Shown: positions 1 to 64,000 of the stretch, one piece after another | Position numbering within the stretch: the stretch's first letter is position 1 | Layout: each line of letters opens with the position of its first letter | Assembly: GCA_963792365.1 (NCBI GenBank) | Contig: CAWBVW010000001.1 | Span: forward strand, 912,592 to 976,591 | Length of the DNA: 64,000 nucleotides | Source: an uncultured bacterium | GTDB lineage: Bacteria; Actinomycetota; Acidimicrobiia; Spongiisociales; ZC4RG35 | Direction: 5' to 3' | Position numbers and translations under genes: made by a program | The notes under the pieces: generated by a model | What the model saw: only the letters and a program-made list of their open reading frames with translations | Told to the model about the DNA's origin: nothing | Databases searched by the model: none

Positions 1-1050
1 ACCGTGTTCGACGGGACCGTGTATGTGGGCGTAGCCTCGCTCGAGGAGGCGTTTGCGTTGTTTCCGGGGTATCCGTGTTGCTCGTTCCGGGGCAGCATGC
101 TGGCGTTGGACGAGGCCACGGGGCAGATCAAGTGGCGGACCTACACCGCCCCGGAGGGCTTCAGCGGGAATGCTCTGTGGGGTAGCTCGCCCGCAATCGA
201 CACCAAACGGGGTCAGGTCTACGTTGCAACGGGCAACAACTACTCGGTTCCCCAGTCGGTGCTCGATTGCGTCGCGGCGGCCGGTGACGACGCAAACGCC
301 AAGGCAGCCTGCTCACCGGGTGACAATCTGTTCGATTCAATCCTGGCGCTGGACATGAAGACCGGTGCCATCAAGTGGGCGACCAAGGCGATCCCCTTCG
401 ACGCCTGGACCGTGGACTGCCTGCCGTTCCTGGGTGATGGCAACAACTGCCCCGAACCGGCCGGGCCTGACTACGACTTCGGTCAGGCGCCCGGGCTGTT
501 CACGGTGAAGGGCGGCAGCGGGAAGAAGACGGAGCTGGTCGGCGCCGGCCAGAAGAGCGGCCAGTACTGGGCCCTCAACCCCGACACGGGCCAAGTCGTC
601 TGGGTGACCCAAGCCGGACCGGGCGGAGTGGCCGGAGGCCTCCAATGGGGCTCGGCGGTCGACGGACAACGGGTCTACACCGCCAACGCCAACTCCGACC
701 TCACGCCTTGGACCCTGCCGGGTGGGGTTGTCACAACGCAGGGTGTGTGGTCTGGTCTCGACGCTCGCACCGGCGAGGTCCTGTGGCAGGTGACCCCGTC
801 GAGCGGTGGATCGACATCCGGTCCGGTCACCACCGCCAACGGAGTGGTGTTTGGGTGCTCGCTGGACGCGAGCGGACACATGTACGCACTGGATGCGGCG
901 ACCGGCGCAGAGTTGTGGAAGTTCGCCAGCGGTGGGTCGTGCCTGTCGGGTGCGGCCATCTCCGGCGGGATGCTGTTCTGGGGCTCGGGCTACACGAACT
1001 TCGGGGGGACGCCGAGCACGTCGCTGTACGCCTTCGGGCTACCGGGCTGA
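1..1050 (+). CDS. PQQ-like beta-propeller repeat protein (BamB/PQQ-repeat family), 5'-partial at window edge
   Basis: ORF 4..1050 reads in frame from base 1; repeated W/G-rich beta-propeller blades (ALDxxTGxxxW, ALNPDTGQVVW, LDARTGEVLWQ) typical of PQQ-enzyme repeats. Confidence 0.7.
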   Translation, partial: TVFDGTVYVGVASLEEAFALFPGYPCCSFRGSMLALDEATGQIKWRTYTAPEGFSGNALWGSSPAIDTKRGQVYVATGNNYSVPQSVLDCVAAAGDDANAKAACSPGDNLFDSILALDMKTGAIKWATKAIPFDAWTVDCLPFLGDGNNCPEPAGPDYDFGQAPGLFTVKGGSGKKTELVGAGQKSGQYWALNPDTGQVVWVTQAGPGGVAGGLQWGSAVDGQRVYTANANSDLTPWTLPGGVVTTQGVWSGLDARTGEVLWQVTPSSGGSTSGPVTTANGVVFGCSLDASGHMYALDAATGAELWKFASGGSCLSGAAISGGMLFWGSGYTNFGGTPSTSLYAFGLPG

Positions 1051-1296
1051 GACGGGATGGGCGGGGCGACTCCGCGCGGTGAGTCGCCCCGCCCCAAACC
1101 GCGGGGCGGGGCTTGGGGCGGAGGATTGTTCTCGTTGCGCGGCGCCCCTGGCCTCGGGACGTCGCGGACCGCGGTACATCGAGTCAGACTCGATTCGGGG
1201 CGACAGATGGGAAGCGTTCTCACTACCGCTCGTCGAAACCTGGCTCGTGACCGGGCTAATGTCGCGCGCCGTGTCGCGGGATACGTCACAGTCCCG

Positions 1297-1369
1297 GGGC
1301 CCCTAGCTCAATTGGCAGAGCACCGGGCTTTTAACCCGTTGGTTGTGGGTTCGAGTCCCACGGGGCCCA
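1297..1369 (+). tRNA. tRNA-Lys: tRNA-Lys (anticodon UUU)
   Basis: Manual cloverleaf: acceptor GGGCCCC/GGGGCCC, D-stem GCTC/GAGC, anticodon loop CTTTTAA (UUU), T-arm GTGGG-TTCGAGT-CCCAC, discriminator A, CCA not encoded. Confidence 0.85.
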
Positions 1370-1578
1370 CGCCGAGTTTCCTCCGGAAACTCCAGGCGCT
1401 GCGAGGGATTTCGAGGGATCGAGCTCGAGCGCCATCTGGGTTTCTGGGTGTCGCGCCTTTTCGCGAGATCCTGGCTTTGTCCGTCGTTTGTCCGTCCGAT
1501 TCTGCGCGTAGAGCATCGTCGATGAGGGGTCGGTGCCCGGCCCGCAGAAATGGAAGTGACCGACCGGGAGCCGAACCC

Positions 1579-2640
1579 TCACCCGGCCTGAGCGAGGCTC
1601 TCCGCTTCGGACGGGAACAGGTGTCCGTACACGTCCATCGTCACCACGATCGAGGAGTGCCCGAGGTGGCGTTTGATCGCTTCTGGGTGGGCGCCCTTCG
1701 AGATGAGGAGGGCGGCGGCGGTGTGGCGGAGGTCGTGGATCCTGAGTGCTGCCGGGAGTTGTGCGGTCTCGAGCGCCGGCTGCCACACGTTCTTGGTGAA
1801 GTTCGAGTTCCGCAGCGGCGACCCGTTGGAGACAGTGAAGACGAGCCCGTCGGGGTCGGTGCCGCAGTAGGTGACCAGGTGGTGGTTGAGCATCTCCCGC
1901 AGGAAACTCGGGATCACCACGGTGCGAGACCGGTGGTTCTTGGTGGTCCCGAAGTGGAGGTCGCCACCCACCTCGGCGAGCGACTCGTTGACGTCGACCC
2001 GACCCCGGAGGACGTCGACCCGCCGCCGTCGGAGGGCAGCCGCCTCACCCCACCGGAGTCCGCCATAGGCGAGCACGTAGACGAGTGCCCGGTAGCGATC
2101 GTCGACGGCGTCGGCCAGCCGGTCGATCTCCACCGGGGTGAGGAACAGCTGCTCCCGCTTGGGTTTGCGTGGGAGGGCGATCCCGTCGGCCGGGTTGGCG
2201 GGGATGTACCGACTCCGGACCGCCGCCTTGAGGATCTGGGACATGACACGATGCGCCTGCCGGATACGGGATGCAGACAGCCCCGACTCCTGCATGTCCG
2301 CTACCCATTGCTCGATCGCCAGCCCGTCGATCCGGTCGAGCCGCACCCCACCGAAGCGAGGGATGATGTGATTGCGCAGCAGCGACTGGTAGCCGTCAAG
2401 CGTCTTCGGCTTGAGATGGGTGCGGGTGGTGATCCACCCGTGTGCCCAGTCGGAGAAAGGAGTGGCAGACAGGTCCGGATCGATCCACTCGCCCCGCTGT
2501 TTCTGAGCCTCGACCTGGATCAGGAAGCGGTCGGCGTCGACCTTGCGCCGGAACGTCTTGGAGCGCTCCCGCCCACCCGGATCGATGTAGCGAATCTGCC
2601 ACTTGGACTGATCGACCGGATGCCGGCGGATGTGCGCCAT
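1579..2640 (-). CDS. tyrosine-type site-specific recombinase (phage-type integrase)
   Basis: 353 aa; SAM-like N-domain, catalytic-region motifs (LRWGE, HDLRHT, MDVYGHL tyrosine) characteristic of the phage integrase family; sits next to the tRNA 3' end. Confidence 0.9.
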   Translation of the reverse strand: MAHIRRHPVDQSKWQIRYIDPGGRERSKTFRRKVDADRFLIQVEAQKQRGEWIDPDLSATPFSDWAHGWITTRTHLKPKTLDGYQSLLRNHIIPRFGGVRLDRIDGLAIEQWVADMQESGLSASRIRQAHRVMSQILKAAVRSRYIPANPADGIALPRKPKREQLFLTPVEIDRLADAVDDRYRALVYVLAYGGLRWGEAAALRRRRVDVLRGRVDVNESLAEVGGDLHFGTTKNHRSRTVVIPSFLREMLNHHLVTYCGTDPDGLVFTVSNGSPLRNSNFTKNVWQPALETAQLPAALRIHDLRHTAAALLISKGAHPEAIKRHLGHSSIVVTMDVYGHLFPSEAESLAQAG

Positions 2641-2643
2641 GGC

Positions 2644-2879
2644 TCAGTGTCCATCCTCCGAGGCCAACTCCGCAAGCCACTCCTCGACGTCGACCCACCG
2701 GAACCGCAGATGCCGCCCCACTCTGAACCCCCGCGGTCCCTTGCTTCGATGCCGCAGGTGTAGATCGTCTGCACCGGCACGTCGAGGTACGCAGCGGGGT
2801 CATCAACAGAGAGGAGGGGGTCACCAACAGCCCCGGTTCCTCGTACGGGCCCGTGTCGGGCACCATGATCGTCCCTCAT
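2644..2879 (-). CDS. small excisionase/AlpA-family HTH protein (Xis) with apparent 1-nt frameshift
   Basis: C-terminal frame encodes KGPRGFRVGRHLRFRWVDVEEWL* (classic Xis/HTH_17 tail) ending 4 nt before int start; N-terminal HTH part (LLSVDDPAAYLDVPVQTIY) lies in the adjacent frame (ORF 2520..2879), implying an indel near 2775. Confidence 0.55.
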
Positions 2880-3110
2880 GGGTGCACTGTATCAACTCAT
2901 TCCCATTCATACAAGCGTCAACTAACAATAAAACCAAGCGGTTCGAGGGGTCAGGTGGCTCGCCTGACAACCACTCTCCGTGACCGAACACACCGAGTTC
3001 ATCGGTGCCGATACCGGACACTTGGGGGAATATTTGCTTCTTATCCGGATCTGGTGATCTGAGATAGACCAGCGAGGGGAGAACAGGGCTTCGACATCTA
3101 CGATGAGAGG

Positions 3111-3326
3111 ATGCCCCTCTACCATGTGCGGCTCTCTGTTGCTGGCGAAACCTCAGACGAAGTCAAGGTTGACCTGTCCGAGACCGAGCTCGAAGAACAG
3201 TTCTTGGCTCCATATCGAGACGGCCGAGCGATCACGGTCAACGGTCGGACCATCGAGGTGCCGAATCTAGACCGATCCGGGTCTCCAAGTCGGAGAGATC
3301 TGCGCAAGATTTCGTACCCCAGCTGA
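3111..3326 (+). CDS. hypothetical small protein (71 aa)
   Basis: ORF in the AT-richer segment of the island just upstream of the TIR-like gene; no recognisable domain. Confidence 0.25.
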   Translation: MPLYHVRLSVAGETSDEVKVDLSETELEEQFLAPYRDGRAITVNGRTIEVPNLDRSGSPSRRDLRKISYPS

Positions 3327-3383
3327 AGGCTGAGGATCAGGTGTCGTCCGTTACGGTATTCGGCGGGCCGTCGTATCTGTGGC

Positions 3384-4010
3384 GTGCGGCCCCGCGCTGA
3401 AGATGTCACCGACCATTACATCAGTGGACCCCCCGGCCACCCACAGCAGGACGGCAGTGAAGACATCCGCTTGCGTCGCGTGACCGTGCCCTTGGGTCCC
3501 GGCGACGGTCGCAGCGTGTTCTTGGTTCACGGGCGAGATCTGTCAAAGGCTCGTGCGATGACTGAGTTCCTGCGCTCGCTAGACCTAAGGGTCATCGAAT
3601 GGGAGCAAGCCGTTCACCTTACGGGCGAGGCGAATCCGTATGTCGGTGACATCCTTGCCGCCGGCCTCGAAGCGGCCGATGCGGTCGTGGTCCTTGCGAC
3701 GCCGGACGACATCGTACGCCTGGATCCTGCACTCACAGATGGGGCCGATGACCCCGAGGTCAAAGAGGCGAAGCAGCCTCGTCAGAACGTCATCTACGAA
3801 GCCGGCATGGCTATGGCTCTCGCGGCGAACAGGACACTCATCTTGGCAACGAAGGGCACCAAGATCCTCAGCGATATCCAGGGACGACATGTAGCGCATT
3901 TGGACAACTCCGCTCAGGCGAGGAAGCGGATCGTTGGACGGCTTCAGGTTCTAGGCCTCGCCGTGGATGACTCCGGCCAGGACTGGCTCGAAGCTGGCGA
4001 CTTCGAATGA
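3384..4010 (+). CDS. TIR-like nucleotide-binding protein (COG4271 / Cap12-PycTIR-type TIR-like domain)
   Basis: Motif SVFLVHGRD...FL..L.L.VIEWE...ILAAGLEAADAVVVLATPDDIV matches the N-terminal signature of the CBASS Cap12 / Pycsar PycTIR TIR-like family (KVFIVHGHD...AVVLLTPDD); an alternative GTG start near 3479 is possible. Confidence 0.7.
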   Translation: MRPRAEDVTDHYISGPPGHPQQDGSEDIRLRRVTVPLGPGDGRSVFLVHGRDLSKARAMTEFLRSLDLRVIEWEQAVHLTGEANPYVGDILAAGLEAADAVVVLATPDDIVRLDPALTDGADDPEVKEAKQPRQNVIYEAGMAMALAANRTLILATKGTKILSDIQGRHVAHLDNSAQARKRIVGRLQVLGLAVDDSGQDWLEAGDFE

Positions 4011-4057
4011 CGGGATCTCGGCCTCCCCAATACCCCTCAGTCAAGGAGCGCGTGATC

Positions 4058-4393
4058 ATGGTGGTGAAGGTCGAGCGGCCGGGCACAGGGCCGGAGGTGC
4101 TCGTCTACTGGAGCCCGACCTGGCGGACCAAGCTCTTCTACAACACCACGCTTCGCTCGGATACTTCTGTCGAGGAGAAGTGCAAGTCATCTCTGGACGA
4201 GGTCTTCCGCATCCCGCCACATCGAGTCGACATCGATGAAACACAAGGCCGGATCTTGGTTGTCCGAAAGCGCAGTGAGGATCCCACAGAGTCTGAACTT
4301 GGACTTGTCGAGTACCGGTTTGTGGTCCAGCCCGTGGTCGTCGATGGTTTGCCTCGTTCGCTGCTCGAGGATGGACACAGCGGTTGGGCGTGA
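4058..4393 (+). CDS. hypothetical protein, translationally coupled partner of the TIR-like protein
   Basis: ORF 4007..4393 overlaps the stop of the upstream gene (ATGA); internal ATG at 4058 is preceded by AAGGAG with 8-nt spacing; no known domain. Confidence 0.55.
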   Translation: MVVKVERPGTGPEVLVYWSPTWRTKLFYNTTLRSDTSVEEKCKSSLDEVFRIPPHRVDIDETQGRILVVRKRSEDPTESELGLVEYRFVVQPVVVDGLPRSLLEDGHSGWA

Positions 4394-4812
4394 CGGGTAT
4401 GACTACTCAGTCGTTTCGCTTGCGTCGCTGATGCACGACGATCGGACGATGGAGGTGAACGGCAAGGAGGTGAGATTCGTCAGCGACTTTGGGGGCAACA
4501 CCCTTCGGCTGGTCCGCGCCTCTACCTTTGCGGCAGATTAGACCCCGTCTTGATGCCTACGGAGCGGGTCGCGTGAACGTAGCTGGCTGCTCTCTCGGGG
4601 AGGCGCGAACCGATCAACCGGGAACCCCAAGGGAGACGATCGTAGCGAACTCACGATCGAGGTTAGTCGCCCTGGCACTGCCAGCCTCCCTCGATATCGA
4701 GCGTCCATCCAGATCATTCACTGCGTGGCGCGTTATCGAACACCCATCGGCGTCCGGGACGCGGTAATCCCGCTCACCCCGCCAGCAATCGGATCCCCAC
4801 GATCCGCGGTCG

Positions 4813-5298
4813 CTACACAGATCCGTGACAGGCCTTGTACTTCCGCCCCGATCCGCACGGGCACGGATCGTTCCGACCAGGCTTTGCCGTTGTCGGCATG
4901 GTCGGTGGTCGCTGGCGAGCGGCTCGTGCCTCCAGCTGGGACGCCAGTGTTCGGAGATGGCGACGCTCGGCCTCCACTTCGGCCTCCCGCTCCGCGAGCG
5001 TCTGCTCTCGCTCGTTGAGTTCCTCTCGCACACGATCGATGAGCGCCACCGAATGATCGAGATCAGGATCGTCGACAGTGGACAGCTCGTGTTCGATGAG
5101 GATCGCGATCGCCCCGCCCATGGAGACGCCAACGACATCGCAGTATCGCTTCCACGTCGACCAGACCGCATCCGACACCGGCACTTTCACGAGCTGCGTA
5201 CCCTTCCCGTGATCGAGCTCGGCAAGCACCCGGCGATCGATCCGAGCCAACACTCCACGGTCAAGCGCCATCGCGACCCCCATGCGTTCCAACCGCAC
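4813..5298 (-). CDS. hypothetical protein with C-terminal SEC-C metal-binding motif
   Basis: C-terminus [15 protein letters not shown] is the SecA-C/SEC-C zinc-binding motif; coiled-coil middle; N-terminal region unassigned. Confidence 0.6.
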
Positions 5299-5315
5299 AC
5301 AGTTGCATCAAACTG

Positions 5316-5774
5316 ATGCCGAGTCTACTGGTATACCGCCAAGGGGTAGGTTGCAACTGTGTGGTCATGAGACCGCCGGCTCTGCACCTTGCTGTGAGTG
5401 CTGTAATGCTTTCCACGATGTTGCACAACAACGAACCGCACGGAACCTCGAGAGGCATTGAGATCACTGATGCGGTGATCGCCGAGCTCGCTCGGGAAGC
5501 CGAGGTGGGCTACGACACAGGGGCCGATGCGCACGCAACCGGCTCCAAGCTACGGCTGTTTGGACGAATAACCATCGAACCCGGCAAGCACGGCGGCCAA
5601 CCGTGCATCCGAGGACTCCGGATCCCGGTAGCGACGATTGTGGGCATGGTGGCCGCCGGCATGTCGGCCGACGAGGTCGTCGCAGACCTTCCAGACCTCG
5701 AGCCCGAGGACGTTGCGGAAGCCCTTCGCTTTGCGGCTGAGACAATTCGAGAAGGACACATCCCGCAGGTATGA
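5316..5774 (+). CDS. DUF433 domain protein (antitoxin-like)
   Basis: C-terminal half ITIEPGKHGGQPCIRGLRIPVATIVGMVAAGMSADEVVADLPDLEPEDVAEALRFAA matches the DUF433 consensus; true start may be internal. Confidence 0.65.
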   Translation: MPSLLVYRQGVGCNCVVMRPPALHLAVSAVMLSTMLHNNEPHGTSRGIEITDAVIAELAREAEVGYDTGADAHATGSKLRLFGRITIEPGKHGGQPCIRGLRIPVATIVGMVAAGMSADEVVADLPDLEPEDVAEALRFAAETIREGHIPQV

Positions 5775-5808
5775 GCCTTCCCTGACTCCCGACGAGGAGA
5801 CATAAACC

Positions 5809-7851
5809 TTGGGGCGGATGAGAACGACGATACCTCGGACTCGTCAATGCGACGGCGTGCGGGAACCGATCCGATCCGGCCGGCGTGACATGGAAGTGAT
5901 TTCTGCGTGTCGTTGGGGATCGATTGTGGTGCTGTCTCTCGCATTGGCAGCGTGTTCCCGTGCGGCACCGTTGGACACCTCCCCGCCGGTCGTGAGTTCG
6001 TCACCGGCTCCTGAGAGTTCGAGCACGGTGGCTTCGGCGTTCGAACCACCTGACATCGGCGAGTTCGATCCCGGCGTCGCATCTTCCGTCGAGGTCCCGG
6101 CCGTCGTCGACTGGGACGAGATCACTGCCGGTCTGCAGGAAGCACACTCAGGGAGCTCCGAGCTTGTGGCGGTAGCACCGGAGTCTTGTGTCGAAGTCGG
6201 GCCGGATCAATGGCGTGTCGACGGGTCAGTGACCGTTCCCACGGGGGTCGAATCACCGACGGTGCTTTTCCAGTTTGTCATGCAAAACGACGACGTGATC
6301 GAGTCGATCCCGGTCCTGGTCGAGTTCAGCGAGTCGGGTCGGTTCACTTTCGTCGCCGACTTCTTGACCCGATCGCTGCGAGAGGACGAGTTCTGGTGGC
6401 CCACGTACGGCTATTCGCCCGGAGTCGAGGGCTGCCTCATCGAGGTCGCATACGGTTCGGCGGCGACCGAGAGTGGATCGTGGACGATCGATGCCCAACG
6501 ATCCAGCGAGCCGATCAGCTGGACAGCGCCGCCCGACTCGATCCAGGCGTTGGGTTTGGGAGCGTCGATGATTGATCCCGACGACCCGAGGACCAGCTGG
6601 ATGACCATGGCCTGGCTCGATATCGGCCCAACTCTCGAAACAGTGTGGGTCCCGACCGACCCGCTGCTGCCTCTGGTACGGATGTCGCTGTCTGGAGCCT
6701 GCGACAGCATGACCTTAGGAGGCAACGGAACAAGCGCGGCCGTGGTCGAGCTGTTCCATCGTTGCGACCTGACCTATTTGGTGGTTGGAGATCCGCCTGC
6801 CGGATCGGGCGTGCCGGACATCGACGGATTCGAGTATGCGACTTGGATCGATCTGCCCGCCCTTTACACCAAGCGAGACGGATGGAACATCGTGATTCAC
6901 CCCGACTCGCTCGATGCCGACTGGAGTGCCATTTCCGACGTCGCTCGCTCGCTCACATCATTCACGAATCTTCGGGTGTCGGACCGCGATGTGCCCGGTG
7001 TAGGCGAGACCGTTAGCGAAGCAATCTCCGAGATCATCGAACGTGACGGTCTCACCGAGCGGAGCCGACGCCAGGTCACGCCAGAACTCGTGACCGTCGT
7101 CGCAACCGGTGAAGACCTCGGACAGTACGTGGGAGACATCCCAGGCACCTACGTCGCAACGTTCGATGTCAACCTGCGCGACGGCGCCTGGGTGGCGGGA
7201 GACCCGGGTCTCTCCGGCGGCGGTGACCTCTGTCTCACCGGTTTCGGCTCGAGCCATCCGTCTGCACCCGACACATACTCGGCGGCCCTCGTGGGTGCCG
7301 AACCGACCTGGACCATCCAGGAAGCCGCCGGCGACGGCGGATGGCTCTCGCTCGACACCGTCGATGGTGTCGCCTGGATGGCCGAGCTGAAGTCGGTCGC
7401 CTACCGAGCGATCGACGAGCATGGCGACCCCGTGTATTGCACTGCCGGTGTACTCGGCGATGGCGAAACCTGGTCACCGTGGCAACTCCCGAACGCCCGC
7501 TGGGACCTCGACCTCACCGCCATCCCCAACCAGTCACTCTCTGACGGTGACACCATCCGAATCGAGGGCAGCGGATTCCCCAAGAACGCCAACATCGACA
7601 TCGCCATTTGCCGTGTCGCGGACCCTGGACGACCCGACATCGCAGATTGCCAGTCGTTCGAGGAGTCAGAAGAGCGCTACGGCCGCACCGAACCGGACGG
7701 CACGATTGATCGCACCTACACCGCCACGTCGAAATTCATCGACGACTACGGACAACCGATCGACTGCACCACCGACCGCTGCGTGATCCAAGTCCGAACC
7801 AACGTCGGACACCTCCGAGCCGGTCAAGCGTCGATCTCGTTCGGTGGCTGA
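5809..7851 (+). CDS. large secreted lipoprotein of unknown function (island cargo)
   Basis: 680 aa; lipobox-like LSLALAAC near the N-terminus, Ser/Pro-rich linker, Cys-containing C-terminal module (CRVADPGRPDIADCQ...CTTDRC). Confidence 0.6.
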   Translation: MGRMRTTIPRTRQCDGVREPIRSGRRDMEVISACRWGSIVVLSLALAACSRAAPLDTSPPVVSSSPAPESSSTVASAFEPPDIGEFDPGVASSVEVPAVVDWDEITAGLQEAHSGSSELVAVAPESCVEVGPDQWRVDGSVTVPTGVESPTVLFQFVMQNDDVIESIPVLVEFSESGRFTFVADFLTRSLREDEFWWPTYGYSPGVEGCLIEVAYGSAATESGSWTIDAQRSSEPISWTAPPDSIQALGLGASMIDPDDPRTSWMTMAWLDIGPTLETVWVPTDPLLPLVRMSLSGACDSMTLGGNGTSAAVVELFHRCDLTYLVVGDPPAGSGVPDIDGFEYATWIDLPALYTKRDGWNIVIHPDSLDADWSAISDVARSLTSFTNLRVSDRDVPGVGETVSEAISEIIERDGLTERSRRQVTPELVTVVATGEDLGQYVGDIPGTYVATFDVNLRDGAWVAGDPGLSGGGDLCLTGFGSSHPSAPDTYSAALVGAEPTWTIQEAAGDGGWLSLDTVDGVAWMAELKSVAYRAIDEHGDPVYCTAGVLGDGETWSPWQLPNARWDLDLTAIPNQSLSDGDTIRIEGSGFPKNANIDIAICRVADPGRPDIADCQSFEESEERYGRTEPDGTIDRTYTATSKFIDDYGQPIDCTTDRCVIQVRTNVGHLRAGQASISFGG

Positions 7852-7865
7852 GCCGCCAACAGCAC

Positions 7866-8098
7866 TCACTCCGTCTCGCCAGGGACGTATCGGCTCGACA
7901 TGAGCCATTCGAACACTTCATGCCGGAGGAAGTAGAGCTTGCGGCCGCCCTCCTTGCGGTGAGCGGGGATGATCCCTTCCCGTGCCCACAGGCGGACGAT
8001 CTGGTCTGACGTTTGTAGCAAGTCGGCGAGCTGCTTGGCGTCCATCACCGCCGGCACCTCCGGGTACCAGCGGTCGTAGTCGAAGTCCTCGCCCATCC
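7866..8098 (-). CDS. excisionase-family HTH DNA-binding protein
   Basis: C-terminal half MDAKQLADLLQTSDQIVRLWAREGIIPAHRKEGGRKLYFLRHEVFEWL is an Xis/MerR-type HTH; ORF 7866..8219, likely internal start. Confidence 0.6.
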
Positions 8099-8101
8099 CT
8101 C

Positions 8102-8371
8102 TCAGTCCCGCCCAGTGTCGTCGGATGCGGCTTCGTCCTCGGGAACGGGCTCGCCCGGCGTGTACCGCTTCATGTCCTCGAGCACCTCTTCCCGGAGGAA
8201 CCGGAACTGCTGACCCCACCGGAACGCCCGCAGCTCCCCCCGGTGCACCTTGTCCCGCACGTCTCCGATCGTCGAATGCATCATCTCCGCCACGTGAGCG
8301 GTGGTCAGCACCAGCGGGTACTCGGCCCGGAAGCGTGCAAGGATCTCACCGGAGAAGTCAGAACCGGCCAT
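8102..8371 (-). CDS. excisionase-family HTH DNA-binding protein
   Basis: AEMMHSTIGDVRDKVHRGELRAFRWGQQFRFLREEVLEDM is an Xis-like HTH; ORF 8102..8419 in tandem with the previous gene. Confidence 0.55.
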   Translation of the reverse strand: MAGSDFSGEILARFRAEYPLVLTTAHVAEMMHSTIGDVRDKVHRGELRAFRWGQQFRFLREEVLEDMKRYTPGEPVPEDEAASDDTGRD

Positions 8372-8493
8372 TACGGCGCAAGATACTCGACGAGATTTCA
8401 CATCAGAACGCATCGGCACGGATCGTTAAAGACCGGTGCCACGATTCCCATTATTAAAGCAATCGGCATCTAGGTTTAGTAAGCTGAGAACCA

Positions 8494-9684
8494 ATGCAAG
8501 GAGACTTGAACAACGAACCGTGGGGCTCCGGGGCGATGCGCACCACCCTGGCCGGCTACCAAGCCTTCCACCCGGCTCCCCTGCCGGCGTCGCTCACCTA
8601 TCCCGAAGCGACCGTGGTCAAGCTGACGGAAGCCACTGCCGCCGTCAACCGGCTGGGTGGAGCCAGCCGGCTGCTCCCCACCCCCGAGCTGCTGATCGGG
8701 CCCTACGTCCGCTTGGAGGCGATTCTCAGCTCGCGCATCGAAGGTACTCGCACCACTGTCGGCGAGCTCCTCCAATACGAGGCAGCCGGTGACGACGAGC
8801 CGACCGGTGACATCCGCGAAGTCACCAACTACGTCCGCGCCCTCAACCACGCCGTTCGACGCCTCGACGAACTCCCCCTGTCGAACCGGCTGATCCGAGA
8901 AGCCCACGCGCTGCTCATGGAAGGGGTCCGGGGCGAATACGCCAACCCAGGTGAGTTCCGCACGACACAGAACTGGATCGGAGCACCGGGCTCCACCATC
9001 AACACCGCCCGGTTCGTTCCCCCACACCCCGACGAGGCGAAGGATGCGATGGGCGAGCTGGAGCGGTTCCTCCACGACCGGAGCCTCCCCGACCTGATCG
9101 CCATCGGATTTGCCCACTACCAGTTCGAGACCATCCATCCCTTTGTCGACGGCAACGGCCGCATCGGACGGCTCCTCATCATCCTCATGCTGATCGAACG
9201 AGGAATCCTCTCGGCCCCCGTCCTCTACCTGTCCGCCTACTTCGAGCAGAACCGCCAGACCTACTACGACCTCCTCGACCACACCCGATCGACCTCGGAC
9301 CCGTTCCCCTGGCTCGACTTCTTCCTCACAGGCGTCACCGTCATGGCCACCGAAGCAGAGCAACGCGCCGTCCGCCTCATCGACCTCCAACACACCGTCC
9401 GAACCCAACTCCTCGACCAAGGTGCCTCCCCCACCGCCCTGCGACTGGGTGAGGTGATCTTCGACGTCCCATACGTCACGGCCGCCGGCATCGCCAAACG
9501 ACTCGACGTCACGTTCCCGACAGCGCAGAAGGCCATCGACGACCTCACCCGAGCCGAGCTCCTGGAAGAGATCACCGGCCAACAACGAAATCGCGTCTAC
9601 CTCGCGCGAGGAGTCCAGGACGCGGTCTACGGGGCACCAAGCGACCGTGATCCCGGACAGGAATCGGCTTCCCGACACGGATGA
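8494..9684 (+). CDS. Fic family protein (Fic/DOC AMPylase fold) with C-terminal HTH
   Basis: Canonical Fic motif HPFVDGNGRIGRLL (HxFx[DE]GNGRxxR); about 400 aa with winged-helix C-terminus, typical long Fic architecture. Confidence 0.9.
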   Translation: MQGDLNNEPWGSGAMRTTLAGYQAFHPAPLPASLTYPEATVVKLTEATAAVNRLGGASRLLPTPELLIGPYVRLEAILSSRIEGTRTTVGELLQYEAAGDDEPTGDIREVTNYVRALNHAVRRLDELPLSNRLIREAHALLMEGVRGEYANPGEFRTTQNWIGAPGSTINTARFVPPHPDEAKDAMGELERFLHDRSLPDLIAIGFAHYQFETIHPFVDGNGRIGRLLIILMLIERGILSAPVLYLSAYFEQNRQTYYDLLDHTRSTSDPFPWLDFFLTGVTVMATEAEQRAVRLIDLQHTVRTQLLDQGASPTALRLGEVIFDVPYVTAAGIAKRLDVTFPTAQKAIDDLTRAELLEEITGQQRNRVYLARGVQDAVYGAPSDRDPGQESASRHG

Positions 9685-10541
9685 GTCGGTCACCAACGCT
9701 CATCCGGTGCACATTCTGCAACACGAGAGGGCCGCGCTCTCGACAGGACGTCATTCCGAGGTGGGTCGGAAAACTCCTCGGTGGCGACGCTCCCTTCTAC
9801 GAAGACCGCTCAACGATTGCCGGCGGCGTGTTGCACCCGATCGTCCAATCCCGACCACACCACTCGAAAACGCTGTCAATCATGAAGCTGCGGAACGTGT
9901 GTGATGAGTGCAACACCGGGTGGATGCATGATCTCGAAGAGCGTGCTCGGCCCGTCTTGGCCCCGATTCTCACTAGGAGCGATGCGGTGCTGCACAGCAG
10001 TGAGGTCGGTGTCACCGTCCAATGGGCCTTGAAGACGGCACTCACTTTCGATGCCTGGTTCCGTGATCGAGCGGTCGATGCCCACGTTGGTACGTGCCGA
10101 TTCCATATCCTTCAGCGGCCCTGGCCGGGAGTCTTCGTGTGGCTCGCCCGGTATCGATACCCAAGTGAAGGCGTCGTGATGCGGCAAGCACGTTTTCGGC
10201 AAGTGAGTGGTCGATTTCCGACATCAGGTCGAGTCGCCGCCACCGATGTCGTTGTATCCATCCAGCTGGGGAACCTCGCCATCCGCGTCGCAATCCTCGG
10301 GGACGGTGGATACGGCCAACCCTCCATAGTGAAGCCAGCCGGACACTGGATCCTCGGCCACCCGATGGAGGTGCCCTACAAATGGCCAACGACGCCCGTG
10401 AGCAATCGCGAGCTCGCACAGGCCGCTGGAGCAACGCCGAGACTGCTGATCCCCACCGACGGACCAGTCGAGCGATTCACGATTCGGCTTCCCCGAGGTA
10501 CGAAGGCGGTGCGCGCCGGATCTGACGAACCCACGCCCTAG
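9681..10541 (+). CDS. hypothetical protein overlapping fic stop (Cys-cluster CTFCN...CDECN)
   Basis: Start overlaps the fic stop (ATGA coupling); two CxxC-like pairs; no assignable family. Confidence 0.6.
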   Translation: MSRSPTLIRCTFCNTRGPRSRQDVIPRWVGKLLGGDAPFYEDRSTIAGGVLHPIVQSRPHHSKTLSIMKLRNVCDECNTGWMHDLEERARPVLAPILTRSDAVLHSSEVGVTVQWALKTALTFDAWFRDRAVDAHVGTCRFHILQRPWPGVFVWLARYRYPSEGVVMRQARFRQVSGRFPTSGRVAATDVVVSIQLGNLAIRVAILGDGGYGQPSIVKPAGHWILGHPMEVPYKWPTTPVSNRELAQAAGATPRLLIPTDGPVERFTIRLPRGTKAVRAGSDEPTP

Positions 10542-10705
10542 GTCCTCGGCAAGCTCCGGGCGGTCGCAGGGTGCTTGAGCCTTGTCCGTATCTTGTCCGT
10601 GAGAGGACGAGAAACGCTGCAAGATGACACGAACGGACCACAACCGAAATCCTTGATTTCATTGGGTTTCCGGGGGTTTCTCCTGGTCAGCGACGTCGTC
10701 AGAAG

Positions 10706-10752
10706 GGGCTTTTAACCCGTTGGTTGTGGGTTCGAGTCCCACGGGGCCCACG
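10706..10752 (+). repeat. attR: 47-bp direct repeat of the tRNA-Lys 3' half (matches 1325..1371)
   Basis: Read directly: gggcttttaacccgttggttgtgggttcgagtcccacggggcccacg is identical at 1325-1371 and 10706-10752. Confidence 0.9.
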
Positions 10753-10914
10753 TCGCTGGCCTTTGGCCAGCTAACGGAGTTCCCTCCGGAAACTCCAGCC
10801 CTGCCAGGCGATTACGAGAGCCGGACTCGAGCGCCATTGGGTTGCCGGGTGTCTGCCCTTCGCTCCGGATCCTGGCTCGTGGGTTTGTCTGTCGGTGTCC
10901 ATCTGATTCTGGGG

Positions 10915-11000
10915 AACGGATCATCGATGGCTCGGGCGAGGGTCCCCGCTCCAGATGGGAACAGGCGTCCGTAGACGTCCATCGGTCGGCGAGCCTGCAA
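10915..11000 (-). pseudogene. remnant of a second integrase 3' end (degraded tandem island)
   Basis: 10752-10990 is about 75% identical to 1371-1600 (tRNA downstream flank plus int 3' end); encodes RPMDVYGRLFPSGAGTLARA versus int TMDVYGHLFPSEAESLAQAG*. Confidence 0.7.
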
Positions 11001-11130
11001 GCCCGAACGTCGAGACTCCTGACGGCTTCAGCGGCGCTTCGGACCGGAATCGCTCCTCCGGTCGCGGCACGGGTGGGTGCGGACTGCCTTCGTCGAATCA
11101 GCGCACGAAGACAGTCCGACCTACAACTTC

Positions 11131-12212
11131 CTATCCGCTGACGGCTGCTTGTAGGTAACCGATCAGGTCGGGCACCTTGTTCAGCGTGGTGTGTCCACCC
11201 GGATACGATGTGAACGAGACATCGAGACCGGCGCCGGCGAGGCGGCTCTCGAGCAGCAGTCCAGAGTCGACCGTGCCGACCGTGCCGTCGTCGAGTTGAC
11301 CGAGCCGCTCGAGATCGGCGCCGATCGATCCATCGGGATCACGGAGCGCGAACCAGTCGGCACCGGTGACGTCGACCTGTCTCGGGGGTATCCCATCCTC
11401 AGCCACCCACAGGAAGAACCTTGCGTCCAGATCCGATGGCCAGCGGCTGGGATCGATCATCGAGGCGAGCTCCTGCTGAGCCCCAGCTTGATCGGTCTGA
11501 AAGACGGCGTCGAAGTTCTCCGAGTAGAGGAGGTACTCGCCGTCGCCCAGCACGACGCCGGTGGCGGCGGTGAGCGGCTCGTCGACCATGCATCCATCGA
11601 TCGGTTCGAGGATTGGCTGGAGGGATGCGAAGAGCGTCGGCCCCACACCTGCCGAGAACCCGTACAGGACCGTTCGTGATGGGTCGCCACCGACCTGGCG
11701 GGCGTGCTGCTGGGCGAATGCCACCGCGCAACTCGCCTCCCTTCTCCAGAGGGTGAACGAATCGAGGGTCACCGGGAAGGAGTGCTCGTCGACCCAAGTT
11801 GGTGCGAACACGATCATCCCCTCGGTGGCAGCCGCCGCGGCGATGGCGGCGTTGGTGTCGTCGTCCTTCGTACCGAGCCCGTGAAACGCCATGACCACGG
11901 GCCAGGGCCCTTCGCCCACCGGGGTGTAGATGTCCATGGATATGTCGCGGCCGTCGACCGTCATGTAGACGACATCGGACGTCTCGATGAATCGTTCGGT
12001 TGGCGGTGCGACCGTGGACGACGACGTACTTGGCACCGTTTCAGTCGTCGACGACACGGGAGCGGCCGCTGTCGTCGGTGTGACCGGGGGCGGGGGCGAC
12101 GCTTCGGTCACCGGTGAAGTGTCGGAAATGGCCGCCGACCCACAGGCAGCGACGGTCAAGGCGACAGCCGCGGCGATCGCCGTCGTCCGTTGCCCTTTTC
12201 CTGCATGCTTCA
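11131..12212 (-). CDS. alpha/beta-hydrolase fold lipoprotein (esterase/lipase-like)
   Basis: Lipobox LTVAACGS, Pro/Thr-rich linker, HGLG oxyanion motif and GFSAG nucleophile elbow (GxSxG); ORF 11131..12327, likely start about 12212. Confidence 0.75.
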
Positions 12213-12329
12213 TGAGGTGATCCCTTTCTGTTCTCGCCGCGTCCTGGCTGGACCGGCTGACCTCGGAGCAGCATGAGGGACTGGGCTTAAGGGATCGTGA
12301 CCTCCACGTAGAGTCGTGCATTAACAACT

Positions 12330-15300
12330 TTGCAACCCGTGGTGAGTGATATGCCCAGGATGGAGTTCCAAGCGCTTGGCCCGCTGGCGGTGTATCGCGA
12401 CGGCGACGCAGTGGACCTCGGATCGCCGAAACAGAAAGCGGTGTTGGCGCTGCTACTCATGCACGCCAACCAGCCAGTGGCGACTGATCGGATCATCGAG
12501 GAGATCTGGGGCGACGACAGTGATGGGAAGATCAACGCCCTGCGCGTCTACGTGTCGCGGTTGCGGTCGGCCCTGGAGCCCGACCGGGGGCGAGGCGGGA
12601 GCTCCGTCCTCGAGACCAGCGGGAACGGATACCGGTTGGCGGTCGAGCCCGATCACTTCGACGTGGCCCGCTTCGAGCGGGAGCTCGCCAGGGCACGGCC
12701 GCTTCGAGGAGAGGACCCGGCCGGAACTGCGGAGGTCCTGGCGTCGGCGCTGAGCCTCTGGCGAGGTCCGGCGTACGCCGACTTCGCCTACGACAACTTC
12801 GCTCAGGTGGAGCGGGCCCGCCTACACGAGGCGCGCGTCGTGGCCTACGAGGACCGTATCGAGTCCGACTTGGCGCGGGGTCTGTCAGGCGAGCTGGTCA
12901 GCGAGCTCGAAGTGCTGCGTGACGAGCATCCGCTACGGGAACGCCTCGTGAGCCATCAGGCGCTGGCGCTCTACCGATCGGGCCGCCCCGCCGACGCCCT
13001 CCGGGCCATCGAACGATTCCGTCGCAACCTCGGTGGCGAGCTTGGCCTCGACCCTTCGCCTGGCCTGCTTCGTCTCGAAGAGCAGATTCTGCTCCACGAT
13101 CCCGCGATCCAACCCCGACATGGTGCGGCTGGTCGGGACAGGCCGAGAACAGAGGTTGCCAACCCCTTCAAGGGTCTCAGAGCCTTCACCAGCGACGACG
13201 CTCCGAACTTCTTCGGGCGGAATGCCCTGGTCGCAGAATTGCTGCGCGTCATCGGCCAGGGTCAGCGGCTGGTCGCAGTCATGGGCGCCAGTGGTTCCGG
13301 GAAGTCGAGCGTCGTCAACGCCGGGCTGCTTCCGGCATTGGCCAAGGGTGCCCTCACGGGTTCCGATCTCTGGCTGGTGGCGAACATGATGCCCGGCGCC
13401 CACCCTTTCGCAGAGCTCGAGGTAGCGCTCCTCCGCACGATCATCGACCCCCCTGACAGCCTGGACGAACAACTCCGGGACGGCGACGCCGGATTCATCC
13501 GAGCGGCCTTGCGGATACTCCCTGACAACGACAGCCATCTGCTGCTGGTGATCGACCAGTTCGAAGAGCTGTTCACGCTGGTCGATGACGCCGTCCGTCG
13601 TCGGTTCCTGTCGAACCTGGTCGCCGCGGTCGACGATCCCCACGAGCGCGTCACTGTTGTGATCACCCTGCGGGCCGACTTCTACGATCGGCCGCTCCAG
13701 CACCCCGAGTTCGGGGCCAGGCTCGGGGCAGGGGTCGTCAACGTCACGCCCATGACGGCCGAGGAGTTGGAGGAGGCCGCCCTCGAGCCTGCCCGGCAGG
13801 TGGGTGTCGGCTTCGAGCCGGCGCTACTGGGACAACTCATCTCAGACGTCGGGAGCCAGCCGAGCGCGCTGCCTCTCTTCCAGTACACGATGACGGAGCT
13901 ATTCGACCGTCGCGGTGGAGACACGCTTCTGGCCTCGTCCTACAGAGCGATGGGGGGCGTCGAAGGAGCGCTCCAACGACGCGCCACCGACTTGTACGAG
14001 CAGCTCGATCCGGCCGAGCAGGAGGCAGCACGCCAGCTGTTCTTACGGCTCGTGACGGTGTCGGAGCACGACAAGAGGACCCGGCGCCGCGTGGCGGCGA
14101 GGGAGATCGTGTCGCTGGTCGACGACACGGTGACGATGTACGCCGTGTTGAAGAAGTTCGGCGACCACCGGCTGCTTTCCTTCGACGCCGATCCCCTGAC
14201 CGGGGCGCCCACCGTCGAGGTTGCGCATGAATCACTGCTCACGGCATGGCCAACCCTGGCCGGATGGATCGACGACAGCCGGGATGATCTTCGTCGGCAT
14301 GTCAGCCTCACCGTGGCACTACGGGAGTGGCAGCTCGCCGACCACGACCCGAACTACCTGATGACGGGCGCCCGTCTCTCCGAATACGAGGCATGGAGTC
14401 GGACCTCCCAAGTGTCGCTCAACTGCGCCGAACGTGCCTACCTCGACGCCGGTGCCGCCAAACGAGCCGAGGAACGCCACATCGAGGAGAAGCAGCGTCG
14501 GCGAGAGACCAGATCCCGTCGGCGGATGTGGGCATTGATCGCCGTGATGGCGAGCGCCCTCGGCGTCGCTGCGCTCGTGCTCACTGGTGTCTTCGCCAGC
14601 GAAACGCCGGAAGTGATGTTCTTCGCCAACCGGCTGGATGACCAGTGGTTTGCCAATGTCGGGTCGGGTCTCGACCGGGCCGAGCGCGAGCTCGACATGG
14701 AACTGGTTGACGTGACATGGGCGGTCGATCCCGTGGCGGAGTTTCGGCAGCTCGCGGCGTCGGGTGCCCAGTTCATCGTCGTCAGCGATGACGTGTTCAT
14801 AGAGGTGGACCCGTCGGTGCTGGCTGACCATCCCGACGTCCAATTCGGCATCATCGAAGGGACGGCGAGCGCAGACAACGTGACCTCGGTCGAGTTCGCC
14901 AACGAGGAGGGGGCGTTCCTCGCCGGGGTGGCCGCCGCCTCCAAGAGCGAGACGGGCATCGTCGGATTCATCGGGGGAAGGAAGGAGCCGGAAGTCGAGG
15001 CGTTCCGTGCCGGATTCGAGGCGGGCGTGCAATCGGTTGATCCGCGGACCGAGGTGCTCGCCGTGTATGTCGATCAGTTCAACGAGATCAACGGTTTCGG
15101 CCGGCCCGACCTTGGAGAGGCCAGAGCGCGTGCTCTCTACCAAAGAGGGGCCGACGTGCTGTTCGCGGCGGCCGGGACCTCGGGGCACGGCATGTTCTCC
15201 GCGGCCGTAGCCGAGTCCGAGGCGCTGGGACGGGACCTGTGGGCGATCGGCGTCGACAACGACCAATGGTTCGAAGTGGAGCCCGAACAACAACAGCACG

Positions 15301-16199
15301 TGCTCACGTCCATAGTGAAACGGGGCGACCTCGCCGCGTACCGCCTGGTCGAGCACATGCTGAACGGCGGGCCGACCGGCGTCGCTTTCCGGATGGGACT
15401 CGCCGAGGGTGGCATGGCCTATTCAACCCAGAGCGACGCCCTGACCTCTGACATCGTCGCCAGGCTGGACGACGCGATCGTCGACATCTCCGAGAGCCGG
15501 ATCACGGCGCCGCCGGCCCCGACCGGTCCGACGCTGACCGTCGACTACCAGGGGAACGAAATTGTGGCGCCGCGAGGCATAGACGGTCTGGACCTGCGAG
15601 TTGCGATCGAACCGGGTACCTACCAAGTCGATGCACTCGGTGTGCCAATCGCCATCAATCTCGGTCCGGAGTGGTGGGTCCTCGACAACATCGAGGGCGC
15701 CACCGGGTTCGGGCACCCGGAGTCCAGCGGCCACGGGGATCGTGAGGTGTGGTTCTTCCGCCCGACCCTTCTTGCGGACCCGACCCAGCCCGGGGCCGAC
15801 GTCCAAGACCAGGTGTGGTGGCCCTTGGAGGACATCGACGGCTGGCTCGAGGCACTGGTCGACGGCATCGTGACCGGAGACCCGCAGGAGGTGGAGGTCG
15901 GTGGTCGGCCCGCCACCTACTTCGAGGCCGAGGTGACCGACCCCGACGTCTGCGGCCCGTTCCAACATTGCGCGGGCTTCGTCATCAACACGTTCCTCGG
16001 CCCCAGCCAGGTCAGCGCCTGGTCATTCGAGCCGGGCGTACATCACAGAGTGTGGTGGATCGACGCCGGGGACCAACCGCCGCTCGTCATCATCGCCGCA
16101 GACTTCACCGGCGACCATGATTTCGGGAAGGCGGTCGACGAACTGCTCGATGGACTCGTCATCGGCGAGTTCGGCCCACACCCGGTCGACGCTGGGTAG
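12330..16199 (+). CDS. multidomain regulator: SARP-type winged-helix + BTAD, STAND P-loop NTPase, TM helix, BMP-family (PnrA/Med-like) binding domain, C-terminal extension
   Basis: N-term OmpR/PhoB-type DNA-binding + BTAD (AfsR/DnrI-like); FKGLRAFTSDDAPNFFGR...VMGASGSGKSSV Walker A of a STAND/nSTAND-like NTPase; hydrophobic helix MWALIAVMASALGVAALVLTGVF; BMP-family signature EGAFLAGVAAASKSETGIVGFIGG. Confidence 0.8.
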   Translation: MQPVVSDMPRMEFQALGPLAVYRDGDAVDLGSPKQKAVLALLLMHANQPVATDRIIEEIWGDDSDGKINALRVYVSRLRSALEPDRGRGGSSVLETSGNGYRLAVEPDHFDVARFERELARARPLRGEDPAGTAEVLASALSLWRGPAYADFAYDNFAQVERARLHEARVVAYEDRIESDLARGLSGELVSELEVLRDEHPLRERLVSHQALALYRSGRPADALRAIERFRRNLGGELGLDPSPGLLRLEEQILLHDPAIQPRHGAAGRDRPRTEVANPFKGLRAFTSDDAPNFFGRNALVAELLRVIGQGQRLVAVMGASGSGKSSVVNAGLLPALAKGALTGSDLWLVANMMPGAHPFAELEVALLRTIIDPPDSLDEQLRDGDAGFIRAALRILPDNDSHLLLVIDQFEELFTLVDDAVRRRFLSNLVAAVDDPHERVTVVITLRADFYDRPLQHPEFGARLGAGVVNVTPMTAEELEEAALEPARQVGVGFEPALLGQLISDVGSQPSALPLFQYTMTELFDRRGGDTLLASSYRAMGGVEGALQRRATDLYEQLDPAEQEAARQLFLRLVTVSEHDKRTRRRVAAREIVSLVDDTVTMYAVLKKFGDHRLLSFDADPLTGAPTVEVAHESLLTAWPTLAGWIDDSRDDLRRHVSLTVALREWQLADHDPNYLMTGARLSEYEAWSRTSQVSLNCAERAYLDAGAAKRAEERHIEEKQRRRETRSRRRMWALIAVMASALGVAALVLTGVFASETPEVMFFANRLDDQWFANVGSGLDRAERELDMELVDVTWAVDPVAEFRQLAASGAQFIVVSDDVFIEVDPSVLADHPDVQFGIIEGTASADNVTSVEFANEEGAFLAGVAAASKSETGIVGFIGGRKEPEVEAFRAGFEAGVQSVDPRTEVLAVYVDQFNEINGFGRPDLGEARARALYQRGADVLFAAAGTSGHGMFSAAVAESEALGRDLWAIGVDNDQWFEVEPEQQQHVLTSIVKRGDLAAYRLVEHMLNGGPTGVAFRMGLAEGGMAYSTQSDALTSDIVARLDDAIVDISESRITAPPAPTGPTLTVDYQGNEIVAPRGIDGLDLRVAIEPGTYQVDALGVPIAINLGPEWWVLDNIEGATGFGHPESSGHGDREVWFFRPTLLADPTQPGADVQDQVWWPLEDIDGWLEALVDGIVTGDPQEVEVGGRPATYFEAEVTDPDVCGPFQHCAGFVINTFLGPSQVSAWSFEPGVHHRVWWIDAGDQPPLVIIAADFTGDHDFGKAVDELLDGLVIGEFGPHPVDAG

Positions 16200-16550
16200 T
16201 CCCGGCGGATGCGGCGCTGGTGTCGCGCACCCTCGCAAGACCCTGGCTCCCCCGGTCTTGTCCGCCGGTCGTCCTCTGACGCTGCGCATGGAGCGGCGTC
16301 GACGAGGAGTCGGTGCCCGTACCAGAGCAGCAGGAGTCTGCACCGGGTGCGACTCCTCACCCGCTTGCTGTGAATGTGTTCGCTTCGGACCGAACAGGTG
16401 GCCGAAGTCATCCATCGTCACCGGATGATGCCTCCGGACGTTCGTCACTTGTGTGGTTGCCACGAGGGTTGTGCTGGCCCTGCAGATTCAGCGGAACCAG
16501 GCTGAGACCGGTGGGGTACTCTCGAATCTCAGTCGACGAAGGGCAATGCC

Positions 16551-17105
16551 GTGCTTCGGGGCAACGGAATCGAATTGCGGCTCGTCCGGGAGGGCGACCT
16601 GGGGACCCTGTACAACCTTCTGACAGATCTCGGCACGAGGGGCAGCTACTTCCCGCTCGGGGTGATGAGCGAAACCCGCCTGCGCGCCGAGTTCAACGAG
16701 AACGGCTTCTGGGATCAAGAAGAGGGCATGCTGCTGATCGTCGACCATGAGGATCAGATCGTTGGAGAAATCGAATACTTCCCGATCATCCACTATCTGC
16801 AGGGCTACGAGATCTCCTACCAGCTGTTCGGAACACAGCACTCAGGAAAAGGACACGCCACCGAAGCGGTCGATCTGTTGGTCCGCTACCTCTTCGGACG
16901 CAAACGGGTCAATCGTATGCAACTGAACATCCACCCTGACAACGCTGCCTCGAAGAGAGTGGCGGAGAAATGCGGCTTCACCTTCGAGGGGTTGATGCGG
17001 GGTTGTTGGTTCCACCAAGGTGAATACCACGACTTGGAAGTCTGGTCGCTGCTCAGGGCCGAATCCCAAGCCCGAGTGACGGCCGACAGATCAACCGCTG
17101 GTTGA
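16551..17105 (+). CDS. GNAT family N-acetyltransferase (RimJ/RimL-like)
   Basis: 184 aa; acetyl-CoA binding region QLFGTQHSGKGHATEAV...RVAEKCGF typical of the GNAT fold. Confidence 0.8.
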   Translation: MLRGNGIELRLVREGDLGTLYNLLTDLGTRGSYFPLGVMSETRLRAEFNENGFWDQEEGMLLIVDHEDQIVGEIEYFPIIHYLQGYEISYQLFGTQHSGKGHATEAVDLLVRYLFGRKRVNRMQLNIHPDNAASKRVAEKCGFTFEGLMRGCWFHQGEYHDLEVWSLLRAESQARVTADRSTAG

Positions 17106-17519
17106 GTGGCTGACCGCTCTGCAACATGACGAGCCCCCCGTGCGTCGGCGAGTTCACGGCCCGAGCGGATCCCGCCCAGGGCGGGGCGGAGGGGCTGGCG
17201 TCCATCAGGGTCAAACGAGCGGAGTGGAGACGTAACGCTTCGTCGACATCGAGCATCAGATCCGAAGGACAGTCCCGATCCCGTGCAACACACGTTCTGC
17301 GGATACGGACCGAACCTGCCCTGCCTGAGCTTTCGGGCCACGCTCTAGGTCGGACTCTCTAGCGCGGATGAGCACCTGGAACGGATAGACGCGATCGATA
17401 CTGGTGGTAATCGGGACGACGTCACTGCGCCACGTTCTGCTTGGCAGTTGTCGTGTTGGCCGGGCCGGCTCGTGCCGGATCGACAGCCACGCCCGAATCT
17501 CGCCACGCAGAACCAGCGG

Positions 17520-18010
17520 CGCGTCAGCCTGGCGCCGCAGTACATCGACGTCCCCACCCGAGCCGAACTCCTGGCAGAGATCACCGGCCAACAACGAAAT
17601 CGCATCTGTCTCGCACGAGGAGTCCAGGACGCGGTCTACGGGGCACCAACCGACCGTCATCCCGGACAGGAATCGGCTTCCCAACACGGATGAGTCGGTC
17701 GCCAACGCTCATCCAGTGCACATTCTGCAACACGAGAGAACCGCGCTCTCGCGAGGACGTCATTCCGAGGTGGGTCGGAAGACTCCTCGGTGGCGACGCG
17801 CCCTTCTACGAAGACCGCTCAACGACTGCCGGCGGCGTGTTGCACCCGATCGTCCAGTACCGACCACACCACTCGAAAACGCTGTCAGTCATGAAGCTGC
17901 GGAACGTGTGTGATGAGTGCAATACCGGGTGGATGCACGATCTCGAAGAGCGTGCTCGGCCCGTCCTGGCCCCGATTCTCACTAGGAGCGATGCGGTGCT
18001 GCACAGCGGT
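17520..18010 (+). pseudogene. truncated duplicate of the fic 3' end plus the 5' half of its downstream partner gene
   Basis: About 490 bp, roughly 90% identical to 9555-10010; encodes LAEITGQQRNRICLARGVQDAVYGAP... and MSRSPTLIQCTFCNTREPRSREDVIPRWVGRLLGG... (ORF 17441..18265), then diverges. Confidence 0.8.
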
Positions 18011-18287
18011 GGCGTCGGTCGGCGTCAAGCTTCACTTGCGCCTCGATCATGTCCGCTGTCGGGGATGATCGGTGCCAGACGCATCCTGGCACCGATCGCC
18101 TTCACCGCCCGGGACAAACGGCCCCACAGTGGCGGTCGAAGTCGTTGTGGTCGAGTGGGCGCGACTGGCGACGACCGCCATCGAGATCCTCTCTCGATGA
18201 GACGTCCACCGTCCGCATCGCAGCGACACGCGTCTTCGATCGAACCGATCGCCTCCGCATCTTGACGCTCCCGCCAACGTGCAAAGA

Positions 18288-18325
18288 AGCGGCTCCGGAG
18301 GAGGCATTTACCTCCGGAGCCGCCT
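18288..18325 (-). terminator. perfect 13-bp-stem hairpin followed by a T-rich run on the minus strand (intrinsic terminator candidate)
   Basis: gcggctccggagg-aggcattta-cctccggagccgc directly 3' of the minus-strand gene ending at 18337; minus-strand reading gives ...GCCGCTTCTTTG. Confidence 0.6.
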
Positions 18326-18336
18326 TCGAAGGTGGA

Positions 18337-18834
18337 TCAGCGGTTGATGGTTCCGTTGAACACCTTGGTGAAGGTGCCTGCGTTCAAATCGACGTGGGTG
18401 GTGCCGGTTCCTGATCCGGTTGCATTCGCATACCGGCCCGATCCGCCGATCACAGTCCACGAGTCCGACCCGACGAACACGCCCGGCCCGACCTCGACCG
18501 CTTCCTGCAGGCACAAGATCGTGACCGAGTCCCCATTCCCGAAGGTGAGGGTTTCGGTAAGCGTGTCGGTGAGCCCTCCGTCGGTCACACCGGTGATCAC
18601 CACATCCCCGTGGTACGTGAACGCGCCGATCCGGGTGCCCACTCCCACGCCTTCGAGTTCGAAGGTGGCTTCGCCCGTCGGCGCCACCTTCCCACCGACG
18701 GCCACCGTGACCGACGACGGGGCAGCGGCAAACGCCGGCAGGGCCGACATGAGGGTGACCATCGCGACGACTGCTGCGACTGCAGCAAGCCGACCGCGGG
18801 CGGCGTTCCTAGAACGAATCATCGTGTATGACAT
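18337..18834 (-). CDS. small secreted protein of unknown function
   Basis: Signal peptide RGRLAAVAAVVAMVTLMSALPAFAA; Gly/Thr-rich beta-type composition; ORF 18337..18918 with probable internal start. Confidence 0.6.
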   Translation of the reverse strand: MSYTMIRSRNAARGRLAAVAAVVAMVTLMSALPAFAAAPSSVTVAVGGKVAPTGEATFELEGVGVGTRIGAFTYHGDVVITGVTDGGLTDTLTETLTFGNGDSVTILCLQEAVEVGPGVFVGSDSWTVIGGSGRYANATGSGTGTTHVDLNAGTFTKVFNGTINR

Positions 18835-18953
18835 GGGGTTTGCCCTCCCGTGATTGGAGCCCTGACCTCGTGTCGGGCCGGTAGGGTGAAACGTACGAAA
18901 AGGGTTGGTTGGGCACATCGGGAGGTCTCCCTATTTCGACCGGTTTTCTGCGG

Positions 18954-20480
18954 ATGGGCGAACTCATCGCGACGCTCGCGCTCGCTCAAGACAATGCCTT
19001 CGGCCAGCCCCTCGAATCACAACTGCGATCGTGCCTCTTGTCGGTCTGGATGGCGGAGGCGGCAGGATTGGACTCTGCGACTTGCGACACCGTGTACTGG
19101 GTCGCTCTGCTTCGATACATCGGTTGCACCGGACACGCGCACGAGGTGGCGACGCTGCTCGGCGACGAGATCGCCATCCGCGCTCAGACGCTCATACACG
19201 ACGCCGGCAACCCCGAGGAGGTCATGGCCGACGTGGTGGCATTCGCCACGGCCGGCAAGTCATCACCGGAGCGCGAAAAGATCGTCGCGATGATCGATGC
19301 CGGTGCCCACGAATGGGCCGTGTACAACTTCGCCTCGGGGTGTGAAGTCGGAGACATGTTCCTCCAACGCCTCGGGTTCGGACCGGCGGTGCGCGAACCC
19401 CTCGCCCACACGTTCGAACGTTGGAACGGGAACGGCTTCCCCAACCATGTCGGCGGGATGGACATCCCGCTCCCGATGCGGATCGTTCATGTGTGCCACG
19501 ACATGGAGGCCATCGGACGGCGCTTCTCGCCGGATCGGGCTCTCGACGCTGCCGCCGACCGTCGGGACCGCACCTATGACCCCGACCTCGCCGACCTCTT
19601 CGGCATCCACGGACTGGACTGGTTCAAGGAACTCGACAGTGTCGATCCCTGGGAGAGCGCTCTTGCCCGTGAACCGAAGCCACATCGCACGCTCACCGGC
19701 CCCGACCTCGACTCCGCCCTCGAGACGCTGGCCGATTTCATCGACCTGAAGTCGCCGTTCATGGCCGGGCACAGCCGGCGCTGCGCCGAGGTGGCGATGC
19801 TGGCGGCCGAGAACATCGGCCTGCCGGCGCGGGAGGTCGAGGCCGTTCGGAGGGCCGCACTGATCCACGAACTCGGGACCACCGCCATTCCGAATTCGAT
19901 TTTGGACAAGCCGCGTGCTCTCACCAGATCCGAGCGCGACCGGATGGAGCTTCACACGATGCTCACAGAACAGATGCTCAGCCGTTCGCCGCTGTTGGAA
20001 GATCTGAACTCGATCGCCTCCTGTCATCACGAGCGGTGCGATGGGACGGGCTACCACAAGCGCTCGACGCGCTCGACTCAGAGCGATGGAGCGTGCATCC
20101 TGGCGGCCACCGACGTGTTCGTGGGCATGACTACGGAGCGCGCTGATCGGCCGGCCCACGGCGAGGATCAGGCAGCAGCTGAACTCCGCCGCCTGGCATC
20201 TGCCGGATGCATCGATCGGACCAGTGCCGAAGCGGTTGTCGCAGCGGGCGTGGGTGATTCACGCCGAATCCGCCGAGAGCTCCCAGCAGGTCTCACACAA
20301 CGGGAAGCGGAGGTGCTTGGGCTGGCTGCGCGGGGGTTCACCACCAAGGACATCGCCGTGCGGCTGTTCATCTCCCCGAAGACGGCCGACCACCACATCC
20401 AGCACGTCTACACCAAGATCGGTGTGTCGACACGTGCGGCAGCAGCGTTGTGGGCCGTGGAGCATTCACTCGTCGGCTGA
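18954..20480 (+). CDS. HD-GYP-type HD domain protein fused to a LuxR-family HTH (regulator)
   Basis: HD-GYP signature ALIHELGTTAIP...SCHHERCDGTGYHKR; C-terminal LuxR HTH LTQREAEVLGLAARGFTTKDIAVRLFISPKTADHHIQHVYTKIGVSTRAAAA. Confidence 0.8.
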   Translation: MGELIATLALAQDNAFGQPLESQLRSCLLSVWMAEAAGLDSATCDTVYWVALLRYIGCTGHAHEVATLLGDEIAIRAQTLIHDAGNPEEVMADVVAFATAGKSSPEREKIVAMIDAGAHEWAVYNFASGCEVGDMFLQRLGFGPAVREPLAHTFERWNGNGFPNHVGGMDIPLPMRIVHVCHDMEAIGRRFSPDRALDAAADRRDRTYDPDLADLFGIHGLDWFKELDSVDPWESALAREPKPHRTLTGPDLDSALETLADFIDLKSPFMAGHSRRCAEVAMLAAENIGLPAREVEAVRRAALIHELGTTAIPNSILDKPRALTRSERDRMELHTMLTEQMLSRSPLLEDLNSIASCHHERCDGTGYHKRSTRSTQSDGACILAATDVFVGMTTERADRPAHGEDQAAAELRRLASAGCIDRTSAEAVVAAGVGDSRRIRRELPAGLTQREAEVLGLAARGFTTKDIAVRLFISPKTADHHIQHVYTKIGVSTRAAAALWAVEHSLVG

Positions 20481-21214
20481 CGCCGGAGACCAATGTCAAC
20501 CGACCACACGCCCGCCTGACGGAACGACTCCGCCGGAAGCCGCCGGAAGGCGATACAGTCGCAGCCGTGCCGCGCGCAACTCCAGTCCCTCGAGACAGGC
20601 CGACGCCACCTTTGGGCCGAGCGCTGTGGCGGGCAGGGCCACCGTTGATTCGCGGCGTTGCGAAGCTGGCGTTCTCGTACCGGGTCGAGACCCTCGCACC
20701 GCTTCCCGCGCCGCCGTTCGTGGTGGCCGCCAACCACTACTCGCACTTCGACCCGCCCGTCATAGGAGCGGCGTTGAGGACCACCATCCGCTACCTGGCG
20801 CTCGACGAGTTGGCCGACGCCTCCCGGTTTCTCGCATGGGTACTGCCCACGTTCGGCACCATTCCACTGTCCCGTTCGGCGTTGCCCATCGGGACACTCC
20901 GAGTGGCGCTGGCGAGACTCTCCCGGGGAGAGGTGGTGGGCCTGTTTCCCGAGGGCACTCGCGTCGCCCGTTGGGGCGACCGCGAACCCAAACGGGGTGC
21001 CGCCTGGCTGGCGTGCAAAGCCGGGGCGCCACTCGTGCCTGTGGCCGTGATCGGCACCGACCAGGTCCTGGGCATCGACAACCGTCTGTGCCGAGGCACC
21101 ATCCGGGTCGTCATCGGCCGGGCGATGGACCCGGATGGCGCCGACCCCACGAGCTTGACCGCCGACTGGTTCGACTGGGTGAATACACACCTTGGTGATC
21201 GATCCGTTACTTGA
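20450..21214 (+). CDS. lysophospholipid (1-acylglycerol-3-phosphate) acyltransferase, PlsC family
   Basis: NHYSHFD (HxxxxD) and FPEGTR motifs; start uncertain (overlaps upstream gene by about 30 nt). Confidence 0.7.
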   Translation: MGRGAFTRRLTPETNVNRPHARLTERLRRKPPEGDTVAAVPRATPVPRDRPTPPLGRALWRAGPPLIRGVAKLAFSYRVETLAPLPAPPFVVAANHYSHFDPPVIGAALRTTIRYLALDELADASRFLAWVLPTFGTIPLSRSALPIGTLRVALARLSRGEVVGLFPEGTRVARWGDREPKRGAAWLACKAGAPLVPVAVIGTDQVLGIDNRLCRGTIRVVIGRAMDPDGADPTSLTADWFDWVNTHLGDRSVT

Positions 21215-21243
21215 CTGCGATACGGTCGAGATGCGGCGGTCGC

Positions 21244-22083
21244 ATGATCAGGGGTGTAACACCGAAAGAAGCACCCGTGACAGCGAGCACACACCGCAGC
21301 GTGATGATGCTCGCCGCGCTCGCGCTCGTCACCGCATGTGGTGGCAGCGAGGCGAGCGTCGAACCGACCGTGTCGTCGCCTGTCTCGTCGATGGCGACGA
21401 CGCCGACCCCGACCACCTTCGGGGACTCTGTGACCCCCACGACACTCGCCACAACGACCACCGAGACTCCGACCACGTCGACCACCGACGACGAAACAAC
21501 CACGACCATCGAGCCCGGTGTGGTCGTCGACATCGGACCGGTACACGGTGATGTCCTCGGGGTCGATGTGCTCAACGTCCGTTCCGGTCCCGGAGTCGAT
21601 TGCGCCATCGCCGGCAAGCTCTCGCCGATCGCCGCCAACGTCGTGGCCCTCGGCGAGACACGATCTATTCCAGGGGCCCTGTGGATCCGAGTGAGGATCG
21701 GTGCCGTGGAGGGATGGATCAACCTCCGCTATGTCGCATATCTCGGAGATACGAACGACATCACCTCCCACGTGATCGACCAACTCGGCGAGACCCCGGA
21801 GGCCGAGACCATGGTCGACCTGGGACGGCTGGTCGCCGAAGCCATCGGTAAGGCCGGCGGCGAAAGCGATACCGACATCGAACCCGTGATGTCCGTGGCG
21901 CCTTCGGTCGGTGATCTGGGAGAGGTGACGTTCGACGTCATCGGTTTTGCCGACGACAGCGTCAGAGGATCCCGATTGCACGTGTTCGGCACACCGTCGG
22001 AGAGCGGTGAAGGTTTCGTTCTCGGGGCCGTGGAGGCAACCGCCCTGTGCGCCCGAGGGGTGAGCGACGGTTCGTGCGTTTGA
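21244..22083 (+). CDS. lipoprotein with bacterial SH3-like domain
   Basis: Lipobox LALVTACGG, Thr/Pro-rich linker, SH3b-like LNVRSGPGVDCAIAGKLSPIAANVVALGETRSIPGALWIRVRIGAVEGWINLRYV. Confidence 0.65.
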   Translation: MIRGVTPKEAPVTASTHRSVMMLAALALVTACGGSEASVEPTVSSPVSSMATTPTPTTFGDSVTPTTLATTTTETPTTSTTDDETTTTIEPGVVVDIGPVHGDVLGVDVLNVRSGPGVDCAIAGKLSPIAANVVALGETRSIPGALWIRVRIGAVEGWINLRYVAYLGDTNDITSHVIDQLGETPEAETMVDLGRLVAEAIGKAGGESDTDIEPVMSVAPSVGDLGEVTFDVIGFADDSVRGSRLHVFGTPSESGEGFVLGAVEATALCARGVSDGSCV

Positions 22084-22106
22084 GTTGCTCGGTCGCCGGG
22101 TGGTGA

Positions 22107-23050
22107 TTGCGGGCGCCCAGCGCTGCGGCTTGCCCGGAACCGATCCACGCCGACCTGCTCGAGCCCCGATGGCCTTCGCCGGTGGACGTGACCGCATGTC
22201 TGCTGGACGGTGACCCTTCCATCCGATGGCAGGTCCTTGCCGACCTCGAGGGTGCGACGCCGGCTGCCGTGGCGTACGAGCGGACCCGGGTCGAACACGA
22301 AGGATGGGGCGCTCGACTCCTCTCACTTCAGGACCCGAACGGGCTGTAGGCGGCGGCGCTTGTTTCGCCGGCGACTTCCCGGGTGAGGAGGCAGGCCAGC
22401 CTTGGACAGCCACCATGCACACACTGCAGACGCTTCAGATCCTGGGACTGGATCCGGCGTCAGAATCTGCTCGCCGTGCCGTCGAGTTGGTGGCCGAGAA
22501 CGGGCGGTGGGAACACGATGGCCAGCGTTGTTTCGACGGCGACGTGGAACCGTGCATCAACGGCCGGACGATCTAGACGGGGTCGGATTTTGGTGTCGAC
22601 GTGGCACAGATCGTGGAACGGATCCTCACGGAGCGCCTGGCCGAGGGTGGGTGGAACTGCGAGGCCGAGAACGGGTCGGTGGTGTCGTCGATCGACACCA
22701 CCATCAACGTGCTCGATGGCCTGGCTGAGTTCGAGCGGGCAACCGGTGGTTCGCTCGAGGTGGTCGAAGCGCGGCGCAGTGGCGAGGAGTATCTGCTGGA
22801 ACGACGGCTGTTCCGCCGCAAGACCACGGGTGAGGTGGCCGACCCGACATTCCTCGACATCGCGTTCCCCTACTACTGGCGGTACGACGTGCTGCGGGCG
22901 CTCGACTACTTTCGGCGCACCGGGGCGCAGCGCGACTCGCGGATGGAAGAGGCTGTCGAGCTGGTTCGACCGAAACGCGGGCCCGACGGACGGTGGCTCC
23001 GAGACCGGATACATCCCGGCAGAGCCTTCTTCGACATCGAGGGACCGAAT
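22107..23050 (+). pseudogene. frameshifted paralog of the 50398..51333 gene (prenyltransferase/terpene-cyclase-repeat-like protein)
   Basis: Three consecutive ORFs (22107..22349, 22226..22576, 22601..23050 part) together align, at about 75-85% aa identity, along the 311-aa product of 50398..51333; two frame changes near 22340 and 22580; C-terminus diverges. Confidence 0.75.
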
Positions 23051-23056
23051 GACTCC

Positions 23057-23641
23057 TCATCGGTGATGAGGGAACCAGTACATGCTGCACAACTCCAGGT
23101 TGTCCATCGCGTCCGGCTTTCCGAGTTCCTCGAGCTCACGTTGGATCGATCCTCGCCACTCGGTGAGCTCCTCAGAAGTGTCCTGGATTCCGATCCAGCC
23201 GACGAGGTTGTACGTGGCGATCCGGTTCGCAGAACGCTTGGGATCCTTGAGGCCGCTGAAGAAGATCGGGGGGCGCGGCTTCTGCACCGGCTTGGCGCCG
23301 AACCCACACGGATCGAAATCGGCAAAACTCGCCGTGGACTCGATCAAGTCGTTCGTCCAGATGCCCTCCGTGATCTCCGACGTCTCACGCACGTGCTTGT
23401 GGCGTTTGGGGAAGATGTGTGCGGCGCTTGCCGCTGCGCACTCCTCGGGCATCCAGCCGGATCGGACACCCACGTTGAGCCTGCCATAGGAGAGCTGGTC
23501 GACCGTGGCGAGTTCGGCTGCGAGCACCCCCCATGCCACGTCCACACCATCATCGCTTCGGCCAACGACTAGTGCCTGCTCATCGACGACGACTGGGACC
23601 GAATCGCAGCCTGGTACCACGTCGGCACCCCTCGGAGCCAA
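23057..23641 (-). pseudogene. N-terminally truncated LLM-class (luciferase-like) flavin/F420-dependent oxidoreductase fragment
   Basis: Only the C-terminal two-thirds of an LLM fold is present (..LNVGVRSGWMPEE..PPIFFSG..ATYNLVGW..); the TIM-barrel N-terminus is missing and the gene abuts the pseudogene above. Confidence 0.5.
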
Positions 23642-23802
23642 GGCATCTCAGCCGATGATTCACCAGACGCCTCTGCTCGTGTTCGGTCATCGAGGTCTCC
23701 TTCCCGTTTCGGAGAACCCGAGATGTAAACAAGCTCCGTCAGTTCCAGATCTCGGGTCTCGCCCGTGCTTGATAGCGTAGGTCGGCCTGGATCAGGAGAG
23801 CT

Positions 23803-25221
23803 GTGATGACGGAAGACGAACGGTGGGACTCCGAGTTCGATGTAGTTGTTGCCGGCGCCGGTGGGGCCGGGTTGGCGGCCGCGATCGAAGCCGCAGAAGC
23901 CGGGGCGAGCACCGTCGTCTTTGAGAAGCAAGGGAAGATCTGGGAGTCCTCAACCGCCATCAACGTGGGCATGGTGGCTTTTGCCGGAACCGAGGTGCAA
24001 GAGCGGCTGGGCATCGAGGACTCGAGCGAGCTGCTGTACCAGGACCTGCTGGCGGTGGGAGGCGGCAAGAACATCCCCAGCCTGGTCCGTACCTACGCCG
24101 ACCATCAACTGGACACCTACCACTGGCTGACGGACATGGGGGTGCAGTGGGCGGAGGCGACCACCGCCGCCGCCGGCATGAGCCGTCCCCGCGGGCATTT
24201 CTCCGACCCACTCGACATGGTGCGGATCCTCAAGCGCGAAGCGGAACGGCGGGGAGCCACGGTCCTCTACCACTGCGCCGTCACCGGGCTCATCACCGAC
24301 GCCAGCCGGCGGGTGGTCGGCGTCGAGTTGCGGGACCGAAGGAACGAGACCCGCGTCCGGGCCCACGGCGGGGTGGTACTGGCCACCGGTGGATTCGCCC
24401 GTTCCCCCGAGCGTCTGGCCGCCATCGATCGGCGCTTCATCGGAATGGCGGCGACAACCGGAGCAGGCCACACCGGCGATGCCCTGCGCATGGCGGAGCC
24501 GCTGGGCGCCTTCTTCCGTGACATGGAGTACGTCAAGCCGAGCTACGAGCTGCACGTGACCGGGGACTCCGCCACCGAGATCTGCCTCGTCTTCTACCTG
24601 GGGGCCATCATCGTCAACCGGGAGGGACGGCGTTTCGTAAACGAGTCCATCCCCTACAAGGACATCGGGATGGCTTCGATCGACCAGACCGACGGCGTGG
24701 GATTCATGGTCTTCGACCAGAAGATCTTCGACCGGGCGGTGGAGAACACCCGCAACGCCTCGTCCGCCATTCCCCCCGAGAACGTGGTGTCAGGACTAGA
24801 CGAGTCCAGGATCCGACTGCTGGTCAAGGCGGACACCATCGAGGAACTCGCCGACCGCATGCACGTACCGCGCCAGCAACTGGTCGACACGGTGGAGCGG
24901 TACAACGGTTTCGTCGACGCCGGTGCCGACCCCGAGTTCGGTCGCAGCCACCTGTCGGCCAACATCGGCACCCCGGTGAAGATCGAGACGCCGCCCTTCT
25001 ATGCGTACGAAGCCAAGAGCCACTTCCTCGCCACCTATGCCGGACTGGCGATCGACGACAGCATGCGGGTCCTGACGCCCGACGGCCACATCGAAGGGCT
25101 ATACGCTGCCGGGGAGGCGATCGGCGGGTTCCACGGAGCGAGCTATCACTCCGGGGCCGCCGTGGGGCAGGCGCTCATCTTCGGACGCATCGCCGGCAGA
25201 CAGGCCGCGCACGGGACGTGA
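23803..25221 (+). CDS. FAD-dependent oxidoreductase (fumarate reductase/succinate dehydrogenase flavoprotein-like, KstD-like)
   Basis: N-terminal dinucleotide-binding motif DVVVAGAGGAGLAAAIEAAEAG; C-terminal GLYAAGEAIGGFHGA typical of this family. Confidence 0.85.
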   Translation: MMTEDERWDSEFDVVVAGAGGAGLAAAIEAAEAGASTVVFEKQGKIWESSTAINVGMVAFAGTEVQERLGIEDSSELLYQDLLAVGGGKNIPSLVRTYADHQLDTYHWLTDMGVQWAEATTAAAGMSRPRGHFSDPLDMVRILKREAERRGATVLYHCAVTGLITDASRRVVGVELRDRRNETRVRAHGGVVLATGGFARSPERLAAIDRRFIGMAATTGAGHTGDALRMAEPLGAFFRDMEYVKPSYELHVTGDSATEICLVFYLGAIIVNREGRRFVNESIPYKDIGMASIDQTDGVGFMVFDQKIFDRAVENTRNASSAIPPENVVSGLDESRIRLLVKADTIEELADRMHVPRQQLVDTVERYNGFVDAGADPEFGRSHLSANIGTPVKIETPPFYAYEAKSHFLATYAGLAIDDSMRVLTPDGHIEGLYAAGEAIGGFHGASYHSGAAVGQALIFGRIAGRQAAHGT

Positions 25222-25297
25222 TCGGATCCCTGCGGAGGAGCGGCGGGGCGCCCGTGCATGATCGGAGGTAGTCCGCCCTTGTGCTCGCCCCGCTCCC

Positions 25298-25618
25298 TCA
25301 GTCTCGACCTTCGACGAGAAAATTACGGGTCACCGCAGCAGCGTGGCGAAGGGGTATGAGCGCCTGATACGCATCCGACTCGTACCAATCCCGTGCATGA
25401 TCGAGGCTCGGGAATTCGATGACCACGGTTCTCTGCGGAGGGGCATCGCCTTCGAGTGGTTCGATCCTGCCTCCACGAACCAGGATTCTCCCCCCGTATG
25501 CAACGAGGGTTCCAGGCACCTTCGCGGCGTATTCCCGGTATGTATCCGTGTCATGCACATCGACTTGAGCGATCATGTAGCCGTTTGCCATCGTTTCCTC
25601 CGGGTTTGTGTCCGCCAT
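25298..25618 (-). CDS. DUF1330 domain protein
   Basis: 106 aa; YMIAQVDVHDTDTYREYAAKVPGTLVAYGGRILVRGG...VVIEFPSLDHARDWYESDAYQ matches the DUF1330 family. Confidence 0.75.
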   Translation of the reverse strand: MADTNPEETMANGYMIAQVDVHDTDTYREYAAKVPGTLVAYGGRILVRGGRIEPLEGDAPPQRTVVIEFPSLDHARDWYESDAYQALIPLRHAAAVTRNFLVEGRD

Positions 25619-25990
25619 CGCGGTTCATGCTGGCGACTGGATGGCGCCATTCCCGATCGCCGTGTCCCTCGCCATACTCGAGAGACTCGCGGCCCCGCGA
25701 GGTCATCGTCGCCATCTTGAAGGCGCAGCTTAAGTGGTGCCGCGCACCACTCGAGCCCGCCGCAGGTCTCAATGACGCGTCGCTCTTCGGACTACCCGAC
25801 GTGGATGTGTTGGGTCTCGACGACATCGCGGGTGGCCCGCCGCGGGTGCATACGTCGGCCAGAACTCCGCACCAGCGGCAACCGTCGGGCGGTGACATCC
25901 CTGCCCAGAGCACTGCTCACCGACGCCCCGGGACCGTGGAGAGCGACCTGTTAGCGTCGCCCGTCGAGCCTCACCCTGGGATGCGCAATC

Positions 25991-26973
25991 ATGGATTTCA
26001 ACCTGCATGCTTCGACGACATCGGCGAAGACCTACTTCCAGAGGGTGCAGCTGGCCGAAGAACTGGGCTATCGAGGCCTGTACATCGGCGAAGGCCAACT
26101 CGACATCCTCAACCCCTTCCAATTGATCGCAGCCGCCCGCTTCGTATCCAGCGACATCCATCTGGGCACGGCGACGACCAACATCGTCTTCCGTGACCCC
26201 ACCCTGCTGGCCGGGGAGGCAGGCACCGCCAACCAACTGATCGGTGGTCGATTCGTGCTCGGCATCGCCACCGGCGACTCCGCCGCCTATCAACTCGGTC
26301 GCAGGATCACCAAGATCGCGGAGATGGAAGAGGCCACGAAGACGATTCGTGCACTGCTGAGCGGAGAGAGCCTCGAGACACCGTCGGGTCCAGTGCCTCT
26401 GCGATTCCCGGTGGGTGACACGGTGCCTCCCATCTACTTCGCCGTCGAGGGCCCGAAGGGCCAGCGGGCGGCCGGCAGGGTCGCCGACGGAGTCATGATG
26501 GGCACCGGGTTCGACCTCGATCTGATCGACACCGTCCGGTCGCGAGTCGCCGAAGGTGCCGAGGAGGTGGGCCGGGACCCCGCTTCCATCGACCTCATGG
26601 CAGCCGGGATCATCTACGTGTCGGACGAGGTGCGGACGCACGTACGCGGGCGCGACGCCGGCTCGCCAACCGCGCCCACCACAACTTCCGCCTTACGCTG
26701 GACTCCGTGCCGGAGGGGGAACGTCCGGGCGTGCAGCGGTTCATGGACAACTTCGACATCAGCCGGCCGCTCGAAGACCGAGTTCCGCCCGAGTTCGTTT
26801 CCGACTACCTGGTCCAGCGGTTCTCGATCGCCGGCACCCCTGCGGAGTGCATCGAGCAAGTCGAGGAACTGGCATCGATCGGAATCAGCAACTTCCTGCT
26901 GACGCCGCCCGAGTACGCCTGGGAAGAAGTCTCTCGGCGTTGGGCCGAGGACGTGATGCCGAACGTGGGATGA
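25991..26973 (+). CDS. LLM-class F420/flavin-dependent oxidoreductase (apparent frameshift near 26650-26710)
   Basis: ORF 25991..26902 has the LLM N-terminal and central regions; the authentic C-terminus (..FSIAGTPAECIEQVEELASIGISNFLLTPP..) is in ORF 26707..26973 in another frame. Confidence 0.7.
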
Positions 26974-27328
26974 GCTCGCAGCCGCAGGCGTGTTTGTCGA
27001 CATCCCTTGTAGCTGGGCATGTTCGGAATGGCCCACGTGCAGAGATGCATGAAGCGATTCCGCGATTGGGCTCGACGTCGGACTCGAGCCCGCTGCCGTC
27101 CACGGTCGCCCTCAGCGTGGATGCACTCGTGATCCAAAGGCCGTGTCGCCGTATCGGCGTTGTCATCGACGGATCGATTGATGTCTGCGACCTGCACAGC
27201 CCGGATCGAACCGAGACCATCGGACCGCGAATGCACACTATCGCCCACCGCCACACCCCGCGCGGCTGTGGTCCCGTCCGCTCATCATGGGATACCGTCG
27301 AAGTAAATCAGACGCTTGCCGGCCGGCG

Positions 27329-30010
27329 TCAGAGAGCGTCAACCCCGCTGTCGGGGAACCAGTCCATCACCTCGGGCTGAACCACGGCAACCTGCTGCCA
27401 ACCGCCCCGCTTCCGAATGGCCAGATCGGTACGAACGCGATGACGTTTGCGCCTCGAGATCACGTAGACCTTCTGATCGGTCGCGACCCGTACCATCTTC
27501 CCCTCCACCGAGGCAGGGGTGGTACTCGACGTGAGCCTGTAGTTCGCGAACGAATTCACTGTGCTCACGAGCTCCCACCCGCCCAGCACTTCGACCACCA
27601 CCTCGCTCGGGACCGGCCGGAGGACGTGATCGGCGTCGACCCACCACACGGTCATGGAGTCTTTCTCTCGCAGCATCTTGCCGGCGATCGTGACCTGCTC
27701 TCCACTTTCGGGGTGCTTAGTGATGATATCGGCAGTTGCGCTCCCGCCAATGCCCGACAGGTAGAAGAATCGCTTCATCTCCTCGCGATCCTCCGGGTCG
27801 GGTGGCTGCGTTCTCACGAGGTGACGCTTGCCGCCCCGGACCCACCACGATCGTTGATCCGGGCTCACACCGAAGATCGTCTTTCCTTCGATCGAGGGCG
27901 GCGTCGGGCTCGGAGGGAAAGCGCTGGAACGCCTCTCCCGCACAGGTCCGATGGTCAGGAACGGCCTGGATTCCGCCGAGATCTCATAGCTGAGCCCGCT
28001 GTGGATCCACGCATCGGGAGCGGAGTTCGCGTCCTTTCGCACCAGAAAGCCCTCCCACGCCACGATCGTTGCCGCTGGCGCGATGTCGAAGCTCAGGTCA
28101 GCACCGACATCGTCGTCGTAGTCGAAGCCTGACGGAAAGTCATCGAGAAACCCGTCGATCTCGGTACGGAGGTCGTCATAGACGAGCGGATCCTGGAAGA
28201 AGACAGGGCTCAACAGATGTGTCAGGTCTTCGACTTCGAGCAGAACCGGAACCGGCTCGGACTCCGAGCCCACCGATCCCCGCGAGCTGACGTCGAGCCC
28301 GCTGCCGCTCTTCGACGAGTCGCTCGACTCCTGATCGGTGCTCCCGCTGACGGACGCCGAGCCACCGCCCTCGGGTGTGTGGAAACCGACATCCAGCGAC
28401 TGTTCCTGGCTCGTTCCGTGTGTCATCGACTCCGACACCGACTCCTCGGTTTCGTGTCGCTGCTCCCACGCCTTTGAGCCAAAGCTGATGGCGTGGGCGT
28501 AGTGTGTGCCGAAGCGCCCGAAGAACTCCATGATCCGCTCGGGCCTCGGGTCTAGGGCAAGCGACGCCACGGCCGACCGAAACGCCGGCGCGAGCTGTAC
28601 GGTGGCGAGGTCGACGACGATGTTGTGGGACAGGTTCATGGTCTCGGTGATCGTCGACACGGTCTTCCCGGACGATGCCGAGCTCAACTCGCCGTGCGCC
28701 TTGCTGTTGTTCTTGTACGCCACCTTCGCCCCGAACGCATCCCCTTCGGCGGAGATGCCCAGCGAGGTGGCCCAGGTCTGACGTGACTCCTCGTCCGAAA
28801 ACGCCGAGGTGGTCCTCCCCTTGTTGGTGCCTGAGACGTCACCGGCGAATTGCCATCCGTTCGGCACGACGGTGGCCTTTCCGTTCGTTGCGACGTGGAA
28901 GTCCCGGCTACCCGGAGGAGGCGAACGGAACACCTCCTGTCCAAGTGCGCCACTCGCCTCCTGCAGATTGAAGGGGGCGAGGCGCGAGATGTCGATTCCG
29001 CGGAAAGCCCACGCCAGGTAGTCCACGCGTTCGTTGAGGCTGAACACGTTGTCCCACGTCGGACCATCTTGTGCCGCAGGCGCCGGTCGGGGCGCGGCGG
29101 TGTATACGCTGCCGTCCTCGAACACGACACGAAGCTCCGCTCCGAGGTGGACCTCGACAGACCCGTATGAGTCGACCGGTTCGCCAGAACCCGGGTCGGC
29201 GCGGTGTGCCTCGAAAGCGTGAGACGACACCGTGCCATCGAGGGTCGAGACGACCAACGTGTCGTCCCACTGGTCGATCCGGCGCACGTCCACCCGCCGG
29301 TGATTCGGGTTCGGGCGCTTCGACTCCGGTGTCGGATCTCCCACGTGATCGATCCGGCCCGCGTTTTGATCCGTCTCCGAAGGCGCCTTCGGCACCCTAT
29401 CCTCGTCGAGTCGTGGCGGTCGTCCGGCGTCGACCGTGGGGACGATCCGCAGGCCGCTGGCCGAGGTTATGGCGGTCGGTCCCCGGCCATCGACCATGAA
29501 CCGCACACCGATTCCCCGGATCGCCAAGCGGTCGTAGTGGCCGAACAGCCCGCACGCACGCGGATTGAGCGGTCCGATGTCTTCTCCGCGTCGGTCGAGC
29601 ACCTTGGCGGGGATGAGTTCGTACCAGTCGCCCATTGGGACGCCGCCTGTCAGTTCCAGGCGGCCGTCCTGGGTGGCAATCCCGATCGAGTGGATCAGTC
29701 CGGACTGGTACCCGTAGAGCCCGTTGACCACGTCGTCCTCACCCAACGCCACGACTTCGTCGGGGTCAACCGAATTCGGATCGATCCCACCCACGACCGG
29801 CGAGACGAAGAGCTCGCCTGCGGCAGTCCGCCACGTCACCTGAAATGCCCTGACAACCGTGAGTGTCTGCCCGACTTCGTTACTGGGAATCGTGCCGTGC
29901 CAAACCCTGAACTGACGCACCTGTGAATCCTCGCCCCAGTTCAAGCTGAAGTGACGTCCGGTCGATTGGCCGTGGAGGGGTGATCGGAACACGTACCTCC
30001 CAACGCTCAT
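27329..30010 (-). CDS. jacalin-like lectin + MACPF (perforin-like) domain protein with two C-terminal repeats
   Basis: N-terminal beta-prism/jacalin-like glycine pattern; central FFGRFGTHYAHAISFGS matches the MACPF signature [YF]G[TS]H[FY]x6G[GS]; C-terminal duplicated about 45-aa module (EGK..DQ..GxKRHxVRT). Confidence 0.65.
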   Translation of the reverse strand: MSVGRYVFRSPLHGQSTGRHFSLNWGEDSQVRQFRVWHGTIPSNEVGQTLTVVRAFQVTWRTAAGELFVSPVVGGIDPNSVDPDEVVALGEDDVVNGLYGYQSGLIHSIGIATQDGRLELTGGVPMGDWYELIPAKVLDRRGEDIGPLNPRACGLFGHYDRLAIRGIGVRFMVDGRGPTAITSASGLRIVPTVDAGRPPRLDEDRVPKAPSETDQNAGRIDHVGDPTPESKRPNPNHRRVDVRRIDQWDDTLVVSTLDGTVSSHAFEAHRADPGSGEPVDSYGSVEVHLGAELRVVFEDGSVYTAAPRPAPAAQDGPTWDNVFSLNERVDYLAWAFRGIDISRLAPFNLQEASGALGQEVFRSPPPGSRDFHVATNGKATVVPNGWQFAGDVSGTNKGRTTSAFSDEESRQTWATSLGISAEGDAFGAKVAYKNNSKAHGELSSASSGKTVSTITETMNLSHNIVVDLATVQLAPAFRSAVASLALDPRPERIMEFFGRFGTHYAHAISFGSKAWEQRHETEESVSESMTHGTSQEQSLDVGFHTPEGGGSASVSGSTDQESSDSSKSGSGLDVSSRGSVGSESEPVPVLLEVEDLTHLLSPVFFQDPLVYDDLRTEIDGFLDDFPSGFDYDDDVGADLSFDIAPAATIVAWEGFLVRKDANSAPDAWIHSGLSYEISAESRPFLTIGPVRERRSSAFPPSPTPPSIEGKTIFGVSPDQRSWWVRGGKRHLVRTQPPDPEDREEMKRFFYLSGIGGSATADIITKHPESGEQVTIAGKMLREKDSMTVWWVDADHVLRPVPSEVVVEVLGGWELVSTVNSFANYRLTSSTTPASVEGKMVRVATDQKVYVISRRKRHRVRTDLAIRKRGGWQQVAVVQPEVMDWFPDSGVDAL

Positions 30011-40769: not shown

Positions 40770-41544
40770 CCTATCGGGAGTACCGACGACCCGACCCCGG
40801 CCGAAGGACCCGACTTGGCCGATCCGGCTTGGACGCGGCCGAGCGCATCACGGGGGTCGAGAGAATCTCCATGTACCCGTCGGATCCATGCGCCCGGATC
40901 CGGCACCCGTCTTTGATGAGCGTTGTGCCGTCCTGGCGGAGACGGTGAGGCCGGCGAGCGCTCGGTCCGGCAGGTCGTCCCGTCGATATTCGCCGGTGAG
41001 CCCTTCGCCATCCGAGGTGAGCACTCGGGGGGCGCGAGGGACAGATACGACTTGAACTCGGCCTTTGCGCCGACGGATGAGCTCCTCGTCGACGCGCTTC
41101 GTTTCGATGACATGCGGAGTTCATGGAACGAGAGGTAATAGATGTCTTCCCGGTCGTCGAGCACGCCGACTCGCACGAGCCTGTTGGCCTCCGCCAGAAG
41201 CGCGGGCTTGTAGATGGCGTATCCACTGACCATGCCGAACTTCGGATACTCCCTGCACCCGATGAACGTTCGGACGCTGTCGATCATCGGTTTGGTCTCC
41301 TCCGCATTCGGATCGGCGATCACCCGCCCGCACCGGCGAACCATCGATTCCGAGGTCGGAAGGGAACGATCCGGTCCACGACGTTCCAACAGAGCATGTT
41401 CGTGATCGGGATGTGAACGCAGGTCATCACCGTCGCCAGGGGTGTGCGACGGGGATCGAGAGGGGAGCGGCCCAAGGTCGCTCCCCTCTCTTCGAAGAGA
41501 TGCGCACGGAGGTCGAGCCGCCTGTGGACCGGTGCGGTCGGGGA

Positions 41545-42992
41545 TCAGATCGCCATGGCGATCAGCTTCGGGATGAGGAACTCCGCCATTCCCTCGTGCC
41601 CTCCCTCGCGGCCGAATCCGGACTGCTTCATCCCGCCAAACGGTGCGACTTCGGTCATGAACACGCCAGTGTTGACCCCGACCATTCCGTAGTCGAGGGC
41701 CTCTGACACACGCCAGACCCGGGCGTTGTCGCGTGTGTACAGGTAGGCGGCGAGCCCGTACGGCGTGGAGTTGGCCTGCGCGACGACCTCGTCCTCGTCG
41801 GTGAAACCAAACACCGTGGCGACCGGGCCGAAGACCTCTTCAGAGGCGATCGGCATGTCCAGTGTCACACCGGTCAGGACAGTGGGCGTGTAGAACGTGC
41901 CACCGAGCGCATGGGCCGAGCCGCCCGTGACTACCTGGGCGCCACGGTTCCCGCGTCTTCCACCAGGCGCACCACCTTGTCGAAGCCATCGCGGTTGATG
42001 AGCGGCCCAACATCGGTCGTGTCGTCGGTTCCGGCCCCGACCCGCAGATCCTGGGCCGCGGCGGACAGCCGATCGGAGAACTCGTCGAGCACCGCATGGT
42101 GCACGTAGATCCGATTGGCGCAGATGCAGGTCTGGCCGCCGTTTCGGTACTTGCAGATCATCGCTCCGGCCACCGCCGCATCGAGGTCGGCGTCGTCGAA
42201 AACGATGAATGGGGCGTTGCCGCCGAGCTCGAGACTGAGCTTCTTCACGGTGTCCGAACTCTGTTTCATCAACAGCCGCCCGACTTCGGTCGATCCTGTG
42301 AACGAGACCTTGCGAACACCGGGGTTGGTGGTCAGCTCGAGACCCACCGGGGCCGGATCGGCGGCCGTCACCACGTTGAAGATCCCCGGGGGGATCTCGG
42401 CCCGATGCGCGAGCTCTGCCATGGCGAGCGCCGACAACGGTGTTTCCTCCGCCGGCTTGACGATCACCGGGCACCCTGCTGCCAGCGCCGGCGCCACCTT
42501 GCGAGCGATGGTCGAGAACGGAAAGTTCCACGGGGTGATCGACACCGCCACCCCGATCGGCTGTGGAACGACGACCAGGCGCATTCCCGGCACATGGCCG
42601 GGGATCACCTCACCGTACGCCCGCTTCGCCTCCTCCGAGTACCACTCGATGTAGTCGGCCCCGGAGGCCACCTCGCCACGAGCCTCGCGCAGCGGCTTGC
42701 CCATCTCCATGGTGATGATCCGGGCGAGGTCCTCGGCGTGGTCGAGCACGAGTCGATGGAATGCACCAATGACGTGCGACCGCCGCTTGGCAGTGAGCGC
42801 CCGCCACGCGGGCCATGCCCTCTCCGCCGACGAGACGGCCTGGCGGGCGAGGTCGGGTCCGGCGTCGGCTACCGAGTTGATCCGCTCGCCGGTGGCGGGA
42901 TCGGTCACCTCGAACCGCGCCTCTGTACCGACCCACGTCCCATCGACGTAGCAGTCCTTCCGGAGCAGGCCGGGGTCGTCGAGCGTGATCAT
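41545..42992 (-). CDS. NAD(P)-dependent aldehyde dehydrogenase (succinate-semialdehyde dehydrogenase-like), apparent frameshift near 41931
   Basis: N-terminal two-thirds in the tail of ORF 41931..43847 (..ITPWNFPFSTIARKVAPALAAGCPVIVKPAEETP..LELGGNAP..); C-terminal third in ORF 41545..42531 (..EEVFGPV..GVNTGV..PFGGMKQSGFGREGG). Confidence 0.75.
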
Positions 42993-43840
42993 CGGCTCAT
43001 CTCCTTCTGCAGGATCTCCATGATCGCAGCGATGTCGGACGCTCCCAGACCGGCCGCCTCCGCGGCCAGCATGATGTCGGCCGCCCGGCCCGTCACAGAG
43101 CCGGCAGGCCTTCGTTCCTCCGCCAGCCGCAGGTCCTTGCTCATGAGGCCGACGGTGAAGAGCGGCTGATAGTCGCGCGCCGCCATGGGGCCGGCCTTGT
43201 AGTCGAGCAGGCGAGGGACGGCGCCAGAGCGAAGGAGATCGAGGCTCGACGGGACATCGAGTCCCGCCTGTTCCATCTCGATGATGGCCTCGCCGATCGC
43301 CACCACATGAGTGGTGAGCAGACGATTGGTGATCAGCTTCATCTCCAGCCCCTTTCCGTTGGGGCCCATGTGGGTGACGGTCGCAGCGAAAGCCTGGAGG
43401 AGCGGGCGGATCCGATCGAGAGCTTCGGCAGAGCCTCCCACCATGATCGCCAACGTCCCGGCCTCGGCGTGGATCGAGGTGCCGCTCACCGGGGCGTCGA
43501 GGAAGTGGATGCCGGCGCGGCGCGCGGCGTCGGCGACTTCGACAGATCCCTCGACCGAGATCGTCGACAGATCCACACACACCGAGCCGGGGTCGAGGAT
43601 CGAAAGGAGCGTGCCCACGTACACGTCGTGCACATCGCTTGTCGTCGGGAGCGATGACATCACCACCGAACACCCGGAGAGATCCTTCAACGATCCGACG
43701 GCGGTCACGCCCCTGGACTCCATCCTGGTTCGTGCCTCCTCCGACAGGTCGGTGGCAAGAACCGAATGGCCCGCCTGGTGGAGACGGTTCGCCAGGTGGT
43801 AGCCCATCCGTCCGAGCCCCACGAACCCGACCTCGCTCAT
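42989..43840 (-). CDS. NAD(P)-dependent oxidoreductase, 3-hydroxyisobutyrate dehydrogenase family
   Basis: N-terminal Rossmann VGFVGLGRMGYHLANRL and 6-phosphogluconate-dehydrogenase-like C-terminal domain. Confidence 0.85.
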   Translation of the reverse strand: MSEVGFVGLGRMGYHLANRLHQAGHSVLATDLSEEARTRMESRGVTAVGSLKDLSGCSVVMSSLPTTSDVHDVYVGTLLSILDPGSVCVDLSTISVEGSVEVADAARRAGIHFLDAPVSGTSIHAEAGTLAIMVGGSAEALDRIRPLLQAFAATVTHMGPNGKGLEMKLITNRLLTTHVVAIGEAIIEMEQAGLDVPSSLDLLRSGAVPRLLDYKAGPMAARDYQPLFTVGLMSKDLRLAEERRPAGSVTGRAADIMLAAEAAGLGASDIAAIMEILQKEMSR

Positions 43841-43856
43841 GCTGCACTCCTGTGTC

Positions 43857-44477
43857 TCACGCCGTCACCCCTTCCACATCTACCCCACCGGCTTCGGCCA
43901 CTCCGAGCCCGGCCCGCAAGGCGACAATTCGCTGCGCGTGGTCGGTGTGGGCAACGGGAGGCAGCGGTTGCGAATTGTGTACCGGGATCACAACAAAATG
44001 CGGACCCTGCTCCGACAACACCTCGGGAAGCCGGAGATCGATGTCATCGAGGGTCTCCCACCGTTCCACGCGACCCGAGCCCTCCCTGCCGCCGCCCTCG
44101 ATCCCGGCGGCGCGGGCCAAGCCCACGAAGTCGACCAGCGGTGGCAGCGGCTGGCCGCCCACCATCTCGTAGGTCCGGTTCTCGAGCAGGAGCACGACCA
44201 GGTTGGGAGGTCCGTACCGACCCAGCGTCACAAGCGAGCCGAGGCTCATGAGCAACCCGCCGTCGCCTTTCCACACGATCACCTTGCGTTCGGGTCGGGC
44301 CAGGGCGAGGCCGAGGCCGAAGTCCGAGGCGTGGCCCATCCCGAAGGCGAGGAAGTCGAAGTCGAGGGCATGCTGTGACACGAGAGGCCACTGAAGGGTG
44401 GCGGTCATCGTGGTCACCACCACCTCGTCGGTGCGCAGCGCGGCCACCCCCCGGAACAGGTCCATGCGCTCGATCAT
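43857..44477 (-). CDS. TPP-dependent decarboxylase beta subunit (sulfopyruvate/phosphonopyruvate decarboxylase ComE-like)
   Basis: TPP-binding motif region GDGGLLMSLGSLVTL...NLVVLLLENRTYEM. Confidence 0.75.
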   Translation of the reverse strand: MIERMDLFRGVAALRTDEVVVTTMTATLQWPLVSQHALDFDFLAFGMGHASDFGLGLALARPERKVIVWKGDGGLLMSLGSLVTLGRYGPPNLVVLLLENRTYEMVGGQPLPPLVDFVGLARAAGIEGGGREGSGRVERWETLDDIDLRLPEVLSEQGPHFVVIPVHNSQPLPPVAHTDHAQRIVALRAGLGVAEAGGVDVEGVTA

Positions 44478-44992
44478 GGCTCGAACCGCCGCGCCACGAG
44501 TACGGCCGCCGGCCGACTCGTCTGCTCAGCCACGGCGTCCATGCGCTCGATCGCGTCGAGGTCGTCACTGCCAGCGAGTATCTCGTAAGGAACGCCCCAC
44601 GCCTCGAGGAGAGGCTCTGTGTAGGTGTAGGCCGAATCGATCGGGAGCTTGCCGGCATCCGCGCCGGCGAAGCCTCGCCAGCCGACCAGCATCCGCAACG
44701 GAACGCTGGGGCCGACCCCACATCCCCTGAGCGCGTCGCCCGCCTCCATCAGCCCCGTGTTCTGGATCAGGAGGAGAGGTTTGGCCCCTCCCACCCACAG
44801 TCCGGCGGCGATGGCGATCGACTCGCCTTCCCGACACGGCACGACGAGTTCGAGGTCGGGATCGTGCTCTACAGCGGCATGGAGCAGGCGGCTCTCGGAG
44901 TCGGGAATCGACAGCACGTGGGTGAAGCCGAGTCTGCGGATCACGCCGAGTGCGGCCTTGGCGCTCGGTCCGACTGTCATTCCTCGAACCAC
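44474..44992 (-). CDS. TPP-dependent decarboxylase alpha subunit (ComD-like, pyrimidine-binding domain)
   Basis: N-terminal TPP enzyme PYR domain; stop/start overlap with the beta subunit. Confidence 0.75.
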   Translation of the reverse strand: MVRGMTVGPSAKAALGVIRRLGFTHVLSIPDSESRLLHAAVEHDPDLELVVPCREGESIAIAAGLWVGGAKPLLLIQNTGLMEAGDALRGCGVGPSVPLRMLVGWRGFAGADAGKLPIDSAYTYTEPLLEAWGVPYEILAGSDDLDAIERMDAVAEQTSRPAAVLVARRFEP

Positions 44993-45255
44993 TGACGCTC
45001 CCCGCTCGATGGAACGAACGCACGTTGGGCGGCCACAGAGTCCTTTGGGGCGGATGCCGGATCATACATAACCGAAGTGTGCGCCATACGCGGCCGCTCG
45101 CAACCGCTGGTCTCGACGATTGTGGATCGGTGCCACGAAGACCGGCCCGGAGCGCCATGGCGGGTCGGAGGATCCCCGTTTGCCGGGCTCCGATGGGACA
45201 TTCGCCGGTGTGGTTTGGGCGCGACCGGCGCGAGACTGGTCTCGTAATGGTTGGC

Positions 45256-45879
45256 TCGCGGAGATCCGAGGAACATTGGGACGAGGTCTATGGGCAGCGC
45301 TCCGAGAGTCTGGGGTGGTACGAGCCGGATCCGTCAACGCTCGGGCTGGTGACGTCGCATTCCTCTCCCCGGGACTCTGTGATCGACGTCGGTGGTGGTG
45401 ATGGCCGCTTGGTCGACAACCTGCTCGATCTCGGCTACGAGGATGTGACCGCGTTGGATCTGAGCGCAGTGGCACTCGATCGCGCCCGCTCCCGGCTCGG
45501 ATCCCGCGCGGCAGGTGTCGGGTGGATCCACTGCGACGTGACGCTGTTCGAGCCGTACCGGACCTGGGATCTGTGGCACGACCGCGCCGTCTTCCACTTT
45601 CTCGTCGGCGAGGAGCCTCGAGATGCGTATTGCGCGGTGCTGAGACGATCCGTCGAACCGGGCGGCCTGCTCGTCGTGGCTGCGTTCGGTCTGGGTGCGC
45701 CAGAGCGGTGCGCGGGACTCCCTGTTGCTCACTTCGACGCAGACTCGCTGACGGCCGCGTTTGCCCCCCACTTCACACCCATCACTGTCCGCGGCCTTGC
45801 GCCTACACGTTCCGATGAGGGCGACCAACGGCCGTATATCGGCGGCGTCTTCAAACGAACAGGCTCAGTCGGCGACTGA
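45256..45879 (+). CDS. class I SAM-dependent methyltransferase
   Basis: Motif I VIDVGGGDGRLV, acidic residue after beta2 (LDLS); internal start of ORF 44950..45879. Confidence 0.75.
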   Translation, partial: SRRSEEHWDEVYGQRSESLGWYEPDPSTLGLVTSHSSPRDSVIDVGGGDGRLVDNLLDLGYEDVTALDLSAVALDRARSRLGSRAAGVGWIHCDVTLFEPYRTWDLWHDRAVFHFLVGEEPRDAYCAVLRRSVEPGGLLVVAAFGLGAPERCAGLPVAHFDADSLTAAFAPHFTPITVRGLAPTRSDEGDQRPYIGGVFKRTGSVGD

Positions 45880-46194
45880 GCTCGAACCCCCAGAAGATCG
45901 GTATCCGGAAACGAGCTTGGTCACGGCGCCAAAATTCATGACCCACCCGACACCAAACGCCCTGCTCGACACGATGGGGCCGTCCGGGTTCCAGTAGGCC
46001 TCACGAATCCGTTCAAATGACGGCTTCCGGAAGTCATAGGGAACAAAGCCGGCGACTTTGCCATGCCAGGTTCGTTCGTCGGCCGGCTTCCGTAACTCCT
46101 GGATGACCGCAGCCACACCGAGGCCCGCAAGCACCAGCTTCCAGAGATCCTTCAAGTTCGGGCCTTTTCGCTGCTCTGCGCTCTTGTGTGCCAT
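45865..46194 (-). CDS. small membrane protein of unknown function
   Basis: MAHKSAEQRKGPNLKDLWKLVLAGLGVAAVIQEL... contains one TM helix; ORF 45865..46425 with probable internal start. Confidence 0.45.
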   Translation of the reverse strand: MAHKSAEQRKGPNLKDLWKLVLAGLGVAAVIQELRKPADERTWHGKVAGFVPYDFRKPSFERIREAYWNPDGPIVSSRAFGVGWVMNFGAVTKLVSGYRSSGGSSSVAD

Positions 46195-46284
46195 GTACTG
46201 GAGCGTACCCCTGATCGGAAACAGTGGATCGGGCCATTCTTCGGCAACCCCAACCGAAGGCCCCCGGAGCGTCGCGCGGCCAGA

Positions 46285-46600
46285 GAGTGTCCCCCGAAGG
46301 AGTCCTGTCGCGCGACCGTGCGACACAGGTGCCTTCCCTTGACTGTCGTCGCCGGTCGCGTGCGGCGACCTAACCGAGTTTGCTGCGCAAACTCGACCCA
46401 ACACCACACGAGCCGTGGGACCCAATCGGCGCTCCGCTGGTCAACCGTGAGGTGTTTCCTGAGATTGTGTACCCCCGGCGGTGTCCTGTCGCGGGGGTTG
46501 CGAAAGGACACCGAAGGGGCGACAGGCTGTCGGGAGGCAGCCAGGGGGAATCCGCACCTGAAGCGTCGCATCAAGACGCGACAGGACACTCCGTCTCAAA
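46285..46600. repeat. copy 2 of the conserved intergenic element (expanded spacing), in the divergent intergenic region upstream of the 46658 methyltransferase
   Basis: Same three conserved blocks as 36690-36880 with 40-nt insertions between them; extra GTCCTGTCGCG / CGCGACAGGAC motif copies. Confidence 0.6.
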
Positions 46601-46657
46601 CCGCGGCAATCACCACGATGTGTCGTCATACGCGTTTGCCTTGACCACAATCTGCAG

Positions 46658-47206
46658 ATGGATGAGTCACCGTGGTCCAGGCTTCGCAGTGAGATCTATG
46701 CGTTCTTCGGACGCAATCCGAGGTCGAATCGAGACCTGCCATCGACTGCCGATCTCGGCGAATCGCAGGTGGTGCTCGACATCGGCTGTGGACCGGGGGC
46801 GGCGGTCCGGGCGGCGGCACCGTTCGTGTCGCGAGCGGTCGGGACCGACCGCAGCACAGCGATGGTGGAGATCGCCAAGCGTCGGTCAAGAGACGTCGCG
46901 AACGTCGAGTTCGCGGTGGGCGGCGCGGAGCAGCTTCCGTTCCCAGACGAGACCTTCGACAGGGTCTGGACGATCCACTCGTTTCACCACTGGGAGGACA
47001 AGACACGAGGGATGGGCGAGGCCCTCCGCGTTCTGCGGCCGGGGGGCCGACTCTTGATCGTCGAGAGCGAAACCAAGGGTTCACACGGTTTCGACAGAGC
47101 CGAGGCCGAGGAGGTCGCCGCCGAGCTCCGGGCGATCGGATTCGACGAGGCCGCGGTGTCGAAGCCACATCGACAGCTCGTCGTCACAGGTGTCCTCAAA
47201 CCCTGA
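46658..47206 (+). CDS. class I SAM-dependent methyltransferase
   Basis: Motif I VLDIGCGPGAAV; motif post-I, II and III conserved. Confidence 0.85.
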   Translation: MDESPWSRLRSEIYAFFGRNPRSNRDLPSTADLGESQVVLDIGCGPGAAVRAAAPFVSRAVGTDRSTAMVEIAKRRSRDVANVEFAVGGAEQLPFPDETFDRVWTIHSFHHWEDKTRGMGEALRVLRPGGRLLIVESETKGSHGFDRAEAEEVAAELRAIGFDEAAVSKPHRQLVVTGVLKP

Positions 47207-47216
47207 GCCGGCGCGA

Positions 47217-48206
47217 TCACGGGCGTGGTGGTGTTTCCCAGTCCTGACCCCACCAGCTCCGCCGCCCTCGGGGCTTGCCGAAGCTGGCCGGCCACGGTTC
47301 GCCCGCCAGTTCACCGGCCTCATCGCGGCCCGCCAGCTCGAGGAGTGGCGCGAGGTCGAAAGCGACGTCGTCGATCGGCTCCATCAGGTCACCCACAGCC
47401 TCGTACCGCTGCGCAAAGGAGTCCATCGGGAAGTCGGAGAGCTGAGCGTCTGGAACCTCGTCCCAGCGCAGCGGCGCCGAGACCCATCCGGTTGGACGTA
47501 CCGAGTAGGCGCTTGCAACCGTCCGATCCCTGCTGTTCTGGTTGTAGTCGATGAACACTCCGTGCCGGTTCTCCTTCCACCATTCGGTGGTGACCAGATC
47601 GGGCCGGCGACGTGCCACCTCCCGCCCGAACGCCAGCGCCGCACGCCGTACGTCGAGGAACGAGTATCGCGGCTCGATCCGGACGTAGATGTGTATGCCC
47701 TTGGATCCTGAGGTCTTGGGGTACCCCGTCAGATCGTGATCATGGAGCACCTCGTCGACGAGCAGAGCTGTCGCCTGGACGTCGGACCACGTTGCCTCTG
47801 GTGTTGGGTCGAGGTCGATGCGGAGTTCGTCGGGAGACTCCACGTGCTCGACCCTGGTGGGCCAGGGGTTCAGATCCACGCAGTTGAGCTGTGCCATCCA
47901 GATCACGTCGTACGGCGTGCGCGGCACGAAATATCCAGCGGTGCGCCCGGAGGGAAACTCCACAAAGTGTCGTTCCGACGCAGTCTTCGGTGCCCGCTTC
48001 TGAAAAAACGGCGTCTCCCCCACGCCTTTCGGCCAGCGCTTCAACATCGTCGGCCGGCCGAACACGCCTGCGAGCGCACCGTCGACACAGGTCAGGAAGT
48101 GCTCCACCACGTCCAGCTTCGTCCACCCCTGCTCGGGGAACATCACCTTGCCCGGATGGGTGATCGTGATCTCTTCGCCGGCGACCTCTACGGTGACCTC
48201 GTCCAT
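47217..48206 (-). CDS. stand-alone NHEJ LigD polymerase/primase domain protein (PolDom)
   Basis: 329 aa; ITHPGKVMFPEQGWTKLDV.. N-terminus and catalytic SGSKGIHIY region typical of LigD_Pol/archaeo-eukaryotic primase-like domains. Confidence 0.85.
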   Translation of the reverse strand: MDEVTVEVAGEEITITHPGKVMFPEQGWTKLDVVEHFLTCVDGALAGVFGRPTMLKRWPKGVGETPFFQKRAPKTASERHFVEFPSGRTAGYFVPRTPYDVIWMAQLNCVDLNPWPTRVEHVESPDELRIDLDPTPEATWSDVQATALLVDEVLHDHDLTGYPKTSGSKGIHIYVRIEPRYSFLDVRRAALAFGREVARRRPDLVTTEWWKENRHGVFIDYNQNSRDRTVASAYSVRPTGWVSAPLRWDEVPDAQLSDFPMDSFAQRYEAVGDLMEPIDDVAFDLAPLLELAGRDEAGELAGEPWPASFGKPRGRRSWWGQDWETPPRP

Positions 48207-48228
48207 GTTCCGATCTAGCGATCAGGAC

Positions 48229-50088
48229 TTAGGGCAGCTCGATTCGGATCATACTGATGGTCGTGGATTCCTCATCGCCATCGTCGAACTTGATGTGGAT
48301 CGATTCGCCCTCGCGTCGATCCACCTGACCTGGGTAGTAACTGTCGAGACCCCCGTAGCGGGCGGACACGCGAGTTCCGACGCCGATCTCAATGGGAGCC
48401 AGCTCCTCTTGGCTCACCAGCGACTCGTCGCCGTCGTCGAACCTGACGTCGTAGTCATCGCCGTCCATCCCGACGATGGTGCCCGGGTAGTAGAAGGAAT
48501 CGTCCCACAGGGCGAAGACCCGCTGCCCGATCCCCCAATCGGCGATCGCACGAGGTGCGGGTGATCGGGCCGGGATGCCGTGTCGCTCCCTGATGAGCGC
48601 CTGGAGTGACTGCAGCAGTGCTGCGGCAGGTTCCGCCTTCAAAGAGTTGTATGACAGGTCATCACCCAACGCAACCTCGTGGGCGCCGGCCTGCTCCACG
48701 CGCAAAGTTGCGAACGTTTCGTAATCCACCTCGTGAGATCCGGTCGATACCGACAGCGAAGCGTTCTTGAACCACATCGAACGAACGCCGAACGCCAACC
48801 CTACCTTCGCCGACCCGAATGCTGTCTCGTCGATCAATCCGAGGATGGGTTCGTCACGGGGAACTCCATAGCGCTCGTAGGCGCTGTCCGTCTTGCGGTC
48901 GGGAATGTCAGGAGCAACGAACAGCGCGTCGGGGAGTTCCGAGAAGCCCAACAGCAAGGCCGTCAGGTCGGCGATCCACGATTCCTCGGTCCCACGAGCA
49001 GCTTCTGCAGCGATCGCCGCTTGCTCGGCTTGGTTGGCCGCGGCCACCTCCTGGGTGCGCCGCGCCGATGCATCTTCCTCAGCCTGGAGTGCCGCGGCCG
49101 CCTGTTGGGCTCGCAGCGTCTCGGCTTCCTGTTCGGCCCGCTGGGCCGCCTCTCTCCGCTCGGCCTCGTGTTCCTTCGCTCTCTCCTGAGCACGGATCGC
49201 TTCCGCCTCTTGCTCCTGCTGCGTCTGCGTGGCAGCAGCCGCATCCCGAGCCGCCTTCTCCGACTCCAGGCGAGCCGCAACCCGCTCCACGAGACCGACG
49301 ACGTCGTCGTCCTTCAGACCGAGCTTCGCCTTACGCTTCTTCAGCTCCTCCTGCGTCTTCTGATCGAAGGGCAGTCCAACATCGTTGATCGCAAACTCGA
49401 GCTCGGCTTCGTACGCCCTGATCTTCTCGAGCTCGGCATCGTGCCGTCTCATCTCGTTGTCTTCGATCTCTTTGGCGACCTTCTCTGAGAGCCCGAGGCG
49501 CGTCCGTTCCTCTTCGAGGCTTCGCCGCTCATAGGGACTGATCACGTCGTCATCGGACAATGCTTCGGCAACGCGCATGCGATAGTCGGCCTCGTCGGCG
49601 CGCCGCTGCTCGTGTTCACGCTCGATTTCCTCGACGACTTCTTCCAATTCCTTGGCGACGGCGCGTATGGCAGCATCTTCATTCGGCCAGTAGTTGTCTT
49701 CGGCTCCGATGTTGGCGACCCACCGCTCGAACCGAGGGATTGCGTGGATGTTCTCGATCCCGAACAGCTTCTTCCATGTCGTTTCGCGCAACAACACGGG
49801 GATGATTCGAGGTGGAAACTCCTCCTCCTGCACGCGCTTCAGAGCGGCTGGGAGTTCCTGTGTCGTGACAAAATCGGATGTGAGGAAGTCACGGCTGATC
49901 AGCAGCAGGATGATATCCGCAGATGCGAGGGCTTCCTCGATCTCGCTCTGCCACGCATCGCCAGGCTTGATCTCACGATCGGCCCAAACGGTGATGCCGA
50001 GGAGTAGGAGCTCGGCTGTGATCTTGCGCTGCCACTCATAGTCCACGTGCGAGTAAGACAGAAAGATCCTGAGCGATTCGTGCGCCAT
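48229..50088 (-). CDS. TIR domain protein with long coiled-coil and C-terminal tandem Tudor/Agenet-like repeats
   Basis: TIR_2 signature RIFLSYSHVDYEWQRKITAELLLLGITVWADREIKPGDAWQSEIEEALASADIILLLISRDFLTSDFVTTQEL; about 230-aa E/R/A-rich coiled coil; two repeats GxRVxA.....YYPGxI........IKFDDGDE. Confidence 0.8.
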   Translation of the reverse strand: MAHESLRIFLSYSHVDYEWQRKITAELLLLGITVWADREIKPGDAWQSEIEEALASADIILLLISRDFLTSDFVTTQELPAALKRVQEEEFPPRIIPVLLRETTWKKLFGIENIHAIPRFERWVANIGAEDNYWPNEDAAIRAVAKELEEVVEEIEREHEQRRADEADYRMRVAEALSDDDVISPYERRSLEEERTRLGLSEKVAKEIEDNEMRRHDAELEKIRAYEAELEFAINDVGLPFDQKTQEELKKRKAKLGLKDDDVVGLVERVAARLESEKAARDAAAATQTQQEQEAEAIRAQERAKEHEAERREAAQRAEQEAETLRAQQAAAALQAEEDASARRTQEVAAANQAEQAAIAAEAARGTEESWIADLTALLLGFSELPDALFVAPDIPDRKTDSAYERYGVPRDEPILGLIDETAFGSAKVGLAFGVRSMWFKNASLSVSTGSHEVDYETFATLRVEQAGAHEVALGDDLSYNSLKAEPAAALLQSLQALIRERHGIPARSPAPRAIADWGIGQRVFALWDDSFYYPGTIVGMDGDDYDVRFDDGDESLVSQEELAPIEIGVGTRVSARYGGLDSYYPGQVDRREGESIHIKFDDGDEESTTISMIRIELP

Positions 50089-50397
50089 TCTGAGCCTCTG
50101 ATGGGTTGCCTGCGGAGCGCGCGTTTCAGCACGAGCCTTGTCGGCGACTCTACAGCTCGACACTCATCCGCGCCCCCGAGCCTCACGTATGACTTTCGAT
50201 CGAGTGGGTCCAATGCTCGAGGAGACGCCTGGGCTCGAGCGGCCTCTGCGCTAGATCCGCGGTCGGTCTGTCTCTGGCATTCACATCTATTCGGTGAAGT
50301 CGTGCCGGGAAATGGACGGGACCAGGCGGAGGTCTTCGCAACGGTCTGCATGAGAAGGTGGTGCCATCCAAGTTGGCGGGGTCGAACGCGGCCGGCG

Positions 50398-51333
50398 TCA
50401 GCTGGAGCGGTCCCACCAATCGAGCACCCGGAGGGCACGAAGTGTGTTCCAGCGGCTCGGCGCACCCCGGTCTTCAACGTCGAAGAGGACGCGACCCGGA
50501 TGAATGCGATCGAGCAGCCATCGGCCGTCGAACTGCCGTTTCGATCGGACGAGCTCCACGGCGTCAGCCATTCGAGGGTCCGGGTCGGCGTCCGAACGCC
50601 GGAAGTAGTCGAGGGCACGCAAGACGTCGTAGTGCCAGTAGAACGGGAACCCGAACTCGAGGTAGGCCGGGTCGACGACGCCACCTGTGCTCTGGCGCCG
50701 AAAGAGATCTCGGGAGAGGAGATACTCCTCGCCACTGCGTCGCGCCACCCGGACCTCATTGGATTCGCCGGTCGCCCGCTCGAACTCGAGCAGCCCATCG
50801 AGCACGTTGATCGTCGTGTCGATCGAGGATCGAACGGATCCGTTTTCGGCCTCACAGTTCCAACCGCCATCGTCGAGCCGCTCATCCAGGATCCGTTCGA
50901 CGATCGGCGCCACATCCACGCCGAAGTAGGCGCCGGTCTCGATCGTCCTGCCGTTGATGCACGGCTCGACCTCGCCATCGAAGTATCGCTGCCCGTCGTG
51001 TTCCCAGCGCCCGTTCTTGGCAACGAGGGCGATCGCCCTGCGAGCGGACTCCGAAGCCGGATCCAGCCCGAGAATCTGCAGAGTCTGCAGCGTGTGCATC
51101 GTGGCCGTCCACGGCTGACCGGGCTCACCGCCCCGGTACGCCCTTGGGAAGCAGGCGCCGCCGTCCCACAGGCCGTCGGGATCCTCCAGGCCCAAGAGGC
51201 GAGCACCCCATCCCTCGTACTCGACCCGTGCTCGTTCGGCGGCCACTTCAGCCGGAGGTGAATCCTGAAGGTCGGCCATCACCTGCCAGCGGACGGCAGG
51301 ATCTCCGTCGAGAAGCCAGTCGATCACGTTCAT
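50398..51333 (-). CDS. prenyltransferase/squalene-cyclase-repeat (alpha/alpha toroid)-like protein; intact paralog of the 22.1-kb pseudogene
   Basis: 311 aa; DGGW-type repeat (LDDGGWNCEAENGSVRSSIDTTINVLDGL, LWDGGACF) reminiscent of the QxxDGGW terpenoid cyclase/PFTB repeat; family assignment tentative. Confidence 0.55.
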   Translation of the reverse strand: MNVIDWLLDGDPAVRWQVMADLQDSPPAEVAAERARVEYEGWGARLLGLEDPDGLWDGGACFPRAYRGGEPGQPWTATMHTLQTLQILGLDPASESARRAIALVAKNGRWEHDGQRYFDGEVEPCINGRTIETGAYFGVDVAPIVERILDERLDDGGWNCEAENGSVRSSIDTTINVLDGLLEFERATGESNEVRVARRSGEEYLLSRDLFRRQSTGGVVDPAYLEFGFPFYWHYDVLRALDYFRRSDADPDPRMADAVELVRSKRQFDGRWLLDRIHPGRVLFDVEDRGAPSRWNTLRALRVLDWWDRSS

Positions 51334-51480
51334 CCGCGCAGCCTACGTCTGGTTGCGGACCACCGGCTTCCGGGAAGGGCGGCAGCCGAAAGGCAAAGGC
51401 ATGTGGCGTTTCCGCCTCGTGCACGTCCGGGTCTTCGCACCAGGGTTCCTTGGCTCCGGCTCGGCTGGGAACGATGTCGG

Positions 51481-51987
51481 CTACGTCAGGAGATCATCGG
51501 CTCGACGTCGGATATCCTCGAACACCGAGATGGCTTGCTCGGATTTTCCCTGAGCGCTGGTGTCCGCCCAGTCGGAGGTTGCCGACTGCACCCAGCGGCC
51601 GTACTCGACGAGCATGGTGCCGTACTCGAGGAGGAACTCCCCGGCCAGGGCGATCAGGTGATATCGCTGCGGGAACTCGGTGCCCGACTCCAGATACACG
51701 GTCGCACGCCGTCGGACCACCTCGAGCACTGTGCGCCCGTCTGCTTCGACCCCGGCAGCCATGGCTCTGAGATCTTCCATCGACCCGTATTCGGCGAAGA
51801 ACAGCCGCCCGAGCATCTCGGATTCGATCTTGGTCGATGACGGCTCCCGATCCGCCAGCCAATCTCGAAGTGCGTGGAGGCCTTTGTCCGTGATGGTGTA
51901 CCGGACGCGTCGCCGACCGACAATCTCGTGGCGTATCTGGGACGGCAGCCATGATCCCTGGAGAGACCCTTTCCCCGCACACCACAA
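51481..51987 (-). CDS. PadR-like transcriptional regulator, apparently N-terminally truncated or frameshifted
   Basis: GRRRVRYTITDKGLHALRDWLA resembles the PadR wing plus C-terminal Vir_act_alpha_C-like domain; no room for a full winged-helix N-terminus (TTG start). Confidence 0.4.
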   Translation of the reverse strand: MWCAGKGSLQGSWLPSQIRHEIVGRRRVRYTITDKGLHALRDWLADREPSSTKIESEMLGRLFFAEYGSMEDLRAMAAGVEADGRTVLEVVRRRATVYLESGTEFPQRYHLIALAGEFLLEYGTMLVEYGRWVQSATSDWADTSAQGKSEQAISVFEDIRRRADDLLT

Positions 51988-52382
51988 GGGCGGCCGCTCG
52001 CAACAACGAAGCCCTGGTCCGAGCGATGATCGATGCCTTCCGGGCCGGCGACCTCGCCGCTGTCGCTGCGAGCTTCGCGCCGGACGGGATCTGGGACCTT
52101 CCAGGGCGAGGCCTCCTCGCCGGCAAGTACGAGGGACCGGAGGAGATCACCAGTTTCCTCGCCCGCGCCCACCAGCTGTCGGGCGGTACCTTGCGACTCC
52201 AGGTGCTCGACGTGCTCTCGAGCCCGAAGGGAGCAGCGCACCTGCAACGGGTCACCGCCGAGAAGCCTGATGCCACGCTCGACTGTGTCGAGACGCTCGT
52301 CCACGAGATCGAGGACGGTCACATAACCCGCACATATCACCGGCCAGACGCTCACGCGCTCGACGACTTCTTTGGCGCCTGA
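51951..52382 (+). CDS. SnoaL/NTF2-like fold protein
   Basis: 143 aa; ..NEALVRAMIDAFRAGDLAAVAASFAPDGIWDLPG... typical of SnoaL-like polyketide cyclase/ketosteroid isomerase-like domains. Confidence 0.75.
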   Translation: MIPGETLSPHTTRAAARNNEALVRAMIDAFRAGDLAAVAASFAPDGIWDLPGRGLLAGKYEGPEEITSFLARAHQLSGGTLRLQVLDVLSSPKGAAHLQRVTAEKPDATLDCVETLVHEIEDGHITRTYHRPDAHALDDFFGA

Positions 52383-52478
52383 GCCCGATCTCGGGCCAAA
52401 CCGGCAACGTGAAGGGAATGAACAGTTCATCCCCTTCACCGGTCGTTTCGTGCGCCGCCGGCTCGGAGACCGCGATCG

Positions 52479-53357
52479 ATGGCGGGAATCGCCGACCGCC
52501 ATCTCCGAGTCGAACAAGGCTTCGGTATCGCCGAGGCTGGTTCCTTGGATGTCACCCCTTGCACCCCATTGGTTCGTCTCAATGACATGATCACCTCTCA
52601 CGCAGGCGTGTCCCAAGGGTTGTCGGTCGGTCGGCGGATCGGAATCGCCGGCCTGGCCGCCCTTTTGGGTGGGGTCTTGGTTCTCGGAATCGGGGGCCGG
52701 TTGGCGATGCGTCTGTCGGGGGCGATGGCGATCACGAACGACGCAAACACCCGGTTCATGTTGACAGGCGACGGATTCCGGATCGGACACATCAGCCTCG
52801 ACGGGTCGCTCGGCCTCGTTCTCTTCGGCGGAGTGTTCGGCTCGATCATCGCCGGTGGCTACTGGGCTCTGCTGAAGGACCACCTCCCACGGAAGCGACG
52901 ACTCCTCCTTGCAGGCGTCGCAGCGGCCGCCGTCGGGGGTAATGCATTCGTCCGGACCGACAACATCGACTTCGTGATATTGCAGCCGGTGATCATGAAC
53001 GTCGTGCTCTATCCGGTCTTGTGTGCAATCGCCGGAGTCACGATCGTCGCCCTGGACCACAAGATCGAAGGGCTTGCACGGACTTCGACGATCCTGAGTA
53101 GCGCCCTGCTCACGGCATTCGGGATGGTAGGTGCGGCGATGGTCGGGACGCTCATGATCGTGAGCGTGCTCGACGACCCGTGGCCGGCACTCGAGCTGGC
53201 GGCGCTTTCGGCGGTCACCGTTCCGTTGTGGGTACGAGAGATCATGGGTCGCGAACCAGTCGTGTGGCTGACGCGATCGGCCGGGTTCGTGGCCGGCGCC
53301 GTGATCCTCGCCGAGTGGATGCGGCTGGTCAGAACTGCGGCGTTGATCCTGCAGTGA
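52479..53357 (+). CDS. integral membrane protein of unknown function (about 7 TM)
   Basis: Multiple hydrophobic helices (GIAGLAALLGGVLVLGIGG, LGLVLFGGVFGSIIAGGYWALL, etc.); start probably internal (about 52586). Confidence 0.6.
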   Translation: MAGIADRHLRVEQGFGIAEAGSLDVTPCTPLVRLNDMITSHAGVSQGLSVGRRIGIAGLAALLGGVLVLGIGGRLAMRLSGAMAITNDANTRFMLTGDGFRIGHISLDGSLGLVLFGGVFGSIIAGGYWALLKDHLPRKRRLLLAGVAAAAVGGNAFVRTDNIDFVILQPVIMNVVLYPVLCAIAGVTIVALDHKIEGLARTSTILSSALLTAFGMVGAAMVGTLMIVSVLDDPWPALELAALSAVTVPLWVREIMGREPVVWLTRSAGFVAGAVILAEWMRLVRTAALILQ

Positions 53358-53378
53358 AACTCGCTCGGCGGACGCGCC

Positions 53379-55784
53379 GTGCTCCCCGTTAGGGTCGCGG
53401 CGATGAGTCGCGACTCCGCCGACGTTGCCTGCACGCTGGTGAACCGGCGCGCGCAGATCGCCGAGCTCTGGCATGCCATCCAGGCAGCCGACCGCGTCGC
53501 CATCGACACCGAAGTGCCGATCGACGGACCCCGCAAGGGCGAACTACGTGTGATGTCGATCGCCACCCGGTCGGAATCCGGCGAGCAAGCATTTGTCGTC
53601 GACGCCCGAGACCTGGACCCCACGCTGCTCGGCCCGATGCTCGACGGAGTGACCGCCGACGCCTGGAACGCCAACTTCGACGCCCGAGTGATCGACGCCG
53701 CCGTGTGGCACTCCTCGGACACCACGCCCGGCATCACGTGGTGGGACGCCCAGCTGGGCGACGCCCTCATCCACCAGGGACGGAGCGGGTTCAGCTGGTA
53801 TCACGGACTGGCCTGGGCGACCTCGCACTATCTGGGCATCGACGCCGAGGGCAAAGGCACGGTCCAGCTGTCATACACCGCCACCGACGATCTGACCCCC
53901 GAACAGATCTCCTATGCGGCGGCCGACGCCCTCCACACCCTCTGGGTCGCCGATGAGATCCGCTCCGAAATCGAACGCTCTCGACTCACCGAGATCTGCC
54001 AGATCGAACAGGACGCACGCCCGTTTCTCGACCAGATGGAGCGCACGGGTCTGCCGTTCGACTGGGAGGGTTGGCGCACCGAGCTGGAGCGCATCGAAAC
54101 CCGGCATCGGTCGGTGATCGACCGTCTGGCCATGCTCACCGGTGGTGGACAGGCGACGCTGTTCGACCAGACCGTGGAGCCCACGTGGAACCCCGCGTCG
54201 GACCCGCAGGTACGCGAGGTGCTGAACCGGTGGGCGGAACCGGAGGTCCGGGCATGGACCCTGAGCCGTGACGGGGCTGCTCGGCTCCTCACCGGTAGCG
54301 ACTCGCTGAGGGCGGGCGTGCTGAAGGAGATCGGCGGCGAGCTGTGCCAAACGCTGCTCGAGTTCCGCAACCAGGCGAAGATCCTCACCACCTACGGCGA
54401 CTCGATCGCCGAGCACCTCCATCCCGACGGTCGCCTCAGGCCCCAGTACCTGCAGGTGGTCGGTACCAACACCGGACGGCTGGCCAGCCGAAACCCCAAT
54501 GCCCAGAACTTCACGCCGCTGATGAAGCCATACCTGCGACCCAACCACCCGGACCGAGTGTTCGTTCACGCCGACCTCAGCCAGGCCGAACTTCGCTACC
54601 TGGCACAGGTGGCCGAAGACGAGCCCCTCCGACTGGCCTTCGCCCGGGGGGACGACGTCCATGTGACGACTGCCGCCTCCATGTTCGGGTTCGACCCCGA
54701 CGAGCTCGCCCGCACCGATCCCACGCGGTTCAAGCGGCTGAGGCAGATCGCCAAGGCGCTCAATTTCGGAATCGCCTACGGATCGGGACCGGCGGCGCTC
54801 GGCCGGTCGCTCACGAGCGAGGGAACTCCGACGACCACCGACGAGGCCGCGGAACTGCTCACCCAGTACCGCCGTACCTACCCGGGGACCGCCACCTGGG
54901 CGGAGAACCGAATTGCCGAGATCCGTCAGATCAGCGAGGAGACTGCGGCCATCGACTGGCCGATGTCTATGCGTCTCGCCCGTGGCTTCCGCGACGTCCA
55001 CGCCATCCGGAGGGAGCTGCGAGAGACCCTGAACCGCTGGCCGACCGCAGAGGAGATCGTCGAGCAGCATCCAGACCGACTCGGGTCGGATGTCGATGCT
55101 CTCCGAGATGACGTCGAGTGGCTGCTCCGCTACTCCGCCCCGGTCGCGCTCGTCCCGGGCGGCAATCCATTTCGGTTCTCCAGCCGGACGCTCGCCGGCC
55201 GGCGCCAGCAGTTCGAGCTGCACCTCGATCGGTTGTTCCTCGGAACCGTGATCGCAGCGTTCCGATCCGACGAACCCGGGTTCGCCGAGGTTCGTCGGCG
55301 GTTCGTGCTCGACCACGGGGTGGAACTCCCCCATGGCGAGCCACGAGAGTCCGAGGTCGAACGGCTTTTCGAAGAGCGTCGCCTCCGCCGGTTCTTCGTC
55401 GAGACCATCTCCGCCGAGCTCGGCGAACAGACTGCTCACGCGTGTCTGGCTCGCTCGGCCCGTGAGCGGGTGTCGACGATGGTCAACGCCTGGCGCAATG
55501 CACCCATCCAGGGTGGCGTCGCAGACATCATGCTGGTCGCCTACGCCGACCTGCACCGGCGTCTCGCCGCCGTCCCGAGCGCCCGGCCGGTGCAGACCGT
55601 CCACGACTCGGTGGTCATCGAGTGCGACCGCACCGACGCCGACCGCGTCGTCGCGGAAGTCACCGCAGCGCTCGAAGCGGCCTCCCGCCGCTTCTGTCCC
55701 GACGTGGCACCGAAGGCAGACGTCGACATCCGCACCTCGCTTGCCGAGGCAGACGTACTGGCTCCAGAGGAGAGTCGAGCGTGA
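53379..55784 (+). CDS. family-A (PolA-like) DNA polymerase with 3'-5' exonuclease domain, no 5' nuclease, and a large insertion between motifs B and C
   Basis: Exo I VAIDTEV; PolA motif A VHADLSQAELRYLAQ, motif B RQIAKALNFGIAYGSG, NAPIQGGVADIM, motif C VQTVHDSVVIEC; about 190 aa between motif B and the PIQG helix instead of the usual 50. Confidence 0.75.
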   Translation: MLPVRVAAMSRDSADVACTLVNRRAQIAELWHAIQAADRVAIDTEVPIDGPRKGELRVMSIATRSESGEQAFVVDARDLDPTLLGPMLDGVTADAWNANFDARVIDAAVWHSSDTTPGITWWDAQLGDALIHQGRSGFSWYHGLAWATSHYLGIDAEGKGTVQLSYTATDDLTPEQISYAAADALHTLWVADEIRSEIERSRLTEICQIEQDARPFLDQMERTGLPFDWEGWRTELERIETRHRSVIDRLAMLTGGGQATLFDQTVEPTWNPASDPQVREVLNRWAEPEVRAWTLSRDGAARLLTGSDSLRAGVLKEIGGELCQTLLEFRNQAKILTTYGDSIAEHLHPDGRLRPQYLQVVGTNTGRLASRNPNAQNFTPLMKPYLRPNHPDRVFVHADLSQAELRYLAQVAEDEPLRLAFARGDDVHVTTAASMFGFDPDELARTDPTRFKRLRQIAKALNFGIAYGSGPAALGRSLTSEGTPTTTDEAAELLTQYRRTYPGTATWAENRIAEIRQISEETAAIDWPMSMRLARGFRDVHAIRRELRETLNRWPTAEEIVEQHPDRLGSDVDALRDDVEWLLRYSAPVALVPGGNPFRFSSRTLAGRRQQFELHLDRLFLGTVIAAFRSDEPGFAEVRRRFVLDHGVELPHGEPRESEVERLFEERRLRRFFVETISAELGEQTAHACLARSARERVSTMVNAWRNAPIQGGVADIMLVAYADLHRRLAAVPSARPVQTVHDSVVIECDRTDADRVVAEVTAALEAASRRFCPDVAPKADVDIRTSLAEADVLAPEESRA

Positions 55785-56066
55785 GGCGAGTTGCCGTTCC
55801 GTATCCACGCTGTGGCTGACCGGGCCTGACGACCCGCATCTATCAGCGGTGGCCGATCGAGTTCGCGTTCACGCCAGGCCGCCCCACGGGGACGAGTGCG
55901 GGCCTTTCTCCGACGAAGTGTGGTCGTGCTGGGGCTACGAGTTCGGATCGACGAGAAACCCCCGGAACAGGGTCGAACGCTGTGGGTCTCACCGAAACTC
56001 GCACGCCGCGAGTGGGAAGGGCCGTACCGTTCCCTAGGAGTCGAGGATCGGATATGCTGGCATATC

Positions 56067-56288
56067 ATGAAACGGACCACCGTGAAGCTGCCCGATGAGG
56101 TCGATGCCCGGCTCCGCCACGAGGCGGAACGGCGGGGAATCACGGTTTCTGAGCTGACCCGCGAAGCGATCGAGCAGCATCTCGGCGGTCGACAGCGCCA
56201 CCTTCGCGCAGCAGGCGCCGGAAACAGCGGACGCGACGACATCTCCGAACGTATCGAAGAGATCCTCGCAGCCGAGGTGGCCCGATAA
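56067..56288 (+). CDS. ribbon-helix-helix (CopG-family) antitoxin
   Basis: MKRTTVKLPDEVDARLRHEAERRGITVSELTREAIEQHL is a canonical RHH; internal start of ORF 55896..56288. Confidence 0.75.
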   Translation: MKRTTVKLPDEVDARLRHEAERRGITVSELTREAIEQHLGGRQRHLRAAGAGNSGRDDISERIEEILAAEVAR

Positions 56289-56698
56289 CCCTCCTCGTCG
56301 ACGCGGGACCCCTCTACGCCTACGTCGATGCCGACGATCGGCATCATGCCGAGTCGCTCGACCTGCTGCTGCGATACCCGGGGCCCCTGGTCGTTCCGGC
56401 TCTCGTGATCACCGAAGTGGCGTACCTCATCGGGAGTCGGCTCGGCCCCGACGCCGAGGTCCGTTTCCTCGGGGACCTCGCGGCTGGTGAATTCTCCATC
56501 GAGAGCGTGATGGCGGGCGACTGGCTTCGAATCGCCGAACTCGTGGCTCGATATCGCGACCTCTCCCTGGGGACAGTCGATGGCTCGGTCGTCGCAACCG
56601 CGGAGCGACTCCGCATCACCACGATCGCCACGCTCGATCGCCGGCACTTTTCAGTCGTGCGCCCCACCCACACCGACGCGTTCGAGCTCTTGCCCTGA
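56282..56698 (+). CDS. PIN-domain toxin (VapC-like); start codon not identifiable
   Basis: ..ITLLVDAGPLYAYVDADDRHH...PALVITEVAYLIG...LSLGTVDGSVVATAERL.IATLDRRHF contains the PIN acidic residues; reading frame open from the RHH stop but no ATG/GTG/TTG before the conserved N-terminal D. Confidence 0.65.
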   Translation, partial: PITLLVDAGPLYAYVDADDRHHAESLDLLLRYPGPLVVPALVITEVAYLIGSRLGPDAEVRFLGDLAAGEFSIESVMAGDWLRIAELVARYRDLSLGTVDGSVVATAERLRITTIATLDRRHFSVVRPTHTDAFELLP

Positions 56699-56752
56699 GA
56701 CGCCACGCGCCATGAAGCCGACGGCTCGGCGGGCTGCTCGTGGTGGCAAGCT

Positions 56753-59227
56753 GTGTGCATGTCAACCCAGCTTGTTCCCGACATCCCGGACCGCGCTCGA
56801 GTGGTGATCATCGGAGGCGGCATCATCGGCGTCAGCGTCGCCTATCACCTGGCCGACCTCGGCTGGATTGATGTGGTCGTGTGCGAGCGGGACCGCCTGA
56901 CGTCGGGGACCACCTGGCACGCAGCCGGACTGATGGTCACGTTCGGGTCGATGTCGTCGACATCGACTGAGATGCGCCTCTACACCCGTGATCTGTACAC
57001 CCGGCTCGAGGCAGAGACGGGCCTCAGCACCGGTTTCAAGCCGGTCGGATTCATCGAACTGGCCGCCGACACCGACCGGCTGGAGGAGTACCGGAGGGTC
57101 GCTGCCTTCAACCGTTTCTGCGGTGTCGACGTGCACGAGATCGGTCCGGACGAGGTCCGTAGTCGATTCCCGCTCGCTCGCACCGAGGACATCCTCGCAG
57201 GCTTCTTGGTCCCCGAAGACGGGCGGGTCAACCCGGTCGACGCCACCATGTCGCTCGCGTCCGGTGCCCGCCGAAAAGGAGTTCGCATCCTCGAGGGTAC
57301 GCCGGTGACCGGCATCATCTCGGATCGGGGGGCGGTGACCGGTGTGCGGACACCGAGGGGCGACATCGAAGCCGAATACGTCGTCAACTGTGCCGGAATG
57401 TGGGCACGCCAGCTCGGCGACGAAGCCGGGATCACCATCCCGCTGCAGGCCGCCGAGCACTACTACCTCATCACGGAACAGATCCCGGAGATCGACGGGT
57501 CGTGGCCGGTGATCGAAGACCCCGCCTCCCACGCCTATTACCGCGAAGAGGTGGGAGGGCTGATGATCGGGCTGTTCGAGCCGCAGTGCGCGCCGTGGAA
57601 CGTGGACCGCATACCGGAGACGTTCTCGTTCGGCGAGATCTCACCCGACTGGGACCGCATGGGGCCGTACCTGGAAACTGCGATGAGTCGTGTCCCGATC
57701 TCACACGAGACGGGCATACGGAAGTTCTTCTGCGGCCCCGAGAGCTTCACCCCGGATCTCTCCCCGGTGGTCGGCGAAGCACCCGAGCTGCGTAACTACT
57801 TCGTCGCGGCCGGCCTCAATTCGATCGGAATCCTCACCGGAGGCGGCCTCGGCCGACTGGTCGCCAGATGGATCGTGGACGGACGGCCGGACACCGACGT
57901 CACCGGTATCAACATCGATCGGCTTCTCCCCTATCAGACCGATCCCGACTACCGCCGGCAACGGACGGTGGAGTCGCTCGGGATGGTCTACCAATGCCAC
58001 TACCCGAACCGGTCGATGCAGACGGCCCGAGGCGCGAAGCTGTCTCCGATCCACGACCGGCTCGCCGCTCGCGGCGCGTACTTCCGCGAAGTGAGCGGCT
58101 GGGAGGGCGCGGACTGGTACGCCCCCGAAGGCGAGAAGCCGGCCGTCGACCAGCTGTCGTGGGGGCGCGAGAATTGGTTCCCGTACTGGCAGGCCGAGCA
58201 CGAGGCGGCCCGCACCGGTGTCGTGGTGATGGACATGTCGTTCATGTCCAAGTTCCGGGTCGAGGGCGCCGATTCCGGCGCACTGCTCGAGCGGATCTCG
58301 GCGAACCGAGTCGCCGGCGAACCCGGCTTCATCACGTACACGCAGTGGCTGAACGAGACAGGGAAGCTCGAGGCGGACCTCACAGTGACCATGCTCGACG
58401 ACGGCCGGTTCTGGGTCGTCGCCACCGACACCGCCCACCGCCACGTCGAGACGTGGATGCGCCGTCACACGCTTTCGTCCGAGCGCGTCACCGTCACCGA
58501 CGTCACCGCCGACCACGCCCAGATCAACGTCCAGGGTCCCCGGTCGCGTGAGCTGCTGCAGACTGTGACATCGGCCGACTTGTCCGACGCCGCCTTTCCG
58601 TTCAGGGCGGCTCGAGAGGTCGCCATCGGCTCCGCCCCGGTGCTGTGCATCCGCATCACCTACGTCGGCGAGCTCGGGTACGAGCTGTACGTGCCGGCGA
58701 ATCAGGCGATCGACGTGTACGACCGCATCGTTGCGGCAGGAGAAAGGTTCGACCTCGCACACGCCGGCTTGAAGGCCCTGGGCAGTCTGCGGATGGAGAA
58801 GGCGTATCGGGATTACGGCCACGACATCGACAACACGGACGCCGTGTGGGAGGCGGGGCTCGGATTCGCGGTCGACCTCGACAAACCCGGGGGGTTCATC
58901 GGGTGCGAGGCGGCAGCCGCCGCCAAGGCTGCCGGCCCCCCGACCTCCCGGCTGGTCCAGGTGCTGGTAACCGATCCCGAGCCGCTGATGTTCCACGGCG
59001 AGGTGGTGTATCGAGACGGCAGCCCGGTCGGATACGTGCGCTCCGCGTCGTACGGCTTCTCGCTCGCCGGTGCGGTGGGACTGGCGATGGTCTCGGGCGA
59101 CGACCCGATCACACAGACCGCCATGGATGCCGCCGAGTGGGAGGTCGAGATCGCCGGCAACCGCTTCCCAGCAGTGGTGTCACTCCGCCCCCTGTACGAC
59201 CCGACGAACGTACGGATTCGAGCCTGA
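56753..59227 (+). CDS. FAD-dependent oxidoreductase fused to a glycine-cleavage T-protein (aminomethyltransferase) domain (dimethylglycine/sarcosine dehydrogenase family)
   Basis: N-terminal DAO-type Rossmann VVIIGGGIIGVSVAYHLA; C-terminal GcvT domains (folate-binding); 824 aa matches the DMGDH/SARDH architecture. Confidence 0.85.
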   Translation: MCMSTQLVPDIPDRARVVIIGGGIIGVSVAYHLADLGWIDVVVCERDRLTSGTTWHAAGLMVTFGSMSSTSTEMRLYTRDLYTRLEAETGLSTGFKPVGFIELAADTDRLEEYRRVAAFNRFCGVDVHEIGPDEVRSRFPLARTEDILAGFLVPEDGRVNPVDATMSLASGARRKGVRILEGTPVTGIISDRGAVTGVRTPRGDIEAEYVVNCAGMWARQLGDEAGITIPLQAAEHYYLITEQIPEIDGSWPVIEDPASHAYYREEVGGLMIGLFEPQCAPWNVDRIPETFSFGEISPDWDRMGPYLETAMSRVPISHETGIRKFFCGPESFTPDLSPVVGEAPELRNYFVAAGLNSIGILTGGGLGRLVARWIVDGRPDTDVTGINIDRLLPYQTDPDYRRQRTVESLGMVYQCHYPNRSMQTARGAKLSPIHDRLAARGAYFREVSGWEGADWYAPEGEKPAVDQLSWGRENWFPYWQAEHEAARTGVVVMDMSFMSKFRVEGADSGALLERISANRVAGEPGFITYTQWLNETGKLEADLTVTMLDDGRFWVVATDTAHRHVETWMRRHTLSSERVTVTDVTADHAQINVQGPRSRELLQTVTSADLSDAAFPFRAAREVAIGSAPVLCIRITYVGELGYELYVPANQAIDVYDRIVAAGERFDLAHAGLKALGSLRMEKAYRDYGHDIDNTDAVWEAGLGFAVDLDKPGGFIGCEAAAAAKAAGPPTSRLVQVLVTDPEPLMFHGEVVYRDGSPVGYVRSASYGFSLAGAVGLAMVSGDDPITQTAMDAAEWEVEIAGNRFPAVVSLRPLYDPTNVRIRA

Positions 59228-59258
59228 GCGGCACGGGTCCCACGCAAGACCCAGACCC

Positions 59259-59345
59259 GTTTTCGCGCACAGAAGGTGCGCTATTCACGCACTTTGTGCG
59301 CGAAAACCCGGATCTCAGCCGACCCCCCGGGTCGTCCGGGGGGTC
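59259..59345. terminator. two consecutive GC-rich hairpins between convergent genes (bidirectional terminator candidates)
   Basis: gttttcgcgcaca...tgtgcgcgaaaac (13-bp stem, 59259-59307) and gaccccccgg-gtcgtc-cggggggtc (59321-59345) between gene ends at 59227 (+) and 59363 (-). Confidence 0.6.
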
Positions 59346-59362
59346 GGCGTTCCGGATTGAAC

Positions 59363-60754
59363 TCAACCGCCGATGGCGGCCACGTACTGTGCCACGAGAT
59401 TGCGGTGAGCTTCGCGCACCACCTCTGTGTCGAGCTTCATCCTGAGCCCGTCCACGAACAGGTCGGCGAACTGGTCCCGGGCGTTCGCCTCGACCCAATC
59501 CCGGTATCCAGCGACACCCGGGCCACTGGAAGGATCATTGAACTCGACCGGTGCACCGTCGGGGAAGTCGATACTCCAGATATAGCCATCAGCTCCGTTC
59601 CACAAGGTGACGATCTGGTCACTGATCGTCCCTGGCTCGAGACCAGACACGGCCCGTTCCACACATCGAACCTGCGTTTCGCCGACGACGGTGCAGTCAC
59701 GCTCATGCTGCATTCCGGTTACGGCCCCGAACCACGAGGTCTCGGCGTCCTGCCCACTCACATAACCGGACATCGGATGGAAGATCGCCTCGTATCCAGC
59801 CACATCTCCTGTATCGAACCGCTCCTGGAACGTGGCAACCACGTCGAGGAGAGGCGTGTCGGCAGGCAACGCCTGCTCTGCACGCGGTCCGGTCGATGTG
59901 AGGAAGAACGGCACGAATTGGCGGTGACCCGCTCTGGCATCCTCCGTGTCGAGCTTCATGGTGAGCCCGTCGATGAACAACTCGGCGAACGCATCAGGGT
60001 TGATCCGCTCGAGCCAATCTCGATATGCAGCGACCCCTGGACCGTTGGTCGGATCGAAGAACTCGGTGGGCGCCGCGTCGGACACCTCGACCGAGGAGAT
60101 GTAGCCGTCGGCTCCGTTCCAGAGCGTCGTGTACTCGTCACTCGCCGCACCGGGCTCGAGGCCAGACACGACTCGCTCCAGGCAGCGAACCTGGGTGTCG
60201 CTCACCACCTCACAGTCACGCTCATGCTGCAGCCCGGTGACGGCCCCGAACCAAGAGGCTTGGGCGTCGGAGCCACTCACGTATCCCGAGGCGGGATCGA
60301 AGATCGCCTCGTACCCGGACACGTCACCGAGGTCGAAGCGCGCTTGGAACACTCTGACCACCTCGAAGAGCGGTGTATCGGCGGACAGGGCGCCGGCCGC
60401 ACGCGCGGCCACCGTCGTCGAGGTGGGTGCAGGCGTGGTCGTTGCAGATGTGTCGGCAACCGGCTGACGGTCGTTTCCTGTATCGAAACTGGTGGTGATC
60501 GCGAACACAAGGGCGATAGCCATCGCAGCGGCGATGGCGATGAGCGGTCCACGGCCACGTCGCCAGCCGTCTCTGGGCTCGTGACGCGGGTCGCTGGGTG
60601 GGCGGCGGGTCGTCGTGTCGGTCATTGCGGTGTTCCTCTCGTCGATGCGTGCGAGGAGTTCAGCTGAGGACAGCGCGCCGTCCGGGAGCGAGTCTGGCGA
60701 CGGGACTGCGTTGGCAGACTCGATCAGCTCCACGATTGCGTTCATGTCGGTCAT
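59363..60754 (-). CDS. membrane-anchored anti-sigma-factor-like protein with internally duplicated extracytoplasmic domain
   Basis: Start overlaps the ECF sigma gene stop; N-terminal cytoplasmic segment, single TM (LIAIAAAMAIALVFAITT), then two about 165-aa repeats at about 70% identity. Confidence 0.7.
   Translation of the reverse strand: MTDMNAIVELIESANAVPSPDSLPDGALSSAELLARIDERNTAMTDTTTRRPPSDPRHEPRDGWRRGRGPLIAIAAAMAIALVFAITTSFDTGNDRQPVADTSATTTPAPTSTTVAARAAGALSADTPLFEVVRVFQARFDLGDVSGYEAIFDPASGYVSGSDAQASWFGAVTGLQHERDCEVVSDTQVRCLERVVSGLEPGAASDEYTTLWNGADGYISSVEVSDAAPTEFFDPTNGPGVAAYRDWLERINPDAFAELFIDGLTMKLDTEDARAGHRQFVPFFLTSTGPRAEQALPADTPLLDVVATFQERFDTGDVAGYEAIFHPMSGYVSGQDAETSWFGAVTGMQHERDCTVVGETQVRCVERAVSGLEPGTISDQIVTLWNGADGYIWSIDFPDGAPVEFNDPSSGPGVAGYRDWVEANARDQFADLFVDGLRMKLDTEVVREAHRNLVAQYVAAIGG
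59374..60379 (-). repeat. in-frame tandem duplication (2 x about 495 bp) inside the anti-sigma-like gene
   Basis: Protein repeats ADTPLFEVVRVFQARFDLGDVSGYEAIFDPASGYVSG... and ADTPLLDVVATFQERFDTGDVAGYEAIFHPMSGYVSG... map to about 59884-60379 and 59374-59869. Confidence 0.75.
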
Positions 60755-61326
60755 CAGACAACCTCCCCGGACTCGGTCGAGGGGGGACTGCTCAGTGCGG
60801 CTCGCCGGCCGCCCTTCAGGATCTTCGATAGCTTCTTCAGCGCCCTCGTGTAACGGGCTTCAACGGCACGATGCGTGATGCCGAGGATCGTGCCGATCGC
60901 CTCATTCGAAAGGCCCTCCCACACCTTGAGGCGAACCAATTCCTGATCGTCCGGGCGGAGCGCGCTGATCGCAGCCAGCACCTCACGCTGTGCCTCGTTC
61001 CGGAGAACGACGACCTCGGGGCCGTCGACATCCTCGACAGCCAAAGCTGCATGGCGGACGGCGAGAGCCATGCTCCGCCGGCCGCTCCGCTGCAGGTTCC
61101 GAACAACGTTGCGCGCCACGCCATAGAGCCACAAGAGCGCCTCGTCCCGGCCCGGCACCTGGTCGGGTCGTCGAAGTGCCACCAGGAATATCTCCGCTAC
61201 GGCCTCGTTGGCGTCTTCGACAGGGAGCCTGCGCATGCAGTAGGCCAGCAGAGTCCGGTGGTGCGCGTCGAACAACGCCCTGAAATCATGATTTGTCGTC
61301 GAGGCAGCCGTCACGCGACGCTCCAC
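60754..61326 (-). CDS. ECF-type RNA polymerase sigma-70 family factor
   Basis: Region 2 (..AEIFLVALRR..) and region 4 HTH (LSNEAIGTILGITHRAVEARYTRALKKL) of ECF sigma factors. Confidence 0.85.
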   Translation of the reverse strand: MERRVTAASTTNHDFRALFDAHHRTLLAYCMRRLPVEDANEAVAEIFLVALRRPDQVPGRDEALLWLYGVARNVVRNLQRSGRRSMALAVRHAALAVEDVDGPEVVVLRNEAQREVLAAISALRPDDQELVRLKVWEGLSNEAIGTILGITHRAVEARYTRALKKLSKILKGGRRAALSSPPSTESGEVV

Positions 61327-61754
61327 TCTGGTGCTTGCAACCTACATGTCCGAACCCTCCTCGAACCCTCAGAATTTTCTTGTGAGGGGTGGAGCCTGAT
61401 GCGGACACATACGGGTTGCACGATCGGGCATGGGGACGGACTGCCCCAGGAACGAGGAAGGCCCCGGAGTACACCGGGGCCTTCCTCATGGTCGCATGAC
61501 CCGCCAGCAAACCATCATCGCAGTCATGCGGAGAACCCGTGAGTTTCCCAGGTGCGGGTGTGGCACCGCACTGCAACAGTTGCCCGGGCACCCACGCTCT
61601 GAGTTTCCGGGGTTTCCTGTCGCGCTTTGCTGCGAAGGGGTTGGTGCCGTAGGCGAGGCTGGACGCTGGTCCGTCGCAGGTACTGGAGCGTGCCGCCAGG
61701 CACGTTCGATACACTCGGAGATGAGCCCCACCTTTCGCGACTGGAGCGGCCCCC

Positions 61755-62366
61755 ATGATGCGCGCCTTGTGCCGAGCGTTCCTCCGCCTGACGGGATGGA
61801 AGGTGGTCGGCGGCCCTCCTGACGCTCCCAAATGTGTGGTGATCGCAGCGCCTCACACGTCCAACTGGGACCTCGTCTTCATGTTGGCCATGGCCGGCGC
61901 TCTGGGCATCCGCGTCTCATGGATGGGCAAAGACACGATCTTCCGTGCTCCGTTCGGATCGATCATGCGTCGGCTCGGCGGCATCCCCGTTCGCCGCCAG
62001 GCCGCCCACAACGTCGTCGAGCAGATGGTGGACGAATTCGGGGCAACCGATCGCCTGCTGCTGGCGATACCGGCCGAGGGGACCCGGTCGAGGACGGACC
62101 ACTGGAAGTCCGGCTTCTATCACATCGCACGAGGCGCCAACGTACCGGTGGTGCCCTCCTACCTCGACTACGGCCGCAAGCAGGGCGGATTCGCTCCGCC
62201 GATCGTGCTCACGGGCGACATCTCCGCCGACATGGACAGATTCCGAGCCGTCTATGCGGGCGTGACCGGAAAGCGGCCAACCGACCAGGGCCCCGTCCGC
62301 TTGCGCGAGGAGATGGGCGACGACCCGTCGACCACCCCGACCCTCGACGGCCCGGCAACCGACTGA
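61755..62366 (+). CDS. lysophospholipid acyltransferase, PlsC family
   Basis: PHTSNWD (HxxxxD) and IPAEGTR motifs. Confidence 0.8.
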   Translation: MMRALCRAFLRLTGWKVVGGPPDAPKCVVIAAPHTSNWDLVFMLAMAGALGIRVSWMGKDTIFRAPFGSIMRRLGGIPVRRQAAHNVVEQMVDEFGATDRLLLAIPAEGTRSRTDHWKSGFYHIARGANVPVVPSYLDYGRKQGGFAPPIVLTGDISADMDRFRAVYAGVTGKRPTDQGPVRLREEMGDDPSTTPTLDGPATD

Positions 62367-62436
62367 CCACTGCGGCAAACGCGCGCACGGCACTGTGCTA
62401 CGACCCAGTCGGGTGCGTACTCTCGAAGGTCAACAT

Positions 62437-64000
62437 GCAGCCAGCGCGCAAGGTGATCGGAGCGAGTCTGCTCGTGGCGGTGTTCATCACCATCGGTACC
62501 TTCGCAGCACACGCCCAGACAACGGCGTCTCCCGGCGGAACCTTCTTCGACGACGACGGCGACGTCTTCGAAGGCGCCATCGAGGCGATCGTCGGTGAGG
62601 GCATCACCGTCGGATGCAACCGGTCCGGGTCCTTCTATTGCCCCGACTCGTACGTCACGCGCTACGAGATGGCGACGTTCCTGACACGGGCGACCGGTCT
62701 CACACCGGTCGACCCGATCGACTTCACGGACGTTGGTGGCGTCCACGCCCGCAGCGTCGGTGCCCTCGAATCTGCCGGGTGGGTGAAGGGCTGCAACCCG
62801 CCCGAGAACACCGAGTTCTGCGGCGACCGCGCAGTCAATCGCGGCGAAATGGCAGCGATGCTGGTCCGCGCCTTCAGGCTCGATGCAACCGCGCAGAACC
62901 GTTTCGTCGACGACGACGGCTCGGTGTTCGAGACCGACATCGACGCGCTTGCCTTCGCCGGTATCGCAAAAGGCTGTGATCCGCCCGCCAACACTCGCTA
63001 CTGCCCCGACGAGCCTGTCACCCGTGCCCAGATGGCGGGCTTCCTCACACGGGCGCTACATCTTCGAGCGCCTTCTCCCTCCGATCCGTTCGACGGCCGG
63101 ATGGTGGTCGGCTCGCCCGGCGCCGGCTTCGGGCTCAACGAGCTGGCCACGCTCGACGGCACGCGGGTCCCGCGGGACGTCCTGTCGAATTGGGTGTGGC
63201 AGCCGACCTTGTCGCCGGACGCAGCCACCATCGCCTACATCGACCTCTTTCGCCTGTGCCCGAACGGCAATCCGAAGTCGCAAGGCTGCAGCAGACGTCT
63301 GTTCGCGATCCCCTTCTCAGGCGGACCCGAGCGACAGCTCACTCCCGACTGGCTCGACGTGGCGTACTACTACGACGCCACCTACGCCTGGTCGGAGGAT
63401 GGCTCGAGCATCTGGTTCTCGGCCAAAGAGGACGGCGCAACGTCGCTGTGGTCGGTCGACGTCCAAACGGCCTCACTGATCCGAATCATCACCTTGAGCG
63501 GCGACGTAGGCGTTGTGTGGTCGCCACGAGGCGCGGCAGCGGCGGTCTCGCAAGACCAGCAGAAGATCTCGGTGATCGACCCGAAGGGTGCAGAGGTGGC
63601 CTCCTTCTCTCACTCAGATACCACGTTTGACCTCGTCAGATGGTCTGCCGACGGCCGCCTGCTTGCATACCTCTCGAGCGGAACCAGCGACGCCGTCGAG
63701 AGCACGGGCATCTCTTCCATCGTCGTGGCCGACCCGACGAACGGAACGGAGACCACCGTTGCACAGGTCGGACACGTGACGAACCTGGCCTGGTCACCAG
63801 ACGGGACATCGATCGCCTATGTCGAGGTCGACGAATCCACGACCGGAGACACCGTACGTGTGGTGAACGCGACCGGCGGCGAACCGGAGACGATCGTCGG
63901 CCTACCGGGGGGCGCCAGCGGCACACTTGAATGGTCACCTGATGGCACCGGTGTCGCCTTCGTGTGGGACTCCAACGGCATCGAGGACCCCCTCCTCCGC
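62437..64000 (+). CDS. secreted SLH-domain protein with C-terminal PD40/TolB-type beta-propeller repeats (3'-partial)
   Basis: Signal peptide ASLLVAVFITIGTFAAHAQ; three SLH-like repeats (F.DDDG.VFE..I.A....GI..GC...YCPD..VTR..MA.FL.RA); repeated WSPDG blades; runs off the window. Confidence 0.7.

What the first reader, a model, noticed from the sequence alone, without database searches (positions are those of the whole stretch)
53379..55784. Accessory family-A DNA polymerase with a 3'-5' exonuclease domain, no 5' nuclease and a roughly 140-aa insertion in the fingers/palm
Motifs A (DLSQAELR), B (KALNFGIAYG) and C (VHDSVVIE), plus Exo I (DTE), identify a PolA-type enzyme. It lacks the N-terminal 5' nuclease of housekeeping Pol I. 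It carries an extra segment of about 140 residues between motif B and the PIQG helix. It sits next to a VapBC-like toxin-antitoxin pair and not far from the LigD PolDom gene. Non-canonical PolA paralogs occur in phages, islands and specialised repair or mutagenesis systems.
Basis: partly seen in the sequence, partly recalled or inferred. Interest (0 to 1): 0.55.

Follow-up and report, generated by a model that had tools for sequence, protein, structure and literature searches.

The report
Acidimicrobiia DNA polymerase with novel module
This gene encodes a proofreading Pol I-type DNA polymerase, found mainly in Acidimicrobiia bacteria, that carries a confidently folded ~170-residue helical module of unknown function, with no recognisable relative, at the spot where phage T7 polymerase docks its partner proteins.

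Summary
ORF 53379-55784 (+) encodes a family A DNA polymerase with conserved 3'-5' exonuclease residues and no 5' nuclease. The probable true start is ATG 53403, giving 793 aa.

The extra sequence is larger than reported, about 155-170 residues, and comes in two parts (about 517-598 and 614-700). The two parts flank the conserved SRTLAGRRQQF hairpin.

AlphaFold models the module confidently (pLDDT 94 on its own). It has no significant match in Pfam, the PDB or the viral structure library.

Other family traits are motif C as HDS instead of HDE, and a possible beta-clamp-binding motif, GGGQxxLF, in 137 of 159 members. A leaderless-type promoter precedes the start codon in 54 of 71 loci.

The family occurs in at least 160 species-level genomes. 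The 80 listed are nearly all labelled Acidimicrobiia or Actinomycetota, in varied chromosomal neighbourhoods. The insert-bearing form was not found in the phage, plasmid or viral-contig collections searched.

The VapBC and LigD neighbours are incidental. A small side branch, including cultured Bailinhaonella, places the enzyme in a primase/helicase/HIRAN gene cluster.

I could not test whether a canonical polA coexists in the same genome. Verdict: a new variant of a known kind, of moderate interest.

The parts
53390..53395 (+). TAGGGT, a -10-like hexamer ending 7 nt before ATG 53403. This is the promoter arrangement expected for a leaderless mRNA.
   Evidence: Sequence read directly. A TAnnnT hexamer ends 6-7 nt (8 nt in one locus) before the homologous start codon in 54 of 71 related loci.
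53403..55784 (+). Probable true coding sequence: 793 aa plus stop. The mechanical ORF starts at GTG 53379 and gives 801 aa.
   Evidence: ORF list. The database copy P0001 is 793 aa and 100% identical. Leaderless promoter geometry supports this start. GC3 is 0.83.
53430..53978 (+). 3'-5' exonuclease (DEDDy) domain, residues ~18-200. Exo I is D43/E45, Exo II is N97/F100/D101, Exo III is Y179/D183.
   Evidence: Pfam PF01612 scores 37.4 bits against a cut-off of 23.6. These residues are invariant or nearly so in 22 diverse members. Exo I DxE is present in 147 of 159 members.
54141..54164 (+). GGGQATLF, residues 255-262: a family-specific segment that matches the beta-clamp-binding consensus Qxx[LIM]F.
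   Evidence: Absent from insert-free relatives in hhalign. G..QxxLF occurs in 137 of 159 family members. Local pLDDT is about 81, lower than the flanking regions. Clamp binding is inferred, not shown.
54573..54596 (+). Motif A, DLSQAELR (D399 catalytic, E404 steric gate).
   Evidence: D399, S401, E404 and R406 are invariant.
54741..54782 (+). Motif B, RQIAKALNFGIAYG (R455, K459, F463, Y467).
54927..55172 (+). Insertion 1, residues ~517-598. It has a long helical hairpin (H502-524 and H527-551) and three short helices. Residues 539-562 show a weak resemblance to sigma-70 region 3. Net charge is mildly acidic.
   Evidence: hhalign gap against insert-free relatives. AlphaFold secondary structure. 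Sigma70_r3 is hit by 7 of 20 members at E<=0.1, below Pfam's threshold. Charge.
55173..55217 (+). Conserved beta-hairpin, residues 599-613 (FSSRTLAGRRQQF). It corresponds to the GYVxTLxGRR hairpin of Pol I and to WIKGLDGRKVHV (592-603) of T7 DNA polymerase.
   Evidence: Aligned to TLxGRRR of insert-free relatives. Strands E599-603 and E609-613 in the model. T7 numbering from the PDB sequence. The T7 correspondence is at motif level (inference).
55218..55478 (+). Insertion 2, residues ~614-700: five helices leading into the Q helix. Net charge is mildly basic, and basic positions R662 and R670 are conserved.
   Evidence: hhalign gap. AlphaFold. Charge and conservation.
55497..55514 (+). NAPIQG, residues 707-712: start of the Q helix (Klenow N845/Q849 equivalents).
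   Evidence: Klenow alignment. N707, P709 and Q711 are invariant.
55599..55622 (+). Motif C, VHDSVVIE, residues 741-748. The catalytic Asp D743 is kept, but the following Glu of the canonical HDE is Ser.
   Evidence: H742, D743 and S744 are invariant in A2. HDS occurs in 151 of the 155 members where motif C was found. HDS is also present in distantly related viral PolAs.

Best explanation
[quoted passage not shown] It belongs to a previously undescribed subfamily that is found mainly in Acidimicrobiia and appears chromosomal.

SHOWN:
- The Klenow-like fold and the conserved catalytic and exonuclease residues.
- Two family-specific insertions totalling about 155-170 residues. Together with the conserved fingers/palm hairpin they fold into one compact, mostly helical module with no detectable relative.
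- A conserved GGGQxxLF segment between the exonuclease domain and the thumb.
- An HDS motif C.
- A conserved promoter geometry of the leaderless-mRNA type.
- Variable chromosomal neighbourhoods.

INFERRED:
- The enzyme is an accessory DNA-repair or gap-filling polymerase that works beside a canonical Pol I.
- It is tethered to the beta sliding clamp through QxxLF.
- The module sits on the leading ('front') face of the polymerase. [quoted passage not shown]
- The module therefore most likely binds a partner protein (SSB, primase or helicase) or the downstream template DNA. A weakly sigma-region-3-like helix-turn-helix in insertion 1 and the mildly basic insertion 2 fit this.
- The lineage probably descends from a polymerase of a mobile replication module. 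A side branch still sits beside DnaG-type primase, SNF2 helicase and HIRAN genes, and distant phage polymerases share its SQAELR and HDS motif variants. In Acidimicrobiia it has become a stand-alone chromosomal gene.
For: Identity and fold:
- Pfam and NCBIfam assignments and the Klenow alignment.
- Full-length AlphaFold model with pLDDT 91 and pTM 0.90.
- Foldseek against Bst, Klenow and M. smegmatis Pol1 gives TM 0.77-0.84 normalised by target but only 0.58-0.64 normalised by query.

Insertions:
- Two insertions delimited by hhalign against insert-free relatives.
- Present across 22 diverse members at 31-68% identity.
- Motif B to Q-helix spacing of 220-300 residues in 156 of 159 members.
- The module alone models at pLDDT 93.9 and pTM 0.88.
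- No significant PDB or viral structure match and no Pfam match.

Family traits:
- QxxLF, HDS and Exo I counts.
- Leaderless-type promoter in 54 of 71 loci.

Distribution and context:
- 160 species-level genomes. The 80 listed are nearly all labelled Acidimicrobiia or Actinomycetota and include three complete chromosomes.
- No neighbour shared by more than 16 of 82 loci. PIN is unique to the window and LigD occurs in 5 of 82.
- Ordinary metabolic and housekeeping neighbours in two relatives, one on a circular 3.48 Mb contig, such as leuA and ldh.
- No insert-bearing form in the phage, plasmid or viral-contig collections.
- Scores far below the canonical Pol I cut-offs.

T7 comparison:
- Front basic patch residues K587, K589, R590, R591, K594 and R599 (bioRxiv 10.1101/2025.03.07.642097), mapped onto the PDB sequence W592...G598-R599-K600...N611...Q615.

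Origin:
- Side-branch gene cluster.
- Viral PolAs with DFSQAELR and VHDS.
Against: - A canonical polA in the same genomes was not demonstrated, so 'accessory' rests on the near-universality of Pol I (background knowledge) and on analogy with other second PolAs.
- No coordinates were available, so the module's position relative to DNA is inferred from its sequence position, not measured.
- The sigma-region-3 similarity is below threshold (best 24.6 vs 25.3 bits) and covers only about 24 positions. Foldseek hits to sigma factors are not significant (E>=0.3).
- QxxLF is modelled as a short beta-strand, not as a clearly disordered loop, and clamp binding is untested.
- Insertion 1 is acidic, which fits direct DNA binding poorly.
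- No LexA box is enriched upstream, and the PafBC-type motif is inconclusive at 13/77 vs 7/83 in controls. So there is no evidence that the gene is damage-inducible.
- The Glu-to-Ser change in motif C might lower activity.
Confidence: 0.6

Rival explanations
1. It is the only PolA-type polymerase of these genomes. In this reading it is the housekeeping Pol I, with the 5' nuclease (FEN) function encoded by a separate gene, as reported for some Aquificae.
For: - It is widespread, appears chromosomal, and has its own conserved promoter.
- The catalytic and proofreading residues are intact.
- The classification paper notes that a non-canonical PolA replaces Pol I in some Aquificae (PMC10201439).
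- I could not show a canonical polA in the same genome.
Against: - Only about 160 species-level genomes matched in a collection of 185,579 species. Acidimicrobiia alone hold far more species than that (background knowledge).
- No FEN gene lies in any of the 82 loci.
- TIGR00593 polA is a near-universal bacterial marker (background knowledge).
- The same family occurs in Bailinhaonella, a member of the Actinomycetes. As far as I know, that class carries canonical polA.
- Other second PolAs of Actinobacteria do not replace Pol I (PMC10201439).
Confidence: 0.12
2. It is the replicative polymerase of an integrated phage or other mobile element that is still mobile in this genome.
For: - Its motif variants (SQAELR, HDS) are shared with viral PolAs.
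- The side branch sits in a primase/helicase/sigma cluster, with a faint dNMP-kinase hit in one locus.
- The window contains an integrase island and a TA pair.
Against: - The tRNA-Lys/integrase island is bounded by its att repeat at about 1.4-10.75 kb, more than 42 kb from the gene.
- GC and GC3 match the surrounding genes.
- Neighbours are metabolic or housekeeping genes and differ between genomes.
- None of the side-branch partner genes lies within 8 kb in the 82 loci of the Acidimicrobiia-type main family.
- No phage, plasmid or IMG/VR record has the insert-bearing form.
Confidence: 0.07
3. It is a catalytically impaired polymerase-like protein. The Glu-to-Ser change in motif C and the bulky module would have turned it into a DNA-binding or scaffolding factor.
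For: Motif C is HDS rather than HDE throughout the family.
Against: - Both metal-binding aspartates (D399, D743) and the dNTP-binding residues R455, K459, F463 and Y467 are invariant or nearly so. So are the steric-gate residue E404 and the full exonuclease site.
- Insert-free viral PolAs that are presumably replicases also have HDS.
Confidence: 0.05
4. The extra sequence is an alignment artefact, an intein or a recently inserted mobile sequence.
For: None beyond the initial uncertainty. A naive three-sequence MAFFT alignment did misplace the motifs.
Against: - HMMER, hhalign and the fold model all agree on the boundaries.
- The segment is conserved down to 31% identity.
- It is split by a conserved catalytic-core hairpin.
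- It has no intein HN motif, and its two halves are unrelated to each other.
Confidence: 0.01

Closest known systems
Bacterial DNA polymerase I large (Klenow/Bst) fragment
   Same: It has a 3'-5' exonuclease domain plus thumb, palm and fingers. Motifs A and B, the TGR motif, the NxPxQG helix and both catalytic aspartates are kept. Foldseek TM normalised by the target is 0.77-0.84.
   Different: There is no 5' nuclease. About 155 extra residues flank the fingers/palm hairpin. Motif C is HDS rather than HDE, and Ala replaces Klenow I709 in motif A. A GGGQxxLF segment is added. Scores are far below the TIGR00593 and NF004397 cut-offs.
NCBIfam PRK14975 'bifunctional 3'-5' exonuclease/DNA polymerase' (NF011539) and the insert-free relatives in alignment A4
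   Same: The architecture is the same: exonuclease plus polymerase with no 5' nuclease. NF011539 is the best-scoring NCBIfam model. hhalign gives probability 100% over 562 columns.
   Different: The score is 245.8 bits against a cut-off of 640. These relatives have only a few residues where this family has insertions 1 and 2. They lack GGGQxxLF and have HDE and SQIELR.
APEX 1 / APEX 2 actinobacterial accessory PolAs (Czernecki et al. 2023, PMC10201439)
   Same: These are a second PolA on actinobacterial chromosomes, without a 5' nuclease and not of prophage origin. A repair role is proposed for them.
   Different: APEX enzymes lack the exonuclease DxE motif and have Leu at motif B position 3. 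APEX 2 has AGR in place of TGR. This family has DTE, Phe and TGR. No comparable insertion is described for APEX.
T7 DNA polymerase (gp5) front basic patch
   Same: The same structural site is elaborated. T7 residues K587-R591, K594 and R599 lie in and just before the hairpin that precedes N611/Q615. Here, insertions 1 and 2 flank the homologous hairpin that precedes N707/Q711.
   Different: T7 has a handful of basic residues there, and its large insertion (the thioredoxin-binding domain) is in the thumb. Here a ~170-residue helical module is built at the site. No partner protein is known.
Polymerase-domain insertions of plant organellar polymerases and Pol theta
   Same: Lineage-specific insertions in the polymerase domain of a family A enzyme give it extra capabilities such as lesion bypass, end joining and DNA grasping (PMC7699545).
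   Different: Those insertions are short loops at other positions and are unrelated in sequence. This module is much larger, is modelled as structured, and lies between the O2/P helices and the Q helix.

Membership tests
Family A DNA polymerase (Pfam PF00476) | Profile score above the gathering threshold | tested here: met
   170.7 bits against a cut-off of 34.3, split into two stretches by the insertion.
Family A DNA polymerase (Pfam PF00476) | Motif A catalytic Asp, motif B R/K/F/Y residues, motif C catalytic Asp | tested here: met
   D399, R455, K459, F463, Y467 and D743 are present and invariant or nearly so in the family. The second acidic residue of motif C is Ser, not Glu.
Family A DNA polymerase (Pfam PF00476) | Klenow-like right-hand fold | tested here: met
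   AlphaFold pLDDT 91. Foldseek E=1e-22 to 3e-26 against Bst, Klenow and M. smegmatis Pol1.
DEDDy 3'-5' exonuclease (Pfam PF01612) | Exo I DxE, Exo II NxxxD, Exo III YxxxD, and a profile score above threshold | tested here: met
   D43/E45, N97/D101 and Y179/D183 are present. The score is 37.4 bits against a cut-off of 23.6.
Canonical bacterial DNA polymerase I (TIGR00593 / NF004397) | N-terminal 5'-3' exonuclease (FEN) domain | tested here: not met
   The exonuclease domain starts at about residue 18. There is no PF02739 or PF01367 hit, and none in 9 longer relatives.
Canonical bacterial DNA polymerase I (TIGR00593 / NF004397) | Score at or above NCBI's curated cut-off | tested here: not met
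   166.2 vs 600 bits and 182.4 vs 720 bits.
PRK14975 bifunctional 3'-5' exonuclease/DNA polymerase (NF011539) | Score at or above the curated cut-off | tested here: not met
   245.8 vs 640 bits. The domain architecture, however, is the same.
APEX 1/2 (PMC10201439) | Loss of the exonuclease DxE motif (sealed exonuclease pocket) | tested here: not met
   DTE is present, and DxE is found in 147 of 159 members. Definition.
APEX 1/2 (PMC10201439) | Leu at motif B position 3 (APEX 2 also has AGR in place of TGR) | tested here: not met
   ALNFG has Phe, and the TGR motif reads NTGRL. Definitions.
Accessory (second) PolA coexisting with Pol I | A canonical polA elsewhere in the same genome | not testable with these tools
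   No Acidimicrobiia Pol I seed could be obtained. No FEN or polA gene lies in the 82 loci.
Beta-clamp-binding motif (QL[SD]LF class) | Consensus Qxx[LIM]F conserved in an exposed linker | tested here: inconclusive
   The sequence criterion is met: QATLF here, and G..QxxLF in 137 of 159 members. The segment is family-specific. Exposure is uncertain because pLDDT is about 81 and it is modelled as a short strand. Binding cannot be tested here.
Sigma-70 region 3 (Pfam PF04539) | Profile score above the gathering threshold, or a significant fold match | tested here: not met
   The best score is 24.6 vs 25.3 bits. Seven of 20 members match at E<=0.1. Foldseek hits to sigma factors have E>=0.3 and TM<=0.24.
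Intein | Terminal splicing motifs (C-terminal HN followed by Cys/Ser/Thr) and a contiguous insert | tested here: not met
   There is no HN in residues 500-705, and the insert is split by a conserved core hairpin.
Known anti-phage defence systems (PADLOC) | Match to a defence-system protein model | tested here: not met
   Only a generic 28.9-bit hit over the PolA core to a DRT-associated model.

The most novel reading that the evidence does not exclude
The ~170-residue module is a new kind of polymerase accessory domain, built on the 'front basic patch' hairpin. It would act as a built-in docking and DNA-handling platform: an HTH-like element plus a basic helical bundle that couples the polymerase to SSB, primase or helicase, or to downstream DNA. 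Together with an internal clamp-binding motif, it would turn a phage-derived PolA into a clamp-tethered, partner-coupled polymerase that Acidimicrobiia domesticated from a mobile replication module.
Probability: 0.25. Interest if true: 0.65.

Novelty: new variant of a known kind. Interest (0 to 1): 0.5.

Why it matters
Family A polymerases are among the best-studied enzymes, and their lineage-specific insertions repeatedly turn out to carry the function that sets a subfamily apart. Examples are the T7 thioredoxin-binding domain, the Pol gamma AID, and the Pol theta and plant organellar polymerase insertions.

The main text of the 2023 reclassification of the family into 19 clusters (PMC10201439) mentions only three newly found structured insertions of about 50 residues or more. 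It describes nothing at this site, and no Acidimicrobiia subfamily.

A confidently folded ~170-residue module with no detectable relative, at the face where T7 polymerase meets SSB and helicase, is a concrete and testable new structural feature.

The enzyme occurs in abundant environmental bacteria, including marine and soil Acidimicrobiia, sponge symbionts and Microthrix from wastewater. It may therefore reveal how these organisms fill gaps or restart synthesis.

Proofreading PolAs with extra DNA- or partner-binding domains are also of practical interest for processive or strand-displacing amplification.

Tried and rejected
**Approaches that failed or were unavailable**
HMMER and hhalign were used instead.
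- Exact look-ups of P0001 and P0153 found no record.
- The classification paper's supplementary tables are not held.
- The third homology search was left unused, because any query built from the insert would have returned only family members among its top 120.

**Canonical polA in the same genome**
- The longest hits of the exhaustive search (P0231, P0233, P0262) proved to be polymerases with primase-like or UDG-like N-termini, as in mobile elements, not Pol I.
- None of nine longer family members has a 5' nuclease.
- A Taq 5'-nuclease probe found nothing in the 82 loci.

**Ideas tested and rejected**
- LexA boxes are not enriched upstream, and the PafBC/RecA-independent promoter motif is inconclusive.
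- There is no internal duplication between the two insert halves and no intein motifs.
- The polymerase is not a recognised defence-system component.
- VapBC and LigD are not functional partners.
- The polymerase is not cargo of the tRNA-Lys/integrase island.
Full report
**1. The observation**

An 801-codon ORF lies at exactly 53379..55784 on the + strand. Its codon-position composition (GC3 0.83, GC2 0.49) marks it as the coding frame among the many overlapping high-GC ORFs.

Pfam assigns DNA_pol_A (170.7 bits, split into two stretches) and the 3'-5' exonuclease domain DNA_pol_A_exo1 (37.4 bits).
- Exo I: AIDTEVP, 41-47
- Exo II: NANFD, 97-101
- Exo III: YAAAD, 179-183
- Motif A: DLSQAELR, 399-406
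- Motif B: KALNFGIAYG, 459-468
- NAPIQG: 707-712
- Motif C: VHDSVVIE, 741-748

The exonuclease domain begins at about residue 18, so there is no 5' nuclease.

**2. The insertion**

phmmer against PDB sequences aligns Klenow 281-486 to query 306-516, and Klenow 514-589 to query 700-774. So 184 residues stand where Klenow has 28.

A naive three-sequence MAFFT alignment misplaced this region and was discarded. A profile-profile alignment of 22 diverse family members (A2) against 15 insert-free relatives (A4) is unambiguous:
- The hairpin SRTLAGRRQQF aligns with the relatives' TLxGRRR.
- Insertion 1 (about 517-598) precedes the hairpin.
- Insertion 2 (about 614-700) follows it, ahead of the NxPIQG helix.

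The net gain is about 155 residues relative to Klenow, and the insertion is in two parts. Family-wide median lengths are 92 and 97 residues.

**3. Structure**

With the 22-sequence alignment, AlphaFold2 gives a confident model: pLDDT 91 and pTM 0.90, with the inserted region at about 78-96.

Foldseek finds Bst, Klenow, Aquifex and M. smegmatis Pol I with TM 0.77-0.84 normalised by the target. Normalised by the query the TM is only 0.58-0.64, as expected for about 200 extra residues.

The extra residues are almost all helical:
- A long helical hairpin (H502-524 and H527-551).
- Three short helices (557-582).
- The canonical beta-hairpin (E599-603 and E609-613).
- Five helices (616-700) that run into the Q helix.

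Residues 497-706 modelled alone fold even more confidently, at pLDDT 93.9 and pTM 0.88. The two insertions and the hairpin therefore form one self-contained module.

The two halves are not duplicates of each other, and there are no intein motifs.

One weak signal recurs. Seven of 20 family inserts hit Pfam Sigma70_r3 at E<=0.1 (best 7.2e-5). In the window sequence the match covers residues 539-562, and no other family recurs in more than two members. Sigma factors also dominate the non-significant Foldseek list. This is below Pfam's threshold and covers only about 24 model positions, so I treat it as a lead for a helix-turn-helix-like element and nothing more.

Insertion 1 is mildly acidic (median charge -4). 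Insertion 2 is mildly basic (+4), on a strongly acidic core (-21).

**4. Other family traits**

Across 159 family-type proteins:
- Motif C is HDS in 151 of the 155 where it was found, rather than the canonical HDE.
- Motif A is D-x-SQAELR, with Ala where Klenow has I709.
- Exo I DxE is kept in 147.
- A segment G..QxxLF (GGGQATLF, residues 255-262 here) is present in 137.

That last segment is missing from the insert-free relatives. It follows a glycine run and has lower local confidence than its flanks. It matches the Qxx[LIM]F beta-clamp-binding consensus, which I cite from background knowledge. Clamp binding is an inference.

The catalytic aspartates, the dNTP-binding residues of motif B and the steric-gate Glu are invariant or nearly so. 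So are all four exonuclease carboxylates. I therefore expect an active, proofreading, dNTP-specific polymerase.

Insert-free viral PolAs of about 505 residues also have DFSQAELR and VHDS. Those two motif variants are therefore clade traits and not signs of inactivation.

**5. Start codon and promoter**

The database copy of the protein is 793 residues long and starts at M9.

In 54 of 71 evaluable loci, a TAnnnT hexamer (mostly TAGGGT, TAGGCT or TAGTGT) ends 6-7 nt before the homologous start codon. In the window it reads TAGGGT (53390-53395), then cgcggcg, then ATG 53403.

This is the arrangement of leaderless mRNAs common in Actinobacteria (background knowledge). It implies that the gene has its own promoter despite the short gap to the upstream membrane-protein gene.

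LexA boxes are not enriched, and a PafBC-type motif is inconclusive.

**6. Distribution and context**

- The first homology search returned 579 proteins at E<=1e-5. The top 120 are about 790 residues long and 65-100% identical, and those with names are Acidimicrobiia or Actinomycetota MAGs.
- The exhaustive representative search shows about 90 clusters (at the 50% identity level) aligning end to end through the insert, down to about 31% identity.
- The genome scan found 160 species-level genomes. The 80 listed are nearly all labelled Acidimicrobiia or Actinomycetota (Acidimicrobiales, Ca. Microthrix, MedAcidi-G3, Poriferisodalaceae), and one is labelled Acidobacteria. They include the complete chromosomes OZ244213.1, OZ245048.1 and OZ244139.1.
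- Clustering the ORFs of 82 loci shows no neighbour shared by more than 16 loci.
- The PIN toxin gene next to the polymerase occurs only in this window and is missing even from the 92%-identical relative L053. LigD Prim-Pol lies within 8 kb in 5 of 82 loci, four of them close relatives at 66-92% identity. No 5'-nuclease gene occurs in any locus.
- In two relatives on long contigs, one of them circular (3.48 Mb), the neighbours are leuA/leuB/leuCD/greA or lactate/malate dehydrogenase and xanthine-dehydrogenase genes.
- No phage or plasmid record covers 80% or more of the protein.
- IMG/VR holds only insert-free relatives at 23-37% identity.
- PADLOC gives only a generic hit.
- The window's one recognisable island (tRNA-Lys, integrase, Fic) is bounded by its att repeat at about 1.4-10.75 kb, far from the gene.

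In this lineage, then, the gene is a stand-alone chromosomal gene, and its VapBC and LigD neighbours are incidental.

**7. A side branch with a different setting**

The most distant insert-bearing members (31-37% identity) include the one cultured carrier found, Bailinhaonella thermotolerans (WP_202638698.1).

In four independent loci with GC from 44% to 73% or more (GC was measured for two of them), the polymerase sits in a conserved cluster:
- One to three sigma-like genes (in all four loci).
- An SNF2 helicase (in three of the four).
- A HIRAN-domain protein (in all four).
- A DnaG/Toprim-type primase or Toprim-like gene, transcribed divergently from the polymerase in three loci and lying just downstream of it in the Bailinhaonella locus.
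- A NusA-KH-like protein (in two).
- Variably: thioredoxin, thymidylate synthase, NDK, a faint dNMP-kinase hit and RuvB.

PHROG matches are generic. None of these partners lies near the gene in the 82 loci of the Acidimicrobiia-type main family. After its own small branch, the nearest relatives of the Bailinhaonella protein are the Acidimicrobiia proteins.

This suggests, but does not prove, that the insert-bearing polymerase arose within a self-contained replication module and became a solitary gene in Acidimicrobiia.

**8. How it most likely works**

The site of the module is informative. In T7 DNA polymerase the 'front basic patch' is where the acidic C-terminal tails of SSB dock. It comprises K587, K589, R590 and R591, plus K594 and R599 (bioRxiv 10.1101/2025.03.07.642097). 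A basic fingers patch also docks the helicase tail (PMC7699545).

The PDB sequence of T7 polymerase reads W592-I-K594-G-L-D-G598-R599-K600-V-H-V603, followed seven residues later by N611...Q615. By motif-level inference this is the same hairpin-then-NxxxQ arrangement as S602...G607-R608-R609...F612 followed by N707...Q711 here.
- Insertion 1 joins the hairpin exactly where T7 has K587-R591.
- Insertion 2 fills what is a seven-residue linker in T7.

I therefore propose that the module sits on the leading face of the enzyme. There it would engage a partner (SSB, primase or helicase) or the downstream template, while the QxxLF segment near the thumb base tethers the enzyme to the sliding clamp on the product duplex.

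Shown: fold, conserved residues, boundaries, distribution and promoter geometry. Inferred: clamp binding, the module's position and role, and an accessory repair or gap-filling function.

**9. Comparison with known families**

The enzyme is a family A polymerase by every test. It fails the tests for canonical Pol I (no 5' nuclease; 166 vs 600 and 182 vs 720 bits) and for NCBI's PRK14975 model (245.8 vs 640 bits).

It is not an APEX 1 or APEX 2 enzyme. Those lack the DxE motif and have Leu at motif B position 3, and APEX 2 also has AGR in place of TGR (PMC10201439). This family has DTE, Phe and TGR.

In its main text, that 19-cluster classification mentions three newly found structured insertions of about 50 residues or more. 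It describes none at this site, and it mentions no Acidimicrobiia.

**10. What remains open**

I put the 'accessory' reading at about 0.85 on four grounds:
- Pol I is near-universal in bacteria (background knowledge).
- The family is present in only about 160 species-level genomes.
- There is no adjacent FEN gene.
- There is precedent from other second PolAs.

The module's function is unknown. The proposal above can be tested by the experiments listed under next steps.

**11. Verdict**

The feature is real and well conserved, and as far as I could find it is undescribed. It is a new variant of a known kind, of moderate interest.

Noticed in passing
L163 (3913-8445), L166 (7311-11928), L168 (314-15073), L169 (478-14269): A distant side branch of the same insert-bearing polymerase includes cultured Bailinhaonella thermotolerans (WP_202638698.1). 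There the gene sits in a conserved cluster with sigma-like genes, an SNF2 helicase, a HIRAN protein, a DnaG/Toprim primase and a NusA-KH-like protein. Thioredoxin, ThyA, NDK, a faint dNMP-kinase hit and RuvB appear variably. GC is 44% in L163 and 73% in L166. The cluster looks like a self-contained replication module of unknown replicon type.
   Followed up: partly
window 48229-50163 (-): A 644-aa protein has an N-terminal TIR domain (ThsB-like in PADLOC, 79 bits), a long charged coiled region and two C-terminal Tudor-like domains. This is an unusual bacterial combination. No ThsA-type partner was seen nearby. Homologues lie beside the polymerase in only L014 and L053.
   Followed up: partly
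window 55896-56698 (+): An RHH antitoxin and a PIN toxin (VapBC-type) overlap by 4 nt directly downstream of the polymerase. The PIN gene has no counterpart in any of the other 81 loci, not even the 92%-identical relative L053, so it may be a recent insertion.
   Followed up: yes
window 1297-10753: An integrated element of about 9.4 kb sits at tRNA-Lys (1297-1370). Its att repeat (1325 onward) recurs at about 10706-10753. It carries a tyrosine integrase (1579-2640, -), a 680-aa protein with a C-terminal neocarzinostatin-family domain (5809-7851) and a Fic/DOC protein (8494-9684).
   Followed up: partly
window 12330-16199 (+): A 1289-aa protein fuses a winged-helix/BTAD transcriptional activator, a STAND NTPase (nSTAND1, 384 bits) and a PnrA/Bmp-like substrate-binding domain.
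   Followed up: no
window 27329-30010 (-): An 893-aa protein has a MACPF (perforin-like) domain, which is uncommon in Actinomycetota.
   Followed up: no
P0066, P0042 and about 10 other relatives (~1080-1120 aa): Some Acidimicrobiia orthologues carry a C-terminal extension of about 290 residues that ends in a GNAT acetyltransferase domain (residues ~990-1080). It is either a polymerase-acetyltransferase fusion or a read-through gene call.
   Followed up: partly
window 47217-48206 (-): A stand-alone LigD-type primase-polymerase gene (PF21686, 246 bits) has no Ku or ligase gene among the neighbours I annotated. It lies within 8 kb of the polymerase in only 5 of 82 loci, four of them close relatives.
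   Followed up: partly
L084, L093, L109 (IMG/VR contigs): Viral PolAs of about 505 residues contain only the polymerase domain, with motif A at residue ~250 and no exonuclease domain in the same ORF. They share the DFSQAELR and VHDS motif variants with the Acidimicrobiia family.
   Followed up: partly
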